From: Psammoneis japonica | Lineage: Eukaryota | Length of the DNA stretch: 64,000 nt | Reading direction: 5' to 3' | Assembly (NCBI GenBank): GCA_008632985.1 | Contig: QPGO01000005.1 | Location: 889,607-953,606, forward strand | Part shown: positions 1 through 64,000 of the stretch, piece by piece | Numbering within the stretch: the first letter of the stretch is position 1 | Layout: each line of letters starts with the position of its first letter | Position numbers and translations under genes: made by a program | Notes under the pieces: model-generated | The model's input: the letters and a program-made list of their open reading frames with translations, nothing else | What the model was told of the DNA's origin: nothing | Databases searched by the model: none

Positions 1-955
1 CCGGCCACCACCCAGCATAGTATCCCATAATGCCGCGCTCTCTTGCCAACCCGGTAATGGCCTTTGGAAGGTTCGGATAGTTTCCAGCCATAATGTTGTC
101 CGTGATCATCATTTGCGGTGTCGATACAATAGAGCAGCAAATAGTGGAAATGGCCGAACTGAGAAAGTCAAGTCCTGGGCCAATCTTGTCGGCTCGTTTG
201 GCAAGATTTGGATTGCGTTGCACAAGCTTGTCCATGCGGTCTCGTACCATTTCCAAAACAGCAAAATTGATTGCACCATGGGGAACACTCAACAAAAAAT
301 TAGCACCGGCCCCACGGGTAAGCATACCAAAGTTTTCAGGCTTGGCAAGATTCGAAATTGTCGATTCAGTGTTGGATTGTAGGATGGTCTTCATGGTGTT
401 GGCAGGATGCATGACAGTTTGAGCGACGCTCCGACTTACAGCACCCGCAACCATATTTTCCCAAAAGAACAAAGGACGAACGTCCAATACTGCACTCCCA
501 CCTCGTGATGTTGATACTGCTTTTGTCGAATCATCCTGTCTTGAACCATGCTGCTTACTCTCTGACAGTTGCCGCTGATGTTTGCTATTTGTAGCGAAAG
601 AGCACAGTTCCGCTTGCGTATAGTCATTGCCAGAACCTTCCGTTGATATTCTTCTTCTACCTGAGGCCGTCTCTGTTCGAGTTCCCGAGGTAGACCAGTC
701 TTCTCCAAAATACTCTCGTCTCGCGTCTATCGCAAATGTCGACGCATGAGCAGCTGGAGGCCTTGTGAAAGGGGATCTGTTCTGTCGGTGCGCTAGAGCT
801 GAACGGACCCCAACCCCAAAAGGTGCCGATACCTGCTTCCATAAGTCATGCCGTAATCCTGTTGACCCATGGATTACCAACAGGGTTGTCGATAGCCATA
901 GCAGAACCCACGATCGAACATACTGTCGTTGTGATGGTGAATTGGTACAGAACAT
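1..955 (-). CDS. Mitochondrial carrier family (SLC25) protein with long N-terminal extension; 3' end runs off the window
   Basis: Open minus frame from ATG at 955 to the window edge. It reads ...ENMVAGAVSRSVAQTVMHPANTMKT...STPQMMITD...GIMGYYAGWWP (degenerate Px[DE]xx[KR] carrier motifs). The N-terminus has a hydrophobic signal-like stretch (WVLLWLSTTLLVIHGS). Confidence 0.8.
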   Translation of the reverse strand, partial: MFCTNSPSQRQYVRSWVLLWLSTTLLVIHGSTGLRHDLWKQVSAPFGVGVRSALAHRQNRSPFTRPPAAHASTFAIDARREYFGEDWSTSGTRTETASGRRRISTEGSGNDYTQAELCSFATNSKHQRQLSESKQHGSRQDDSTKAVSTSRGGSAVLDVRPLFFWENMVAGAVSRSVAQTVMHPANTMKTILQSNTESTISNLAKPENFGMLTRGAGANFLLSVPHGAINFAVLEMVRDRMDKLVQRNPNLAKRADKIGPGLDFLSSAISTICCSIVSTPQMMITDNIMAGNYPNLPKAITGLARERGIMGYYAGWWP

Positions 956-3900
956 GCTGAAATATGAATCAATGAAAAAGCGGGACTCCTGTCTATCGCT
1001 GTAGTTCCTTTCCTAACTATAGCTGAACTCCGAAGGGACCCTTCTGAACGTCTCTCAAGCTGGTATGAGTGGTAGTTCGTGTGTTTGATGTGTTGCAGCA
1101 CAAGAAAATGTGCGCATCAAGAGCCAATGTCAAAAAAAGTGATGGCGAAGAGAGATCGCAAAAATCGACGAGCTTCGGTTTCTCTCGTGAAAAAGCGGCA
1201 ACGTGGAACCATCCTACGTCTCCTTCATACTGAAACCACGTAGAAATCACTACATAACCAGTTGGATCGTCAGGGTTCTCATGTGACACATTGTGACGTA
1301 CAGAGCAAATGATTGGCTCAATTGATTCACGAGCGTTAACATTTTAGTCTCACTCCACGATCATTGTGAGAACACGGTGAACCATGGTGAATGATGATGA
1401 TGGATGCAGGAAATGCATGGCGCCAACAAGAACTGATGGGAAGCAGAGCACTTTCATTGCCTTGGCTTGCTGTTCCACATTCCTTGGTTGCTTGTTTTCT
1501 CCTCTTCTGTGCCAAGAGCCTCGTCTCATGTTTGTTGAGACAGCCCCCTGGCTGAGTGGCTTGCAAATTTGCTGTGCGCCGTCTGACAGGAGCCAGGAAT
1601 TTCTCAAACAAACAAAAGGTCTTGTGGCTCAAAAAGAAGTGGCACAATTTGAAAATTAAAGTTTTTTTTTTGCCCAAGTGCTTGCCACTGAAGTTTTCTT
1701 TTTTTGTCTTTTTTTGTTCGCACATTTTGGGCATTGACCCCCAAGACAAAACAGCCGTGACCCTCGGTGATGGCCACAGCCCCTCAGTGGACCAGTCACA
1801 ACCTGTTTTGGGTCAGGGTCATTGAATCTCATTGCAAACGATGATGAGGTCACACGTGTGCACAAAAATTGCTTCCAAATCAATTGAAATGAAGCCAACA
1901 AAAAAAAACTGTGCAAGATTGTGCTGCTGAAGCTCCTCTTCCACCTGCTGGGCTGCACCCCAAGCTGCTGCTGCCACAACTCAGTCATCACAATGCAAAA
2001 TTCAATGTCCTTCTTTTTGGTCTTCTGGCACTGGCTGCAGCACAAGCCAATTTTTCCTTTTGCTCCAAAGTGCTTGTCTGTGCATGGAGGCACTCACAGC
2101 CGCATTGTGCTCCAACAATTTCAAAAAATTTCCAATGCCACTTGCCCATGTGCATCAACACCAGTGCAAAAAGAGTGGTGCAGAAGAACCTGCTGGTGCC
2201 ATGTTGACAATGGGATGAAATTGAGCTTGCACTCTGTGAGGAAAGCAGCACACCCACATGCAAAACATGCTCTGGCTCTTTTTTTGGCTTTTGAGAAGGC
2301 CAAAAAGCCAAAAAAAATTCTCCATCCACAACTTGTCTGTTGTTGGGGGTGCTGCTTTTGCTTGTGAGTGTTCACACCAGGCAACTGGCCAGCAGCCTGA
2401 CTTTGGAGCAACTTTGCTGTGGACAGTGGGCTCTCGCCAGCTGTGTGCTGCAAGGGAGGGGGGCTCTGCCACATCAAAGCATTCAATGTGTGCACTTGTC
2501 AAAAACAAATGAGCTGTGTTGCTGCACCAAGCACACCAGTTTTTGGAAGACTTTCATCACAAAGCTTGCCAAGACATTGATGCCTCTCCTCCTGTCAAAA
2601 GCACACACTGTTGTCCAACATCTGTCCAGCACCCAGCTCACCAAGTTGGCACATGGTGCACGAGCACTCATGGGCAGGTGTTGGGGTTGGCAGACACAGC
2701 CTTTCCAGGCAGCTGGCATCTGACACATGGCTCAGTTTGACACCACAACTCCTTGTCCTCTTGCAAAAAGGCAACTTCCAAAATGTTTTTCATCAAGAGA
2801 ACCCTCTCTTGCAAAAAAGCCAACATTTGACTCTCTTGGCTGGGGGGCGGCATCTGCCGCCACATTTGAAGTGGGGTGCACATGTGTTGGTTTGGCCCTT
2901 GCCTTCTCTTTGATGACACCAAAAGTAAAATGCTTGGTGCATTTCCTGAGCAACTCCCCAAAGGCAGGCATTGGCTCTCCAAAAAATGACATGCCAGCTG
3001 CCAGCAATTGCCACACAACACACTTCATTGCTGAGGAACAAAAGAGTGCACCAAAGTCAGACCTGAGGCAGTCAAGACATTCCAGCACCAAACATTGCTT
3101 GGGCTTCTCAAGTTCAACATCTTTGGCAGTGCCCCCTCAAACCACAAACTCTGTCTTGATCTCACCTTGAGCAGGGCGGGTGGAGTGTGTCTGGGTTTCC
3201 TTCTTCACCAAGGCCAGTCCACCAGGTGAAAACAGGCAGCCAGAGACAAAGCAGCAAGAAGGAGCATCAGCAGCAGTGCAAGCATTCCTCACCTCCCAGT
3301 GGCTTGCCTGCCAGAGGATTTGCTTGGCTGCTCATGAGCAAATGTGCTGTGTGGGCCGCTGATGCCCAAACAGTGATGACAGCACTGGCGCAGACACTCC
3401 ACATCTCATTGCTTGGCTTTGTTGATTGTGGTGCTCTTTCCAAACATTGCTCAAGGAACTAAAAGGCAAGAGTTGCGGCAAAAGCATGGGCTCATGCAAT
3501 GTGGACCACCAACAAGAACAAAAGCAAAGAGGATGATTGCACGACACAATCCTTGAGCTTGAATCCAGATGTTCCTCTCATGCTTTAAGAAGCTTCCTTG
3601 GCACTGCTAGGGCGCTCATGGTCAAGAGGCTTGAAGACCCTTGTTTTGAGAAAAAGGCCACAAAAAAAGAGCACAAAAGCTGCAGGAAAAGCAAGAGATG
3701 AAGACATGACTGCTCTCAAGCCAATGTCCAATCCTTTGGCTGCATCACACAAGAGACCCATTTGAACAGCAGTGGAAGCTCTTTGTTCAAAAGAGCACCC
3801 CCCTGCCCAAATTCAAGGACATCACACAGCACCTTCTCCACTGCTTTTGTCTGTCATCAGCTGTGTGCAACCCAAATGAGGATGGCAAATTCTTGTCAGA

Positions 3901-6749
3901 ACAACAACATTCAATTTGAGCTGGCTGGGGCCACAGAAAATGGATGGGTTGCTCTCCAACAACATTCTTTCTTGTCAGGCTTGCAGCCCTGTTTTTTGCA
4001 CATTTTTCTCCGTGTGAAAGGTTGTTGAAAGAAGCCAACAACAGAGGTTGCATTGCTGGCAGTGCAAGCAACAAAGAGAACAGCACTCAGAAGAAGAGAA
4101 AGCAGCTCACCAATGTGATTCCAACAGTGCAGCAGCAACCCTGGCAACTTGCTTGTGCTGCAGCAGAGGGGGCATGCCATGATGCATGGCAGCAGATGCG
4201 TTTAATCTGTGGTGCTTGCCAATCATTTCATTCCAAATTTGCCACTTGCCACATCAGCAAAGTTCTCTTTTTGGGGGGCAGCATGCTTGCCCAAACCTTT
4301 GTTGCAAGTGTTCAAAAATCAAGAAGAGACAAGCACAAAAACAGATCACAACAGCGCACAAAGTGAGCAAAGTGGCAGCATTTCAAAAGGGCTCTTTTGT
4401 CTGCACCACCCCAATGGCTGAAGTTTGGTGCAAGCTGCTGAGTGACAATGTTGTCACTGTTGCCATCAATGTTGGTGCAAAGGCTCCAAAGAAGGGAGAA
4501 AATCTCCTGAAGGATGTCATCAAAGACAGAGGCAAGGCAATCTCATCTTGGCTGTGCTGCCCCTCCAAACAGCTGGTGGCCTTGGCTGCATGTGGGCTTG
4601 CATGGCAGCACCTGCTTGCTCAGGGTGAACAAAATCTTTCCAACTGCCAGCGCAGCAATGGGCAACAAGATGCCTCCAATTGTGAAAGCTCCATGGGCCA
4701 GTTGCACAAAGAACAAGAGCTCACAGCCATGATTCATTTGGCTGGTGCACAGCAGGCAAGAAGAAGCTTCTGATTGTGAAAGCTCCTTGCTGGACCAACC
4801 ACAAAGAAGTCAACTTGCAGCAACACAGAAGGCAGCACAGATGTGGAGTTCACCCAACAGCAGATGCTGTGCACAACAATTGAATGCAGAGACTCTGGCA
4901 CCTTCAAAAGTGAAGCCTGGCATTTGTTGCAACATGACTCACTCTCATGAGCTGGGCCTCTGAGACCAGTTGTTGACACATGAAGTGGCCTGCCTGACCC
5001 ACCACTGCTCATGGATGGGTTCTCAAGTTTGCCAAAATCAGATGGGAAACACAAGGCATCAGGCAGCAGCATGGTGCAATTCTTGAAAAAGCATGGAACA
5101 AAGTTGACAGCAATGCCATCTGGCAGAAAATGTGCAGGCAAGCACCGAGGAGCTCAAGAAGGACACCACAAGATGATGAAACCACAAGTGCCAGTTCATT
5201 CTCATCTGGAAGATGTTGTGGCTCTTGTTCAGAATTCACACTCTCTTGTTCAGAATTGTGTGTTCTCAACAAGTCCTTGACAATTGCCAGCGAAGGGAGT
5301 TTGTGGCAATTGTTCCAACCTTTCAAGTGGGATTTAACAGCTGAGCGATGTGACTCCTCTCAGTCTCATTGCACACACATTCTTGACAATTTTTCACATC
5401 TGCTCAATTTTGACATTCATTTCCATGTCCATTGACCACACAATGTCCACTTTGTCAATTACACTGACCTTTCAAGTGGGGGATGACAGTCAACAAAACT
5501 TGTCACTTGCACTTGTTTCTGTCTCAACAACCATGTGTTCACAACAACTTTCTGACATCATTCATTTCTGACAACAATGATGTTCAATTGTCTTGTCAAC
5601 CTGATTTCACATTGGCTGTGTGCTGATGCTTGTCATCTGATTTGCAAATGTCCCATTTTGTCATTTCTGTGCTGCACACCAAACAGTGCGCCCTTTTTCC
5701 CACTCTTGTTTTTCTCCTGCATTCCACCAGCTCTTGTTGTCCTTCGCATTCCCTGCAAATGAGTGTGATGTTTTGGTCCTTGTGTCCTCCTCCTTTGCAA
5801 CCACTCTTGCTCTCTCTGGGATTGTCCACGCCAGGCAACGACATTGTTGTCAATGATCTGTCTTGCGTTCCTTCTGTTTGGCAGGCCAAAGTGTCACCCA
5901 CAACAAGAGAAAACTTTGTGCCAATGATCAGGTTTTGTGCATGTCTTGTGTTTCTTGTGATCTTGTCTCATGTGCTGCTTCTGCTCACCTTTGTGCCCTC
6001 CCCCATTGCCTGTCTTCCATTGCAGCTCAGGCATGTGTCTGGATGTCTGTGTGCAAAGATGTGCACAAGTGTCAGTCTTTTGCATTGGACGCCCATTCTC
6101 CATGCATTTGCCACTTGTTTTTCTCACCTTGTGTCCTGCATTTTATTCCGCCCCATTTGCAATGCCGTTGCCCATCCCCACTGCTCTCATTGTCAGACAT
6201 TGGATGCAACTTGAGTTTGCATTTTTTCTTGTGTCTTGTGAGGGAGCAACAATTTGTGTTTTTGGCCAAAATGCAAGCCTGGCCATCAATTGATTCCCAT
6301 TGGCATCTCTTTTTCAGCAACAACATTTTTTTTTAAATCAATGATTTTGTTGCAACACAATGGTTTGAATGATCTGAAAAAACCTCAACGAATCATTCAG
6401 TCATTGAAGTCACACATGCATTCAACCAGCTTGATTTTGTCACACTGATGTGTTCTTGTTGAGATTGAAATTTTCACACTTGTGCTGCACACTCCCAGCT
6501 CTGGGACTTCAGTCAACACCTTTTTGCCATTTGATGTGTTCAAAAATTGCCGCTGCCAACAAGACAATTGGCTCTCTCCAGAAAGCTCAGAAACAGACCC
6601 TTCATGCCAGTGAAATGACAATTTTGGAGACCAACCTTGCAAGGAAAGTGGGCAACTTGAAGGTGGGTTGTGCCCTTCTGTTCTCTCTCAGTTTTCTTTC
6701 CAAACAAGAGACAGGGAACACCATGAATTTCCATTCACTGACTCCCTGC

Positions 6750-7920
6750 CCTGGTTGTTGCTGGCACCCCTGGGACACAATGGAGGCACCCAAGGCTGTT
6801 CAAAGACAACTGGGCACTTGTGCTGTCACACGGCACAGAAAGCTCCCTTGTCTCTGCAAGGTGAGGTGGCTGGGCCAAAGTGAGCCAATCACATCATGTG
6901 CAGAAAGGGGGTGCATTGGCCCAAGACCAGGCTTTGCCTTCCCAGCCATTGTTGTTCTTGCCTCCTCAGGGACCCAATGAAGTCTCTTGTGCCCATCCCA
7001 AGACAACTGAGTGCTCTTGTGCTGTCACACAGATGGCTCCCTTGTCTTTCTTGCAAATTGGTTCTTGGCTGGGCCAAACCCAGTCACGTCAGAGAGACAA
7101 GGTGCTGCACTGACACAAGATGAGGCCTGTGCTTCCCAACCATTGTTGTTGTTGTGTCCTCTGGGATCCAACGGAGTGGCTCAAAGCCATTCCAAGACAA
7201 CTGAACACTTGCACTGTCACACAGATGGTTTTCTTGTCTCTGTGGTGGTGGGGGCGGCTGGGCCAAACCCAGCAGTCATGTCAGAGAGACAAGGTCCTGC
7301 ACTGACACAAGACAAGGCCTTTTCTTCCCAAGCGTTGTTGTTGTTGGCTCCTGACAACCAAGCACTTGTGCTGTTGCACAGATGGTTTTCTTGTCTCTGT
7401 GGGTGGGGGGTGGCTCTGGGCCAAACCCAGTCATGTCAGAGAGACAAAGCATTGACACAAGACAAGGCCTTTGCTTCCCAACCATTGTTGTTGTTGCATC
7501 CTCTGGGACCCAATGGAGTCATCTGACACCATCCCAAGACAACGGAGCACTTGCGCTGTTGCACAGATGGTTTTCTTGTCCTTGCAGGAGGTGGGGTGGC
7601 TGGGCCAAAGAACCCAGTCATGTCAGAGAGACAGGGTTCTGTGTTGACACAAGACAAGGCCTTTGCTTCTCAGCCATTGTTGTCATTGCATGTTCCTCTG
7701 GGACCCAATGGAGTCATCCAATGCCATCCCAAGACACAGAGCACTTGCGCTGTTGCACCAATGTTTCCCTTGTCTCTGCAGGCTGGCTGGCTGGGCCAAA
7801 GCCAGTCATGTCAGAGAGACAAGGTGCCGCATTGACACAAGACATGGCATTTGCTCCCCAACCAAAGTTGTTGGCATGTCCCTGGCAGCCCACTGGAGTC
7901 CTCCAATGCTGCCCCAATGC
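6750..7920. repeat. Diverged tandem repeat, ~6 copies of a ~185 bp unit
   Basis: The anchor GGGCCAAA recurs at ~6872, 7071, 7260, 7418, 7602 and 7793, mostly followed by CAGTCATGTCAGAGAGACAAGG...TGACACAAGACAAGGCC. Confidence 0.9.
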
Positions 7921-8653
7921 ATCTGCGCTCCTCCTTTGTCACATCTGTGGGCCCCATGCTTCTGCACGTTGTGCGCAGCTGGGCATCTTCTTGTTTGTGG
8001 AGGAATCATGCAAGGGGCTGCTGCTGCCCAAGACAAGGCTTGCAGCTTCCCAAATCAAGAGTGCAAAGATGCCACAATTGGGCCAACTCACTCAACAAAT
8101 GCAGACTGAGTGCATTTGGGGTGCGTGTCATGCGGGCAGCAACTCAAACCAATGTGCCTTTGTCATGGTGATGATGATGATCTGGCTTGGCATTTTGCAA
8201 ATGTTTGCTGGGACATGGGGGCACCACCACATGCTCCATTTTAGTGTCTCAAATGACGTTGGCCTGTGCACCAAGCACCATCCACCCGGCAAGCCTGTTG
8301 CTCCAATTGGAGACACCAAGACATGTCATCAAACTCAACACCAGAATGAACCCCTGGGAACTGTGGATGTGAACTCTGGCCATTGTCTTCATTTGCGATG
8401 ATGGCAACAAAATGAAACAATCTTCCCAGTCTCTGTCATCTGGCAGTGGCTTTCCAAGCAGTGGCGCCATTGCTTGCTTCATGAGATGCAAAGACCATGC
8501 CTTGGCAAGTTTAAATCTAGGCTGCTCTTCCTGCTGTTCCCAGTGCTTTTCTTGCTGCAGCACTGGGGGTGTGCTTCCCAAAGTCATCGCAAGGGTTCAG
8601 GCCAAAATGGAGAAAGAAAAACACTGGAGATGTCATTGAAAATGTCTTTGGAG

Positions 8654-8655
<2 letters not shown>

Positions 8656-8685
<30 letters not shown>

Positions 8686-8692
8686 CATTGTT
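8656..8692 (+). repeat. (GTT)n microsatellite
   Basis: Run ttgttgttgttgttgttgttgttgttgtc seen directly. Confidence 0.9.
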
Positions 8693-8867
8693 GCACATCC
8701 AACCAGGACAACAAAGTGGATTGTGACAGGGGCGCACCATTGTTGTTGGTGGATGTTAGATCAGAGGGGATGAGTTGTGCGGTGTCCAGCAGGAAAAAAG
8801 GACAGATGCAGCAGAGACAGAGGAAAGCAAAGGCAGAGAGCTGGCAAAATGGAAGGAAAAGGAAACT

Positions 8868-10385
8868 GATGAAGCTGTTCTTGAGAGGTTTGAAATGAGG
8901 ACAAAATGAGCCACACAGGTGACTAAAACAAAGGCAGAGATCTGACAAATGGAGGGGAAAAATGAAGCTGTTCTTAACAAGAGTTTAAAATGAGGACAAA
9001 ATGAGCCACACAGGTGACTTCACACGATGCTTTTTGGCCACAGCTGCACAGCCATTGCTGTGATTTTTGACAAAAATGCTCACAACCCATGAAGTCAATT
9101 CTTTTTCTTTCCAAAACGCAGACACGCAATGCAACTCAAGTCAACCATGGGATCAGTTGCAGCGGCAGCAATGTTTGACACCAAGTGCAAGAAACATTTG
9201 GAGAGTGTGTTGAAACATCATTGCAATCACAAGGTGTGTGTCCCAAAGAAAGGCATCATCTTCACTCAATTCCTTTTGTCATCGTCTGAACTTTTCACTC
9301 AATTCATTTGTTTCTTCTGCATCGGACAATGCAGCGAATGTTTTGAAGGTCCAAAGTGGAGTGCACCCTGCAGCCACCCATGACTTGGATGTTGCATTCA
9401 AAAAAGATGACAGAGAAAGGCACGCACTCTTTCTTTGGTTTTGTTTTCTGTGTCAAAAACAAAAGCAAGCGTTGGCAAGAATCCTTGCTTGTCATGATCA
9501 TCTGTGACAATCAAATTGACTCAATGTCTGCATCAATTTGTCCATGAGTTTCAATCAATGACTCAAACACCACCCTCCATGACCCACGGAGACTGTCCTG
9601 GGGGCAGCTGTCAGGTGTCAAAAATTTGTGCAAGTTCCTGAGGAGCCACGCCAAGCAGTTGGACATTGGATCCTGTGAGCATGCCAGCTCCAACCAAATC
9701 AATTTGGAGCACAGCTTAAATTGTTCACATTGTCTGCAAAGAGGAATTTTCAAGTGGTCAATGCTTCTAAGATTGGGGCCAAACTGCAGAAAATGCTGCC
9801 AGCAACAATCAAGTGACAACAGCTGACGGGAACCCTTCGTGTCGGACACCCATTTTTGTCATTTTGCATGCACAGAACAATGTGCAGTTTGTCAATGATG
9901 TGGATTGAACACTGCACAATGGTCCAGGAAGCATCTGCTGCATGAAAGGGCATTGAATGTGAGCAACAGCAAGAATCAACAAGCACAGTCAGTGCCATTT
10001 AACCATGAAAGGTGGGTTTGAACCAGGGCTTGGTGAGTGCGCAGGCAGTTCTCTCTGCCGGGCTCCAAGCACTGGAAATCATTGCTGCAATGATGAGAAT
10101 GGCTTTGTCAAAGAGCAATGCCATGAAGTGCTGTGTCTCAAGAGTCTTGTCAACTGACACATCATGTGAAGCTTGCTCGAGTGCCTTTCAGAAACATGTC
10201 GCCAAGCTCACTTCCCTTGGCCACGACAGATTGAACCAGCAAACTGCAGCACACAGAGAAATCACTCATGTGAGCCACACAGGCAACTTGAACAAAGACA
10301 GAGATCTGACAAATGCAAGGAAAAAAAACAAATGAAGCTGTTCTCAACAAGTGCCCACAATGTGGACAGAATGAGCCACACAACA
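8868..10385 (+). repeat. Dispersed ~90-100 bp repeat: two tandem copies at 8868-9019 and related copies at ~10270-10385
   Basis: ATGAAGCTGTTCT...GGACA(A/G)AATGAGCCACACA and CAGAGATCTGACAAATG occur at both locations. Confidence 0.8.
9129..10260 (+). pseudogene. Decayed hAT-superfamily (DUF659-like) transposase remnant
   Basis: Fragments across frames, in the expected order: VCVPKKGIIF, SDNAANV (TDNAAN-like), VKNLCKFLRSH, RVLSTDTSCEACSSAF and HDRL (resembling the hAT C-terminal dimerisation motif R.LS...SS.CER.WS.F...RNRL). Confidence 0.5.
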
Positions 10386-11018
10386 TGTGGCTTGGAATGA
10401 GCAAAACAGACTCATTTGTTTGTGACTTGATGACTGCTGAGAAACAAAAATGACAATTGTGTGTGTTGAAAATCTGTGGATGCAATCAGCGCACATGTGA
10501 AAATTTCAATCATTGACAAGTTGCACTCTTGTCAAGCACAGAAACATGTTGCAGACACTCTGACGACATCTTTTGCTGCTGCTGTGCTTCAGCTGCTGGG
10601 TTCCAACAAAAGTTTGCACACTGCAACAATGGAATTTTGGCTGGCTTGGTCTGCAATGTGTGGTGGTTTGTGCAAATGCATCATCTGCAAAGGGGCAAAG
10701 CAAAGTTTTCATTTGAGCACACGCTTGGCACTCCTGACAACTCTGGCGCCGAAGAACTCCACCCACACACTTTGTTGCACCTGGCTTGCTCACAGCATGT
10801 GGCACACATTTCTCAGAAGTGACTTCTTGTTGCAACAAACAAGAAGAGAGAAGAAGTCAGCTGAGTGACAGCTGCAACAACAGCACTTTGTGCTGTTGGA
10901 CACATGAGACATTTGGGGCAAGGAGCATCTGCGCATTCCTGCCTGCACACAGGAGTCACCCAGGGAAGCAAGAAGGATGAAAGCAAAAGGGGGGAGTGAC
11001 ACATCAACAGCATTTGGC

Positions 11019-11041
11019 GGGGGGGGGGGGGGGGGGGGGGG
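11019..11041 (+). repeat. Poly-G tract (23 nt)
   Basis: Seen directly. Confidence 0.9.
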
Positions 11042-11456
11042 ATTGTGGCGTGATCTTGTGAACTGGCTTGAAGAGCTTTTAGATTTTTGTGCAGCTGATG
11101 AAAGGAAAAAATGTGGGCAACTGTGAGGAGCTCAGATTCCATGCTGAGCATGTTGCTCCAAAGATGGGTCCCTCATGTTCCCAAGCAGACGAGTCACCAC
11201 AATTTGGAGGAAAGTGTGCTGCAGTTTGTTGGAAGCAAGCTTCTCTTTTGACAATTTGATGTGGATGCACTGACAGGATTGTACAGCACTGCGTCGAGAC
11301 GGGAACGATGATGAGCAGCAGCGCCACATCGCCACATCCCCCACATCGCACATTCATTCAAACGGCATTCGACACGATTTGACGATGGACAGACCAAGAC
11401 GGTCGCGACTAAATAAAAGATCTTATTCTCTACGAGTATGGCAAGAAGAGACGGCA

Positions 11457-13216
11457 ATGATGAGGAGCCGTTTGTTTTGGACATGGGTGGCTGCATTGTT
11501 GGTGATATCAACATCATTGATTGCTCTTTTATTGTGTCCCCATTCAAAGGTGGAAGAAAGTTTCAACTTACAAGCAACACATGACTTGTACTACCACGGC
11601 GTCATGCCAGCTCTGCACTCGGCAGTTCGTGGCGGCAGCAACGATAGCTTGCCCATCACGCTACCTTATGATCATTTACAATACCCTGGAGGTACTTTAA
11701 AAAAGTCTTTTGCCAAAGGATTTCCTTTCTATGGTCGACTAATCGAGAAAAAAAAACTCACACATGCGTTCTGCGCCCCCCCCCCCAATTTTTTGTTTTC
11801 CGCTTGAAAGTGGTTCCTCGTACCTTTGCCGCTCCACTGCTCTTGTCGTGCGCAGCTCGAATAATAAGTCTGTTACTGAGACCAATTTTTAGCTTATCAG
11901 ACCATCCCATGTCGGTTCAGTTTCTTTGCCGATTCTTGTTGCTTGCATGCCAATGGCATGCATGGTTCCGTTTAGCAAAAGCCGCACAACAAAAGTTTGG
12001 AAGGACGAATTGCGTGGGTATTTACTTTGCACTGATTACAGCTTGTCAGTTTCATTTGCCGTACTATGGGAGTCGAATGTTGCCCAATGTCTTTGCTCTG
12101 GTCTTGGTGACACATGCGCACGCTGAATGGTTGCTTGGCAGTACCAAACGAGCGACGGCTCTGCTCACGGCTGCGACTGTCATTTTTCGATGCGATGTTC
12201 TCCTACTCTTGGGATCCATGGGACTTTTCTGGCTCATATCAAAGCAGATTACCGTGGTACAAGCCATAACAGTGGGGTTCTTGTCAGTCTTCATGTCGCT
12301 GCTAGTCACTGCTCCTATTGACAGCATCCTGTGGCAACGTGTCGTGTGGCCAGAGGGAGAAGTATTTTATTTCAACACCATCTTGGGCAAGTCGAGTGAT
12401 TGGGGGACATCACCATGGCATTGGTATATCACCAGTGCTCTTCCCAAGTCAATGATGGCTACGATTTTCTTGGTGCCACTCTCCTTTCTGCGTATTCCAG
12501 AGTACATTGCGTCGTGGTGCGACAAACAAGCAACAAGGGCGGCGGTTCCAATTCTCGATACACCCATGCTTGGATTTTTGATTCCCATTGCCGGCTTTAT
12601 TGGGCTGTACTCGTTTTTGGGTCACAAGGAAATGCGTTTCATTTTTCCAGCGCTACCCATGCTTAATGTAGCTGCTGCGGTGGGAATGGGACGACTACAC
12701 GGGTTGACAAACAGAGCACCCAACAAAGACAAGGCCGAGCTTTCTTTCAAACTACTCGTGTCGTGGATCCTTTACACCGGTGGCCTTTTGACGATGCTCT
12801 TGACTTTTGTAGCAAGTACTGTCTTTCTTGCCGTTTCGCGGCACAATTATCCTGGCGGACAAGCCCTACAAATCCTATCAAATCACGTTGCGGAACATCG
12901 GCAGAACGACGAGGTACGACTTTACATTGACGTCGCTTCGGCCATGTCGGGTGTGTCGCTCTTTGGGCAAGCAGCTGCATCACTCAGTACGACAGAAAAA
13001 ATAAAGTGGCATTTTGAAAAGGCCGGCTATGAACAAGAGAATACTGGAGTTGGAGACTATTCTCGGTTTACACACATGTTGTCTGAAGAGCAAGACGTGC
13101 CTGGTTTCCATTCAATCGCTATTGCGCAAGGATACCCTCGCTTTGATTTTCGACACGCAAGAATAGTTACAAGTGATGCAATCTTTGTCCTAGAGCGTAA
13201 TGGGTGGGGGAACTGA
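11457..13216 (+). CDS. ALG12: Dol-P-Man:Man7GlcNAc2-PP-Dol alpha-1,6-mannosyltransferase (exons 11457-11691, 11811-13216)
   Basis: Motifs KVEESFNLQATHD, spliced YPGVVPRTF, SRMLPN, IFRCD, WPEGEVFYFNT, HKEMRFIFP and NYPGG. The GT-AG intron 11692-11810 restores the frame. Confidence 0.93.
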
Positions 13217-13261
13217 GCTCGGACCTTGCTGATGCCGACGTAAAGATAAGGTTTTATTACT

Positions 13262-15117
13262 CTAGCTTCTACTGACACTGCGACTCCTACTGTGGCGTTT
13301 CCTTTTCCTCTTGTGCTTCTTCTCGTGACGGTGCTCCTTTCGTCTGTCATCCTCTCGATCATGGTTGTGTCTACGGCGACTGTGACGATCGTCGCCTCCA
13401 TCATCACGGTGTCTGTGTCGATGGCGATCTCTATGACGTTTCTTGTGATGTTTCTTCCTCCGACGTTTGGGGCTGCGACTACGATCACTCTCACTGCTGC
13501 GACTAGTAGCGAGTGAGCGTCTGTCAAAGGAACGGGAACGGCTTCTTCGCATTGAACGATCCTCTTCGTCAAGTCTACGCTGTCGATTGTAGTGGTCGTC
13601 GTCATTATTGTGTCGCCTGTGTGAATGCGGTGAGCCGTCTCTTTGATAATCATCGTGGTATCGATTCCTCCCTGATACCGGCCTGTCCCGTCCTTGATCA
13701 CGTCCATCGTACCCATGACGACGATCCCTTGCGTCTCCCGGTGGCGGTCCACGAACTTCTCTGCCTCTGTTGCGATGATCATTACGTTGGTGTGGTGGGC
13801 GTCGCTGCTGATGACCCGCATGGCTATTATATCGCCTTTGATCACTGTCACCTTGTTGTCGATTCCGTTGAGGAGGCTTTGGTGGTCCTCCCGGTGCTCT
13901 CATTCGCTGCGCATACTTGTTCCACACTTTTGCTACACTCTGTGAAAAGTCCACCTTGATACGCCGGTCATCGATAAGCGCATTGTTCATTTTAAAGTAT
14001 GCCTCCACACACTTTCGCTTGTCGGCAAACTCGACAAAGGCATACTGGAGAGACGCGCCGGTTTCATTGTCTCGAATAATTTCAGCCTTGACGTCTGGAT
14101 CAAAGCGTGAAAAAATAAGTTCCAAGTCCTCATCGTCCGTCACTGGATTCAATTTGCAAACAAACAAAACATTCTCGGGAGCCTTGATATCTATAAAACG
14201 AAACACAGTGCAGCTAAGAGAACAAGAAGCAAAAACACACAAAAGTCGAACGCTTGCAAAAGTGCACACTCACCGGCAGATGGCAAGTCCCCCAACATTT
14301 CCAACACGACAGCACGCGATTTGTCTTCTCGTTTATGAATCTCTTCTTCTCGTTGTCTAGCCTTTTCGTGAGTTTCGTCTTCCTCCTCCGCTTCGTCCAC
14401 TTCATTTGCTTGAATGCGGTGCTCTACGACTTCTTCTGGAGGACGAATGTATTCAGGAGACGCCGTCACTATATCATCTTCCATTACAACGCCACGATGT
14501 TTAAGCAAGTCTTCCATTCCGGGAGGATCATCAAATGCATCATGAATCACCAATGCACGCACAATACGTATATCCGCAAACGGTCGTCCATCGGCATCGC
14601 AATAAGCCGCTTGAAGCTTGTCTAGCACACCGTCTTCATCCTCCGCTACCGTTCCCAACGACAAGAATTGCTGTTGCTGTTGTTCGGTACTGTTCAATGA
14701 TTCCACCATGAGCCCATCCAGTGCTTGCAGAGGCCCCTGTTCCAACGTGATTATAAACTGAGATCCAATGGTATCCGGTATCCCGTTCATTTCAGTCGCG
14801 ACGACCCGTCCTCGCTGCTGCAATTCCTCTTTGCTCAAGAAGCGTCCTTTTGTTTTCAGAAACCGTTTTTGACTCTCTTCGATACTCGTATTGTTTGTTG
14901 TAGCGTCAATCAGTCCATAGATACAGCCGCCGCCACTGCCATTGCCCTTGGGGTCTCCGCATTGACAATATCGTTGAGGCAAAATGTTGTAAATCAGCGT
15001 GTTGGTGTAGTAGCGAGCCTTTGTTAATTTCAAAACATTCCGAGCTAGCTCTGGACTACCCTCGACATCCAAGTCAATCACTACATCTCCAATTGTAGTT
15101 TCCAACAATATCGACAT
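13262..15117 (-). CDS. PPIL4: Cyclophilin-RRM protein (PPIL4/CYP59 type) with Arg/Ser/His-rich tail (exons 15117-14274, 14190-13262)
   Basis: N-terminal [61 protein letters not shown]...[20 protein letters not shown]; 83-nt GT-AG intron. Confidence 0.92.
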
Positions 15118-15239
15118 GCTTTTCTGGTGACAAGTAGTAGTTGTACGGTATTGTTGATGATGTGTGGTGTTGATGTATGATGTATTATGCAAGATGCAAG
15201 GGATGCAATGTGGATGCAAAAACATGAGAGGATAAAGAC

Positions 15240-16945
15240 AGACGCATTGACAAACTTCAGGCTGGCCGCCCGGCAGGCAAGCAGACAACAAATGTGAGCT
15301 CAGCGGCCTTTTCTTCGCACAAAAGAGACGAGATGCACTGCCACAAGGAGTCTCGTTGTGTTGCAAGGCCACCAGCAATCGACCCATGCAAGGCACAAGG
15401 CAGTTGGAACTTGTCATCTTTGTCGCTGTCGATTTCTGACAACAAGCAGCTGCCAGAGACCCCAAATGCTCCCGCAGCTGGTGCCCTTCTTTTCCTCCTT
15501 GCCCCACTCCTGTGCAGAAGCTGCGGGGAACAAAGAAAGTGAGTTTGAGTTTGTGCTGTCATCCTTTTCAAGCCAACCGACACAACTGGGCACAACAGGC
15601 AGAGACAACAGTGCACACTCTGCACAAAATTGATGCTCTGCTCTGTGTGCCTCTTTTTCCGTGGTCCATCGCCAGTGCACTCATCACCCCAACAACTTTG
15701 CTGCAGAGCTTGTGCTCAGAATTGCGTGGGCACCACATCACATGGCATCCAGCAGGAGTTTGAGCTTCAGCTGCACTGCTCCTTTTCTGCTGGCTTGTCC
15801 GACCTCCACAATGCTGTTGTGTGGAGAGCATCTTCCTTTCTGGCTGGTGCGTGTGTTGCTGCTGCAGCTTGGCACTCATTGATGGCACTGGGGGGAGCAA
15901 AAATGCACTGAGCACATGGAAAGTCAACTGGGATGTTGTCCTGTCTCTGCAACAAGCAGTTTGATGCATGGCCAGCTGTCTTTCAGCTTGGGGCAACTGA
16001 CAGCACACATGGCCACTCAAACTTGACAAAGAGGGAGAAGGAAAAAGAGAAACTTGCACATTTTGCTCAAGAAATGAGCAACACAATGCAGCAGAACAGG
16101 CAAGGTGTTCAGACATGGAAACACAGCTGCAGCACCTGGTCATGTGAAAATGTTGACTCATCACAATGAGTCTGCTGGGCCCGCTGCAATCCAGCCAGTT
16201 TCTTCCTGTCCCAACAAGAAGAGCATGGCACCAAGGGGCACAGGCACATTTGCAAATGCTGCCCCAAAGTGACAGTGGATGGCATGTGCAGGTCATGTGC
16301 CCAGAGGAACACAACAAACACGCGTCACACAACAAAAAGACTGTGTGTGCCATGCATGCTGCAGCACACCTCAAACATGCTCCTTCAAGTTCTGCTCCTG
16401 CATTGCCAACAAATTGGAGAAGCTCATTCCTCTTTTGGTCAAAAAGTTCAACAGCCTTTGAGAGCTGCTGCTTCCTGAGCCATTTTAGAGAGACAGTCAT
16501 GGCCAAGACCAACAGACCCATCACGCCAATTGTGCTTTCCCAGTTTTGTTCAATTTCAAATTTGATGGGGTTTTGTTGTTTGACTCACAGGTTTGTTGGG
16601 GCCTGCACACCAGCTGAGTGTGTTGGGTGCACTCATTGAAGAATCAACAGCTGGCAAAGTTCGTGAAGTGGAGAGATGTTTTCTGCTTGCTTCTTTCAGG
16701 GAAGGATGGGAGTGAGGGTTTGGGCTTGAGTTTTGTGACATGTGTTCTCTTTCTAGAGATTCTGTGGACAAGTCCCTGGAAAACAGGTGATTGCTCGTGC
16801 ATGTCACATTGGGGTGAGGGCAACACAGAAGTGGAAACACCTGCGGCACTTCAAAACACAGAGCAGAACAAAGCATGCTGGAAACGGAAGAGCTTCAGGG
16901 CGGCATCAGTGAAAAGGCCGACAATGTGGATGGTGTTGAATCGCT
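15240..16945. mobile_element. Degenerate repeat domain 2 (CpG- and TpA-depleted), element type not identified
   Basis: The only TpA seen inside are TTAG (~16486) and CTAG (~16754). No recognisable intact ORF. Confidence 0.6.
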
Positions 16946-17332
16946 GATATCTCTTGCTGGTGCTGCAAAGGATTGCCATCGAGCAAAACTGCACTTTCAT
17001 CAGAAGAAACTGAAAAAATTGAAATCAAAGAAGGGTGGCAACTTCCGGGTGCGGCAGACGTTGAGCGGAAACGAAAAGTCGACACTCGGAACGGCGAACG
17101 ATCATTCGAGCAATCGCAAAACGAAGGTACGCTTTGCAACCGGATGAAGAAAAAGCGCGGAAAGTTATCGTTAGGATTGGCGTAGTATAGATTTGTGGTT
17201 CAGGATTATCTTGTCTAGAGAAGTTACATTTTGCCACTAACTTTTATCTTTTGCAGTCCCTGTCATCCAAACTTAACTTACTAAAATGAACGTACAGCTG
17301 AAAAGAGCCATTGCGGATGCATTATTTCCCTG

Positions 17333-18400
17333 TTAACTCAGAAGCGACGGCATTGCTGGAAGCGGAATATGACTAGTCTTCGTCTTGATAACTTCGTCAA
17401 TCAACCCGTAGTCCATGGCCTCGTAAGGCGTCATAAAGAAGTCCTGCAAGCCAAGAAAAGATAGCATAATGCATGAGCATCAAACGCCTACCTTACAACA
17501 AAGCAAAGGATCACGACCATCACCAGATTCGTGCTTACCCTGTCGGTATCTTCCGCAATCTTTTCAATAGGTTGATCACAGTAGTCAGCCATGAATTTGT
17601 TGAGGCACGCCTTGGTAAAGAGAATCTCCTTTGCCTGAATTTCAATATCTGCAGCTTGTCCCTGTGCTCCGCCGAGAGGTTGATGGATCATGATTCTGGC
17701 ATTGGGCAAGGACCTGCGCTTTCCGGGTGTACCAGCTCCGAGCAGAAACGCTCCCATACTGGCTGCCATTCCAAAGCAAACAGTCTGAACATCGCAAGGG
17801 ATGAATTGCATTGTATCGTAAATAGCCAATCCAGCACTGACAGAGCCACCGGGAGAGTTAATGTAAAGAGTGATTTCCTTGTCAGGGTCCTCATTGGCAA
17901 GATACAAGAGCTGGGCAACGAGCACATTGGCAACCTCATCGTTCACATCCGTTCCAAGAAGAAGGATGCGGTCCTTGAGCAAACGAGAAATGACATCAAG
18001 TTGCTTTCCCTCAGCACCCTCTACGGTTGGTAGCGGTGGAGGAGTGCGAGGTTTTGGTGGTGGTTTTTGTGGTTCTTCGGGAGTGGGCTACAAAGACAAC
18101 AACACGCAAACGAGTCGGCGTCAGGCTTTCATGCAAAAGTACCCCAAGTCGCCTAATAACAAACCAGTATAAAGCACTCACCTCCTCAGGCATCATGAAA
18201 GCCCCGTTCATTGACACACCTGTCTTACTCGAAAGAGCCGGTCGACCAATCGTGGAGAAGGCACCTGATACGCAATCGCCACGGCAGAAAATGTGAGAGC
18301 GCGAGAAAGATACAGTTTTTGATCTAAGCGCTGCTTGATCTTTCGACTTACCGACTGTGGATACCAACCCAAAGACGAAAAGGATTGCTTGTCTCATCAT
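17333..18400 (-). CDS. clpP: Plastid-targeted ATP-dependent Clp protease proteolytic subunit (exons 18400-18352, 18264-18182, 18087-17539, 17443-17333)
   Basis: [19 protein letters not shown], catalytic AASMG and MIHQP, spliced [11 protein letters not shown]. Signal peptide followed by G-AF (ASAF-like plastid motif). Three GT-AG introns. Confidence 0.93.
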
Positions 18401-18765
18401 TATATATCAATTGCCGAAGTTTTGTCGACTGAAAAGGACAATCGCAGTCCGAACTCACCAAGAAGCCAACAGATGAATCATCTCACGGTCGTCGTAGATG
18501 ACGTGCACGCAACAACACGATAAAAAAGGAAAGCAGCGGCTGCTGTGAGCCGTGGTACTTCCTCGTGGAACTCTACGTACGAGACGGACAATGACTCGTT
18601 CGATTACAACGCAGTTTTCGGCTCTATCGACATCACGTCTGTTTGTCCGTCATCGTCGTCAGTCAGAAATAACTTTAGAGTCCTAGACTACCGGTAGCTA
18701 CTCTCTAGAGTAGAGAGGTACCGCGATAGAGTGGGCCTTGCACTCTTCGAATTCAGTGGTCGCGT

Positions 18766-18911
18766 CTAATGGTTTTTATCTGGGCCTCAGACTACCTATT
18801 AGACCTCTAATGGTTTTTATTTGGACCTCAGACCTCGAGGTCTAATGTTTTTTTCAAAGAAGTACAAGTATTAGACCTCTAATGGTTTTTATTTGGACCT
18901 CAGACCTCGAG
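18766..18911. repeat. Short repeat cluster with palindrome (possible MITE remnant)
   Basis: Three copies of TCTAATGGTTTTTAT(C/T)TGG(G/A)CCTCAGAC and the palindrome AGACCTCGAGGTCT at ~18830-18843. Confidence 0.7.
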
Positions 18912-18970
18912 AAACATTGCCCTACTGGCTGTGCATGCCAAAAACTGAAACAGAGTGGGCCGCATACCGG

Positions 18971-19830
18971 ATGATACTGTCCTCCCGTCGACGCTTGACG
19001 CTTACGTGCCACGTTTGTTTAGTCGTATGCTGTTGTCTATGCGATGTAGCTCTGTCAGAGACGAAGTGGAAAGCAAAGGAGGTTTCGAACGACCAGATTC
19101 ATCAGGCAAAGGAACATACTCGCAATCAACTCACAAACGCGAGTACGCAAGCAGCGTCTGCAAAAGAGGAACCAGAGGCTGAGCCAACATGTTGGTCTGT
19201 GGGTGAATGTGAAATGTGCTCAGGTCAAGATGATAGAGAAGCTTGCGATGAAACAGGTAGAAGACAACGGTATCAATGTGAAACATACCGAGATGGTAAG
19301 AAGAAATAGTCGGGTCTAGCTAGTCGTGCGAAATTTTGTCGATTGGCACGTTGCACGACTTGAAACGGCAATCTCATCCAAGCCCTTTTCATTGTGTTTC
19401 TATCGTTTTACAACTAGGAGAAAAAATAAAGGAGGAACAGATATATCGGTCTTGTGCAAGAACTGCCTGGGACGAGGAGTTTCTAATGGTGCGTGTTTTC
19501 TCATTGTTCTCTGAAGCGTTCCCTTGTCGTTGTCGCGCTTCAATTCGCTTACATTATTTATTTATACAATTTACTTTTGCTTCTGATCAGATTCGACTGC
19601 AGGTCTTTTGCGTCTTACTGGGAACAATATCATTGTTTTCGGTCCGAAAACAAAAGATTCTGAGTGCCAGCTTGTTTGACCAGCGCAAGTCGTCAAAGCG
19701 GAACGTTGCAGCAAGCATTGAACTAGCTAGCATAAGTAGCAGCGCAAGTCCAATAAGCACCCTCAAAAACGACGAGGAGCGAGTTCCGCTCACTAGTGAC
19801 GACCGAAATGATTCAATAGATATTGTATAA
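18971..19830 (+). CDS. Small type-I membrane protein, JTB (jumping translocation breakpoint)-like (exons 18971-19295, 19418-19488, 19591-19830)
   Basis: Signal peptide, Cys pattern CW..GECEMCS...ACDETG...C...YRSC, then a TM helix and basic VRKQK. Two GT-AG introns keep the frame. Confidence 0.65.
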
Positions 19831-21199
19831 AGGGAATTTTGCCGTGAGTTTCTTTGCACTCGTTCACACACACCGTATTAATGTTACTTTCTCTCTGAAA
19901 GATACAATACGCTTGTGACAAGCTAACTCACCATGTTTATCGACATCGTGTAGAAGTACAATCCTCCCCTTCGATCTTGGATTGTGAGTGTTGTCGTGGG
20001 CGTGAAAGCAGCCGAATTATATGGAGTTGAGACGCCGTGTCGCATCGTTTCACAGAAACTCACCGAGAAACTTCCTAAGATCTTCCTGTCGTATCAATGC
20101 GCCAGATGCGGTCGAGTCAAGCACGGAAAGATGTCGTGTAGCAGTTATCGCGATGGTCTACCCCATTTTCGGAAACACGTGCCGAAATAATGCAGGGCGT
20201 TCAATCCATCAATCCCGATACCAGATCTCTTGCCCGATTTCAGGATTTCCCTGTGTACCCGTTTGGTGCCTCTACGGATGTCCCATATGAATTGGTCGTC
20301 GCCTTTACCGATGATCCTGCGATCATGTCTTCTGCCATATGTATCAGAATTGGAAGCGACCGGTGGAGAAGACACACGGGAAAGTCAGCCGGAGACAATT
20401 TGGCAGCCTCTCAAAGGACCTAACAAGGTTTCTTTCGGTATACTCCTAGAAGCTACATCTTGTTGTATGTGGACGGACTCTCCGTTTAATCCTCCCGAAG
20501 ACGAATTGTCCTATCCAACGTTTGCACATACGACCGAGGAACTCTTGGTGGCACTAACTGAATTGAAGGGCACCAGTGACTGGCCATTGTTATTCTTTGT
20601 TTTTTCGAAGAATAGAGCATGTTCTCGGGGACTTGTCGAGAACTTTCTCTTCCTGTCGGCACTGTCGGGCAGTTCAAATGTAGGGCTGACTATGACGCTT
20701 CTCATAGCGAAGGTGTTGCGTGCCCCTTGGCTACAAAGGGTGCCGTCAATGTTGGTGAAACAACTACGGACACTCTTTTAATGACTCTTTAGCCAATATT
20801 GCCACTAAGATTGTTCCTGGTCAGGGTGTCTCTCAGAGCATTGCAGAATCGATTCAAGAAGTCGACAATCTCAAGGAAGATGTGGGTTGCTAGTAGGTGC
20901 ATCGGGGGCGTCCGTTTGTATCTGCCACAACATGTTTCATTTTTTTATTAGCCATCACATGTGTGACCTACATTGCTTACAATAGAGATATTTGGAGGTA
21001 GGCGTCCTCACTTTGAGCGGGAGTAGCACAAGACAAAAGACCCGACCTGCACTGTTCAAAATGGTGTGGCAGCTGCGGCTGTTACCTGTTGTTCCATGAT
21101 CCAGCAACTGCTGGCAATGGTTGGGCAAGAGTGTGACAACGCAGAAGATTGCTTTATCCCCCCCCCCCCCCTGCAAATCTCCAAAGTCTTCTGCTGGTG

Positions 21200-21920
21200 T
21201 CTTGTGGCAATTGGCAACCCATCATCCATGGCGTGACCTCATGGGTGCCACACTCACATCCATTTGGAGGCCAATTCAGGGCCCAGCCCTGCCCAGCCCC
21301 ACCACTGCATGTCTTGTGAGTTTCTGATGAAAGACAGTGCCCTCTGCAAAATGTTGTCAACAAAAAGTTTTGCAGGATGTGCTGAAGTGCAGTGACAAAC
21401 TGGACAACATGCCTCCCCTCCAAGATCTCCTCTTGTCTTCTCTCCAGGCTTGGTTCTTCCAAAGTCAGATTGCACATTTGAAAAGGTGGATTGCCACTTG
21501 CAGACACTTTTCGACACTTGGAATGAAGCTGGGTGGCACCAGGTGCTTGACAGCTGACTCTCCTGCTTGTAAAACACAACTCAGCTGGATCATTTGCACA
21601 CAGACTTGGGCTTTCTCTTGGGTGGCCCCAGTCAGAGAACAAAATGCCCCCTGGCCAGTTGGCACAAGTTGGGTCTTTCACGTGGTCACAATGTGGATGC
21701 CAGAGAGTTGGCTCAATGCTGTCTCTTGCAGAGGCAGAGCTGACAGCTGTCTGAAACAAATGGCAAGAAGAAAGCATCATCCAGCCAAAGTTTGTGTGGG
21801 GCTGCTGGAGTTGGTTGAAGAACATTGGATGCATGGACTCTCAAGAACAACAAAGATGCAAAGAGTTGGATTGCAGTGGCTCAACCAACACTGGAGAACA
21901 GCCTCAACAAAGAAGGAAAG
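21200..21920 (+). pseudogene. 3' fragment of a non-LTR (LINE-like) retrotransposon ORF2
   Basis: Fragments LLSSLQAWF, WNEAGWHQVLDS*L (Q..IGW..L.GR-like), WIICTQTWAFSW and terminal WTLKNNKDAKSWIAVAQP resemble LINE C-terminal regions as recalled. No RT core is present. Confidence 0.4.
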
Positions 21921-22049
21921 TTTTTCAGGGTTTTGCTGCTCCTCCCCCATGCCATTGGTGCTGCTGACCATTTTTGTTGGGCACCATCTCTGGGTGGCAG
22001 CCCTCCCAGCCAATCATTTTCCCTTCTGCCATGCTGGATGGTGCAACAG

Positions 22050-23450
22050 AAGTGTGGGTTGGCACAGCATCAGAGAAGCTCTGGCCATTGCCTGCCATGA
22101 TCCAGCAACCATCAATGACATGGAATTGGCATGACAGCACCCAAGCAAAGCAAGATGACTCATCTTGCCCCTCTGCAAATCTCTAAAGTCTCATGGAAAT
22201 TTGCAAGCCATCCTCCAATGTGTGGCACATCATTGGCAAGCTGTGTTCATGTCTGTTTGGAAGCCAACTCAGATGCATTGTTCCTGGGCTCTGCTGTCTC
22301 ACTGGTTGCCCAAGTTTTTGGGTTGACAACAACATGTTTTTTCTTTCTGCTGGCTGGCTCTCATGTGCAGAAGAGAGCTGTCAAGCACATCATCTGCTGT
22401 TTGAGGCCACAGCTCTGGTGCCAGCCTTGCATGCCCACAAAAGCAGCAAACAGACAATGGGATGGAACAACAAGGAGCAGCCAGGAGGGGGGGAAAGCAG
22501 GTGTTTTTGGTGAACATCAAAAACCTGTGTGTCAAATCTCTCAGATCTTGTTTTGCAAGATCCAGTGCTTGTCTTGCCCACAATGAGGTGTCCCCACAAC
22601 CCACAGAACAACCCTTGTGCTCTCTCAAGGAGGTTGCAAAGAATGCAAATTCTTTGATTGTCAAGCACAACTTGTTGTGGACAATTTGCAAGAAACAGCC
22701 CATTTCTCAGATTGTTTGCTTTTTCAGGTCTGAGTCCAAACTTTTGCAGGAGCCCACACCCTTTTTGTTTTGCCCCACCAAATCTTTTGGGTCACAATGA
22801 TGCCTTCTCACGGCTCTCACAGTCTTCTGCCTCGTTTGTGAAGATGTGCTTGTTGTGCAAGATCTGGCACTTGGCCTTTTCTTTCCTGGCCAGCTCTTGT
22901 CCCTTTGCAGTGCTTGACTGCCTTGTTTGTGCTGGTTCTCTCTCCTCTGCAGCAGCTCATCAGCAGACTCTTGCACAGCAGCCACACCTCTCAAAACAGA
23001 TCAGAGGTGATGCAGTTGTCAGCGGAGGCAGTTGCCAGTGGAAGCAGTTGCCAGCAGAAACAGTTGCCTGGCATCTGGCGCCAGTCTCTGCTGCTTGTGT
23101 CTGACCAATTTGACAAAACCTGCAACATTTGCTCTCCTCCAAAGCTTCTGCTTTCTGCCTGTGGTGTGCCAACAGAGACAATGCACACAGCCAGGGGACA
23201 GTGCACATTGATTTGAGGGGCTCAATGCTGCAACGCTCATCACATTGGAGCATGGTCCACCCTTTGTCAACCACAGCACAGCTGACCTTGATTGAGCTCT
23301 TTGCATTTTTCCCAGCTGAGCAGTGCAGACCTCTGTGCTGCTCCATTTTACCCCGTGCGACGACCCCTTTGCAAAATTGTTTTTGCTGCTCTTCACTTGC
23401 AATTGGCTGCCCATCATTTTGGCTGCAGACTCCAGTTTTTACAGTGCACA
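22050..23450 (-). pseudogene. Possible decayed MULE/MuDR transposase 5' part
   Basis: ASEEQQKQFCK...IKVSCAVVDKGWTMLQ (MuDR-like DNA-binding pattern) followed by VIDGCWIM (first-Asp-like motif). Heavily degraded. Confidence 0.25.
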
Positions 23451-23993
23451 CCATGAAATTTCTGTGACAATTTGGATTCAACACAGGCACCCATGGGAAA
23501 AGTGAAGAACAGTGCATGCTCCGACAGAGTTTTGCCAAACGGAGAGCTCCTCTGGCTGCTGTGTGTCACAGCCCTTCATGTTGCTGTCACCAGGCAATGG
23601 GTGACAGACAGCATTGTTCTTTTTCAAACTTTGACCAAACATTTGCAGATGAGTGTGAACTGCCAATGGCAAGCATCAGGAGCTGCACTTTGCCTGGATC
23701 TTCATGATCCGCAGCAAATGGCATTGGCCTGGAACTCATGATGGCGTGCTTCGACGGAATCTTGCCGATCGGCGATCGGAGTTCTTTGCACGGTCGGATT
23801 CTGGATCTTTTCACTTTGCACTGTGTGGTTCAGTGTTCAGTGCTCAGTAGTGCGAACCCTCTCGTCGTGTCATGATGTTTTGTTGAGACAGTGACAGTTC
23901 CTCTTCTTGTTCGCTTGTTAGCACAAGAAAAGACTGTATCATGTTACATTGACATGCCGCATTTGCCTCAATCCTGAAGTTCTGACACTTTCT

Positions 23994-25454
23994 ATGACCA
24001 TGAGGGTAAAAGCAGCCTTTTTGAACGGGAGCATGATTGGCTCCATAGAAAGGCCTTACCTTCGTTCCGGGATTCGACTACCGTCTCGTTTCGCCTCCTC
24101 CTCCTCCTCCTCTGTCACTCCTGATGGAGGCAGTGATTTAGAATCCTCGAGTTCACTTCCTGTCATTATCCCCACAGAAGGAGGCGTTCCGATTCACTTG
24201 TACACTCATGAGATTGAACCGGATTCACTCGATCAGCTCAAAGCTCTAGCCAGAAGTCCACTCCCAGTTGACTATGTTAGCGCCATGCCTGATGTGCACC
24301 TGGGAAAGGGTGTCACGATTGGGACTGTCTTTGCAAGCGGCAAGTACATTTGCCCAAACGCTGTGGGAGTTGACATTGGCTGCGGAATGGCTGCTATTCC
24401 GATTGAGGGGTTGTATCGAGATCAGCTATCAGAAGACGATAAAGTTCAAATCCAGCAGCTAATCAAGGAACGAATTCCGACGGGGTTCAATCAACACCGA
24501 AAAACATTAAAGGGATCCAAGAAGGTTCTAGATCAAATCACAGAAGAACACGACCCTTCTGATTATCTGAAGAATATGTTGACCTTACCCAAAGTGGCAG
24601 ATCAGTTGGGAACGTTGGGCGGCGGCAATCACTTTCTCGAGATTGTTGGTGAAGAAAAGGAAGGTCAAGTCTGGGTAATGCTTCACAGCGGCTCTCGCAA
24701 CATTGGTAACCGCGTTGCGACCCATTATAATCTTGTGGCAAAAGAATTGCTTCGGAGCCAGGGCACCGATACGTCCGCATTGAAAGGACTTAACTACATG
24801 CCAATCGAATCGGAAGAAGGACAAGATTACATGCGTGACATGCTGTGGTGTCAGCAGTATGCATTTCACAATCGACGCGTAATGAAGGAAATTATGTTGG
24901 AGATTGTTCATAAAGTGACAGGGAAGGATGCAGATATGGACAAGTCGGTCAATATTCATCACAACTATTGTACGTGTGAGGACTGCGGAGGGCGAAAGCT
25001 TTGGGTTACAAGAAAGGGTGCAACGTCTGCCAAACTTGGAGAAATGGGCATTATTCCCGGAAGCATGGGCACCGGGTCTTTTATAACGAGAGGAAAAGGG
25101 AACATGATGGGATGGAATTCGTCGAGCCACGGAGCGGGGCGCAAAATGTCGAGGACTAAGGCTCACCAGGTCATTGAGCAGGAAGATTTTGAGGACGCAA
25201 TGCGTGGTATTGTGTGTGATAGTAATCCTTTTGTGAAAGACGAAGCACCCCAGGCGTACAAAGACTTGTCGGAAGTCATGGAGAACCAGAAATCACTGAC
25301 CGACATTGTCTATCGCCTACTACCAATCATCAATGTGAAGGGTTTCGAAACGAAACTAAAGAAACAATATCGCAAAGCCTTGGGCGAAAACGAGAAACAA
25401 GACCTCAAAAAGAAGAAATCTAAAAAGAAGAAGAAGAAGAAGCGACACAAGTAG
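23994..25454 (+). CDS. rtcB: RNA 2',3'-cyclic-phosphate/3'-phosphate:5'-OH ligase RtcB, bacterial type, intronless
   Basis: AMPDVHLGKGVTIG, VGVDIGCGM, QLGTLGGGNHFLE, MLHSGSRNIG, HHNY, RKGA, IPGSMGTGS, SSHGAGR and DEAPQAYK. N-terminal extension and poly-Lys C-tail. Start at 23994 or 24000. Confidence 0.95.
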   Translation: MTMRVKAAFLNGSMIGSIERPYLRSGIRLPSRFASSSSSSVTPDGGSDLESSSSLPVIIPTEGGVPIHLYTHEIEPDSLDQLKALARSPLPVDYVSAMPDVHLGKGVTIGTVFASGKYICPNAVGVDIGCGMAAIPIEGLYRDQLSEDDKVQIQQLIKERIPTGFNQHRKTLKGSKKVLDQITEEHDPSDYLKNMLTLPKVADQLGTLGGGNHFLEIVGEEKEGQVWVMLHSGSRNIGNRVATHYNLVAKELLRSQGTDTSALKGLNYMPIESEEGQDYMRDMLWCQQYAFHNRRVMKEIMLEIVHKVTGKDADMDKSVNIHHNYCTCEDCGGRKLWVTRKGATSAKLGEMGIIPGSMGTGSFITRGKGNMMGWNSSSHGAGRKMSRTKAHQVIEQEDFEDAMRGIVCDSNPFVKDEAPQAYKDLSEVMENQKSLTDIVYRLLPIINVKGFETKLKKQYRKALGENEKQDLKKKKSKKKKKKKRHK

Positions 25455-25940
25455 ATGTATGTAGGGCCCTCTAGTCTCTATTGTACGGTAGCTGCCTTCT
25501 CAAAAGAGAATCTCTACTCTCGAACCTATGTTGAATGTAGAAATCTATGCGCTTGTTGCTCAGTCCAGAGTAGAGATTTCGGGGCCTACTTCTGTTGTAC
25601 ACTGTGCCGTTTTGCTACGGTACTCTACTCTATTCGATGCAATTCAGACGCCATGGTCCATGGTGTTTGGTGCTGACTCCAATTGAACTGATAACCCATT
25701 CGCAACCCGGATTTGAGAGTGTCGCCTCTGGAGAAGCCCGGTGTAGAAATTGTATGAGACACATCGTATGTAGCTTTTGGTAAGACGTTACAGGTAGCAG
25801 ATGGCGGGAATGGGTACGAACAAGATCGGTTGCATCTCTTGCATCCACGACCACTCAATGACACTCCATCGTTGACACTTTCTTGTCTAACTTTTGCTGC
25901 ATTGCAAAGAGCTTGTCATTCGTTTTGATTCAGAAACAAC

Positions 25941-27287
25941 ATGGTAGAAGCTACAAGGTCTCCTCATCGTCGTCCAAGCCATGTAGGAGCATCGGCTAAG
26001 CTCGCTTCGATTTATGATGAGATGCGTTCGCGTCAACTCAAGGCAATCAAAAAGGCCGGTGCGCTTCGCTCCGATCCGTTCTTTGTTCCCGACGGCAAAC
26101 TAGGAAATGATGCAGTTCCTGCGGATGCGTTGAGTGGTCAAGAAGTAGTCGATGATCGTCGGTGCCTGGCGATTAGCTCTGTCATTAACGATTCGGTCGA
26201 CTGTCGTTGGACAAGTGCGTTTCTTGAACTTACGAAAAGACTTGACGAGGAATTTGGCGAGTATGGACTGACCTTTTCTCAGCACCCCAAAGACGTTGGA
26301 GGTGGTCAGCTACACTGGACGTTAATGCAGCTTGTGGGTTTTCCAGATTATGAACAGCAAGTAGGCAATGGAACTTCATCGCCCTTTGTCTCGCCTGAAT
26401 ACCTTGATTGTGTTCAGGACTCCCTGACGGTTTGTGGGCTCGATACAGCGATTCAAATTACGTATATTGGAGTCGTGGTGGTTGCCACTGGCATGCTCAT
26501 GGTTGGAATTCCTTCTCTTGATATCAACGAGGCAAGAGATGCCGTACGATCTCGTCTAGCAGACCGCGGTCTACCGCTGAAGGAACCGTTTGTCAATGAC
26601 ATTGTTCATTCAACATTGTTTCGAGTGGCCGGAGACGCTGCATCCATGCCAGAGGGGCTGCATATGCGACTTATTGAGCTCGCCAAGGAATTTGAGCACG
26701 TCAACCTTGGAACAGTCATGCTTGACCGATTCCAAATCGGACCTGCAAGCTGGAGAGTACTACCCTCAGAGATGAACGCTACACCGCCTTTGCGGACATG
26801 GACGTTGCAGTACAAGACGCCTCGAGAGCACTTTGATGACAATGTGCGCCTTGAAGATGAAGGCGATGGGAGGGGGTGCTTTACAGTGTCGGGGGCATCG
26901 GGGGCAAAACTAGCCAAGGAAGTACGTCTTGTTCTCAGCAAGAAGGGTAAAACAAACGTCGAGCCTGCAAGGCTCGTCACACCTCCAGAGCCAATCACAC
27001 CACCCAAGGCCGACTCGGATGAACACGAGAATCGTGTACCATCTCCACCAGTTGCGGCGCTTCATGAAATGAAAAATGCCCCAGGTGCAGTACGTGAACA
27101 CGTGCATTCGGCCAATCTTTCCGAGTCGGTTCCCCAGGCTTCTCGCAACGAAGACAACCAGGCCGGCTATGACTTTGCTGCAACCATTTCTGGAGCTGGA
27201 GGCGTGGCGTTGGCACAGGAGTTGCAAAAGAAACTGGAAGAAGAAAAGAGAGCGCTTGACAGAATGTACTATACAGACTTTTACTAA
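25941..27287 (+). CDS. 2H phosphoesterase (LigT/cyclic-phosphodiesterase-like) family protein, intronless
   Basis: 448-aa ORF with two HxT motifs in hydrophobic context, LHWTLMQL and VHSTLFRV, about 100 residues apart. Confidence 0.7.
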   Translation: MVEATRSPHRRPSHVGASAKLASIYDEMRSRQLKAIKKAGALRSDPFFVPDGKLGNDAVPADALSGQEVVDDRRCLAISSVINDSVDCRWTSAFLELTKRLDEEFGEYGLTFSQHPKDVGGGQLHWTLMQLVGFPDYEQQVGNGTSSPFVSPEYLDCVQDSLTVCGLDTAIQITYIGVVVVATGMLMVGIPSLDINEARDAVRSRLADRGLPLKEPFVNDIVHSTLFRVAGDAASMPEGLHMRLIELAKEFEHVNLGTVMLDRFQIGPASWRVLPSEMNATPPLRTWTLQYKTPREHFDDNVRLEDEGDGRGCFTVSGASGAKLAKEVRLVLSKKGKTNVEPARLVTPPEPITPPKADSDEHENRVPSPPVAALHEMKNAPGAVREHVHSANLSESVPQASRNEDNQAGYDFAATISGAGGVALAQELQKKLEEEKRALDRMYYTDFY

Positions 27288-27487
27288 CGCAAGCGAAATT
27301 GGGGGCACGATTCTCAAACCAACGCATTTGGGACGAATCGTCGGACTCTTTGTGCAGGATTATGATAAGGAACTTTACTATCCTGTTAGCTAGCTACAGA
27401 CCACTTTCATGCGAAAAACGGCTCACGGTAGTTCTTCAGCCACAATGAGCAGCTATGTCAAACACGCAAACCGTTACTGCGAATAAA

Positions 27488-29035
27488 TCATGGAGTTGCC
27501 CTTGGTGCACAAACACCAGCACGACATTGATATGCTGTTTCGGCTATAATCTCTGCCCGCGAATACTTGCCACCGACAAGGGGTGGGCATTTCGCAATGG
27601 CGCCACTCTCTAGCAAATTGACCTCGGCATCTCTGAGAATTTTCATGTCTCCATCCAGTGGTTTTGGCAATCCGCTTGGTACACCGCCTGCCTCCAAGAA
27701 TGAAAAGGCTTTTCTATAATCCTTGCCCGTGTACTTGAGGTTATTCTAAAATAGAGATGAAGCAAGAATCCGTCAGATTGAAACACGAAATACACCCACA
27801 TTCAACAGAGGCATGCCTACCTTGAGATGAGCTGGAATGATTCTTTCAATGGGCCATTCTGCAACTTGGTCTGCAAAATCAAGCACTTCGACAGGATTCC
27901 TATTGAGAATGAGTGTTTGCAAAATGGGGGCCACCAAGAGCCCGCCAGAAATTGCTTTGAAACTCTCCTCGTCTCCATTCCCAATCCAATCCCATGGATA
28001 AATACCGGCAAAGTCCGGATTAATATCGGGCCGCCGTTCGTCCAAGGCTGTCTCTACCGTCTTGATGTCAATCGCAGCAGGATTAAAAAACAACCCAAAC
28101 AAGACGACGCGCTTCCATCCCCGTTTTCGCACTTCTGGTGTATCCTCGACAATGTCCGTGACGGTATCACGAGCATGATACAAGAGTGGAGCAGGATCCG
28201 TATTGTAAATGGGTGGAACTTCATCTGTCACTTCTACCACCGTATCTGTCACCAATAATGTTTTGGTTGATTTGTGGAAAAACACCGTCTCTCCAAACGC
28301 ACCATCACGACTAATAATGGGTCCCAATGTTTTGAAATCAAAATCTTGCTTCCATTCTTCCGGTGCCTCGTCGATCGACTTGGGCATGGGGTTTGTCCGT
28401 CCGGACGGAAAGCCCAAAAAGGATTCAGGAAGGTTTGCTGGGAACGAATACTGCCCAGGTTGCAGCCACACTTGGGCTTTTGGAAACTTTTGCGCAAAGA
28501 CTCCAGCATAGACCTTGTGTTCAATGGCAACCGTTCCAAGGACAATGTGTTTGACCGGACCGTGTTTTTCCACCAAGTCTCGAACAAATCCCAAACACTC
28601 TTGCGTCGCAGCAATGGGATTGTAAACAAACAATCCACCGGTACTCAATTTGACAATAGTTGTTCGTACAGGAACCTGTACATTGAGAATACCAAACTTT
28701 TGATCCAACGTCCATACTTGATCCGGCACAATAGTTTCAAAGACGGTCGGTTTCGACTTGTAAGTACCAACCGGTAAAATTCCCCAGAGTCCATAATCGG
28801 TAGGTTTGACTTCTCGTGTCCCCAAAAAGGAAACACCTAATCCTAAACCTGCAACAGCAAGTTCACCGACTTGACGACGAGACAGCGATCCACTATCTTC
28901 ATTGATGGTTGATTGGAGTGCGACATCGGATGCCCGTGTCGTGGTCGTGACTGCTGATGGCACAAATCCATCAGCTACTTTTCGATTCAGCAATACCAAC
29001 AGCCATGAAAATACAAGTCCGTACGATTTCATCAT
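27488..29035 (-). CDS. DUF4336 (metallo-beta-lactamase-like) protein, predicted plastid-targeted (exons 29035-27821, 27745-27488)
   Basis: VPVRTTIVKLSTGGLFVYNPIAAT, GPVKHIVL...EHK, FFHKSTKTLLVTD, APILQTLIL, IIPAH. Signal peptide followed by G-FVP. Confidence 0.85.
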
Positions 29036-29484
29036 GTTATTTTTGTGTTGTGAGATGAAGTGATGGACGCAATGGCGCTTCGCATCTCGCACCGCCCGAT
29101 TGAACACGTCAGGATTCAGGATGGATCTTTTCTCGTTGCGCCTCATTGTTGTCTCGCGACGTCATGCGCGCAAAATGTGGCGGGAAAACCAAAGGCTCGA
29201 GCTCGCGCTCCCTGCTATTTTTTGTGATTGGTAGATGGTCCAAATGGGCCGAGCACAAAAGAATCATCGGCATCACAGCATCATCACAAAACATCCCTTC
29301 CTATTTATTTTTCTATCCTATCCTGCCTTTTTTCTATCCCACCTTTTTTCTATCCTAACTGGCGATATTTTCTATCCATAATTGAAAGCATGTGTATCAC
29401 TTCCATACGTAGAATTAATACCAGTGCATACGGCATTCTTAACGGTGNAGCATCATCAACAACAGCAATGATGCTTCAGACTCG

Positions 29485-32395
29485 ATGAATACAAACCATG
29501 ACAACAACAACTACGACGCGGCTGCTGCTGCACCCATGGACGATACAATGACGTGTGCGACGGTGATTGTAGAAGGAACTCAAATTGCGTTTGCGTGTTA
29601 CAACGAAGAAGAGAATTCTATTTTACTGGAAATGTCTCCCGCGCATGGCCACGACACGGAAACTATTGTGGAGGCCTTTTTCGCCGTGGCACGTCCCAAC
29701 CTGGTACTCATCAATAACAAAATTGCAGCCAATGCGCTGCTCTTGCATTTGCTTACGAGACCACCCGCTGACGTGAAACAACAAGGGGATTCGTCCACGT
29801 CGTCCACATCAAGCACCACAACCATGATTGCGTCACGTAGCGAACAGCAAGCCCAATCTCTTGCGTACCGACTCCTCAAGACGGGAGCTTTTGATATTCG
29901 GAATTGTAAGTCTTTGATTCTCAACAAATTACGAGTCTTATCGCTGCTCAAGAAACCCACAATAGCACAAGCATCGTCGTCGCACGGAATGATGCAACAT
30001 CGGGACCCTTCGCTGCAAGGATACGCCCCATCTACTTACCACTCGATTGCAAGTCTTGTGGATTTCGATTCTCCTATTCAAATCAAGGCGCTCGGTGCAC
30101 TCCTGTCCTTTTTACAAGATACCATTTTTCGATTGGAGCAGGACGCAACCATTACCGTCAATGACTTGAGGTATGCGCACTCGTCTCGCATTATGCGCGT
30201 GGATTCCGCAACGCTTCAGGCCTTGCACATTTTTGCTACCGAGCATCATCCGCTCATGGCCAAGGGGCAGGGACACGTCAAGGAGGGATTCAGTCTCTTT
30301 AGTTTGTTGGATCGGACCAGGTCCAAAGTGGGACGGCAGTGTTTACGAGAATGGATGCTCAAGCCGCTCTTGGATTGTGACGAAATCTCCAAACGTCAAG
30401 ACGGAGTGGAAATGTTTTTGCAGACCGACTTTGGTGACAATGTTACAGAGCTGCTGTCCAATCTGGAAAGCATTGGTGCTGTCAAGAAGATCATGTCGCG
30501 AGTGCAAAAGTGTCTCACTAAACCCATGGATTTTATTACGCTCGCCAAGACGCTGGACGCGGCCTTGAGGATTTGTAACACTCTCACCGTGGACTTTGAG
30601 AGCCGACTCCAGGAGTTGCTCAATGGACCCGTCCCGCCCGAACCCGACGTCAAGGACGCTGCTGAGCGTTTTCTTGCCTTTGTCGGACGTCTCTTGGATA
30701 AATGCGCCGTTCCTGTCATTCGGGATTTGTACGACCGAATCACCTCCATTGTTGATCAAGACTTGACGCTGGAATCCAAAGAACACGTCATTATTCGAGA
30801 GGGCTTTCACGAAGAATTAGACGCGAGCAGGGAGCGATACGAAAACCTCGGTGGTGCGTAACATTGTCATTATAATGTATTATGATTTGGATTGATGTGG
30901 TTACTCACAATTGTAACCATTGCTCTCTTCCAACACACACACAACACGCAGACTTGCTCATGTCGACGGCAGACCGAATTAGCGACAAGCATACCGAAGC
31001 AACAAGCATTCGAAACTTTAATGTAATTTTCATTCCGCAAGTAGGATTTCTCGTGGAACTCGAAAGGCACCACTTGCCACCTCCCGTGCCACCACCAGAA
31101 GCTGAAGCAAACGATACTTCGTCCCCGGATGAAGACCCATACTCGGGTCTACCGCCAGACTTTGATTTTATCTTTTCCATTGACAACAAGCTTTGCTTCA
31201 AAAATGACGAGGTTCGAACTCTAGACCAAGAGATTGGGGATTTGGACGCCACCATCAAGGACTTTATTAGTATGATCGTAACAGAGCTTGAAGAAGACAT
31301 TCTTGATTGTGAAACAGAACTTCGCAGTACCTTTGGAGCGCTTGCCGAACTCGATTGTATTCTTTCCTTTTCATGCTGCGCCGCCGATAACGACTACACC
31401 AGGCCCGAGTTGCTCCCCATTGACCAAACGTGTATTCAAATCAAGAACGGCAGGCATCCGTTACAAGAACTCATTGTAGACGGTGAATTCATTCGGAACG
31501 ACACAAACATGAACGGGGAACAGAGTCGTGTCAATATCATTACCGGACCCAACTTTAGTGGCAAGAGTTGCTACACTCGTCAGGTTGGGATGCTTGTGTA
31601 CATGGCGCATATTGGATGCTACCTTCCCTGTGATGCTGCCAGGATTTCCTTGACGGATCAGATTTTTACGCGCATTAGCGCCGCTGAAACTTGCTCCGTG
31701 CCCCAGAGCAGCTTTCAGCTCGATCTGACGCAGGTAGCTTCTATTCTTCGGAGGAGCACCCCATCGTCGCTTGTGCTCATTGACGAATTTGGCAAAGGTA
31801 GGCACAGACTCTCTGGAGGAGGAATGGTTCAAAAGTGCTTCTAGCTGCTCGATACTCAACTCGTCTTGTTTTCCTGGCATACTTACACCACTGAAGGCAC
31901 AAGCCCGTCGTCGGGCATTGCGGTTTTGACGGCGGCAATTAAGAAGCTTTCTCGCATGAAATGCAAAGTCATTTGCACGACACATTTCCTGGAAGTCTTT
32001 AGCTTGGGATTGCTACGGGATGGCGCGGACGGAGTTCGTGCCCACCGAATGACGGTACACATTCCAGAGTCAAAGAGCGAGGATGAAGAAGAAGAATCTG
32101 GTGCAGCACCCTTATTCAAACTAGAGCAAGGCGTTGCCGAGTCGTCGGCAGGGCTTGTCTGTGCCGAGAGAGCCGGCGTAAACAGGAAAGTCCTAACTAG
32201 AGCAAAGGAAATCCTTACCGCTACCAAAGAGGGACGCACCGTGCAACCGCTCAAAGAAAGCATGAATTTCCCAGAGCTAAAGCCAGAGGTGAAGACGTTT
32301 TGCGCATGTTTCTGGGAGTCGACTCATGGGCAAATGCCACAGACGAACAGCTTCACGTGCTGGAACGTAAACTTGATGCTATTTCCATCCCGTAG
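29485..32395 (+). CDS. MSH5: Meiotic MutS homolog 5 (exons 29485-30853, 30952-31797, 31897-~32395; probable 1-nt frameshift near 32290)
   Basis: KEGFSLFSLLDRT, NGRHPLQEL, Walker A GPNFSGKS, SSFQLDL, spliced LIDEFGKGT and TTHFLE. No mismatch-binding domain I. Confidence 0.9.
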
Positions 32396-33036
32396 TAGGG
32401 GCGTCGTAGTCGGGGGGCAGATTGTGCAGACGACGAGGAGACAAGACATGTGCGAGTACGGGGGGTCAATCCAATGATTTCTATTTTTCTTTTTGTGGCG
32501 CTTCTTGTGTGGGAAAAGGCGGCACTGGTAGATGAAAACGCTGTAGCCTAGTGTTGTAATTTGTAGAGGCCTCTCTATCATGACAAGGTGGAGCAATGAT
32601 ATATCGAACCTTAAAGGCAGCGTCAATCGCGGAATGGTCTTGGAACTCTTGCGACGGTGTAGTTTCTCTTGTTCTCTGGCGTCCAAGTCGGTGAATACAA
32701 TCCGTAAGCTTCCTGTATGTCGGATGCGAGTAGCCGGTCTCGCTTGCGATTGCAAGGTGCTGCCCAGTCAGAATACCCTAACCCTTTCCACATTTTACAA
32801 CATGCTTTGCTCCATTGCCAGACCGGTGTGGCTTCTTGATCATCCCAATCCTTGTATTCATGTCACTGTCTTCTTCTTTGTCCTTCTTTGTCTTCTTTGT
32901 TGTTGTCCTGTGTTGTTCTTTTTCCGTTTTCTCTTCCTCATTGTCCTTGTCATTGCCAGAAAGCTCTGTTGTTGCTTGTGTTCTCATCTCTGATTCTGCC
33001 GGTTTTTTCTTCATTTTTGCTCCCTTGCCCTTTTAA

Positions 33037-34570
33037 TCACTCACCTGTTTCTTGCCTTTGCTGCACGCTGCACCATGTGTCAAACTGCACACCCTGCTCA
33101 CTTGCCCTGTCTTCCTTCACCTCCACAAGCATGATGTTGAGTTGCTTTGCTCCTTCATTCTTCCAAGAGTTGCGCTGTTGTGCTGTTGGTGGGTCTGTGC
33201 ACAAGGGCGCCAGTGTCATTTCCTTCTCCTCTTCTTTTCTCTCTTCATTTCCCTCTTGAATGTTCTTTTCCTTCATGGTCTTGTGCTCCCAAATCTTCCA
33301 GCAGTTTTCCAATTTCAACATCAGCCCCAGAGCCTCATCACTTGCCGCAGTCAGCTCTGCAGCCTTGGCAATTCCAGACTCCACCATCTTTCTCCAAACC
33401 GCAGTGCTCTTTGTGAATTTTAGAACATTGTCATAGAGCCATGTGCATGCGTCCTTGTTTGTCTGCTTTGCACTCACAATGGTCTCCACCATCTCTTTCT
33501 CCCAAGTTGCCAGGAACTGTTCTTCAATGGCCACAGCTGCCTTCTCATTTTTTGTTTTATTTTTGCTTTTTCTTGTGGCTTTCTGTTGTTGCTCATGGAC
33601 CCCTTGGCTTTGTCTTTTGTCAACATGACTGCAGTGAATGAGCACTGTGTTGGCCGCACCACAATCAACACCTTCTTGTCAATGCTTCCCGTGGCACTTG
33701 CCTCTCAATGCATTCTTCCATGTTGTCTGGGTGACGGCATTCCTCTTCACATTGATTGCATTGAGGATGCACTTTTTTGCCCAGTTTCCCACAATCCTGC
33801 CCAGTCTTGCTTGTTGAACCTGCCACTGGCTGTGTTTTCCACATCAGCCATGACACCTTGCCACCACTTGCCAGGTCTGTCTTGCCAAGGAATTTCACTT
33901 TTGGGAACAGCATTTTTCAGGCCATCTTTTTGACCTCTCTCCTCAAAGATTGGTGATCTCCAGCAGCTCCTGCTTGCAACAACATCACCACCAACCTTGT
34001 GCTGTTTGGTGGGTCGGACTCCAGTGCAGCCAGCAGGAAAACAACCAAACCTGGGTTGCACATGTTTCTCAATGAATCCACTGCTGTTGATGTTGTTTGT
34101 TTGTTTCTTTCCTTTGTGATCAACGTTCATTTCAAACAAAGCTCATGACTGTGCTTCCATCTTTTTAAGTTGCAAATTGCTTGTCAATGAGTGCATTTAA
34201 AATCAACCAAAGTGCACACACAAACATTCACACCTGTGAAAGTTTTAGATTTTGGAATGAACCACTTGGCAACCATCCTCCTGCCATTCTCCTTCCATGC
34301 CATTTTCTCCATGGGTTGCCCCAACTTGTCTCCAATCCAATTCTTCCAGATCTTCCATGGCATCTTCTCCAAATGAACCAGGACAAAATGTTTGCACCGC
34401 TCATTGTGAGAACAATCTGTCATGTGATCAAATGCATTTGTCACCTCATGAACACAACGCACAAATCTCTCCAAGTGTTTGTGACACAGTTGCTCTTTCT
34501 TCTGCATGCACTCATTTCTGCAATGGCATCTCTCCTTCTTGTCTTCACAGGTCATGCTTGCAATCATGAC
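33037..34570 (-). pseudogene. Decayed transposon-associated accessory ORF
   Basis: LFPKVKFL, INVKRNAV, ASDEALGLMLKLENCW, PLCT, SWKNEGAKQLN...VKEDR. These match my recollection of a repeated protist TE-associated family (SDEAF.LL.LENYW...YT...W..EG..RFN...V..DR). Confidence 0.45.
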
Positions 34571-36299
34571 TTGGGCTCTCTTTCTTGATCAACTCCAGCA
34601 CCCAACTGTTGACCATCCTCAGGGTCAACTCACAGACACCATTTTGTCACACATTCAACCAAATGCCTGATGGGGTGTCACAAACAGCCAGCTTCCTGGC
34701 ATTGAACATGGTGCCCTTTTTGTCCATGACAAACATGCACACACCTGCTGACTTGGAATTCAAGCATGGTGGTCCACACGCTCTGTTCCTGTCCATTCCA
34801 CAGGCAGGCAAGCCAATGTTTGGCATCCTTTTTGACTCATGAACGTCTCTCTCGCCCAAAGTAAATCACATGTTGTCCCCCCCTTGATCTGGCACAGCAC
34901 TCATCTCTCATCTCCACATCTTCAATGGGGTGGTTGAAACAATTGGCACAATGTTGCTGCTCTCTCTGCCTGTCCTCCTGGGCAGGTTGCAATGCACTCC
35001 CAATGCTGCCTGCATTTGTGTGCCTCCCTCCCCTGTTCAACAATCTCATCCACCCAGCAAATTGTGCCAGCATTGGAGAACATGGGTTGCACCCCTCCCA
35101 CGCTTTGCTCATCAACCAACATTTGTCCATCCACCAATCCTTCCATGTTCCATGCACTTTTGTTTTCACATCACCAGGTGCCACTTTGATCATGGCCAAT
35201 GCACAAAACAGGTTGAGGCAGCCTTGGCACAGGCAAGGGACATCTGTTTGTTCCCTGCTTCCACTGCGCAACCAGCGGCGCACCTTGTCTCTGCTGAATG
35301 ATGATCCACTTCCATGATTTCTTCTCTTCTTTGTCTCTTGTGCCAGTTGGCTCTGCAAATCTCTCCCCAGTGGTCATTAGCCAGCATGCAATTGACATGT
35401 CATTCTGGACACAACTGACTTGTGGCTGATGTTGGGGTTGCTTGTTGCTCAGTTTTCCCATGCCATGTGTTGTTGATGGGTTTGTTGAACACATCTCTGG
35501 GGATGGCAATGGATTTCTGTGTGTGGCATCACTGTGTTCCATGCAATGGAATTCACAGTGAGTGATGACCAGAGTGCTTGCAAACAACCATTGGAACTTT
35601 CTTTCTCCTTTCTGCAGACAACCCCAACTTTGTAATCTGGCATTTGTCTCAAATGCATCATTCCTTCAAATGACTGCATTTCATTGGCACCTGCAAAAGC
35701 ATTCATTCATTCAAAGAAAACAATGCACTGTGTTTTTGCACCAACTCTGTGTCTTGCATCCCAAGTTTCCCACCACAATTCACCCACTTTGCTTGACCAA
35801 ACCAAACTGGGCTGTGATTGTGCATCTGCGTCGTGCATGGCACAACTTGCTCTGGTTGCAAGGATGAATCACTGATGAGCATGGTGACCAAGGGACAATT
35901 GCCTGCCCATGCTGCAAACAATCCTTCACGTGCATGCTCAGCCACTTCAACCACAATCCACATTGCCTTTTTGTTGCTTGCAAACGGCCAAGTTTTTTGC
36001 CGAGATCCAGTTGTCCCATCCTTTTAACCCCCCAAAGGTGTGAAACAGGGAGCCTTGACAATGTGACGAGAGAGATGTCAGAAGAAACATTGGTCTCACA
36101 CAGAAAATTAACACTGGGAATCTTGCGCAGAAATGCCAATCCACACAGCAAATGGATGGTCATAAAGTGATGCAGATGGTTCACCCAAATGAACACTGGC
36201 AAGGGACAGAACTTTCACCACATCAGGTGAAGATTTGAGCAGCCGGCAGGAGAAAAAGAAATTGTTGTGGGCAGATGGGCATGATGGAAAGATGATTGC

Positions 36300-37200
36300 A
36301 TCAAAAATGTGTGATTGTTGGTGAGCATTTCTGAAGTGCATGGAATTTGCACTGGATCCTGCACAGAAAATGCGCCAAATCTGCAAAAAAATGCCAAGCA
36401 AGACAACAACATGAAAACCATGAGGCATCAATGCCAGTCATTTTCCACTGAAAATTGTTGCACATTGTGCTGGATTGAGGGTGAGCCAGTGACAGAAGTG
36501 GCCAAAAGGGTGTCGGGGCCCCAGCAAAATGACGTCTGAAAAGGGCGACATCAGAGCAGCACAGCAGAAACACATGTTAAAGAGAGCCGTGGGCTGCACC
36601 AGGTGTGGCCTGTGATTTGGGGTCACACCGATGGTTGTGCCAAACATTGTTGATGTGCTTTGGTGCTGCACTTTCTTTTGGTGTTTGCCACAAATGAAAC
36701 ATTGTCTTTGACCATGCCATTGGAGCACCTGGACATGGCAAGGAGAGGCAGATGGAGCCAGAGCCTGCATTGAATCACTCGTGCATCAAAAAATGCAGTC
36801 CACAGCTCTTGCAGGAGCCAATGATGAGAATGGGAAAATCAGAGCTGATGCTTTGGTTGTGGATGACAATGAGTTTGACCCTCTCATGACTGTTGAGGCC
36901 AGTGGGTGGGTCAGCAAGGGAGTGCATCTAAACCATGTTCTTCCAAGGGCTAGAGGTTGGCAAACCCAGCAATGCTGAGGAATGCCAGACAAAAGAGTGT
37001 TGCTCAAGCAAGTTGCAGTTGCAAACATTGAGCTCAATGAACCATTGGCCTTCTGCACTGCCAAGAATGCACAACAGGAGTGAGGCTTTTCACTTCTTGG
37101 CCCACTTCATTTGAGTGAGGATGAGCACAAAGCCATCCTTGATGCAATTCACAAGCATGGGTTGATGGACTGTTTTGAGGAATGCAAGGAGGGAGGAGGA
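36300..37200 (+). pseudogene. Decayed DDE transposase, Sola2-like
   Basis: AKQDNNMKT, IWGHTDGCAKHC*CA (36615-36659; DGC..QY[RK]-type motif), then DHAIGAPGHGK (to 36742) followed by ADG, i.e. the DGC...HGK...DG signature. Confidence 0.65.
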
Positions 37201-37469
37201 GGAGGGACAACCACAACAGCAAAACTGGTGAGTTTGAGGAAAAGAGAATGATGATGAGGAGGAAGAGGACAGCACAGAAGTGGGCTGTGAGGAGGATGAG
37301 AAGAGCATGGGGGGGACAGTGAATGTGATGAGTCTGACAAACAAAATGGTGTCACTTTGCATCATGCAGCCAAATGAACCATCTCACACAAGAGCTTTCC
37401 TTTTGCCATTTGCCTGCTGCCACACTGTGCTTGGTTCCGCACCTTTTTTGCCACATGTTTCACCTCATG

Positions 37470-38100
37470 CTCCTCATTTCCAAGACACCAATTCAAGCAC
37501 TTGATGTCCTTTGCTGGCAATGCAAAATGGTGATCGGAGTCAAAGATCCAACCATGGCACAAGGCACACAGTGGTTGTTTGCCAGATGGCACAAAGTCAT
37601 GCAGCCATCATTGCAGGCCATCACATCAAATTCACCACCCACTTCCAAGGAAATGGTTTGATGCAAACTTCCCCAAAACTTTGATTTTGAGTTTGTTGGT
37701 GGGAACTTTCCCTTCAAACAATTGCTCAGCATGTGCTTTGCAAACAACACATGCATTTGTTGTCAGTGTCAGCTCAGCTGGCAGATCTTTTGATGTGAGA
37801 TGCAATGCAGCCTCTCATTTCCAGGTTGCCAGCACAATGAAGAACGCTGATCAGGGATGAAAACATGCAAGTGTCACTGTGCTCTTCTTGTGAGAACATC
37901 ACAGGCAGGCTGCTTGTTGGCAAGTTGGCATCCAATGGCATCAAAACATTTCCTTCTGACAAGATTTAAAACCCTCCTCAGGCTTCCAGTCTTTAAAATC
38001 TTTCCAAACATCTGGAAACTGCATCTTGAAATTGCACTCAGCCCAATCCAGGGTCACATGCATTGGACAGTTGCCCTGCAGGATGCAGCCAACAAAATTG
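37470..38100 (-). pseudogene. Decayed papain-fold (C39-like) peptidase ORF
   Basis: LDWAECNF, FSQEEHSDTCMFSSLISVLH (Q..C), NHCV, GWIFDSDHHFAL and LNWCLG give an ordered Cys/His/Asp triad pattern across frameshifts. Confidence 0.45.
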
Positions 38101-40811
38101 GCACCCCGTTGTGAGATGTGGAAGTTTTTGCATCTCCTCCTGACTCAATCTCTTGAGTCTTCCAACCTGTGGTGTGTTGCAAATCACATCCACCTTGTGC
38201 TTGATCTCATTGATGCATCTTTGATTTAATTTTAGCATGTTCAATGAGGCCTGCACACATTTCCATGGGATGGCCATTCAATGCATTGGCCCTTTGGTCA
38301 AACCATTCTTCACACAGCATGACGCCCTTGTTCTCCTCAGCAAAGCAACCAAACAAGAAGTCAGCAACAGCTCCTGTGGAATTGCCAGGCTGTGGAAGCT
38401 TCACTCCAAACAATTTTTTTAATCTGCAACATGGCTTGAGCATCATTGCGCACTTGCTTGGTCACCTCCCTTTCTTTTTGGTGGCACTTGCTGTCTTTGC
38501 TCAAACCAACAAAATGCAGGTGTTCTTGGTTTTGGCTTTGAAAGCCAGTGAGATCACACATTGTTTTCCACTCCAGTTGTGGCTTTCATGAGCTCCATCT
38601 GGCACCTGCGATGCATGTCTCCTGCCCTCTCCTTCTTCTCTGCCTTTGTGTCTCTGACTGAGAAGTCTTCTGCATTCTTCATGCCCCCCCCCCCCTGCTC
38701 CTGCTCCTGCTCTTCCTCCTCTTCCTCAGTTGATTCATCCATGCCTCACCCTTGATCCTCCTCCACTTTGTTGTCATCTTAGAGTTGCAACCTTTTTGTT
38801 CCCTTGTCCCTTGTCTGCTTGTCTGCCTCTTTCATTTTGTTCCTTTTTGTTCCCTCATTTGCCTCTTGCTTTTCATCCTCCTCTGTCTCAAGCATTTCCT
38901 CCACCATCTTGGCATGAGTCAAGCAATTATGGAGTTGCATTCTTCTGCAAAACAAGCACCATTGCAGATGGGGAGCCACCTTGCACCAATCAGCAAGGCA
39001 AGTCAGTGGCTCCTTGAAACAGTCCTTCTTTCTTGGGCACTTGGGGAAGTGAACTTGCAACATGTGTTTGTCATTGGTGGCAGCCTCCGCCAACTTTGAG
39101 CAATGATGCAGCAAAAAAGACCTGCACAGCTGATCTGGGGGGCAGCAACAGTTGGAGAAAATCTGTCAGCTGCAGAAACCCACAACACATTGTTGCACCA
39201 TCAACCCACAATGACATCAAACAATGCCTCCGATGGTGTTGTCTCTTTGGGGTTGTGTGGACCAAACGGGAAAATCTTCTGGCAACCATGACAGCCACTG
39301 CAACATGTGAGCACTTTATGGAGATTGTCTGTTTGTTCATGATCCTCCCTTTTGCAATGCACATGATGAAAAACACAGTCCCTGTTGTTGTCCACATTGG
39401 CCTTCTTCAACTTTTTACATTGGACAGGTGGTGTGCGATGCTTCTTTTTGTCCACATGTTTTTTCTCAGCAATTTCTGATTTAACAGACCAACAGTTGTG
39501 TGTTTCACACCAGCTCCATTTTGCAGATAAAATGGGGTGAGTTGTTTCTTGACGAAACTTGACATGCACTCCCTTCACTGCCAATGTTTCAAATTCGTTC
39601 TTCTCTCGCCCCAACCTGGACTTAATTTTCCACCATCTGCAATGCCCGATTTTGCCAAAAAAAGACCACACAGGTCTTCTTTAGATCTTTGGTCAACATT
39701 TCAGGGTTGTGCCTTTCCAGGTCATCAATGTTGACCACACTGTCATTGCAAATTTGGTGCTTGGCAAGGCTAAAATGTGGCTTCAGCAAGTGGCTCCTCC
39801 CAATGTTTTTCATCTTTGCACATCTCGCTGGCAAGGTTGACATGCTCTGGGCTGGAATGAGGCAATGCCAAAACAGTTGCAGAGCTCATTGGAGCAACCT
39901 CACAATCTCCTTTGCATGCAGAGCAGTGGCATTGCCTCTGTCGTTTTTCACAAGCTTGCCCCACTCCCTGTGCTTGTGGACCTCCACCAAGTCTGAACAT
40001 TCAGACATGTCATCCGTGATGTCCTTGAAACCCATCATGACCAAGAATTCACACAAGTTGGGCAAAGGAGCTGCACCTGTTGAAAATGCAGAGTGGCCAA
40101 CACAGCAAAGCAGCAAACTGGCGCATTCATCAACAATCTGTGCAAACAATGCATTGCACAATTCATGCCAAGCATGAGCATCAATGGAAAATGTTGTGAT
40201 GCAAATGCTCTTGACTTTCAGGTTCTGCAGGAATGAAGGCAGGCACACTCATGGGGGAAAATGGCGGCTGTTTCATGGAGAATGGTGTGCTCCTCCTCCT
40301 GCGACAAGGATCGGATGCCACAACAATGAAGTGTGTCATCTGCCACAGACAGTTGACATCTCATTGCCATGTGCACAAAATTGCTGTGAGAAAGGAGGCA
40401 AGAACCCAGACTTGCTCCACAGCATCTCTGGCACAACAGGTTGGCTCGAACCAACAACTTCATGACTTCATGTGCCAATCTGTCTTTTCAGTTTGTTGTT
40501 TGGTTGGTTGGCATGTCTCACACCCAACATGTCTTCACCATGAGCGAAAACAATGAAGCAAGGCAGCGCAGGCCAGCCAGCCAGGATGTGCATGAACACA
40601 AAAGCGCAGTTGCCCAAAATCGAAACTGCAACGCGAATGAAGAATCCAATCTCAAATCGCGATCGAACATCAGACGTCGTGCGCGTGTTCGTGTTCGTTT
40701 CATTCCGTTGCCTCCAGTTGCTTCAGCCCTTAGTCCGTTATTATATATTCTTTGCTGACTGCTACATCTTTGCCACTCTATCCACTGGGCGTAAAGCTAA
40801 GAAAAAGCACC

Positions 40812-41681
40812 ATGGGACAAACTATTTCACGACGATTAGCCGGACGACTTGAGAGAGGTATGCAACGACATCGCAAGCTCATGGAAGAGGATGCTCTCAG
40901 GGACATTGCTGAAAAGAAAAGGGCGAGTGGATCCGGGTTTAGTGATCCTAGTGCTGTCGATACTGGCTTTCAAAGAGGACGGGGTCAAGATTCATTCAAG
41001 GATACACAGCAAGAGAAATATTTCGAGGAAGTGCACGCAGAACAACAGACAAACACGGAGCTACCCGACGATTTGATTCAGTTCCTCAAGGACGCAGGGC
41101 CTTTGGAACGAAAGGTACTTGCGCACGCTAGATCACTTACTGTGTACTGTGTACATTTACCTGACTCTGTTTGTTGATACTTCTTCACATAGGTGGACAA
41201 GGATTTCACATCGCCGAGACTTCGTCAGAAGCTAGATTTAGAGGAAGGTGACAAGGATCCACACAGACAATTGAAACAAATGCCGATAATGGAAGGCTCG
41301 GACTTCTCAACATCGAGAACAACCAATTTCTCAACGCTCGACGAGGATGACGACGAGGGAACCACAGGACTCACATACGAACAAATCCACAACTTGCTCC
41401 GTGACCAAGGCGAAAATAATACGTCAATTATTGATGAAGAAAGGTACTTGAAAGAAGAAATGGACGAAGCGACGAAGGAGGAGCAATTGAAGCTTATTAA
41501 ACAGACCCTGCAATATCTCGCAATACCAGTGCTCATGAAGGAGAACAATGACAACGTCGTGGGCACCCACGTCGACAGAGTGCCTGATTTGCAACGCATG
41601 TACAAATTGAAGCTGGTACCTGACAATCGAATCAAAATTGTTCTCGATGCGCAACGGGAAGGCGACAAATCGGAGCCATAG
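40812..41681 (+). CDS. Hypothetical protein with an N-myristoylation-like start (MGQTIS) (exons 40812-41114, 41193-41681)
   Basis: Two ORFs joined in phase by the GT-AG intron 41115-41192; normal gene-like composition. Confidence 0.75.
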
Positions 41682-41709
41682 ATTTCGTAGCATAGTGAAC
41701 TGTGTTCTA

Positions 41710-44700
41710 TTATACAACGACTTGTGTACCAAGCAAACTTAGCAGCAAGCCTGGGTATTCGTCAAGGAAAGGAATGAGGCTCGACTTCTGAAAAACTAAC
41801 ACAACACAGCCATCCTTCCCTGCCGTCAGCGTCGAGTTGTGCACTACATTCTCACCACCCTCCTGCTCGTGAATGATCATGTCGCCCACAGAGCTACCGT
41901 GCGACTGAATAACATCACCTGCGCTTCCGCCTTCTGTGTCATCGCCAAAGCCATACTTGGGCGAGCTTCCGTCGTCTGAGTCGGTCGCGTAGACGCTCAT
42001 ATCTCCGTCAGATGAAAGTAGACCAGCTACCATCTTCGAAACATCACCAAGGAAATGGCCGCGGCTGAAGATGAGTCCAGCAGTAAACGCTCTACGACTG
42101 TAAAGTCTTCCAAGAACCTTATTCGCATGACGAGCTCTTGACGACCTTCGTCGCTTGATTGACCCTCTATTCTCGATACGACCGTCGATCTCACAAGCGA
42201 GACTGTCAAAATCATTGTGGCTCTCTTCGTCATTCAAAGAATCCTCGAAATGGAGAGAGTGCAGCGATTCAGCATCGCAAGACGATGATGCGCCGCTGGT
42301 TCTCCGCGATCTGCTAATCAAATCCGCACGTTTCTGTAACCCACGACTCAGCTTTTCGTAGTCATGAGCGTCACTCATTGAACTCAGATCCTCTTCAGCA
42401 AGCTCCACCGTATTCATTCGTTTCCCAAAGCATGTATCCAGCTGAAGTGAATTATTTCCGTCGCTTTCTTCCATGCTCTTGTCGATTGAGTCAATCGACC
42501 CGTCGTCATTTTCACCTGATGTCTCTGAGGACCTGACCCTCTATGAAACGCAACAATAAAAATGAGAATCTCAGCCAGCGCCCACAAGAGAACACAGGCT
42601 CAAAAACACGTACCAACTCTTTGATTGCTTTCATGGCGTCAATGCGCATCGACTCTCCTAGGGTATGCCCTCCGTCTCTGCTCACTTGTGACTGAAACAC
42701 CACGAAAGATCAGGAAGTGAGTCGTCGAGGCAAATGACCACGCGAAACAGTGTAGCTCACCGAAAGTCCTACCTTACTGCGCCAACTCACAGACCCGGCA
42801 TTGCGCCGTTTTGGAAGAAACGAGACCGTGCCTGCAACAATAATAAACGCCTTTTCTACTATCTGACCTGAACGCCAGAGCCTATCACCGGGATTGTAGT
42901 ACACTGGACCCTCCGCTAAGCTCTCGAGATGGCGTTTCTGGACAGCGCTGAGCTTTCGAAATGTGTAATTCGTGTTGAGTAATTCGAGAATGGTCATGTC
43001 TTGAAGATTACTGTCGCGGAGCTCTTGTAGTGTAGCTTCCCCTATCTTCGGACCTTCGCTATCATTTTCGGAAGTCGCTGATATAAGTAACGGGTGGGTG
43101 GTCTTACTCTCGAGGTATTTTTTGTAGAGCTTTGAGCCACTTTTTAAAATTGCGTGCAGGCTGGAAAACTCAATGGTAATAACCTAAGCGAGGTACAAGG
43201 GAGACGAGAGGGAGAGATGAGAACTTGGAGCGAGCAGTGGCGCACAAAAGCGAAGGTCATACCTTAACACCCTCAGACGACATGGCAACGACGTCGTGGG
43301 TGGAACTCAAAGCGCTTTCTCCGCTTAAACGCTTCTCCGGTTGCACCGAGATCGGCCCGGTCCAGTCACCGGCGTGCCAAACGGCACATGTGCCAAAATC
43401 TGTGCTTTCTTTCGTTTCTTCTATCGAGCCAAGATGCCCTCCTGATGATCGTTTCTTTTGCCCCTTCTCACGTTCCACGCATGTACCTTCCCATATCACA
43501 CAAAGCACCTGCCTTCGCATACTAGCTGGGACGACCACATCGTCTTGGCAGAAAGCATCTACCCTGGCAGTTTCTAGTACCTCCATTGTTGAGGCATATG
43601 ACAAGCTGAAATAGAAAAGACAAAGAACCACGTTGGAAACAGCCTACATCGCATCGACAGGATGACCAACATCAGATGACCAACATACCTTGTCAAGAAA
43701 GGGACAGCACTCAGAAGGTTAAGAACGAACCAGGCATCGGTGCTTGAAGCCGGTCTCAGCGATACTAGCGGAGGAGCATGATGCTGTCCAACCGTTAGAG
43801 AAGGTCTATGTCCGCCATTACCATGGCCGGTAAGATGCGCATAGGATGTAGCCATTGACAAAGAATCATCTGAATCCTCTCCGATCACCTCGTATTCGTT
43901 GCCGTTGTTCCAATTAAAAGAGAAGGGACTGTCTTCTTCAATTGTCAAGCCAGAACCTGAACTAGTAGAACCAGACTGGACACGAAAGCTTGTCTCAAAT
44001 CCGGCAGAGGATGATGGAGACAACTGTTTCGACCGGTCGACTTGGTCTAGTCTAATTGTTCCGGCAGTACCAGTTGGAGCTGCGCGAAGCTCACACCCTT
44101 CCGGAAGCGCCGACGTATGCACGACATACATCCTCCTCTTTACACGATTCGGGAGCTTCAGGAGGACGTCAAGAGGCGTGTGAAGTGGAGGCGCCCCTGC
44201 TTCGTGCAGAAGGAGATCCGTTTCCTGGAGAGGTAGATTCGTTAAGTCGTCGGCTCGCGCTTTCGTCAGTACTCCCTGAGAAGCATTCAATTAGGAAGAG
44301 CATACACACAAAGATGAGACAAAATCTTCATTACACAACCGTGCATCAGACCCATTGAAACTTACTGATTCAATCAATCCATCAATTCTTGGAGGGCTGT
44401 TCAGGTGATCGCCCGTGAAGACTAGCGACCTCCCGCGCCACTCAACGCGGAATCCGACGCAAGGAATAGAGTGTAATGAGTACGTGAAATGAAAGGTCGC
44501 GCCTTGAAACCTCAGCGGCGTTCCGATTATGGCCGCCTTGTATCGATGGCTGTGCCGCAACAAAACAGGGCTTAAATTTGAAAGAGCGGCATATTTCCGT
44601 ATGAAACTCTTGTAGATAGTCGGAGTAGTGATCACAACAACTTGCGACCCCGTCAGGACCTTTTGGAAGGCTCCAGCATCGTGGTCGGCATGGCAATGAG

Positions 44701-46414
44701 TCAGTATGATGCCAACAATTGTCCGCGGACGAATTCCTTCTCTTTCGAGGGTTGCTGATGAGTATGGCGGAGGGTCAATCATTACCCCTCGTCCATTTAT
44801 CCATAACACATATCCAGACACCGATCCGCTTTTGTCAAAACCGTGCGAGTTTCCCAAAACAGTAACTCCAAATGAAGGCGGGTGAAAAGTAGGAGGTGCT
44901 TTCTCCAATAATCTGCAAGTTCCAACGATCTCTCTATCTTCTGAGCCGTCAGAGTCCAGCACGTCCTCTTCCTCATTATCTTCCCCGAACCCAGCCACAC
45001 TCATTTTCTCCGACACTCTCACATGTCCGGAAAATCGAGCTTTACCTACGATCACGTTATTCTCGTCAACGTCATGGATTATGTATTCAGTACCTCCAGG
45101 CATCTTAAAAATTTCAACTCGTTTCGTTGATGAATCCGGTGCATAGATGGTTGCGACATCTCCTGCAAATGCACAACACACGTCACTTTATTAGAACGCA
45201 TTCACACAACACCAGGTACTTTCTAAGACTCGTAAATGCTTACCATCAAATTGAGCGTGGGAATACGTCCAACGGCGTTTCGATTCTCGCCTCATGACAT
45301 CCTTGACGTTGTTGGGCACCAGGGCACCCTCCTCAAAGTCTTCTTCTTCGCAAAATCGTCGTTCTTCAGACGCTGCATTGTCGTCGATAGTATATTCAGT
45401 GTCGTCGACGGGGGGCGGGATTCCCAAGTTTTGGTGGACACCGCTTTCCCCGGGTGAGTTAAAATGACAGAACTTAATAAGAGTTTCCAGAACCAGTTCT
45501 TTGCCATCGGGCATTATTCGAAAGTGTTCCAACTCTTTCCGGAAATTGGGAATCGCCTCTCGTGGGAATGAAGGTGCGAAATCCTCTTCTTCATAGGTAA
45601 GCGGGTCGTTCTCTCGGCGAAACTGAGCAGGACCAAGCAGCGTTTCACTGAACACGCGCCGAATATTTTGCTCAGCGTCGTCAGAATCAACAATCAAGGT
45701 GCACTTTTTCCTCAGAATAAAGAAGTTGTAATAGGCAGGGAATTCAAATTCAGCAAGATTGACACCGAGACCGGGGCCCATTTCTCTACAAAAACGTTCA
45801 ACAGGGACGATGTAGACCGTTGGAACGTTAAGTCCCATCTTCATGCTATCCTTAATCGTCTCTGGTGGAATGCCAAACTGAGCAATTAAACGTCGGCGAG
45901 ATACACAATGAGAATCGTGTCCACATCACAAAGCAAATAATAATACGTAGCCACCGGCGGCACTTACCTGAACACGGCCAACGGCCTCAGTCATCATGCT
46001 GATACCTCCGCGAGGCAACTTGGTAGTCTCGAGAATCGGCACCGAGTCGTATGACTTCCGAACGGCGGGATCCTCGATATGCGCATGCTCAATCTCATGT
46101 GATGGCGAACCTCTGGGAGATTCTAATAAGCTCACATCAACCCTAGTTTTCGAGGAGGGAGACGATTCTGGTGCCTTTGCTAGGTCTGGCTTAACTTCAT
46201 GAGAGCCTCCGTTTTCAAGTATAGACTTGTGGTTACCTTCAGCTTTCGGCTGAGGCATCGCTACCCGACTCGAAGCTTCCTGAGAAGAAAATGAGTCAGT
46301 GATGGTTTTCCCTGATAGCTCCCCGTCTTTCTCCTTTTTCGTCTCCTCCTTCTCTTTTCTCTTCTTTGTTTTATTCCTAGTCAGTGCCTTTTTCCAGGTC
46401 TTCTTGTTGAACAT
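41710..46414 (-). CDS. Multi-exon metallo-beta-lactamase-fold hydrolase with cyclic-nucleotide-binding-like domains (putative cNMP-regulated phosphodiesterase)
   Basis: Spliced QFGIPPETIKDSM, LGNSHGFD, MIDPPP, THCHADHDAG (HxHxDH), LHSIPCVGF, FTGDH and HEAGAPPLHTP. Two cNMP-like segments (FCQDDVVV...CVIWEG; YNPGDRLWRSG...FIIVAGTV). About 7 GT-AG introns. Confidence 0.8.
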
Positions 46415-47245
46415 AATCAGCGCTAGTCTATATATTCACGAGCTCAAAGCAGGTCCGTCGCCAAGGACGTTCTTGTACGATTCAGAAGATGCACGCAGCT
46501 TCTCCCCTTGGCATTCCCGACCTGCTTCGAGTGACCTCGCCGATGCTGGTGCGCGCAAAAGTACCACAGAAAGCTGTGGTTCGTAGAGACTAGTACAAAT
46601 TCTACGTGCGCTTCAGGCAAGTACTACGGGGTGACCAGAAAGATCCAAGATGGCGTTCGTTTCGTCTCGAATCAGCCTTTCAGCGTACCCCAACCGCCTG
46701 TTCTAACCAACTCAGCACCCTCGCGGGTTCTTGATAACAAAACGAATAGCAGCCGTGCCCGGCAACGCAAACAACACGTCGAAAATCCACCGCACTTTCG
46801 CAGGCGGAGTGCGGCGTTTGGTGGGCGGTACTGGTATGACTTCTACAGAGTTCCAGCGTAGAAAGGTGACGCCACTATCTACTGACAAATTTGGATATTG
46901 GGCAATATAAATTTTGTTCCGACTATAAGTCAAAATCTATATAGACTTCATGCGTATAGCTTGATACAAAACTGAAAACTGCATAGCCCTAAATCAAGAA
47001 TGAGACACCTTGAACATTTAATTAACAGATGGGCATTATAGGACATTAGATTGATGTCTGTACAAGATATAGTGTAGTAAAAGAGGTGTCGTATGACATA
47101 TGCGTACATCACGACTAGGGTCACTCAACGACAGACTGGATGGAATGCAAATAACTGGATGGGACGAGCAAAAAACATGATTGGTAGGGCCCTAATGAAA
47201 AATGTGCCAATCGGAAAAGGTGCAACAAGAGGAGGAAAATAATTG

Positions 47246-48184
47246 TTATGATCGTAGCAAAGTTCTTAATCCAAGAACCGTCATGAGTCCTGAAAAGCCC
47301 CATCGCAAGGTCATCTCATCTGTGTTGAGACCAACATATTTGCTTCCGAAATAGGCTCCAGCAAATGCTCCCATTGCTAATGTCGGAGCTATACGTATCG
47401 CGACATTTCCTTGATTGTAATGTGTCACAGTACCGACAATAGCGGGTAAGCTCATGGCACACAAACTTGTTCCAAGAGCTTGATAATGAGTTAGGTCGGT
47501 AGCAACCGCCAGAGCAGGGACGACAATTGCACCACCCCCGACACCAAATACCCCCGCCATGTATCCTGATCCACAACCAATTAATGCAGGTATTATCCAT
47601 TTTTTAGCGTTTGACAAAGTATTATCGTCCTGTTGCGCTGATTTGTCCGTAGCAGCATTCTCAGGCTCGTCTTTGCAGTCTTCATGTTTCGCTAAATACG
47701 CCTTGGCTGGCACAAGCGGCGCCACAGCCAGCATAAAGATACCCAATGCTCTACGTAGTGTTGTTTCTGACATGGTTTTGGTTGCAATGGCACCGAGACG
47801 TGCCGTCACCACGCCGCAGCACGCAATCGCCACGGCCGCTTCGAGTTGAACCTCACCAGAATACCCCAACGCACCAGCAACACCGGTCGCAGCAACCGCA
47901 AACAACGAAGTACCATGTGCTTGATGTTGTGATAGTCTCAAAAAGCCAGTCATGAGTGGAATCATGACAAAGCCGCCCCCCATCCCTGCCAACGATCCTA
48001 GCGTGCCCGCCAGCGAGCCAATCAAAAAGGTCTTTGGTTGCATCATCGAAACAACGTCGTTGTTGCTGTTTTTTGCAGTTTTATTGGAAGTCTCAAAAAG
48101 TCGTTTCTGTACAAAGTGTTCACGAGCCGCATAACTTCGAATGAGTGGAGCGCATCGTAGCAGCAAGCGCTTGTGGGCCGTCAT
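47246..48184 (-). CDS. TauE/SafE (TSUP) sulfite-exporter-family membrane protein
   Basis: Two repeats, GMGGGFVMIP...AHGTSL and GVGGGAIVVP...ALGTSL, with a mitochondrial-like basic N-terminus. Confidence 0.88.
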   Translation of the reverse strand: MTAHKRLLLRCAPLIRSYAAREHFVQKRLFETSNKTAKNSNNDVVSMMQPKTFLIGSLAGTLGSLAGMGGGFVMIPLMTGFLRLSQHQAHGTSLFAVAATGVAGALGYSGEVQLEAAVAIACCGVVTARLGAIATKTMSETTLRRALGIFMLAVAPLVPAKAYLAKHEDCKDEPENAATDKSAQQDDNTLSNAKKWIIPALIGCGSGYMAGVFGVGGGAIVVPALAVATDLTHYQALGTSLCAMSLPAIVGTVTHYNQGNVAIRIAPTLAMGAFAGAYFGSKYVGLNTDEMTLRWGFSGLMTVLGLRTLLRS

Positions 48185-48529
48185 GGTCGCGGTTCGGTTA
48201 TTGTGGCGTCGTCAAAAAAAGAAAAAGCAAAAAAGAAAACGAACATCATCACGCGCGCAAAAAAATGAGGATGACGTCATCAACCGTCTGTCCATCCATC
48301 ATCCCGTCTACCCGCCACAGAAACACAGGCAAGCTGAAAAAAGCAACGCGCAATCAGCGCAATCAACGCTCCTGTTGCCATAACTTTCAACTTCGACACC
48401 GCAGTCGGCAACAGAGTTACTGTAGATGAGAACGGCGTCGATTTTCTTACTCGATACACCCTGAAGCTACAGTATTATACCGACCTATCTGCTTTGTTTG
48501 ACATCTCTTGCAACTTACGAGCCGAAAGA

Positions 48530-49973
48530 ATGACAAAGAAGAAGAGCTCTAGCGGTAGTCCAAAAAAGACATCGAAACGAACAACGTCGAGGCCCTTGTC
48601 TGTTTCAATTGTTGTGAAAAAGCAAGACCCTGCCGTCGACCCTGTGGTAGTTTCGTTTCCATCTGGGCTCCCTCGTTCTTTGGCTGAAGGCAATACTGGT
48701 GAAGATGTTCCTAAATTTGCGTGGAGAGAATTGGAAAATCGCAAGCACGGTCGAATCGTGGTGGGAACCGACGACACATGTGTCTACTCGGCTCAGTGTC
48801 AAGGGCGTGGCTATGATGGACGAAGAACGAAACTCTGTGTTGGCGTATTGGATAGAAAGACTGGGACGTTAGAGATTCATCAGGCTTCACAGCGTGGTAC
48901 GGTCTTTGCCATGTCTCAGTCAGTTCCATCCTACAAGCAACAAGACGATATTAACGTCAATGAAGACAACATGACTGCGTTGGAGCGTCGTCGCATCTTG
49001 TTTGAATCATTTGGATCGGCGAAAAAGAAAAAAGTACTTAAATCGCAGCAAGCGAATGTGGTGAATGTGGATGCTGTTGTAGGCGCGGGGCTGTCATGAT
49101 GAACGCTATTCAAAGCCAGAGCATGAGTGCATCCAATCGAAAAGCTATGGAGGAATCCAAGGTCGGAACCAAGGTGAGAAGAATGATACAAAAGCAACTT
49201 GTGAAGTGCCCATTATCATAACTCATCATATTTATCCTTAATAATTGTAGATGGACGCAGTCGAGGTGGCATATGCCGAAGCACGCAAAAAGGTGTTACC
49301 AAAGTACGACGAGGACGCCAAGCAGCCGCATTTGGTCTACGATGCACGCGATATGGTGGGTGATGACGCTTGGGGACAAGTGAGTCGCGTGGTGGATGCG
49401 TGTCTGCACGAACAAAATCCAACATCCGCAAACTGGATCGATGGCGTCACGGGTCGTGGTGTGTGGGCTGACTCGGTGTCAACCTTACTGCGAGGCATCC
49501 CACCAGACTCTCCACACGCGAAGTATCAAGTCAAGTGTGCCATTTTGCTGAACAACATGATCAAATTCCACAATCAAGTGAGCAAAGGGAGAAATTTCAT
49601 GAGCGGTTCTCCCGAAACTCTCAACAAAATCTTCCGCATTCCCATCGAAGCAACCACTCGGTTCTTGGAAGTGTTTGCAACAACCATGACGAGGTCTGGC
49701 AAAGAAGGTTATGCGTGTTCCAAACAAAACATAGATAAGTGTCGAGTTCATTTGCTACTGTTGTATCTCATGGCTCATGGACCTACCATGAAGGTTGGAA
49801 GCATTGTTCCGATTGTCAGTGATATCAAGATGGAGGTTTCGCAAGCTGCGCAGCTATTGAGAGAGGCGGGATGTACCGTTTCCAAACGCGGAAGTAGTAG
49901 CAATACGTGGAGCGCCGCACTCACTGTTCCGCTCCACTTTCCTGCACCCAAACGTGCCAGGGGCAGGGCGTAA
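48530..49973 (+). CDS. RPA49: RNA polymerase I associated factor A49 (exons 48530-49173, 49251-49973; apparent 1-nt deletion at G-run 49087-49090)
   Basis: VVVSFPSG, CVGVLDRKTGTL, LFESFGSAKKKK, LPKYDEDAKQPHLVYD, LREAGCTV and ALTVPLHFP. Confidence 0.8.
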
Positions 49974-50385
49974 AGAATTCCGAAATCATATGTAAATTGT
50001 ACTTGTTCTGGCTTTTTCAGCAATCTATCGGCTTGCGAGTCAAGGATCTTTTGAATTTGCACACGGTATTCGGAATACCACGTCTCATGTCAAGGACAAG
50101 CATACTCTCACTGGCAAAAAGGGCCCTGTCAAATACAGTAGAGGTGGTGATTACCGCCGAACCCTGCAATTATTGGATCTTTCTGGTAGGCGTTTCCCAC
50201 AACGCGCTGCATGTAGTACTGCCCATTGACCACCACCAACAGAGGAACAAAAGATCCCACAATCTTCTCAATGAGGGAGAAGTGACGACTTATAGCTCCT
50301 CCTGTAGTGTGACCATGCCATGTGACAAGTCTCCAAGGTTTGCGCATTATATGTACCGGTATGATTGTTCTCTATTAGACTGCCA

Positions 50386-53051
50386 TTATTCCAAATTGTA
50401 CAGGTCGTCGTGTTGTTTCTGTTCTTCTTGTGCTTTCTTCATCCTGGCAATATGTGCATCCAGATCTTCTTGAAAGGCTTCTATTCCCACGGGTAGCTTT
50501 TCCGTCACCTCAATTTGCTTCCGAAGTAACGCATGTTTTTGTTTCAACTTCATGTGACGTACGTACTCAAACTCCATTTGTGCTTCCAAATCTAAAAGAC
50601 GAGTCATGGCAACCATGAGACCTGAAGGTGGTCCTGGCGGAGGAGACGGAGGAAGGACGACGGGTTCCTTCTCTGGAGGAGGAGGCGGAGTAGCGGGCTT
50701 TTGGGGTGGAGCCACGGCGGTAGCAGGAGGAGGTTTCTTTTCAGGTTCCGGAGCCTTTGGTAAAGCCATACTGCTGTAGGAGGGCGCGCGCTGCACCGGT
50801 TCAGCAGGTCTGGAAATAGAAGGACTACGACCAAACTCATCAGACGGTGGTGGAGAGCGTTGAAAACGGTTGTTATTCCAAGGAGGACGTTCCTGCTGTC
50901 GACTTGTCGGCTGCGGTGGGCCCTGATCGGGCAAAGATGGCTTTGGCCGTTGCATTGGAGGAGGAGGTGGTGGCGGCGGCGGTGGAGGGGGAGGAGGTCC
51001 GCTGCCTTGTTGTGACGGACCCCATTCGCCATGGGACGGAGGCACCGGTCTGAAGGAATCATCACGAGTTGCGGGCGGACCGTAATGGTCATCCTGCATG
51101 GGTGGTTGTGAGTACGGCCCGGTGACATCGCGAGATGGACCGTAATGGTCATCCTGCTTGGGTTGTCGTGAGTATGGCCTACTAGTATCACGAGGTGGAC
51201 CGTAATGGTCATCTTGCATGGGTTGCTGTGAGTATGTCCCGCCACCATCACGAGGTGGTCCGTAATGATCTCTGGTCGGAGGTGGTGGAGGAGGGGGCTT
51301 ACTGAAGGAATCATCGCGTGTGAAATTGTCTGGTTCTGGCGGAAATCGACCACCCTGACGATTGGGCGGTCCACCCCCGTATTGGTCATTATCCAGAGGA
51401 CGAGATGGACCGTATTGGTCGTTCCTTGCAGTAGGAGGTGCGTTTGGCTGTGAAGGTCCGTACGAATCACCTGACGGAGGGGGACGAAATCGATCTGCAC
51501 CCACTCCAGGCCCGGGTCCGTAGGTATTCCCAACATCTCGGCGTGCGCCAGGTCCAGGCCCATATGTGTCCAGACCATCTCGGGGTGGTCCGAAAGTATC
51601 CCCAGGGGTTCCTCGAATGCTAGAAGTAGGGCCGTACGTGTCGTCGCCGTCTCTTCTTGGTCCAGGTCCATAATGCTCCACACCGTCTCGTGGTCCATAA
51701 GCATCACCACCAATTACACTAGGAGGTCCACGGTTAGTAGCAGCAGGGCCATCCCAGCTTCTTCTTCGTTGTGGCCCGCCACCGCCACTCCAGGCAGTCT
51801 CACTACCATCCCGAGAAGCAGCGTCGCCTCCTCCACCCCCGCCACCAGTGCTGCTAATGTTGCGGCTGCTCTCTCTTGTAAAGTTTGGTTTGACCAAAGC
51901 CATGGCACTGTAGGAACCGGGCTTTGTGACTGGTGGCGGAGCATCCCCACTACGATCCCATGACGCCCTTCGATCCGGCGGCCTTGTAGATTCAGGAGGC
52001 AGGCGACTCGCATAGCTACCACCACCACCACCGCCGCCGCCAGTTCCAGACCATGATCGGTCAGGCGGACCAGTCGCACCTCCTTGGCCTGCACTACTGA
52101 AACCATCATCTCTGGAGCGCTTCTCCACAATCTGATCCATCATTGGTGCATTCACATTTGAATGCTCATCATCTCTGCGCCTCTTGGGAAATTGAATAAA
52201 TTCGCTAGAGGGAGACCGTGCGGTGCGTCCTCTTCCAAAGCTCGACTGTTGCTGATTTGAATTGTTATCGAAACGTGACGGAAGTTGTAGACGATTGGTA
52301 CTTTCAAAGGAAGGTGCACCTTGATTTACGACATCAGAATCGGCACTGTAGCTGCTCTGTCGTGGAGGCGGTGTTGTACCACCACGTCCATGGTAAGGCA
52401 TTCTACCCCTTCCTCTGCCGCGCCCTCTGCCTCCTCTGCCAGTATTTTGGTAGCTACGTCCTCCTTCATGTTGCTGCGGTTGATCTTGATACATGCTATT
52501 GGCTCCGATTGGTTCCACTGGACTGCTACGTGAGTCCCAATCACCGCCAGATAGAGGAGGTTCTGCATAGGAATTATCCTGAGAAAAGCTATCGCCATAC
52601 CTCCCAGACGCTCCTCTGCCACGCCCACGGCCATACGAGGAATATCTACCACCACCTCCTCTACCAATGCCTGGTTCATTAGTACCCGTCGATCCAACGC
52701 CTTCGTTGTTCCAAGCAGAATCGCCTCTGCCACCACCCGGCCCACTTGCGTCCATAGCCATAGAAGATCTTCCTCGACCACGTCCTCCATCACGATTATT
52801 ATAAAAACCACGTCCCCCCGACCCCCTCCACGTGAAGAAAAGAAGCGCCCACCACCACCTCGACCGCGCCCTTCATAGCCGCCACGACCTCTTCCAAACC
52901 GACCTCGTCCACCACGGCCTCCTCCGCTTCTGCCTCCACCTCGGTACTCACCGCCGCGTCCATCTACGGACTGTGGACCCCAACGAGATGGACCATCTTC
53001 TTGCTGCTGTTGTTGTTGATCATAAGGATTGTCTCCTCCTTGTTGCTGCAT
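50386..53051 (-). CDS. RGG/Gly/Pro-rich low-complexity protein with C-terminal coiled coil (apparent 1-nt deletion at C-run 52814-52819)
   Basis: The start of ORF 52326-53051 joins the 791-aa ORF if one G is added. Contains RGG boxes, DDHYGP repeats, poly-Pro and a terminal helical segment. Confidence 0.75.
51060..51270 (-). repeat. Coding tandem repeat, ~60 bp unit (YS.QP.QDDHYGP.RD) x3-4
   Basis: GGACCGTAATGGTCATC recurs at ~51077, 51137 and 51197, with a variant at ~51257. Confidence 0.85.
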
Positions 53052-53321
53052 TGTGCTTGGTCGCAGTACTCAAGGGTAAACAGCGGCGATGTCGTCCATG
53101 GTCAATGTTGAAGATCAGTATGATGTCCGGCCTACTGACAGACCGATATGCCACGTCACACACCCAAAGCTCAAAAAGACGGACAAACGCACGAGCGAGC
53201 GAGCGAGCTTCTTAGCGGATTGCGTCTGTCTGCCTCACGAATTTGATTTACGCATCCCGAAAAAACTGCGCCACAAAAAAATGGCGTCGTCGGAGGTGCG
53301 TCGTCCAACGAAGAAAGCATC

Positions 53322-55970
53322 ATGGAACCAACAACTCCAACAATAGCACCGCCCAATACACACAAGTTTCGATCCGTGTTGCCTCATGAGCCATTACCAG
53401 AGGAAGAATTCGGATATCTGCACATTCAAGGGAGCTTTCAACCGAAACCTACTGCGTCCTCCAAACAAGAAGCAAGCAAAATTGAAACGAGTAGTGAAGA
53501 GTGGACTAGCAGCATGCTGCACGACGCTTTACGTGAATCACCCATACTGAAGGAATGTAGCGTTCAATCTTTCAGCCTACTTGATCAGACTGCTCCTTTC
53601 AACAAGATTCGGTTGCAGTTGAAGAATCCGTCAGTCGCGCAACAAGTCATGTTTGATTGGCGAGCCAAAAAGCTGTCGCCCTCAGACTTGCTACAGCAGT
53701 TTTATCTTTCAGGCAACAAATGCCAATTTAGCAACCGGCCACTCCAAGTTACGCAAATCACCACGTGTCCGTTATCGCAAGAGCCAGCGTGGCCACGTTC
53801 CAATCCACCCAAGTTTCGACGCATCATACAGTCGACCACGTCGGAGCTTGAACGATCCAGTACTCGCTTTATCTTTTGCTACGGATTGTTGCCATCCAAC
53901 AAAACGAATATTCCAGTTCATCATTATCAAATGTCCCATGCGATTCGGAAAGTTTTTAATCAATTTGATTCATCAAACCAAGGAGTCGAAGTGTTTTGTC
54001 CCAAAAAGAATTTCTTGTCGTCCTGTCATGTCGGTATGAGGAGCAATCAGGACGCAACACGAGTCATTCAGGCTCTTCAGGGAACGACTGTGCAATGGAA
54101 TTTTACAATAAGCAACAATGATCATGACGAATCATTTACTCTATTGAGTGACGCGTTGTTTTTGGATTATGCTCGAGCCATTGCTCCAAAACGACATGGA
54201 CAAGATGAACCCAAAGGCGAATTGCCCAGAAGCGAGTGCACGTCCACGACAAATCATGTGCATGTTCCAGGATTAATCTTGATTGAGAAATATATATCGG
54301 AAACACAAGAGGAGGTTCTGATGGCGGCCTTGACGGGCCCACACGCGCCGTGGGCACCCTCGCAAACGACTCCGAGTCAAACCGGAGCAGTCAAGCGACG
54401 CGTGCAACATTATGGATATGTCTTTGACTACCAAACCGCCAATGTATTGCGAGATCGGAACCAACCAAATGCCAAGTGTCCACCCATGCCGGGATTACCA
54501 AAGGAAGAAATGTCGGACGAGGAATTGGAGAAACTCATGACGGATTCGGTTCAAGACGGAAATGGATGGAATGTGTTGGCTGGGCTTTTAGAGAAAACCC
54601 GAAGATTTGACTTTTCTTCCAACATGACTGATCTAGACGAGAAATCGCCACGTTGTTTTTCAGATATAAATCAATTGACTGTGAATGAATACAAACCCGG
54701 CCAGGGCATTGGATCGCATGTGGATACCGAATCTGCGTTTGGAGACGGGCTTCTGAGTATCTCGTTGAATGGCAGTGTCGTCATGGAGTTTCGTAACCAG
54801 TCCAATACACAACAAAAGAAGTTGGTCTACCTACCACCTCGATCGTTGTTGCTCATGTCGGGCCCGGCGAGATATGAATGGGAGCACATGATTGTTACTC
54901 GAAGGACCGATACGCATCAAGGGTCGGTTCTGCCACGAAGGTTGCGCGTCAGTCTCACGTTGCGAACCGCATTGAGTCTACCACACGACAAACCCGCTCA
55001 GCCATTGACAAGAATTGAATCCGACATATTTCCGCCACGCTGGGGTAACGAGGATAAAGAAGTAGATGCTGCTGATCCGTCAAGTGTATTGAAAACGCCA
55101 GAGACGGAACGACAACATGTTCATCATGTCTATGATTCCATTGCAACACAGTGGCATCATACGCGGGGGAAACGAGGTGTCTTGTGGCCGGGAGCAACAC
55201 AATTCTTAAAGGGATTGCCAACAGGATCTGTCGTTGCTGACGTTGGATGCGGTGACGGCAAGTACTTTTCTGCCATTTTGGAGGCGGGATCCTTTGTCAT
55301 TGGGACAGACATTAGTCGACCTCTCTTGTTGCAAGCCGTCACACGCAATGCCAAAGACGACGCTGTCCCTGAGAGCCGTCGTGTCAGTGAGGGAAGACGG
55401 CATTTGTTTCATCAACCTGCGGTTGCGGTGGGAGACTGCATGTCGGTGCCGCTACGAGACAGCAGCTGCGATGCCGCCATTTGCATTGCAGTCATGCACC
55501 ACTTGAGCACCGTCGAACGACGAATACGTTGTATTCAGGAATTGGTGCGGATTGTCAAGGAGGGGGGTACCATCAATATACAAGCATGGGCCATGGATCA
55601 GGAGGAATCCTCTAGACGGAAATTTGCGTCCACCGATGTCTTTGTTCCATTCAACGCCCAGCCGAGATATCTTGACAAGGTGAGCTCGACAGATAAGCCT
55701 TCAGTTTCTCCACCGTTGGATATCACAAGCGAAAACGGAGATGATCGGAGCAAGAGTGTCGCAGAAATGTACTCGGAAGCTTACTCGGGTGCCGAGTTTG
55801 ATGAGAAGAAAGGATTAGTTGTCTTTCAGCGATACTGTCACTTGTATAAAAGGGGGGAACTAGAACAGTTGGTTGCGCAAGTCGATGGTGCGAGAGTCAT
55901 TGAGAGCGGATACGAGAGTGGTAACTATTTTGTAATTTTGCAGGTCGCGAATAGTCAAAAAGGAGCATAA
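53322..55970 (+). CDS. ALKBH8: tRNA wobble-uridine methyltransferase/dioxygenase ALKBH8 (RRM-like + AlkB + SAM-MTase), intronless
   Basis: RRVQHYGYVFDY, QLTVNEYKPGQGIGSHVD, WEHMI, RVSLTLR, VYDSIATQW, DVGCGDGKY, AICIAVMHHLST and RYCHLYKRGEL. Confidence 0.92.
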   Translation: MEPTTPTIAPPNTHKFRSVLPHEPLPEEEFGYLHIQGSFQPKPTASSKQEASKIETSSEEWTSSMLHDALRESPILKECSVQSFSLLDQTAPFNKIRLQLKNPSVAQQVMFDWRAKKLSPSDLLQQFYLSGNKCQFSNRPLQVTQITTCPLSQEPAWPRSNPPKFRRIIQSTTSELERSSTRFIFCYGLLPSNKTNIPVHHYQMSHAIRKVFNQFDSSNQGVEVFCPKKNFLSSCHVGMRSNQDATRVIQALQGTTVQWNFTISNNDHDESFTLLSDALFLDYARAIAPKRHGQDEPKGELPRSECTSTTNHVHVPGLILIEKYISETQEEVLMAALTGPHAPWAPSQTTPSQTGAVKRRVQHYGYVFDYQTANVLRDRNQPNAKCPPMPGLPKEEMSDEELEKLMTDSVQDGNGWNVLAGLLEKTRRFDFSSNMTDLDEKSPRCFSDINQLTVNEYKPGQGIGSHVDTESAFGDGLLSISLNGSVVMEFRNQSNTQQKKLVYLPPRSLLLMSGPARYEWEHMIVTRRTDTHQGSVLPRRLRVSLTLRTALSLPHDKPAQPLTRIESDIFPPRWGNEDKEVDAADPSSVLKTPETERQHVHHVYDSIATQWHHTRGKRGVLWPGATQFLKGLPTGSVVADVGCGDGKYFSAILEAGSFVIGTDISRPLLLQAVTRNAKDDAVPESRRVSEGRRHLFHQPAVAVGDCMSVPLRDSSCDAAICIAVMHHLSTVERRIRCIQELVRIVKEGGTINIQAWAMDQEESSRRKFASTDVFVPFNAQPRYLDKVSSTDKPSVSPPLDITSENGDDRSKSVAEMYSEAYSGAEFDEKKGLVVFQRYCHLYKRGELEQLVAQVDGARVIESGYESGNYFVILQVANSQKGA

Positions 55971-56181
55971 CAAAATACAGACGACGACAGACTCACAACA
56001 TGAAGACTACGTTCTTTCTAGAATGCGAGTATGATACCCTACATTAGCTATCTGTCTCATCGCACGTCCTCAGAAGTGCGGCCTTGGGCTATCTGCAATT
56101 CTCGACGACGATCAATCGCTGGTAGATTGTGCTGCAGTCTACCTTCATCCCGCACCTCGTCGGCGTTGCTTTTACATTCCC

Positions 56182-58063
56182 TTATTTCCGCAACAGCCAT
56201 AGTTGAGAGAATCCCCAGTCCGCGATGATCACCATGAGACTTGAAATGACCACGGATGAGGTAATGACGTTGGGAACGTGTCGGGGTGACAGGTTGGACC
56301 GAAGCCTCGCCGACGCTTCTGCCACCAACATAACCACGGCAATGAAAACAGTAGATTTAAGAAGTAAAAAGAGTGGAGGGTATGTAGCCACTTCCACCAA
56401 GGAGTCTGTGTATGAGTCACTCCAAGGGCACCTCAGGTCCAACGTTTCCGCATTGAGAGGAATACCATCTTGTAGCGCAACGATGCTTCGTAGTCGCAAC
56501 GTTGGAAAAATGGTTTCCCTCGCCTTATGTACGTATTCTGAAAACGATCCGATTCCATAAGTTGGACCCACAAGTCCACCCAGTAGCAGAGCTAGCGCTG
56601 TCCCCATGACGGTCAAAAGAGGCGCCGACAAGAGCGCAGCAGCCAGAGCCGGAACGAGCGTCCACAATTGCGGGTTAATACCCAGAGTCACCAACAATTT
56701 GTTTTGCGCGGTTGCTTGCATTGTGGCTACCTTGCCTGCATAAGACCCCCCGATTCGGCCGCATAGGAGAAGAGCCGTCAACAATGGCCCAATTTCCAAA
56801 ACAAAGAGCTTGGCCATGCCAATAGCAAACAGATTTGCTTTTGCTTCCGGCATGACGGTATTGATCATGGATCGCACTTTCATTTTGACCATCATGAGCG
56901 TCATGGCATTGTTGTCTTCCCCAGTAATTAGTTTAAGCAACGGTCGAACCTCCTCGTCCACAATATCCAAGACTTGCTCTGTCACTTCGATGCGACTTAG
57001 AATATCGGATGACAGCATGGCAATAGCGAGTCCACAAGCGCAGAAAGTCAGCGCAATGAGTGGCAGCGACCAACACACATAGTCGACAAGCTTTTCTAAA
57101 AACCGTTGCCACGCTGTAATGCCAAACAAGCTGGGAGACCCAGCAAGACCATTGTCGCTCCCAAATGAGCCGATTTTGGTTGGAGGTGTCAAGGTGACCG
57201 TGACATTGTTCTCCGTTCGTTTCTCATCCATGACAAGGGCGGCCAATTCTGGCTCATGACTAATCAAGATTAGCGATGTCCCATGCTGCACCCGTAAGTG
57301 TACTAATTCGGATGCGACACTGGAAGCCGCACTTCTGTCGAGACCTGCAAAAGGTTCGTCTAACACAATGACGCGCTTCTTTTGGGCCAATTGGAGCGCG
57401 AGAGAAGCTCGACGTGCCATACCTCCAGAGAGCTGTGTCGGCCTCTTGTTTCCGTCCCTTTATAACGGTTGCAGTGTGAGAAGAAACCATGAAAAGGCGC
57501 ATCTGTATGTATGGATGAGACGTTTTCCTTTTCCTTACCTAGCATAGTCTAGACCGACCGCTTCCAACAATCGTTTGATGCTAGCGTCTCGCTCTTGAGT
57601 CGACTTGAAAACTGCTCCACTCGCTGTTAGAGCAATGTGAACATTACCGGCAACCGTAAGTGCGTCCAAGAGAGTCGTTTGCTGAAACAACACACCACAT
57701 CTTTCTCGTATGGGAATATTCGGGTTCCAATGACACGTTTCAGCCTTGATGTCGAGCTTGGAGAGGTCGTGAGCACTAGACAATCCAGCCAGAAATGTCG
57801 TCAGAGTGGTTTTGCCAGCCCCTGAATTGTCACGAGAAGAAGTTTTAGTTTTAGGGTACCCACGAGAATCCGTACAAGAAACTAAAGACATGCTTTAGAT
57901 AGTGCATCGTACCTGAATTGCCAGCGAGGCAAACACAACCGCCACGAATGAGCTCAAACTCCACCGAGTCGTTTCCAAATGGACACTTTGGTCCTGAGCG
58001 TCTTGCTCTGAATCGGAGAAGAGGCGAGGAGCTGTTGCCGTTGCTTGTGCCATTCACCGTCAT
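56182..58063 (-). CDS. ABC ATPase (MlaF/TGD3-like) fused to MlaE/TGD1-like permease (exons 58063-57913, 57821-57539, 57457-56182)
   Basis: Spliced Walker A GNSGAGKT, LFQQTTLLDALTV, LSGGMARR and LDEPFAGLD, then the MlaE signature LEIGPLLTALLLCGRIGGSYAGKVATM...LGINP in the same reading frame. Confidence 0.85.
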
Positions 58064-58324
58064 GGTCACAAATACGAAATAATCGGCGTCATTTTTTTTG
58101 TGCGTGCTTTCGGCATGCATGCTTTCTTCCCGCCATACGTCCGTCCGTCGGTGCTACTGCATGGGTTGCAATAATAAGCAGCCACGTGTCCAGTCGCGAG
58201 AATCATAAAGAGACCCGGATCTTTTCCCTCGCGAAAAATGAAAAATCCATCATCGCAAAAGATCTTTTGTGTTTGCGCGATTGCATGTCAAAGTTCTGGC
58301 GAGGAAGAAGAATAGAGAACAACA

Positions 58325-60687
58325 ATGGCGCTGGACGTAAAAGGAAAGATTGTCCTTATTTTATGCCTGCCTGTATTGATTTGGGATGTGGTGTTGTGGT
58401 TCTTCACGTTCCAATGGCTCGGACAGTCCTCTCGTAAGAATCAGAGCGTGGCGGTTGGGGATGCTACCCCTACGCACGGCGTTCCTCGACGCTCTGTCAA
58501 GAGCCCCGACACACTTATTGAGAGCCCTGATACGGTGAGACATGATTCATGTGCTGAGAAACAAAACTTATGGCGGTTCTGTTGGATTCAGCCTCATTCA
58601 TACATTTTCTTCGTTTTTCTTTTCGCAGCTTTATGACATGATTCAGAACGCCGTGAAGAAGTACGGAGACAAACCAGCTCTTGTGTCTCGCACGTTTGTA
58701 GAACTCAAGAAGCTCAAGGAGACAGATCGATTTCCAACCAAGATTTACGATGACCCCAATCTCGAAGAACTAACCTATGAGGAGCTAGGAGAAGATATTA
58801 ACAGTTTTGGTGCTGGGCTTCGAATGCTCGGTATGGAGCCTATTCCACAGCTAAAGGAAGGACAGAAGTTTGACGACCTCAAGGGAAAGTTTGTTATGGT
58901 TATCTTTGAAGACACGAGCAACGAATGGACCATTGGCTTTCACGGAGCCATGTCGCAGTCCATGACTGTGGCAACCTGTTATGCTACCCTTGGAGACGAG
59001 GCGGTCATCTCGGCGGTGAACGAGACTGGAGCAACGACGCTTTTGCTTAATTGGAAGAAGGCTGAGGAATTTGCGGGCCTTGCTCACACAATGCCAACGC
59101 TAAAAACCATTATTGCATCAACCTACGAAATGCCGGAAGGTACGCCTGCCCCTCTTGCAAAGCGTGGGGCTCGAGTCAAGATTGTGACTTTTGACGAAGT
59201 TGTCAAGCTTGGCGGTAAAGAAATGAAACAGTACCCGCCAACGCCACCAAAGTCAGACGACGTTGCAGTAATTATGTACACGTCGGGTTCGACGGGTAAG
59301 CCAAAAGGTGTTCTCATGAAGCACAAATCGATTGTATCTGGTGTCAAAGGCATGGCCATGAATGTCGTACTTCGTGACGGAGAAGAGGTCAACGTAAGCT
59401 ACCTTCCACTAGCCCACGTTTTGGCGCTTCAGATTGAGAATTATTTGCTCAGCAGGGGTGCCAAGATTTGTCACTCGGACGCTCGTCAACTCGGCAAGGC
59501 CCTTCCCATGTTTGGACCAACCGTTCATGCTGGAGTTCCAAAGGTGAAACAAACTGATTTCTTTTTTCCTGGTGTCTGATCGCAATAACCACTAACATGC
59601 AGTGATGCTGTTTGTCTCTCATAAATAGGTATATGAACTCATTCAAACGCAACTTCTAAAGACGCTGGGTAAAGGACCTTCTTTCGTGAAGCTGGTATTT
59701 GATGCAACATTTGCTTGGAAGAGTTTTCTTCTCAGCATCGGGTTTGATGCCCCAATCACCAATCTGTTCTTCAAACTCATTGCCAAAAAAGTATGGGGTG
59801 GAATTCCCCGCTTTATTATCAGCGGCGGTGGGTCGCTGAATTCCAGCCTCCACAATTTCTGCCGTGTTGTCTTTTGCTGCCCCATGGTGCAGGGTTATGC
59901 CCTTACTGAGACGTGCGTGGGTGGTTGCTTTCAAGATTTGGATGATCCTCGTGGTGACGTCGTTGGTCCACCTGTGCCCTGTGTCGAGATTATGCTTCAG
60001 AGCGAACCAGAATTCAAGGACGACGCTGGTCTACCATACTTGCACACGGATACCATGAGTAGCAAGGGGAAGCCGATTCAAGGGCGCGGCGAAATTTGTA
60101 TGCGTGGACCTTGCATTTCGCAAGGCTATTATAAGCTACCGGACAAGACCGAGGCCGAGTATGACAAAGACGGCTGGTTTCATACGGGCGATATCGGCCA
60201 GTTCACCGCGGATGGCGTTATTCAGATTATTGACCGCAAGAAAAACATTGTGAAGCTCAAAGGGGGCGAGTACGTTGCAGTGGAAGCTATGGAGACAGCG
60301 TTTGCGCAGTCTCCGTTCGTCGCGATGGTATGCGCTCTGGCGAACAGTGATTTGGACCGGCCGATGGCCATCCTTCTTGCAGACAAACACGCCCTCACAG
60401 CTTGGGCCACTGAAAATAACGTATCTTACGAGTCGATCGAGGAACTGGCAGGCATGAAAGAGACTCGCCAGGCTGTTGTCAAGTCGATGGTTGTAGCTGG
60501 TAAAGAAGCTGGTCTTAGCAAACTGGAGCTTGGAATCAAAGACTGTGTCATCGTCACCGACACAGAATGGGGTCCCGGCCATGGTATGACAGCCAGCATG
60601 AAACTCGATCGTGCGCAGATTTTCAAGATGCACGCTGATGCACTGAAAGCAATGTATGAACGTAATGGCGTCGTTGTCCACAGTTAA
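58325..60687 (+). CDS. Long-chain acyl-CoA synthetase (exons 58325-58534, 58629-59543, 59629-60687)
   Basis: IMYTSGSTGKPKGV, YLPLAHVL, QGYALTET, GWFHTGDIG and IIDRKKNIVKLKGGEYVA; N-terminal TM anchor. Confidence 0.92.
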
Positions 60688-60775
60688 GAGATGGATGCGA
60701 CCTTTTTCATTCGTTTTATGTATTTTCTCTTCTATCCAAAAAAGATTAGCATAAATTGCCGCCCTTCGTCCAGTG

Positions 60776-63700
60776 CTAGTCCATATTATTATCGAGTTTC
60801 TTCTGCGCTCTCATCTGCCGACTAATTAATGTAGAGTACGCTCCTTGTGGATTCTGGATGAGATCTTCGTGGCTTCCCTGTTCCGTCACACGTCCGTCTT
60901 GAACAACAAAAATCACGTCTGCGTTTCGCACCGTAGATAGTCGGTGCGCAACAATCAACACAGTCATACCTTGAAAGGTTTCAAGTAGGCGAACGCAAAC
61001 ATCAATAAAAACAGCGAAGCATATATCGCAACTCACCAAAACGGATAAAAAATGGAACGTACCTGGATTCCCTTCGGACCCTCGATCTCTTGCAAGCATA
61101 TCATCAATTGCATCCTGCACAAGGGCTAGAGAGGACCAAAGCAACAATAGAAGCAAGGTTTAGCAACGTGAAACGAGAGAACATGCTATCCTTGTCAAAT
61201 ATCTCACCTTCGCTTTCCGCATCCAGGGCCGAAGTTGCTACGGTGGCACATTGAAACTAGTGGTAAGAGAGTGGTGTTCAGAGGAGACGATATCTCACAA
61301 TCAAAACTTACCCTCATCGAGTAGTAACACACGCGGCTTTCGAACAAGGGCGCGAGCAATAGCTACTCGTTGCTTCTGACCTCCACTTAGCTGTACTCCT
61401 CGTTCTCCTACGTCTGTCTCATAGCCATTTGGCAATTTCTAAGAGAGTGTGGATTTCGTAGCAGAGGAATGTGAGATACAATTGACCAATTCAGCATGCA
61501 ATACACAAAGGAAGTATCCTTAAGCTTACTTCAATGAACGCCGCCGCATTGGCTAGTCTTGCGGCTTCCTCGATCTCTTCATCACTCGGTTCAAACTCTG
61601 TTCCCTCAAGTCCATACATGATGTTTCGGCGGATTGACCGGGCAAATAATGTTGGCTCTTGCGACACAACGGAGACGTGGCGACTTAACCATTGCGGGGC
61701 AAAATTGTGGACCTGAACAGACACCAAAATAGTTTAGCGGGGGGAAAGCGGGATGCGGTAGAATGGCACACCGAGAAACTTACTCTTTCTCCATCAATGA
61801 GTACCTCCCCAGCCGAAGGCTCGTACAGGTGTTGCACAAGAGACATCACACTTGATTTGCCACTTTTCCGTTACATAGGATGTGTAAGAGAAATACGTGA
61901 GAAGACCACGACACAAATAGATGAAACCTCGCATAGCAAGAAAAGAGACGTACCTCCCTGAAGGGCCGACCAATGCAACAACTTGACCTGGCTTTGCTGT
62001 GAGGCTCATCCCTGACAAGACCATGCGCTGAGGTCTCGCGGGATAGTATAGTTCGACGTCACTCAGCGTGATCTCGCCACGACAAACATCTGGAGAGACA
62101 CCGGCATGTCGATGTTTGGACGTCTTTGATGCCTCCGTGCCCATGATCCCGCGATGTTGCGTAAATTCAGAGTGTGTGTGTGCGCCGCCAACATCCACAG
62201 ACTCGTCTGTATCCGGCGGCGTCAGACGAGGCTGACGGTTCATAAGCTCAAACACCTTGTCGGCTGCACCAACGGCTTGTGTTAAAGACGAAAAAATGTA
62301 CCCAATGCTACCAAAGGCATCCGAAAGTGACTGCAGGTAAAGGAGGAAACTGACTAGCTGACCACTAGTCATATCTCCATTTCGCACCAAAAGCCCACCA
62401 TAAAATAAAACCAGTGCAGTGACCAATTGCGGCAATGCCGTAACACACGTACAATACCCAAAGTAGGCAACAGCAGAACGTAGGTTCAAAGACAGATATT
62501 TTTCCATGCATTTGTGGAATTCATTCAACTCTCCTTCTCCAGCATCGAACGCTCGAACTGTGGACATGGATCCGATTGCCGCTTCGCTTACAGAGTTGCC
62601 ATCCGCCAGTTTCTTCTGCATTAGCTTTGTAAGACTTCGGACGAAGTTGCCATACCACTTGCTAAGGACCGTGATGACCGGAACAGATATGAAGGCCAAG
62701 AGTGATAGCTGCCACGACACGACAAACATAAATGCAAGCACGCCCACCGCTTGAACCAAGGATCGAAGAAAGACATTGACGTTGAGCATCACCTGATCCC
62801 CCACAAGGGTAGTATCACTACTGAGACGACTTGTAATGTCTCCCGTCTTCGTCACGTCAAAGAAACCGATATCTTGCGTGAGAAGGGCGTCCATTAACTT
62901 CAAACGCAACCTGACGTTGACACGACCTCCAACCTTGAGAAAAATTATGGCAAAATAAGATACGAGCTGCCTTGAGAGATGATTGCTTTCTTTCGGATAG
63001 TACATGCAAAACAACATCACGTACCACTGTGAAAATGGAACCACGAATTCCGGAGAACAACCCACATAGGATTGACGCTATCACGAGTTTCTCAATATTT
63101 GACACAAATCCTGGAACCTCCCATATCGGAGGTCTCTTTTCGTCATCATCTTGGCCGGCAAAGGTTTCTGCCAACGAATCCAAAATGTTTCCAGTGAATT
63201 TTGGTATGTAGATTTGCGCCAAGGCTGCCAAGAGCAAAAAAATGAATGCCAGAGCAATAAGATGAATTTGTGGTATGCACAACTTCAAAAGATCCGACCA
63301 TTTAGCCTTGTATGTGGTATCACTGGTTATATCGCTGACCCCTCGTGCGTCGCCATTCCTGCTATTGTCTGCGCCCTCTTCCAAATCATCTTCTTGTTCT
63401 TCGTCGTCCTCGTGCAAGGAAGGCGTTTGTGACGACAAGAGGGGAATACTCAAATTTGACCCGATTCGATGCATCCAATTTGTACTACTGCTGTCTCGTC
63501 GTATTGACTGCCCACGTTCGCGTGCAAGATTTGTCATGGAGTCGAGATATACCGGAATGATTGTGGAGAACACGGCAGTTTGGCCTAACGCCAACCAGAA
63601 GAGCCCGTGTGGTGGTGATTTCTCAGAGGACAGTTCTTGATCAAGACGTGACAGGCACTTGGTTATACTCCACAATCCTGCAACGAGACTGACAAATTCA

Positions 63701-64000
63701 CACGGAAATGCATTTCGTGCAGTATACCGGCGAAACCAAGGACAGCACGGTTCTTCCAAAGCTTCGTCTTCAAGTTCCTCCCTACTCTTGCGTTCGCCAT
63801 TAGGATGATACAAGTCGAATGGTGATTCTGGTGATTCGTCACTGTAATACGAACGTATCAGCGCAAATGTGGCACAAAGAAATCGAAAACACGACAGTAT
63901 AGCAAGGTCCGACAGGGATCCATACACGGTATAATGATTGTTCCCGATAGTTCCTTCGTGGTTCGAGAAACTAGCGAAATGAATGAAGGTAGAGAAAGCG
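60776..64000 (-). CDS. ABCB half-transporter (TAP/ABCB9-like), multi-exon, 5' end beyond the window
   Basis: [58 protein letters not shown] (61350-61395) and VAHRLSTV. Confidence 0.9.

Follow-up and report, generated by a model that had tools for sequence, protein, structure and literature searches.

Loss of CpG through deamination of 5-methylcytosine in methylated transposons is established for vertebrates, plants and many fungi. Targeted A-to-G hypermutation, going by the account published so far, has been measured in one unrelated alga only: in mutation-accumulation lines of Bigelowiella natans, integrated viral DNA is subject to TpA->TpG/CpA hypermutation, and A->G or T->C at TpA accounted for 230 of the 231 de novo mutations that arose in two viral inserts (Mettrop et al., bioRxiv 10.64898/2026.01.13.699255). 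The same preprint maps 124 TpA-poor, CpA+TpG-rich clusters, mostly unannotatable, in the B. natans genome. A preliminary description of the diatom locus analyzed here, which was not aware of any report of such a process, is thus superseded on this point by that 2026 preprint.

The analysis covered a window of 64,000 nucleotides of Psammoneis japonica, in which four islands were delimited by the nearest background TA on either side (1345 and 11282 for island 1; Table 1). Pooled over 22,348 bp (22.3 kb), dinucleotide counts in the islands were 59 TA (observed/expected ratio (O/E) 0.04), 219 CG (0.17), 2555 CA (1.82), and 2454 TG (1.78), whereas the 41,651 bp outside held 1623 TA (0.59), 2423 CG (0.99), 3129 CA (1.17), and 2947 TG (1.17). 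Ratios of individual islands ranged from 0.02 to 0.05 for TA and from 0.15 to 0.27 for CG. Non-overlapping 500-bp tiles contained 0–6 TA and 0–9 CG each inside the islands (40 tiles), and 11–33 TA and 16–41 CG each outside (80 tiles). The GC content inside was still 48%. The four sharply bounded TpA-poor domains of the preliminary description were hence recovered with edges at most 41 bp from its coordinates, as was their CpG-poor and TG/CA-rich character between flanks rich in TA and CG (CpG O/E 0.17 vs 0.99); its estimate of ~20–25 TA in the 10-kb domain compares with 21 counted in 1346–11281 and ~390 expected at the window's background rate, which is mostly that of coding DNA. The mechanisms suggested in that description were polymerase eta or mismatch repair and a TadA/ADAT-like deaminase. 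A general WA->WG bias of the polymerase eta type fits poorly, since ApA was not depleted (O/E 1.29) and the loss was limited to TA. The edges of TA loss and CG loss agreed to ~0.25 kb at 8 of 8 island edges. At four edges, ~150–250 bp lacked TA where CG density was already normal, which is weak evidence because CpG-dense promoter DNA is TA-poor anyway.

Table 1 Features of the window and its four TA- and CG-depleted islands
Feature	Position	Strand	Details
Mitochondrial carrier, left border of island 1	2..1012	-	PF00153, E 3.8e-16
Island 1	1346..11281		9.9 kb; 21 TA (O/E 0.03), 88 CG (0.16), CA 1.81, TG 1.81
Single-copy stretch of island 1	2013..5242		Compared with one 3,232-nt X1 contig
Multi-copy part of island 1, repeat family elsewhere in genome	4670..10672		X1 contig word depth
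~7 diverged ~190-bp tandem units, at the repeat's depth peak	6743..8045	+	TRF periods 192 and 185
Two adjacent ~100-bp short-repeat copies	8815..9025	+	Aligned with 10262–10395
Third short-repeat copy	10262..10395	+	CA where 8915–9025 keeps TA and 8815–8924 has TG
Alg9-like mannosyltransferase, right border of island 1	11672..13216	+	PF03901, E 2.6e-40
Island 2	15234..16947		1.7 kb; 2 TA (0.02), 29 CG (0.27)
ClpP, right of island 2	17488..18087	-	PF00574, E 1e-67
Island 3	21025..23847		2.8 kb; 6 TA (0.03), 26 CG (0.15)
RtcB RNA ligase, right border of island 3	23922..25454	+	PF01139, E 1.6e-105
MutS domain V protein, left of island 4	30876..32477	+	PF00488 on two consecutive ORFs
Island 4	32856..40730		7.9 kb; 30 TA (0.05), 76 CG (0.18)

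In the mitochondrial carrier gene, TA and CG were at a normal level, and RtcB, by which the organism was placed, had diatoms as its best named relatives (Amphora coffeaeformis 68%, Entomoneis paludosa 68%, Cyclotella atomus 65%). No Pfam domain was found in the islands (265 of 265 ORFs were without a transposon or viral protein signature), and no codon periodicity was seen in island ORFs. A search of 1.84 billion representatives gave no homologue of the 338-aa ORF at 15571–16584(-) in island 2, whose codon-position composition was flat, and the homologue search with ORF 33040–33678(-) of island 4 (P0121) gave no match. As previously remarked, island ORFs were nearly free of Tyr and rich in Cys, His, and Gln: the eight longest (1,986 aa) contained 0.1% Tyr, 7.2% Cys, 4.6% His, 6.8% Gln, and 2.9% Trp, compared with 2.7%, 1.6%, 2.7%, 4.2%, and 1.4%, respectively, in seven ORFs of flanking genes (3,347 aa). 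This skew follows from the dinucleotide bias, and given the lack of domains, homologues, and codon periodicity, the long Tyr-free ORFs are spurious rather than genes. Six-frame stops amounted to 1034 TGA, 76 TAA, and 25 TAG in the islands, whereas a 23-kb control had 875, 360, and 378, so that long spurious ORFs arise as a side effect of the conversion through fewer TAA and TAG stops. The islands are gene-free, lie between housekeeping genes of a diatom, and are, with good probability, silent DNA. They probably stem from mobile or foreign DNA inserted long ago, and part of one island is a repeat family; the two grounds for such an origin are the multi-copy 6 kb in island 1 and the position between compact genes.

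Relative to the rest of the window, per-bp frequencies in the islands changed by -0.036 for TA, -0.048 for CG, and +0.078 for TG+CA. Resolved by flank class, 1890 TA+CG were lost and 1749 TG+CA gained (r = 0.80, 10 classes); as CG loss amounted to only ~1080, the gain in TG+CA needs TA loss too. Both strands contributed evenly (CA 2555 vs TG 2454, TG/CA ratio 0.96), and no strand-coordinated runs were found in the islands (z from -1.5 to +0.8). With a pattern this symmetric, T->C is inseparable by sequence from A->G on the other strand, and the chemistry might act on T instead of A: a TET/JBP-type dioxygenase would oxidise the T of TpA in silenced DNA, and the resulting 5-hydroxymethyl- or 5-formyl-uracil would mispair with G, yielding TA->CA on one strand and, on its complement, TA->TG. 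5-Formyluracil is mutagenic, and dinoflagellate 5hmU prefers TpA; we know of no diatom case of a modified thymine of this type. 5mC and T are both 5-methylpyrimidines before a purine, so that one enzyme family could mark both CpG and TpA steps. Depletion of TA and CG is co-extensive. Dinoflagellate TET/JBP homologues make repeat-enriched 5hmU, and their inhibition activates transposons (PMC11572971). Action on T is nonetheless unlikely, given that 5hmU as such pairs with A, that nothing within the window bears on it, and that deamination of adenine is the chemistry preferred by the B. natans authors (bioRxiv 10.64898/2026.01.13.699255).

Copy number and variation were assessed with contigs assembled de novo from a separate DNA run (X1; word depth ~55), which may represent the same sample as the assembly of the window, and which covered 30 of 30 bins of window positions 1–20000. 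Bins of the multi-copy part of island 1 had summed X1 word depths of 364–2917 vs 50–66 next to them, and among 1288 X1 contigs, 623 were 90–95% and 363 were 95–99% identical. Island 2 was single-copy in X1 (depth bins 62–70 vs ~55 in the flanks). No similarity was found among the four islands, whose sequences are mutually unrelated, and no repeats were found inside island 3. The term "repeat domains" therefore holds for ~4670–10672, but not for the rest, and the proposed targeting of repeats as such is not supported, with only ~6 of 22 kb multi-copy at identities of at least 90% in X1 and the ORFs devoid of transposon or viral signatures. In six aligned units of the tandem array, TG and CA occurred together in 13 of 181 column pairs, the most frequent two-base difference (13; next 6), and CG was also kept in 2 of these 13. 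Across the three copies of the short repeat, two alignment columns read TG, TA, and CA, and other copies of the 4670–10672 family read TA at 9212 (TTAA) and 10125 (ATAA), two positions at which TG stands in the window. Since many copies are 95–99% alike, much of the family multiplied once it was already TA- and CG-poor, and the depletion is in part older than the copies. This multiplication in a depleted state, together with searches that gave no less-mutated relative, might indicate that the inserts arrived without TA and CG (e.g., from a word-avoiding virus or element), or that selection removes these steps, with no mutation by the host. Such an origin is very unlikely in view of four unrelated sequences carrying one signature in sharp contrast to the host DNA between them, of copies and alleles that differ exactly at TA/CG steps and keep some CG and TA, and of the lack of any visible coding or other function for selection to act on.

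The single-copy part of island 1 was matched by X1 at 99.5% and was equally TA-poor there (6 of 1,629 and 16 of 3,232 letters differed). In the longer comparison (2013..5242), the 16 letters represented 12 events, including three adjacent TG->CA doublets, four CG<->TG/CA changes, and one TA->TG at 3609. Counting every difference from contig records 1 and 2 over 3,514 bp of island, 10 of 15 events fell at TA/CG-type steps (five adjacent TG->CA doublets, four CG<->TG/CA, one TA->TG), and 21 letters differed, as against 3 in ~4.1 kb of flank. In all six TG/CA doublets, the window reads TG and X1 reads CA (two-sided p ~0.03), a one-way direction that could reflect the assemblers' choice of allele. 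A TG/CA doublet fits a TA or a CG ancestor alike and does not tell them apart. Direct evidence that TA was the ancestor is thin and consists of two columns of the short repeat, the allelic site 3609, and two positions in paralogues. The occurrence of TA/TG/CA and CG/TG/CA in the same paralogue columns and the allelic differences at those steps argue for conversion in place, which appears to be recent or ongoing. Errors of basecalling or polishing at modified bases, by which TG/CA would be written for TA/CG, are largely refuted and highly improbable as a source of the pattern: indels in the flanks of X1 relative to the window (9 gaps in record 7, 14 in record 8) do look long-read-like, but X1 was assembled independently and reproduced the island sequence at 99.5%, ~1,900 miscalls in one class only would be required, and the surviving steps obey biochemical-looking context rules. 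Mass balance, paralogue columns, X1 differences, and strand symmetry thus support the earlier proposal of a second process that turns TpA into TpG/CpA beside CpG decay, and its restriction to sharply bounded silent DNA.

Among the surviving island TAs, 54 of 59 were in TTAN or NTAA. TTAA was nearly spared (per-bp island/rest ratio 0.69), TA with one protective flank had ratios of 0.06–0.25, and VTAB occurred 5 times in the islands vs 1020 times in the rest (0.009), with four VTAB classes at 0 vs 765. The survival of TTA and TAA and the near exemption of TTAA point to a tetranucleotide specificity of the TA process with VTAB as the sensitive word, and protection by flanks on both strands at once suggests that the DNA duplex is recognised. 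CpG survival followed another rule and increased with GC flanks, from 0.07 for TCGA to 0.43 for GCGC. A single dual deaminase that attacks C in CG and A in TA, both of them pyrimidine-purine steps, with CpG loss independent of methylation, would suit the coincident borders, and ADAT2 of amphioxus and Trypanosoma deaminates A and/or C in DNA (as cited in bioRxiv 10.64898/2026.01.13.699255). We regard it as quite unlikely, because the depths of depletion are unequal (TA 0.04 vs CG 0.17), the flank rules differ (TTAA spared vs GC-rich flanks spared), TA but not CG is lost over the short stretches at four edges (weak evidence), and the island mutations in B. natans were, in 230 of 231 cases, A->G or T->C and never C->T (same preprint).

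We consider it probable that two context-specific transition processes have run near completion on both strands inside the island borders of silent DNA. The first, CpG->TpG/CpA, would most simply be deamination of 5-methylcytosine in methylated DNA; methylation in diatoms is reportedly limited to transposable elements, which carry it at CpG. The second, TpA->TpG/CpA, would exchange A:T for G:C at TA steps, as the B. natans hypermutation does. Most likely, an enzyme would deaminate adenine in the DNA, and the resulting hypoxanthine would be read as G. This putative deaminase may be drawn to the islands by their chromatin or methylation state, and the insert would be scrambled for good, possibly as a means of defence.

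Compared with known systems, RIP of ascomycetes shares with the islands context-specific transitions on both strands, permanence, and confinement to bounded non-genic or repeated DNA adjoining normal genes. Its direction is opposite, as RIP turns CpA/TpG into TpA, with a drop in GC, whereas TpA is destroyed and CpA/TpG made in the islands, and single-copy island stretches are affected as strongly as repeated ones. CpG decay in methylated transposons resembles the islands in CpG O/E (0.17), gain of TpG/CpA, values of ~1.0 in nearby genes, and CG/TG/CA among copies, but covers ~57% of the lost sites (~1080 of 1890) and none of the TpA loss. APOBEC3 (C->U in cDNA) and ADAR (A->I in double-stranded RNA) are examples of editing as defence, and the 5' U preference of ADAR, to our knowledge an enzyme of animals only, matches the TA step. 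Both act on single strands or RNA intermediates with strand-asymmetric or clustered changes, in contrast to the balanced TG/CA ratio and lack of strand runs here; the alleles differ at a fixed chromosomal locus, which argues for duplex genomic DNA as the substrate. B. natans shares TpA->TpG/CpA on both strands, bounded non-host-like regions, and the TpA-poor, CpA+TpG-rich footprint, and its process is interpreted by the authors as genome defence through DNA editing. The de novo mutations measured there fell in viral inserts, whereas the islands have no recognisable viral or transposon proteins. B. natans is a chlorarachniophyte (Rhizaria) and the islands belong to a diatom (Stramenopila), in which TA frequency falls to 0.26% from a background of 3.9%, compared with 3.3% vs 6.0% for the NCLDV region of B. 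natans. The text of the preprint holds no counterpart to the TTAA-spared, VTAB-hit rule, and its main text has 0 occurrences of "CpG", so that the coupling of TA and CG loss is without precedent in that account. Relative to B. natans as reported, the new elements are the diatom lineage, the near-saturation, the co-extensive CpG loss, and the context rule.

A sliding dinucleotide count combined with a boundary search delimited four blocks stripped of TpA and CpG (islands 1 to 4), which together make up 35% of the window (22,348 bp) and each carry the same dinucleotide signature. Borders were sharp, with TA occurring 0–6 times per 500-bp tile in 40/40 tiles inside the islands versus 11–33 times in 80/80 tiles outside, and CG at most 9 times in all 40 inside tiles versus at least 16 times in all 80 outside tiles. 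Island GC content was unchanged (0.42–0.55, the same as in the flanks). The four sharply bounded TpA-poor domains of the preliminary description were thus borne out (observed/expected ratio (O/E) of TA 0.04 versus 0.59 outside), with coordinates accurate to within 41 bp and 21 TA counted in the first island, for which 20–25 had been estimated.

Dinucleotide counts in the islands and in the rest of the window (O/E in brackets)
Region	Length (bp)	TA	CG	CA	TG
Islands	22,348	59 (0.04)	219 (0.17)	2555 (1.82)	2454 (1.78)
Rest of window	41,651	1623 (0.59)	2423 (0.99)	3129 (1.17)	2947 (1.17)

Coordinates of the islands and of features in and around them (window positions)
Feature	Position	Strand
Island 1	1346–11281	
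Single-copy part of island 1	1335–4669	
Multi-copy part of island 1	4670–10672	
Island 2	15234–16947	
Island 3	21025–23847	
Island 4	32856–40730	
TA-free edges, island 2	15234–15480; 16790–16947	
TA-free edge, island 3	23700–23847	
TA-free edge, island 4	40540–40730	
CpG cluster without TA	11292–11406	
23-G run	11019–11041	
X1 reads seemingly cut	11010–11050	
Island 1 ORF	7355–8398	
Island 2 ORF	15571–16584	-
Island 4 ORF (P0121)	33040–33678	-
TG/CA doublets between window and X1	1536/7; 1549/50; 1890/1; 2420/1; 3432/3; 3926/7	
TA→TG difference between window and X1	3609	
Window TG sites with TA in other repeat copies	9212; 10125	
43-nt direct repeat	18756–18911	
MutS-domain-V gene	29443–32477	+
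Single N	29448	
828-aa open frame	50386–52872	-
Tandem repeat in 828-aa frame	51074–51270	
AlkB-methyltransferase fusion gene	53247–55970	+

At four island edges, TA was absent over approximately 150–250 bp and CpG density was normal there. The TA process may reach beyond CpG decay at these edges; alternatively, they may be promoter stretches that are dense in CpG and naturally short of TA. Just outside island 1 lies a comparable CpG cluster without TA; within that island, close to its right end, 23 G follow one another without interruption, at a point where the reads of X1 (a separate DNA run) seem cut.

The window was compared with the de novo contigs of X1 (its records), which were assembled by others, have a word depth of approximately 55, and cover all 30 bins of window positions 1–20000. 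They differed from single-copy island sequence in 6 of 1,629 and 16 of 3,232 letters. The lack of TA and CG is equally present in this separate assembly, which possibly derives from the same sample as the window and whose platform is off record, and an artefact of sequencing is scarcely credible. Between window positions 15079 and 20000, where X1 contigs cover flanking genes, substitutions were few and small gaps numerous (9 gaps in record 7 and 14 in record 8), pointing to an assembly with indel errors or heterozygous indels.

Summed X1 contig depth was 364–2917 in the bins of the multi-copy part of island 1, peaking on a ~190-bp tandem array, versus ~55 elsewhere. The remainder of island 1, like island 2, was at single-copy depth with equally strong depletion, as judged from a comparison that duplicates of less than 90% identity would escape. 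Read depth is the sole sign of a mobile or repetitive nature, and the earlier designation as repeat domains applies to the ~6 kb of multi-copy sequence but not to the single-copy remainder of island 1 or to island 2.

All 265 stop-to-stop island ORFs of at least 60 aa (74 of at least 110 aa and all 191 of 60–109 aa) were scanned against Pfam, and none matched at the curated cut-off; the best scores (E 0.004–0.09) were scattered over unrelated families and treated as noise. In homology searches, none of 778 candidates was a relative of the island 1 ORF at E ≤ 0.001, none of 1.84 billion representatives matched the island 2 ORF, and none of 110 candidates matched P0121, for which viral contigs held no relative either. 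P0121 is the only island ORF with a coding-like codon-position composition; its best score in Atlas was 0.89 with low recognition and hence not informative. A period-3 signal was absent in 62/62 island windows, the median signal outside being four times higher. Searches for RNA genes returned no Rfam and no tRNA matches, and no LTRs, fitting terminal inverted repeats, inter-island similarity, or reverse transcriptase (RT) domains were found; repeats inside the islands were limited to the tandem array, a ~100-bp repeat in three copies, and a single inverted pair of 25 nt that does not coincide with the depth borders. A transcriptome-like run (X2, with GT..AG joints in flanking genes) gave no cover of island bins except 12.6 in 9339–10005, and was not counted as evidence.

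Stop codons in six frames numbered 1034 TGA, 76 TAA, and 25 TAG in the islands versus 875, 360, and 378 in a 23-kb control. Long island ORFs arise because TAA and TAG were removed, and their Tyr-free, Cys/His/Gln/Trp-rich composition follows directly from translating the products of TA→TG/CA and CG→TG/CA. Two island ORFs reached at least 330 aa (0.08 expected under a first-order Markov model), and both were treated as spurious: the first is part of the tandem array, and the second combines a flat codon composition with a lack of homologues. Such false ORFs can contaminate diatom gene sets, and islands of this kind escape homology-based repeat annotation.

Ordinary, intron-poor housekeeping genes surround the islands (mitochondrial carrier, Alg9-like mannosyltransferase, cyclophilin-RRM protein, ClpP, RtcB, DUF4336, MutS-domain protein, TauE, Pol I A49 subunit, AlkB-methyltransferase fusion, and ABC transporters); a gene lies within a few hundred bases of every island end, and several edges abut a CpG-dense stretch. 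The best named relatives of RtcB are diatoms (Amphora, Entomoneis, Cyclotella, Thalassiosira; 65–68% identity, further contigs 77–78%), which places the window in diatom nuclear DNA. When metagenomes were scanned with RtcB in search of loci from related diatoms, the seven loci obtained were all bacterial-type relatives (37–44% identical). The MutS-domain-V gene adjoining island 4 on the left is split across consecutive frames and has the window's single N at its start; a mismatch-repair gene beside a hypermutated island is probably a coincidence. The AlkB-methyltransferase fusion (907 aa; 2OG-Fe(II) oxygenase of AlkB type, PF13532, plus methyltransferase domain) resembles the tRNA-modifying ALKBH8 type and is the only nucleic-acid-modifying oxygenase of the window, with no sign of action on the islands. 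An 828-aa open frame without Pfam family, situated in a locally GC-rich stretch (56–59%) and containing three 60-bp tandem units that are 82% alike, is probably a repetitive protein gene. A 43-nt direct repeat in three copies (two identical) lies in DNA of normal composition between ClpP and the next gene.

The dinucleotides lost from the islands were recovered as TG and CA. Per bp, TA changed by -0.036, CG by -0.048, and TG+CA by +0.078, and when resolved by flanking bases, 1890 TA+CG were missing versus 1749 TG+CA in excess (r = 0.80, ten flank classes); CG loss alone (~1080) is insufficient to supply the TG+CA gain. The dinucleotide GC was enriched (1.25) and AT depleted (0.81), which are expected by-products of TAC→TGC, GTA→GCA, and ATA→ACA. 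Oriented products were unequal (e.g., CTGC gained 202 versus 42 for GTGG), and were left uninterpreted with coding DNA as the baseline.

In the three-copy ~100-bp repeat, TG, TA, and CA occupy the three copies at two columns. In the tandem array (six units), TG and CA share 13/181 column pairs, the commonest two-base difference (next: 6), and CG also survives in 2 of the 13. Other copies of the multi-copy family have TA at two window TG sites. Listing every difference between the window and X1 records 1 and 2 gave 15 events in 3,514 island bp, including five adjacent TG→CA doublets, four allelic CG↔TG/CA exchanges, and one TA→TG; a sixth doublet is present on a short third X1 contig. Divergence amounted to 21 letters in these 3,514 island bp versus 3 in ~4.1 kb of flank; this is no rate, and the flanks are under selection. 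CG-derived changes occur as well, and the 5–6 doublets are of ambiguous ancestry: such a doublet results from a TA or CG struck on opposite strands in two lineages, and also from a newly arisen TA or CG re-converted at once on the other strand, with ~0.03 doublets expected from independent point mutation at this divergence. In all six doublets, the window has TG and X1 has CA (two-sided p ~0.03 versus the mix expected from random strand choice); this uniform orientation may reflect a coordinated change of one strand in a single lineage, or an allele-picking bias of the assemblers.

Because of the mass balance, the paralogue columns, the differences between window and X1, and the copies that have TA, the process is taken to have acted in place on this chromosome and to have still been active after copies and alleles separated; that the composition was native to the inserts is highly improbable. 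Many copies of the multi-copy family are 95–99% alike, so much of the depletion is older than their multiplication, which speaks against a purely recent origin.

CA and TG were balanced in each island, i.e., the change is strand-symmetric, and strand-coordinated runs of TG or CA along the islands were not detected (runs-test z -1.5 to +0.8, random order), which ruled out strand-coordinated bursts. Strand balance and random order therefore exclude a process that edits long tracts of a single RNA or DNA strand. A-to-I editing at the RNA level, acting on the transcript of a retroelement (ADAR/ADAT type), was likewise rejected, as it predicts changes on the transcribed strand alone (TA→TG without TA→CA) in place of the observed balance, and the islands are devoid of LTRs and RT domains.

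Surviving TA by flanking bases (VTAB: TA without 5' T and without 3' A)
Class	Islands	Rest	Per-bp ratio island/rest
TTAA	22	59	0.69
TTAG/CTAA	16	121	0.25
TTAC/GTAA	9	191	0.09
TTAT/ATAA	7	228	0.06
VTAB, all classes	5	1020	0.009

Among the 59 TAs surviving in the islands, 54 were TTAN or NTAA, and four VTAB classes (ATAC/GTAT, GTAC, CTAC/GTAG, and ATAT) were entirely missing there versus 765 occurrences in the rest. A single protective flank conferred approximately tenfold protection. From this pattern, we infer that the TA process recognises the duplex, because one flank protects and a single-strand rule would leave the other strand exposed. CpG survival ranged by flank from 0.43 (GCGC) down to 0.07 (TCGA); as this rule differs from that of TA, two processes are favoured over one, and a single dual A/C deaminase causing both losses appears very unlikely.

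We consider it likely that the islands consist of non-host-like DNA that is silenced and probably methylated, in which CpG would have been removed by 5mC deamination and a second, targeted activity would turn TpA into TpG/CpA (the TA arm), its simplest chemistry being the deamination of adenine in DNA; methylation, enzyme, and targeting signal are all putative. A 5mC-type decay signature is seen in the low CG O/E, the CG/TG/CA columns of the array, and the four allelic CG↔TG/CA sites, and cytosine methylation of diatom TEs has been reported in the literature. Thymine oxidation by a TET/JBP enzyme, as with 5hmU on dinoflagellate repeats (PMC11572971), is another conceivable TA process and is considered improbable here. 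The polymerase-eta mechanism suggested previously fits poorly, as it predicts WA→WG in general, yet ApA was not depleted (O/E 1.29).

A literature search returned no account of TpA-depleted islands in diatoms, its only match being a preprint on Bigelowiella natans (Mettrop et al., bioRxiv 10.64898/2026.01.13.699255). According to its text, mutation-accumulation lines yielded 302 de novo single-nucleotide mutations, 231 of them in two integrated viral regions; 230 of these 231 were A→G or T→C changes, every one at a TpA, and arose at ~1000× the background rate. In addition, 124 TpA-poor, CpA+TpG-rich clusters, mostly unannotated, were mapped, and an ADAT2-like DNA deaminase was proposed. The preliminary description is supported as to a second TpA→TpG/CpA process beside CpG decay, by mass balance and in-place variants, but not as to its being repeat-targeted, the single-copy parts being equally depleted, and its remark of knowing no description is outdated by this preprint.

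If enzymatic, the TA arm would represent a second, far more saturated natural A:T→G:C process at a defined word in chromosomal duplex DNA, in a second major algal lineage, and such systems may be widespread in marine protists. Testable handles are the tetranucleotide rule (VTAB hit, TTAA spared), the exact coincidence with CpG decay, and the TG/CA doublet polymorphisms. Both genome-defence biology and base-editing technology would have an interest in a natural editor of adenine (or thymine) in duplex DNA. A bolder, tentative reading, which we hold to be rather less probable than its opposite, is that diatoms, and perhaps SAR at large since the TA arm has been seen in Rhizaria, possess a candidate chromatin- or methylation-guided enzyme, a natural A:T→G:C editor of VTAB in duplex genomic DNA, that together with 5mC erases every TA and CG of invaders. 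New island TA or CG would then be re-converted at once on either strand, leaving TG/CA doublets as the steady-state signature, and this 'reverse RIP' would render inserts permanently unreadable without AT enrichment.

Fungal RIP converts C→T at CpA, so that TpA is gained, CpA/TpG is lost, and the DNA becomes AT-rich, whereas in the islands TpA is depleted (0.04), CpA/TpG is raised (1.8), and GC is as in the flanks; moreover, it is confined to duplicated sequence, in contrast to the equally depleted stretches here that are single-copy at 90% identity. RIP was rejected as the process on both counts, its direction being the mirror image. The islands do form clustered TpA-poor, CpA+TpG-rich windows as in the B. 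natans footprint and, by analogy, would be what a process of that kind leaves behind over long times. Differences concern the lineage (a diatom versus B. natans), the TA frequency (0.26% versus 3.9% background in the islands; 3.3% versus 6.0% in the B. natans region), and the targets, which here lack recognisable viral or TE genes (0/265 ORFs with a Pfam match, no homologues found, ~6 kb multi-copy), unlike the integrated viral regions of B. natans. CpG loss is co-extensive with TA loss in the diatom, and the word 'CpG' is absent from the main text of the preprint; a TA flank rule is likewise found here and not in that text, the supplements of which may bear on the VTAB rule. The core phenomenon is thus already in the preprint, and what is new is the diatom lineage, the near-total depletion, the co-extensive CpG loss, and the flank rule.

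What the first reader, a model, noticed from the sequence alone, without database searches (positions are those of the whole stretch)
32860..40730. Surviving TpA sites are mostly YTAR, implying a TAY (= RTA) target motif
Seen: about 20 of ~22 residual TA in domain 1 are TTAA/TTAG/CTAA/CTAG, and both survivors in domain 2 are YTAR. In this domain YTAR again dominates (TTAA ~33033, 34166, 37967; CTAG ~36950; TTAG ~38779), with a minority of one-sided sites (TTAT, TTAC, GTAA, ATAA). I saw no RTAY (GTAC, ATAT, GTAT, ATAC) in the domain interiors. Inference: the A of 5'-TAY-3' is hit independently on each strand. RTAY is a double target and disappears, RTAR and YTAY are single targets and are rare, and YTAR is least affected. 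Such tetranucleotide specificity suggests an enzyme rather than compositional drift.
Basis: partly seen in the sequence, partly recalled or inferred. Interest (0 to 1): 0.85.

Follow-up and report, generated by a model that had tools for sequence, protein, structure and literature searches.

The report
Diatom DNA domains purged of TA/CG
In a diatom genome, long non-coding stretches between genes have had almost every TA and CG step turned into TG or CA by a mutation process that depends on the neighbouring base, which points to an undescribed DNA-mutating activity acting on silent DNA.

Summary
The window is diatom nuclear DNA. Four intergenic domains (about 1400-11000, 15400-16950, 21030-23700, 32860-40730; 21.6 kb) keep 59 TA and 182 CG, against 1549 and 2346 in 40 kb outside. 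CA and TG rise to rho 1.8 and G+C is unchanged.

- **Surviving TA:** 41 of 59 are YTAR and 1 is RTAY; outside it is 240 and 480 of 1549 (Fisher p 2e-19).
- **Fit:** a model in which each strand is hit independently fits the ten NTAN classes. Loss rates by the base 3' of the A are T 2.7, C 2.8, G 1.3, A 0.1.
- **CG:** it shows a weaker version of the same pattern, with GCG protected.
- **Product asymmetry:** RCAR and YTGY exceed RTGR and YCAY, as the same rule predicts.

The domains are non-coding. Contigs from a public run show the same sequence, and D4 is multi-copy. Tandem copies resolved the same ancestral CG differently.

TA loss and CG loss have different borders, so two activities are likely. 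One is probably decay of methylated CpG. The other is an unknown TpA-directed A-to-G activity. My literature searches found no description of this.

The parts
32860..40730 (.). Domain D4 (the flagged one): TA-free zone. Its CG-poor part runs from about 32750 to 40545.
   Evidence: 30 TA and 61 CG in 7.7 kb. Change points: TA 32860 and 40730, CG 32750 and 40545. No Pfam family in six frames. No LTR or TIR. Summed contig depth 77-964 against about 56 in unique DNA, so it is multi-copy.
1350..11410 (.). Domain D1: TA-free and CG-poor intergenic block between a mitochondrial-carrier gene (-) and a GT22 gene (+).
   Evidence: 20 TA in 9.6 kb, 17 of them YTAR. Change points. No Pfam family in six frames.
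6805..7917 (+). Six tandem units of about 190 bp inside D1. Different units resolved the same ancestral CG in different ways.
   Evidence: Of 18 YR steps kept in all six units, 5 mix CA, TG and CG. One column reads GCGC in 2 units, GTGC in 3 and GCAC in 1.
15235..17125 (.). Domain D2: TA-free block upstream of the cyclophilin gene (-).
   Evidence: 3 TA in 1.55 kb. Change points: TA 15235 and 17125, CG 15435 and 16795. Not scanned against Pfam.
21160..23845 (.). Domain D3: TA-free block upstream of RtcB, at single-copy depth.
   Evidence: 6 TA in 2.7 kb. X1 contigs cover 21183-22732 with 7 differences and 22706-29276 with 23 differences, at depth 56-58; the second crosses the right border. No Pfam family.
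40545..40730 (.). Border zone with normal or high CG but no TA, next to the 5' end of the following gene. It is one of five such zones; the others are 11290-11410, 15235-15435, 16795-17125 and 23710-23845.
   Evidence: The five zones total 970 bp, with 70 CG and 2 TA where 37.5 TA are expected (Poisson p 4e-14).

Best explanation
The domains are ordinary non-coding diatom DNA, at least partly repeated, that fills four long intergenic spaces. This DNA has been driven almost to completion through transitions at the two self-complementary pyrimidine-purine steps: CG to TG or CA, and TA to TG or CA.

Shown:
- The purine/pyrimidine skeleton is unchanged.
- The changes are strand-symmetric and evenly spread.
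- Each strand behaves as an independent target whose rate depends on the base just outside the step.

Inferred: two separately targeted activities act on silent DNA.
1. Deamination of methylated CpG. It is fastest at TCG and slowest at GCG, and it stops short of neighbouring promoters.
2. A TpA-directed A-to-G change (T-to-C on the other strand). It is fastest when the A is followed by T or C, half as fast before G, and almost absent before A. It reaches 120-330 bp further towards gene starts.

I think the second activity is most likely enzymatic deamination of adenine in DNA at TpA. Together the two would work like fungal repeat-induced point mutation (RIP): permanent mutational inactivation of inserted or repeated DNA.
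For: Depletion and products:
- TA rho is 0.04 and CG 0.15 inside, against 0.59 and 0.99 outside. CA and TG are 1.8 against 1.16. G+C is 47.9% against 48.6%.
- YR steps per kb in the four R/Y flank classes are the same inside and outside: 56.0/56.7, 59.7/63.4, 67.0/66.4, 53.7/56.2.

Simulation:
- Applying four context rates to the outside sequence reproduces the domains' k-mer spectrum. For k=4, r is 0.973, against 0.687 for unmodified outside sequence and 0.946 for context-free rates.
- It also reproduces all 16 class counts.

Flank rules:
- Independent-strand fits: TA deviance 10.3 on 6 df, CG 5.3 on 6 df.
- The product asymmetry agrees (Fisher p 3e-6 and 1e-8).

Uniformity:
- TG and CA are about equal in 28 bins of up to 800 bp (largest |z| 2.5).
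- Survivors are Poisson-spread, dispersion 0.90-1.15.

Non-coding nature:
- No Pfam family in 18 frame translations of D1, D3 and D4. Outside, 18 of 32 ORFs have one.
- R/Y three-base periodicity has a median of 0.44 inside and 2.77 outside.

Direction of change: tandem units carry GCGC, GTGC and GCAC at one column.

Reality and copy number: public-run contigs agree with D3 and cross its border. D4 has excess depth. Differences between laid contigs and the window are 391 transitions against 157 transversions.

Two of the 13 differences listed in D3 form adjacent TG/CA double changes, and three more are CA/TA, TA/CA and CA/CG.

Separate borders are shown.
Against: - No ancestral or unmutated copy was recovered, so the direction at TA sites is inferred from composition alone. 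The tandem-repeat evidence is direct only for CG.
- Recalled, and not covered by my searches: I know of no natural enzyme that deaminates adenine in DNA at TpA.
- D3 is at single-copy depth and the four domains share no similarity. Dependence on repeats, the hallmark of RIP, is therefore not shown.
- D3's six TA do not follow the YTAR rule.
- The tandem units differ at 55 columns with transversions against 51 with transitions only. The DNA is old, and a slow steady state cannot be excluded. A steady-state model fits CG as well (deviance 5.5) and TA only somewhat worse (18.7 on 6 df, p 0.005).
- Methylation, chromatin state and the genome's enzyme repertoire could not be examined, because no genome is held.
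- The baseline is mostly coding DNA.
Confidence: 0.5

Rival explanations
1. Secondary, repair-driven mutagenesis. T:G mismatches from deamination of methylated CpG recruit excision and error-prone resynthesis of a few hundred bases, and the polymerase puts G opposite T at TpA. This would resemble phase II of antibody somatic hypermutation or non-canonical mismatch repair (both recalled).
For: - TA loss occurs only together with CG-poor domains.
- The TA-free zone overshoots the CG-poor zone by 120-330 bp at 5 of 8 borders, as repair patches would.
- All four domains end at similar residual levels: TA 1.9-3.9 per kb and CG 6.0-13.5 per kb.
- A finite-exposure model fits TA better than a steady state: deviance 10.3 against 18.7. 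A self-limiting process would give this.
Against: - Pol eta's WA motif (recalled) predicts loss of AA as well. AA/TT is instead higher in the domains than in the simulation or outside: 86.4, 81.9 and 74.8 per 1000.
- TA is lost faster per site than CG: rates about 2.7 against 1.0-1.4.
- At two borders the CG-poor zone runs 80-110 bp past TA sites that survive in sensitive contexts (ATAC, GTAT, TTAC).
Confidence: 0.2
2. Chemistry on 5-methylpyrimidines. A TET/JBP-type dioxygenase oxidises thymine at TpA, and 5-methylcytosine at CpG, in these domains. The oxidised bases (formyluracil, formylcytosine) then mispair and give T-to-C and C-to-T changes.
For: - All changes can be written as pyrimidine transitions at a 5-methylpyrimidine followed by its complementary purine.
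- Single substitutions switch human TET2 from 5-methylcytosine to thymine. This produces hmU and fU in the genome and raises mutation frequency (PMC11804724, passages read).
- Oxidation of the thymine methyl group to hmU, foU and caU is established (PMC9423628, passages read).
Against: - Written this way the flank preferences of the two targets disagree: T is worst 5' of a target T and best 5' of a target C.
- TET products of 5mC are normally repaired back to C (recalled), which would protect CG rather than destroy it.
- One search found no report of thymine hypermodification in diatoms.
- That formyluracil gives T-to-C changes is recalled, not read.
Confidence: 0.08
3. No dedicated process. 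This would be a slow steady state of context-biased spontaneous mutation in old, methylated, unconstrained DNA.
For: - A steady-state model fits the CG classes (deviance 5.5 on 6 df). Its loss-to-creation ratios of 6-25 per strand are within what methylated CpG shows in vertebrates (recalled).
- The tandem repeats are old.
- Residual levels are similar in all four domains.
Against: - For TA the same model needs loss 150-160 times faster per strand than ordinary C-to-T change at CpA, and it fits worse (deviance 18.7, p 0.005). I recall no spontaneous process with that bias.
- Other non-ORF DNA in the window keeps 54.6 TA per kb.
- Borders are sharp, within tens of bases.
Confidence: 0.1
4. Selection, or a foreign origin. 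Either TA- and CG-containing words are avoided in these domains for a function, or the DNA came from a donor with this composition.
For: Avoidance of short words is known in phages; earlier notes of this scan describe CA/TG avoidance there. D4 is a repeat family.
Against: - Avoidance does not predict which product replaces a lost TA or CG. Yet the RCAR/YTGY excess follows the same flank rule as the survivors.
- The R/Y skeleton equals that of host DNA.
- The domains carry no coding signal and none of the families searched for.
- Tandem units show CG being resolved in place.
Confidence: 0.05
5. Sequencing or assembly artefact caused by modified bases.
For: Modified bases are known to cause transition-like base-calling errors on some platforms (recalled). 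The supporting run comes from the same sample.
Against: - Contigs built from a public run at about 56-fold word depth reproduce D3 with 7 differences in 1550 bp and cross its border into normal DNA.
- A per-strand misreading would give reads that are all TG or all CA. Instead TG and CA are interleaved finely and in a context-dependent way.
- The rest of the window is normal.
Confidence: 0.03

Closest known systems
Repeat-induced point mutation (RIP) of fungi, including the TCG-directed form in Microbotryum (PMC5381629 and PMC3318451, seen only in search listings)
   Same: Near-saturating, transition-only, strand-symmetric mutation of silent, at least partly repeated DNA with sharp borders. It destroys any coding capacity. 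The TCG preference of the CG component matches the basidiomycete pattern.
   Different: - RIP makes only C-to-T changes and usually raises TpA. Here TpA is removed even more completely than CpG, which needs A-to-G changes.
- The organism is a diatom.
- One domain is single-copy.
- G+C does not fall.
Decay of methylated CpG (vertebrate-type CpG depletion)
   Same: CG rho of 0.15 with a matching TG and CA excess. The depletion is confined to domains and spares CG-rich zones next to gene starts.
   Different: It does not touch TA. Methylation was not measured here.
Antibody somatic hypermutation: AID at WRC plus Pol eta at WA (recalled)
   Same: It is the only natural system I can name that combines C-to-T and A-to-G mutation in a targeted domain of a few kilobases.
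   Different: The contexts differ: CG instead of WRC, and TA but not AA. There is no strand bias. The changes are in the germline and near complete.
TadA/ADAT tRNA adenosine deaminases and the base editors derived from them (recalled)
   Same: The target A is preceded by T/U and followed by C. The deaminase fold can act on both A and C.
   Different: Natural members act on tRNA. Here T is as good as C at +1 and G is tolerated. No such gene could be looked for.
CTAG depletion in E. coli through very-short-patch repair (recalled)
   Same: It is a precedent for a repair system for deaminated 5-methylcytosine removing a TA-containing word by T-to-C change.
   Different: It is genome-wide, mild and limited to one tetranucleotide. 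CTAG is among the better survivors here.

Membership tests
Fungal RIP | Only C:G to T:A transitions | tested here: not met
   TA falls from rho 0.59 to 0.04 while CA and TG rise. Loss of TA to TG or CA needs A:T to G:C changes. G+C is unchanged.
Fungal RIP | Target dinucleotide bias that leaves an excess of TpA (CpA preference) | tested here: not met
   CA rho is 1.82 and TA rho 0.04, the opposite of the RIP index.
Fungal RIP | Acts on duplicated sequence | tested here: inconclusive
   D4 has depth 77-964 against about 56, with 735 contig pieces laid on the 20-kb stretch at 85% likeness or more. D3 is at depth 56-80. D1-D4 share no similarity apart from repeats within D1.
Fungal RIP | Depends on a RID/DNMT4-type methyltransferase; premeiotic timing | not testable with these tools
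   No genome is held. Diatom DNMT4 is related to RID and its function is unknown (PMC9998398, passages read).
Methylated-CpG decay | CG replaced by TG and CA in the affected DNA | tested here: met
   CG is 8.4 per kb against 58.6 per kb. Tandem units show GCGC, GTGC and GCAC at one site.
Methylated-CpG decay | The DNA carries 5-methylcytosine | not testable with these tools
   No methylation data. It is inferred only from CG-rich zones spared next to gene 5' ends.
AID/APOBEC editing | TC or WRC context regardless of the next base; strand-coordinated clusters | tested here: not met
   Changes in TC and CC are accounted for by flow from CG alone. TG and CA are about equal in all 28 bins. The family's motifs are recalled.
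ADAR hyper-editing fixed through retrocopies | A-to-G at many A's, with 3' G favoured and strand-specific runs | tested here: not met
   Only A after T is affected. G at +1 is half as good as C or T. There is no strand bias. ADAR's preferences are recalled.
Pol eta WA mutagenesis | AA as well as TA is mutated | tested here: not met
   AA/TT is 86.4 per 1000 in the domains, 81.9 in the simulation and 74.8 outside. The WA motif is recalled.
TadA/ADAT-like adenine deaminase | Target A in a U/T-A-C context | tested here: inconclusive
   5' T is required and +1 C is favoured (rate 2.76), but +1 T is equal (2.69) and G is tolerated (1.32). Whether such a gene is present is not testable. The family's context is recalled.

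The most novel reading that the evidence does not exclude
Diatoms possess a mutational genome defence of a new kind. Its core would be a natural DNA adenine-deaminating activity specific for TpA, working beside CpG deamination. It would be targeted to inserted or silent DNA regardless of copy number, and it would erase both self-complementary YR steps while leaving G+C unchanged.
Probability: 0.3. Interest if true: 0.92.

Novelty: new variant of a known kind. Interest (0 to 1): 0.8.

Why it matters
- **A possible new mutational activity.** If the TA component is enzymatic, it would be the first natural activity I know of that converts A to G in DNA with a defined short context. That bears on mutational biology and on the search for natural base-editing enzymes.
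- **A defence outside fungi.** It would also be a RIP-like defence in a major group of marine primary producers. It would offer a testable role for diatom DNMT4 and deaminase-type genes whose function is unknown.
- **Practical use.** A third of this window is such DNA, so the signature is an easy marker for silent or inserted DNA in diatom assemblies: TA below 5 per kb, CG below 15 per kb, and CA and TG doubled. It also warns against reading the many stop-poor frames in these domains as genes.

Tried and rejected
- **Own genome:** not held, so there was no genome-wide scan and no search for enzyme genes.
- **Pfam, six frames with stops read as X:** the first attempt failed on leftover TAA and TAG codons. 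It was repeated with all three stops as X. There were 0 families in 18 frame translations of D4, D1 and D3. D2 was not scanned.
- **Homologue search:** the longest open frame in the high-copy part of D4 (33040-33678, minus strand) gave 110 candidates and none with E of 0.001 or better.
- **Open frames:** a 338-codon open frame in D2 and a 348-codon one in D1 are about what chance gives once TAA and TAG are gone. This is my estimate, not a formal test.
- **Related diatom DNA from metagenomes:** 8 loci totalling about 26 kb showed no TA- or CG-free stretch. That is too little DNA to say anything about other diatoms.
- **Expression:** no RNA holder was listed. Run X2, whose contigs skip an intron, shows no cover over most of D3 and D4.
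- **Rfam:** no family at gathering score.
- **Terminal repeats:** no LTR or TIR in D4. No similarity between the domains.
- **Clustering and strand bias:** survivors are not clustered and there is no strand bias.
- **Survivors as new products:** I considered that YTAR might arise by double deamination of YCGR (TCGA to TTAA). It is not needed, because a model without it gives 37 YTAR against 41 observed, and TTAG/CTAA is predicted from TTAA and CTAG. It is not excluded.
- **Earlier notes of this scan:** nothing on this genome. Word searches returned only the opposite pattern in phages.
- **Literature:** seven searches ran. The five aimed at this question found no report of joint CG and TA loss in diatoms or of A-to-G genome defence. 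Subscription journals and supplements were not covered.

Full report
**What the window is.** ORFs outside the flagged regions encode ordinary eukaryotic proteins: an Alg9-type glycosyltransferase, cyclophilin, RtcB, DUF4336, MutS domains, an ALKBH8-like oxygenase-methyltransferase, MlaE, a mitochondrial carrier, an RRM protein, TauE, RNA polymerase I A49, an AMP-binding enzyme and an ABC transporter. Of 32 ORFs scanned, 18 have a Pfam family. The DUF4336 protein finds diatom proteins as its best relatives, at up to 75% identity. The window is therefore nuclear DNA of a diatom with 48% G+C. No whole genome is held for it.

**The domains.** A count per kilobase shows four blocks in which both TA and CG almost vanish. 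I set them at about 1400-11000 (D1), 15400-16950 (D2), 21030-23700 (D3) and 32860-40600/40730 (D4, the flagged one).
- In 21,564 bp inside there are 59 TA (rho 0.04) and 182 CG (rho 0.15).
- In 40,040 bp outside there are 1549 TA (rho 0.59) and 2346 CG (rho 0.99).
- CA and TG rise from rho 1.16 and 1.17 to 1.82 and 1.80.
- The rho units gained by CA and TG (1.29) nearly equal those lost by CG and TA (1.39). G+C stays at 47.9% against 48.6%.

Each domain fills a whole space between two genes.

It holds. Of the 59 TA inside, 41 are YTAR, 10 YTAY, 7 RTAR and 1 RTAY. Of the 1549 outside, the counts are 240, 424, 405 and 480. Scaled for length, survival is 0.32, 0.044, 0.032 and 0.004. The tests give chi-square 118 (p 2e-25) and Fisher p 2e-19 for YTAR. 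The domains are non-coding and the baseline is mostly coding, so I repeated the test against the 5.2 kb outside that no long open frame covers. There YTAR is 58 of 284, and the difference stays (p 5e-13). Three details differ:
- D1 has 17 YTAR of 20 TA.
- D2 holds one RTAY (ATAT at 16948).
- D3 departs from the rule, with 1 YTAR of 6.

**Is each strand hit independently?** I fitted the ten strand-symmetric NTAN classes with survival exp(-(rate on top strand + rate on bottom strand)). Each rate depends only on the base 3' of the A on that strand, and the outside counts served as the starting composition.
- The rates are A 0.12, G 1.32, C 2.76 and T 2.69.
- The model fits (residual deviance 10.3 on 6 df, p 0.11).
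- It beats a flank-free model by a likelihood ratio of 128.6 (p 1e-27).
- The mixed class TTAG/CTAA is predicted at 14.4 against 15 observed.

The rule is therefore "TA followed by anything but A", with G intermediate.

**CG follows a parallel rule.** Survival is 0.22 for RCGY, 0.14 for the one-sided classes and 0.086 for YCGR. Rates by the base 5' of the C are G 0.50, C 0.97, A 1.06 and T 1.43 (likelihood ratio 43.5, p 2e-9; deviance 5.3 on 6 df). In both cases the base just outside the step, on the strand of the amino base (C or A), matters. T is best or near best, and one purine protects. Against the small non-coding baseline the CG context effect is only borderline (p 0.047).

**A second, independent observable.** If conversion runs through the strand that reads YCG or TAY, then R_YR_R sites should end mostly as CA and Y_YR_Y sites mostly as TG.
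- In R_YR_R, CA is 0.594 and TG 0.364 (outside 0.320 and 0.282).
- In Y_YR_Y, TG is 0.595 and CA 0.366 (Fisher p 3e-6 and 1e-8).
- Rates taken from the survivors alone predict gains of about +0.25 for CA and +0.11 for TG in the R_YR_R class. The observed gains are +0.27 and +0.08 (my arithmetic).

Avoidance or selection against TA and CG would not predict which product replaces them. This is my main reason for reading the pattern as mutation.

**Ordinary sequence plus transitions.** The number of YR steps per kb in each R/Y flank class is the same inside and outside, so the purine/pyrimidine skeleton is untouched. Applying four rates (YCG 1.2, RCG 0.7, TAY 2.5, TAR 0.55) to the outside sequence in a script reproduces all 16 class counts, for example YTAR 37 against 41. 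It also raises the correlation with the domains' tetramer spectrum from 0.687 to 0.973, where context-free rates reach 0.946. The shifts in other dinucleotides (TC down, TT up, GC up, AT down) go in the direction these flows predict, but GC, AT, GA/TC and AA/TT shift further than the simulation gives.

**Nature of the DNA.**
- Six-frame translations of D1, D3 and D4, with stops read as X, match no Pfam family (0 of 18 frames).
- The three-base periodicity of the R/Y skeleton, which transitions cannot erase, has a median of 0.44 in 72 windows inside against 2.77 in 140 outside. It exceeds 4 in 3% of windows inside and 38% outside.
- No Rfam family, no LTR or TIR in D4 and no similarity between domains were found.
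- The domains are therefore non-coding. The many open frames are a side effect of losing TAA and TAG.
- Survivors are spread as a Poisson process (dispersion 0.90-1.15).
- TG and CA are about equal in all 28 bins. Both strands are hit equally and evenly.

**Independent sequence data.** One study holds the stretch.
- *Cover of D3:* contigs of run X1, at about 56-fold word depth, cover D3 with 7 differences in 1550 bp. One contig runs from 22706 to 29276 across the right border into normal DNA.
- *Cover of D4:* summed depth over D4 is 77-964, so D4 belongs to a repeat family.
- *All 735 laid contig pieces:* 391 places differ from the window by a transition and 157 by a transversion.
- *Differences listed in D3:* of the 13, two pairs are adjacent TG/CA double changes, and three are CA/TA, TA/CA and CA/CG. 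Copies or alleles still interconvert through the unstable CG or TA state.
- *Letters beyond the aligned parts of D4-like contigs:* these 269 letters, counted by eye, hold 3 CG and 1 TA, where about 16 and 10 would be normal. This is a weak hint that other copies lie in similar DNA.

The run is from the same sample as the best holder, so it is not fully independent. It does argue against an artefact, and so does the fine interleaving of TG and CA.

**Direction of change.** Six tandem units in D1 (6805-7917) keep 18 YR steps in all units, and 5 of these mix CA, TG and CG. One column reads GCGC in two units, GTGC in three and GCAC in one. Another reads ACGT, ATGT and ACAT. CG was therefore converted in place after the units arose. 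The units also differ at 55 columns with transversions, so the DNA is old.

**Burst or steady state?** A steady-state model (creation from CA and TG by ordinary transitions, balanced by context-dependent loss) fits CG as well as the finite-exposure model (deviance 5.5). Its loss-to-creation ratios are 6-25 per strand. For TA it fits worse (18.7 on 6 df, p 0.005) and needs ratios of about 150-160 for TAY, 32 for TAG and 7 for TAA. Either way TA before a pyrimidine is lost two orders of magnitude faster than ordinary transitions occur. The four domains end at similar residual levels (TA 1.9-3.9 per kb, CG 6.0-13.5 per kb).

**Two processes.** Change points for TA and CG differ.
- At the five borders I list next to gene 5' ends, 970 bp in total keep 70 CG but only 2 TA, where 37.5 are expected (p 4e-14).
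- At the sixth 5'-end border (D1 left) the two change points differ by only 30 bp.
- At the two borders next to gene 3' ends, 190 bp hold 2 CG while 6 TA survive, some in sensitive contexts.

I infer that CG loss follows cytosine methylation, which stops before promoters, and that TA loss has its own, slightly wider reach.

**Mechanism.** What is shown is a transition-only, strand-symmetric, per-strand-independent, flank-dependent removal of CG and TA from silent non-coding DNA. What is inferred is the chemistry.
- For CG, deamination of 5-methylcytosine is the obvious reading.
- For TA, I consider direct deamination of adenine at TpA the most likely cause. I know of no natural precedent for this.
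- Error-prone repair patches triggered by T:G mismatches are the main rival. They would explain the overshoot at borders and a self-limiting end point, but AA is untouched.
- Oxidation of thymine by a TET/JBP-type enzyme is a third option (passages read in PMC11804724 and PMC9423628).

Diatom DNMT4 enzymes are related to the fungal RIP enzyme RID and have no known function (PMC9998398, passages read). They are candidates for the CG part.

**Comparison and novelty.** The closest known system is fungal RIP. The defining features I could test are not met:
- RIP makes only C-to-T changes.
- RIP raises TpA.
- Repeat dependence is not shown here (D3 is single-copy).

I therefore do not file this as RIP, although it probably works like it. 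Five literature searches found no report of joint CG and TA loss or of A-to-G genome defence in diatoms. Subscription journals and supplements were not covered.

**Verdict.** The phenomenon is real and unusual. Its enzyme basis remains open.

Noticed in passing
window 29485-32477 (+): A MutS-type gene (domains III and V) is read as three ORFs: 29485-30861, 30882-31844 and 31866-32477. The last two are in the same frame and separated by a stop. Public-run contigs skip 29929-30040 and 30407-30451 or carry other letters there. Short introns, allelic indels or a pseudogene could explain this; I did not resolve it.
   Followed up: no
window 27746-27820 (-): A contig of run X2 skips 75 bases with CT..AC ends (GT..AG on the minus strand) inside the DUF4336 gene. 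That is an intron, and it shows that X2, listed as 'DNA?', behaves like a cDNA library.
   Followed up: partly
window 29448: This is the only N in the window. Contigs of run X1 end on both sides of it (29276 and 29449), so it may be an assembly join or a masked base.
   Followed up: no
window 48494-49973 (+) and 58542-60687 (+): The RNA polymerase I A49-like factor and an AMP-binding enzyme are each split over two ORFs whose Pfam matches continue one another. This probably reflects introns.
   Followed up: no
window 50386-53051; tandem repeat 51077-51267: A local G+C rise to 55-58% coincides with a 791-aa ORF on the minus strand that has no Pfam family. The ORF holds 3.2 copies of a 60-bp tandem repeat.
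   Followed up: no
window 40545-40812 and the other four 5'-end borders: The TA-free zone runs to within about 80 bp of the next gene's first ATG (40813). The core promoters of these neighbouring genes therefore contain no TA at all, while being CG-rich (72 CG per kb over the five zones).
   Followed up: partly
window 8655-8693, 8824-9019, 10271-10382: D1 also holds a (TTG)13 run and three copies of a 95-100 bp unit at about 80% identity. Two are adjacent and one lies 1.3 kb away. I did not analyse them for CA/TG mixing.
   Followed up: no

Follow-up and report, generated by a model that had tools for sequence, protein, structure and literature searches.

In the 64-kb window studied here, a 64,000-nucleotide stretch of a Psammoneis japonica contig, the host appears to have converted nearly all TA and CG steps of inserted DNA to TG or CA. 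Four sharply bounded blocks poor in TA and CG make up a third of the window, and nearly every TpA and CpG in these blocks is now TpG or CpA (Table 1). Block 4, a 7.5-kb insert in a gene-dense region of the diatom chromosome, contains the remains of the core domain of a transposase-like gene, with the second-Asp (TDGC..QYR) and third-Asp (GHGK..DG) motifs retained. We consider it probable that this core and the DNA around it were changed in place, TA and CG giving TG and CA, by a host process acting on silenced mobile DNA, and that two separate deaminations were involved. DNA A-to-G mutagenesis as a targeted genome defence was proposed only recently, from one alga, and the blocks show this signature driven to saturation in a second and distant lineage, the genetically tractable diatoms.

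Table 1. Coordinates of blocks, relic segments and motifs in the window (position 1 is its first letter).
Feature	Position	Strand	Description
Block 1	1500-11000		TA 20, CG 79, TG 1028, CA 1105 in 1600-11000
Block 2	15500-17000		between cyclophilin-like and ClpP-like genes
Block 3	21000-23700		upstream of RtcB gene
Block 4, contains the relic	33000-40500		between MutS-like gene and next host gene; TA 29, CG 58, TG 816, CA 862 in 33050-40500
ENCW (33298-33309) and PLCT (33196-33207)	33196-33309	-	strings present, homology not found
Relic segment 1	36555-36692	+	profile positions 699-742; hmmsearch 6.3 bits, E 6e-4
Relic of second catalytic-Asp motif (family form TDGC..QYRC)	36627-36656	+	reads ACC GAT GGT TGT GCC AAA CAT TGT TGA TGT = TDGCAKHC*C
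TGT codon	36648-36650	+	formerly Tyr, judged from relatives
TGA codon	36651-36653	+	formerly Arg, judged from relatives
LHF string	CAC at 36669-36671	+	same frame as TDGCAKHC*C
Relic segment 2, shifted frame	36695-36745	+	profile 745-759 (within the match 740-760); hmmsearch 8.3 bits, E 1.5e-4; NIVFDHAIGAPGHGK
GAPGHGK	36722-36742	+	next frame, after one-base shift
Relic segment 3, third frame	36751-36861	+	profile 763-799; opens with DG of third catalytic Asp
Relic segment 4, C-terminal region	36880-37188	+	profile 1011-1113; hmmsearch 12.9 bits, E 6e-6

TpA makes up 3.87% of steps outside the blocks and 0.27% inside, and CpG 5.84 and 0.80%, corresponding to losses of 93 and 86%, respectively, while TG and CA together amount to 14.57% outside and 22.61% inside. 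The sum of pyrimidine-purine (YR) steps is 23.68% in the blocks vs 24.27% outside, and G+C is 0.47-0.49 in both. Within 4-kb windows lying wholly inside blocks, the observed/expected ratio is 0.02-0.13 for TA and 1.7-1.9 for TG/CA. The TG and CA products are about equally frequent in all four blocks, with no autocorrelation from one site to the next; the changes act locally on a strand, and the two strands are affected to the same extent. Repeat arrays without coding function and the edges of the blocks have been changed in the same way. Residual CG is polymorphic between repeat units and copies, and in a tandem array of block 1 (unit ~190 bp, 6743-7917) it is found in three of five mixed YR columns and residual TA in none. 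Comparing the blocks with each other, with blastn and after recoding as purines and pyrimidines, revealed tandem arrays and no common family. A mobile-element gene is recognisable in one of the four, block 4, and blocks 1-3 gave no family match.

The relic was recognised through its intact relatives, which were gathered by a short motif scan and of which 63 proteins were used to build an HMM. When all six frames of the whole window were searched, 3 of 16 profile rows had E<0.01, all of them colinear on the plus strand between 36555 and 37188, and 30 dinucleotide-preserving shuffles of all four blocks gave a best null score of 0.2 bits vs the 6.3, 8.3 and 12.9 bits of segments 1, 2 and 4. Segment 3 matches weakly (1.4 bits, E 0.003 with Z=1, hmmsearch on the piece alone) and is colinear with the others. 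Only ~640 bp are left; they carry two frameshifts and three in-frame TGA stops and are broken by a large gap after segment 3, profile positions ~800-1010 (some 200 codons) being absent before segment 4. The first-Asp region (RDYAE, profile 1-698) gave no match in 35640-36556 (three frames) or nearby, and the relic is a fragment copy of the family that lacks this region. Of the core residues, DGC, PGHGK and DG are retained and Q, Y and R now read H, C and stop, as expected of a mutated family member. The frameshifts, the gap and substitutions outside any recognised type show that the gene is truly dead. More general searches gave little: 33000-40504, translated in all six frames with stops written as X, matched 0 Pfam families at E<=0.1, and a word-based homologue search with the relic found no candidate with three words in common. 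The sole phmmer match of the frame 35640-36761 among 1.84 billion proteins (E 3.7e-4) was an unrelated Fibrinogen_BP-repeat protein.

The direction of change could be read from the relatives, which supply a polarity that is independent and protein-based. The original prediction had quoted the strings TDGCAKHC*C, LHF and GAPGHGK and the TGT and TGA codons, all of which are exact in sequence and position, and had named a family motif DGC.KQYRC...LYF...GHGK, in agreement with the consensus of the 63 relatives (etDGCakQYRcanAlyLL ... viDRaigAPGHGK). It proposed a Tyr to Cys change beside an Arg to stop change, and the alignment bears this out: the relatives have Tyr in 52/52 at the relic TGT (column 728) and Arg in 51/52 at the TGA (column 729), so that a native Cys or His at these two codons is refuted. 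The surrounding motif columns are equally conserved (722 D 51/52, 723 G 52/52, 724 C 51/52, 727 Q 51/52). The further proposal of Tyr to His in LHF is plausible but weaker: at the CAC, 33 of 52 relatives have Tyr, 12 Phe, 6 Trp and one a native His. At 36645 the relic has CAT where 51/52 relatives have Gln, a transversion that lies outside the TA/CG process.

Further columns differ at GTG 36663 (Ala in 47/52 relatives), TTG 36678 (Ser in 36/51) and, in segment 2, CAT 36713-36715 (Arg in 49/51), and in segment 4 at CAT 36925 (Tyr 29/44), TGT 37171 (Tyr 20/42), CAT 37156 (Arg 35/42) and the AGT after GCC at 36901 (Gly 42/44); one Ile column reads Val in the relic. Tyr is kept in none of five Tyr-rich columns (Tyr in 48-100% of relatives), where the relic has Cys twice, His twice and Gln once, and over 151 aligned columns the relic has 0 Tyr vs 5.5 expected and 12 His vs 5.4 expected. 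A single TA or CG step reverts 10 of the 26 changed conserved columns, a number reached in 0/5000 permutations (mean 3.0, maximum 8). The residues of the relatives and this permutation test together establish the predicted polarity in formerly coding DNA, from TA to TG/CA and from CG to TG/CA, with Tyr (TAY) giving Cys or His and Arg (CGN) giving stop or His. The TA direction is carried by few protein columns, namely four TA-type changes in conserved columns and one in the 48%-Tyr column; one Tyr-rich column that reads Gln and a weakly aligned one that reads Leu are not single TA steps. A sham process acting on steps from purine to pyrimidine also 'explains' 5/26 changes, because AT to GT is an equally valid description of TAT to TGT. 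Two other strings of block 4, ENCW and PLCT, had been taken for altered ENYW and PLYT, a claim that found no support: neither form occurs in the subfamily consensus, and searching the region with the subfamily profile or with one built from 21 broader-family ORFs gives E = 6 in both cases. The best ESM Atlas match of the ENCW ORF scored 0.89, with nothing at or above 0.9, a lead only, given low recognition.

The family of the relic is without a Pfam model (a Pfam domain is present in 0/63 relatives), and its named members are all diatom, six from Attheya sp. and two from Fragilariopsis cylindrus. It forms a distinct subfamily, TDGC..QYRC ... APGHGK, of proteins of about 1100 aa, apart from a wider SDGC..Q[YF]K ... 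HGKG..DG family. A motif scan for the latter found at least 120 metagenome loci, 45/120 of which have ORFs of at least 200 aa, and 0 loci in viral contigs; the profile of 21 ORFs from this broader family matched nothing in the window at E<0.2, the relic included. The relic likely has a DDE/D-type catalytic core in common with the wider family and with Sola2, a label that was first suggested for it and found no confirmation. An AlphaFold2 core model of an intact relative, L009 (pLDDT 87.5, pTM 0.86), places D56 after strand 1, D160 after strand 4 and D201 at the N-terminal end of the helix that follows strand 5, and all three are invariant in 47 sequences. The best 15 VIA-align rows for this model consist entirely of transposases and integrases (Z 7.6-8.8; Mos1 8.8, retroviral integrases 8.2-8.7), Z near 8 being middling for the tool, and Foldseek gave no match at E<=0.001. 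The family thus likely fits the DDE/D group with its RNase H-like fold, the three acidic residues being modelled at the canonical places. Searches for end repeats in the L009, L024 and L044 loci, which may stop short of the element ends, found none that convince, and the ends of the relic are not recognisable; the family is therefore called a transposon on the basis of its fold, its copy number and the pattern of its contigs. Observed/expected TA is ordinary in intact relatives (0.62-0.73 in L009, L024, L030 and L044), and 0/120 metagenome loci are TA-free (minimum 0.39), although the scan pattern itself demanded a TAY or TTY codon.

Both losses depend on the neighbouring base. If host DNA is taken to represent the inserts before mutation, 246 TA would be expected where both strands read T-A-Y and 0 survive (Fisher p = 4e-15), while 21 of the 55 surviving TA in the blocks are TTAA, vs 29 expected. 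Loss is far greater in 5'-T-A-Y than in T-A-G, and T-A-A is spared. The products in the blocks follow the same rule, with excesses per kb of 28 for CAA vs 9 for TGA, 31.5 for TGC vs 17.5 for CAC, and 25 for TGT vs 14 for CAT. The survival of CG per strand rises with the 5' base from T (0.17) through C (0.25) and A (0.33) to G (0.61), an order of loss of T-C-G > C-C-G > A-C-G > G-C-G.

We suggest that a host process directed at silenced mobile DNA, rather than ordinary drift, would account for these patterns. Diatom transposons are CpG-methylated, and the CpG loss would most likely be deamination of methylated cytosine: as in the decay of methylated transposons, CG to TG/CA is confined to repeat blocks and residual CG is polymorphic. 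It is unlike ordinary CpG decay in being unusually complete (86%), in its 5' T > C > A > G rule and in its coupling to TpA loss. The TpA loss would most likely be enzymatic deamination of DNA adenine to inosine, read as G, and the preference for T-A-Y is suggestive of a TadA/ADAT2-like candidate enzyme rather than an ADAR-like one. TadA/ADAT2, like the adenine base editors derived from it, targets an A with 5' T/U and a 3' pyrimidine with a product read as G (the substrate context is U33-A34-C35, and an early 'YAC' preference was described), although its natural substrate is tRNA and not chromosomal DNA. The two losses are probably separate processes within one common chromatin territory, because five shoulders at the block edges (1008 bp) are TA-free and have normal CG (6.55%). 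This argument is weak, since TA-free runs of at least 120 bp also occur at 13 places in host DNA, remote from block edges.

Among known systems, fungal RIP likewise produces sharp-edged, near-saturating transitions in mobile DNA, makes stops and leaves a dinucleotide signature. RIP, however, converts CpA to TpA and yields AT-rich DNA, whereas here TpA is removed and not created, half the chemistry is A to G and G+C is the same in and out of the blocks. In the open-access papers and preprints searched, TpA hypermutation is so far in print for Bigelowiella natans only, and a diatom case was not found. Mutation-accumulation lines of this species gained 230 of 231 A:T to G:C changes within two integrated stretches of viral DNA, every one of them at TpA, and TpA-poor genes are enriched in transposase and reverse-transcriptase domains (Mettrop et al., bioRxiv 10.64898/2026.01.13.699255). 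Both systems have A:T to G:C change at TpA and clustered windows that are TpA-poor and TpG/CpA-rich. The Bigelowiella target is foreign DNA; mobile DNA was recognised here in block 4 only. The systems differ in that new mutations were measured directly there, while the end state alone is visible here. The hosts are a chlorarachniophyte (rhizarian) and a diatom (stramenopile), respectively. In the P. japonica window, CpG is lost in the same blocks and a T-A-Y/TTAA rule holds; the words CpG, trinucleotide and context have 0 occurrences each in the preprint (10.64898/2026.01.13.699255), and the T-A-Y/TTAA rule and the 5'-base rule for CpG are new relative to it.

Several other explanations were weighed. 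That the inserts evolved or arrived poor in TA and CG, through selection or the bias of a donor, and that nothing mutated in place, is extremely improbable given that the changes destroy invariant residues of the catalytic core and make stops, that intact relatives have ordinary TA and that the YR sum of the blocks equals that of host DNA. A base-calling or sequencing artefact, in which modified bases of heterochromatin are called wrongly (G for A, T for C) and the assembly is at fault, is hardly credible, even though strand-conflicting miscalls could also yield balanced TG/CA without runs. Contigs from the public run X1 reproduce the block, with 116/460 pieces at least 99% alike and one piece of 311 bp (38287-38598) with 0 differing letters at a depth about that of the flanks, an agreement that is not independent because X1 may be the assembly's own data; the public runs all derive from a single sample. 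The frameshifts, the ~200-codon gap and the untyped substitutions of the relic also speak against misreading, as do TG<->CA double switches between copies at 34374/5, 34676/7 and 35151/2; among the listed in-block differences to other contigs, 12/31 fall on YR steps, which counts against the explanation we consider best. ADAR-like A-to-I editing of double-stranded retroelement transcripts, followed by reverse transcription into DNA, is very improbable as well: the relic derives from the transposase gene of a DNA element, all four blocks have balanced TG and CA on the two strands, the changes extend to non-coding repeat arrays and to the edges of blocks, and the 3' preference, Y > G >> A, is unlike that of ADAR, which is for G. 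A 5' U is favoured by ADAR also, according to the Bigelowiella preprint (10.64898/2026.01.13.699255).

Two alternatives concern the chemistry itself. One CDA-fold, TadA/ADAT2-like deaminase with a 5'-T preference might act on both the adenine of T-A-Y and the cytosine of T-C-G, with no methylation needed, and we give this an outside chance. The TA and CG losses occupy the same blocks and the 5'-T preference is found in both, in T-A by definition and in T-C-G as the most depleted CG context, and the ADAT2 of amphioxus and Trypanosoma act on A and C of DNA, as cited in the preprint (10.64898/2026.01.13.699255). However, the new mutations in Bigelowiella are A:T to G:C only (10.64898/2026.01.13.699255), the shoulders are without TA yet normal in CG, the loss of cytosine seems to be bound to CpG, which is where methylation classically occurs, and the two losses differ in completeness. 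Improbable too is a modified thymine in 5'-R-T-A, such as a hydroxymethyl- or formyl-uracil silencing mark, which would pair with G and give T to C, read as TA to CA/TG. Oxidised thymines mispair with G, and the hydroxymethyluracil of dinoflagellates favours TpA. Since the complement of T-A-Y is R-T-A, sequence data cannot tell an adenine from a thymine target; a thymine-modifying enzyme of such a kind is, however, not known in diatoms, and among the matches listed by a literature search on hydroxymethyluracil in diatoms only a dinoflagellate review fitted.

Beyond the preferred reading of two deaminations on silenced mobile DNA, we raise tentatively the possibility that diatoms have an enzymatic mutator that erases such DNA through T-A-Y adenine loss, with T-A-A spared and TTAA hence immune, and T-C-G-biased cytosine loss, that chlorarachniophytes share it and that it may be TadA/ADAT2-like. 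Such a 'reverse RIP' common to diatoms and chlorarachniophytes would be ancient or repeatedly evolved, and its enzyme a base editor of DNA adenine that occurs in nature. With the T-A-Y rule, which is testable on oligonucleotides, fewer enzymes need to be considered. Since TA-free DNA is without TAA and TAG stops, long spurious ORFs run in all six frames of the blocks; the 135 of at least 82 aa gave no Pfam family match at E below 0.004 (best E = 0.0047, noise), and gene callers can be misled by such DNA. Run X2, compared over the flanks of block 4 only, has a GT..AG joint at 41112/41191.

The window is gene-dense eukaryotic DNA, encoding an Alg9-like mannosyltransferase, cyclophilin, RRM, ClpP, RtcB, DUF4336, MutS and A49 proteins, an ALKBH8-like fusion and ABC transporters. 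Its RtcB is 65-68% identical to the closest named relatives, from the diatoms Amphora, Entomoneis, Cyclotella and Thalassiosira (top match 77%). Four sharp-edged blocks (about 1.5-11, 15.5-17, 21-23.7 and 33-40.5 kb), together about a third of the window, have lost nearly all TA (0.27% versus 3.87% outside) and CG (0.80% versus 5.84%), while TG+CA is raised (22.61% versus 14.57%); all pyrimidine-purine (YR) steps together remain at 23.68% versus 24.27%, and G+C is equal in blocks and outside. TG and CA are about equally frequent in each block, with no autocorrelation between adjacent sites, and these features, with the dinucleotide shares, are as expected from in-place conversion of TA and CG to TG/CA on both strands. 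Since TA-free DNA lacks TAA and TAG stops, the blocks hold long ORFs in all six frames: 135 of at least 82 and up to 348 aa, in all four blocks (e.g. 7355-8398 +, 15571-16584 - and 21331-22131 +). None matched a family at E below 0.004, and they are likely spurious, a trap for gene callers. Block 1 also contains a tandem array (6743-7917) whose roughly six units are each 185-197 bp long and 72-83% alike, with some columns mixed between TG, CA and residual CG.

Block 4 contains the relic, a decayed transposase-like gene fragment. Pfam gave no families on a six-frame read-through of this block and noise only on the 135 ORFs, and a word-based homologue search with the relic gave zero candidates. 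A phmmer search against 1.84 billion proteins returned a single match, to an unrelated repeat protein. Metagenome contigs were scanned with a short degenerate pattern of the two-part motif given in the original prediction, yielding at least 120 loci, where a rough estimate allows a handful by chance, and none in viral contigs. Among the 120 listed loci, an ORF of at least 200 aa covers the motif in 45 and a shorter one, or none that long, in 75 (many short, broken ORFs), some loci being short or ending at the contig end. Four of the 45 (L009, L024, L030 and L044), which closely resemble the relic among the matches listed, read TDGC..QYRC ... APGHGKG. The 909-aa ORF of L009 retrieved 63 relatives of 516-1357 aa, the named ones being six from Attheya sp. 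and two from Fragilariopsis cylindrus; Pfam domains are absent from all 63. Environmental contigs are rich in the wider 'SDGC..Q[YF]K ... HGKG..DG' family (at least 120 loci), for which there is no Pfam model.

The L009 core (471 aa) was modelled with AlphaFold2 from 47 rows, comprising 44 of the 63 relatives and three locus ORFs (mean pLDDT 87.5, pTM 0.86). In the model, three invariant aspartates occupy the places of the catalytic triad in DDE/D enzymes: D56 just past strand 1, D160 (the D of TDGC) just past strand 4, and D201 (the D of GHGK..DG) at the start of the helix after strand 5. Foldseek gave no match to the model at E<=0.001. The top VIA-align matches were Mos1 (Z 8.8, 173 residues aligned) and retroviral integrases (Z 8.2-8.7), along with Metnase, IstA, TnsB, Sleeping Beauty and Hermes; on VIA-align's own scale a Z near 8 is middling. 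The presence of several copies per genome in Attheya and contigs of 4-6 kb are compatible with a mobile element, but no terminal repeats were found in the loci L009, L024 and L044.

Searching the whole window, translated in six frames, with a 1130-position profile built from the 63 proteins gave 16 rows, just three of them with E<0.01. These three, all in the relic, share the plus strand and follow profile order, with no match to positions 1-698 or about 800-1010; when all four blocks were shuffled 30 times with dinucleotides preserved, the top score was 0.2 bits. The relic, a fragmentary copy of this family, has two frameshifts and is interrupted by three in-frame TGA stops.

Features of the relic, the block-edge shoulders and the minus-strand strings (window positions)
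Feature	Position	Strand	Details
Relic match 1	36555-36692	+	profile 699-742, 6.3 bits
Relic match 2	36683-36745	+	profile 740-760, 8.3 bits
Relic, further piece	36751-36861	+	weak alignment to profile 763-799
Relic match 3	36880-37188	+	profile 1011-1113, 12.9 bits
TDGCAKHC*C	36627-36656	+	ACC GAT GGT TGT GCC AAA CAT TGT TGA TGT
GAPGHGK	36722-36742
Relic codon	36648		relatives Tyr 52/52, relic TGT
Relic codon	36651		relatives Arg 51/52, relic TGA
Relic codon	36663		relatives Ala 47/52, relic GTG
Relic codon	36669		relatives Tyr 33, Phe 12, Trp 6, His 1, relic CAC
Relic codon	36678		relatives Ser 36/51, relic TTG
Relic codon	36713		relatives Arg 49/51, relic CAT
Relic codon	36901		relatives Gly 42/44, relic AGT after GCC
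Relic codon	36925		relatives Tyr 29/44, relic CAT
Relic codon	37156		relatives Arg 35/42, relic CAT
Relic codon	37171		relatives Tyr 20/42, relic TGT
ENCW	33298-33309	-
PLCT	33196-33207	-
TA-free shoulders	11190-11409, 15234-15523, 16949-17127, 23710-23847, 40545-40730		CG normal or high

The strings named in the original prediction are all present, with TGT at 36648-50 and TGA at 36651-53 as it stated; LHF follows in the same frame and GAPGHGK after a one-base shift. The adjacent codons had been read as Tyr->Cys beside Arg->stop, and the relatives agree, with Tyr in all 52 rather than a native Cys or His at the first and Arg in all but one at the second; the pair records one TA-type and one CG-type change. 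The proposed Tyr->His at LHF is plausible but weaker, Tyr being the commonest residue and His native in one relative. ENCW and PLCT are both present, but their reading as former ENYW and PLYT found no support: neither occurs in the subfamily consensus, the ENCW region scored E = 6 against both the subfamily and the broad profile, and an ESM Atlas search with it gave nothing useful.

Half of the 52 conserved columns are changed in the relic, and one-step reversion explains 10 of these 26 (four through a TA step, six through CG). When the consensus residues were permuted, the count averaged 3.0, peaked at 8 and reached 10 in 0 of 5000 trials, and a sham purine-pyrimidine process accounted for 5 of the 26. 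Over 151 aligned columns Tyr is absent (5.5 expected) and His occurs 12 times (5.4 expected), and TA is ordinary in the intact relatives' loci (observed/expected 0.62-0.73). Against this reading stand a Gln in 51 of 52 relatives that is CAT in the relic, a transversion, a Tyr in 34 of 44 that is CAA, and one weakly aligned Tyr->Leu. Taken together, the relatives' columns, the permutations, the Tyr/His counts and the ordinary TA content give the direction as TA->TG/CA and CG->TG/CA, as had been proposed for TA in once-coding DNA. This confirms the original observation and supports the core of its interpretation.

Survivors in the blocks define a target rule, with host DNA substituting for unmutated inserts in all expected context counts. 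TTAA makes up 21 of the 55 remaining TA (29 expected), and sites reading T-A-Y on both strands are gone (0 versus 246 expected; Fisher p = 4e-15). Per-strand TA survival is ~0.85 before A, 0.33 before G and <0.1 before C or T, mixed contexts surviving at roughly the product of the per-strand values; per-strand CG survival is 0.17 where T precedes the cytosine on its 5' side, 0.25 where C does, 0.33 where A does and 0.61 where G does. The products agree independently, the favoured ones gaining more per kb: CAA +28 versus TGA +9, TGC +31.5 versus CAC +17.5, TGT +25 versus CAT +14, and CAG +21 versus TGG +15. Being neighbour-dependent and strand-local, the rule speaks for an enzyme. TadA/ADAT2 act on U33-A34-C35, and T-A-Y fits their substrates better than those of ADAR. 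Whether one process or two acted is touched by five block-edge shoulders (1008 bp; TA 0.1%, CG 6.55%, TG+CA 17.96%), where TA loss may extend 100-300 bp beyond CG loss; the hint is weak because TA-free runs of at least 120 bp occur at 13 further places in host DNA, away from block edges.

A 2026 preprint on Bigelowiella natans (10.64898/2026.01.13.699255) reports that integrated viruses there undergo TpA->TpG/CpA hypermutation and that domains of transposases and reverse transcriptases are enriched in TpA-poor clusters; it proposes an ADAT2-like enzyme. CpG and sequence context go unmentioned in that text, whereas both are described here in a diatom; no diatom case was found in open-access papers and preprints. 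The relic is a small but clean proof of polarity for a striking host process, a variant of a kind so far described in that one preprint only, and the neighbour-base rule (T-A-Y/TTAA and T-C-G) is new here.

In one public sequencing run (X1, contigs from one sample, which may be the assembly's own data), depth over block 4 is similar to that of its flanks. At least 99% likeness was reached by 116 of 460 aligned pieces, and differences comprised 164 transitions versus 49 transversions. Among the 40 of 219 differences listed, 34 lie inside the block and form 31 events, 12 of them at YR steps; three of these 12 are TG<->CA double switches, the mark expected of copies that resolved one ancestral step differently. 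A contig of a second run (X2, labelled DNA with a question mark and behaving like RNA) omits 78 bases with GT..AG ends at 41112-41191; the host gene to the right of block 4 probably has a short spliceosomal intron here. At 32037-32096, five differences in one of two contigs of near-equal depth (64/120) suggest two haplotypes, i.e. a heterozygous diploid. A single N at 29448 immediately precedes the MutS-like gene (29449-32477), which is split over three ORFs in succession, with domains III and V, and therefore carries frameshifts or short introns. The ALKBH8-like fusion of 2OG-Fe(II) oxygenase and methyltransferase domains (53247-55970, 907 aa) is probably an ordinary tRNA-modification gene, and an 828-aa ORF with no Pfam match contains 3.2 copies of a 60-bp tandem repeat without indels (51077-51267).
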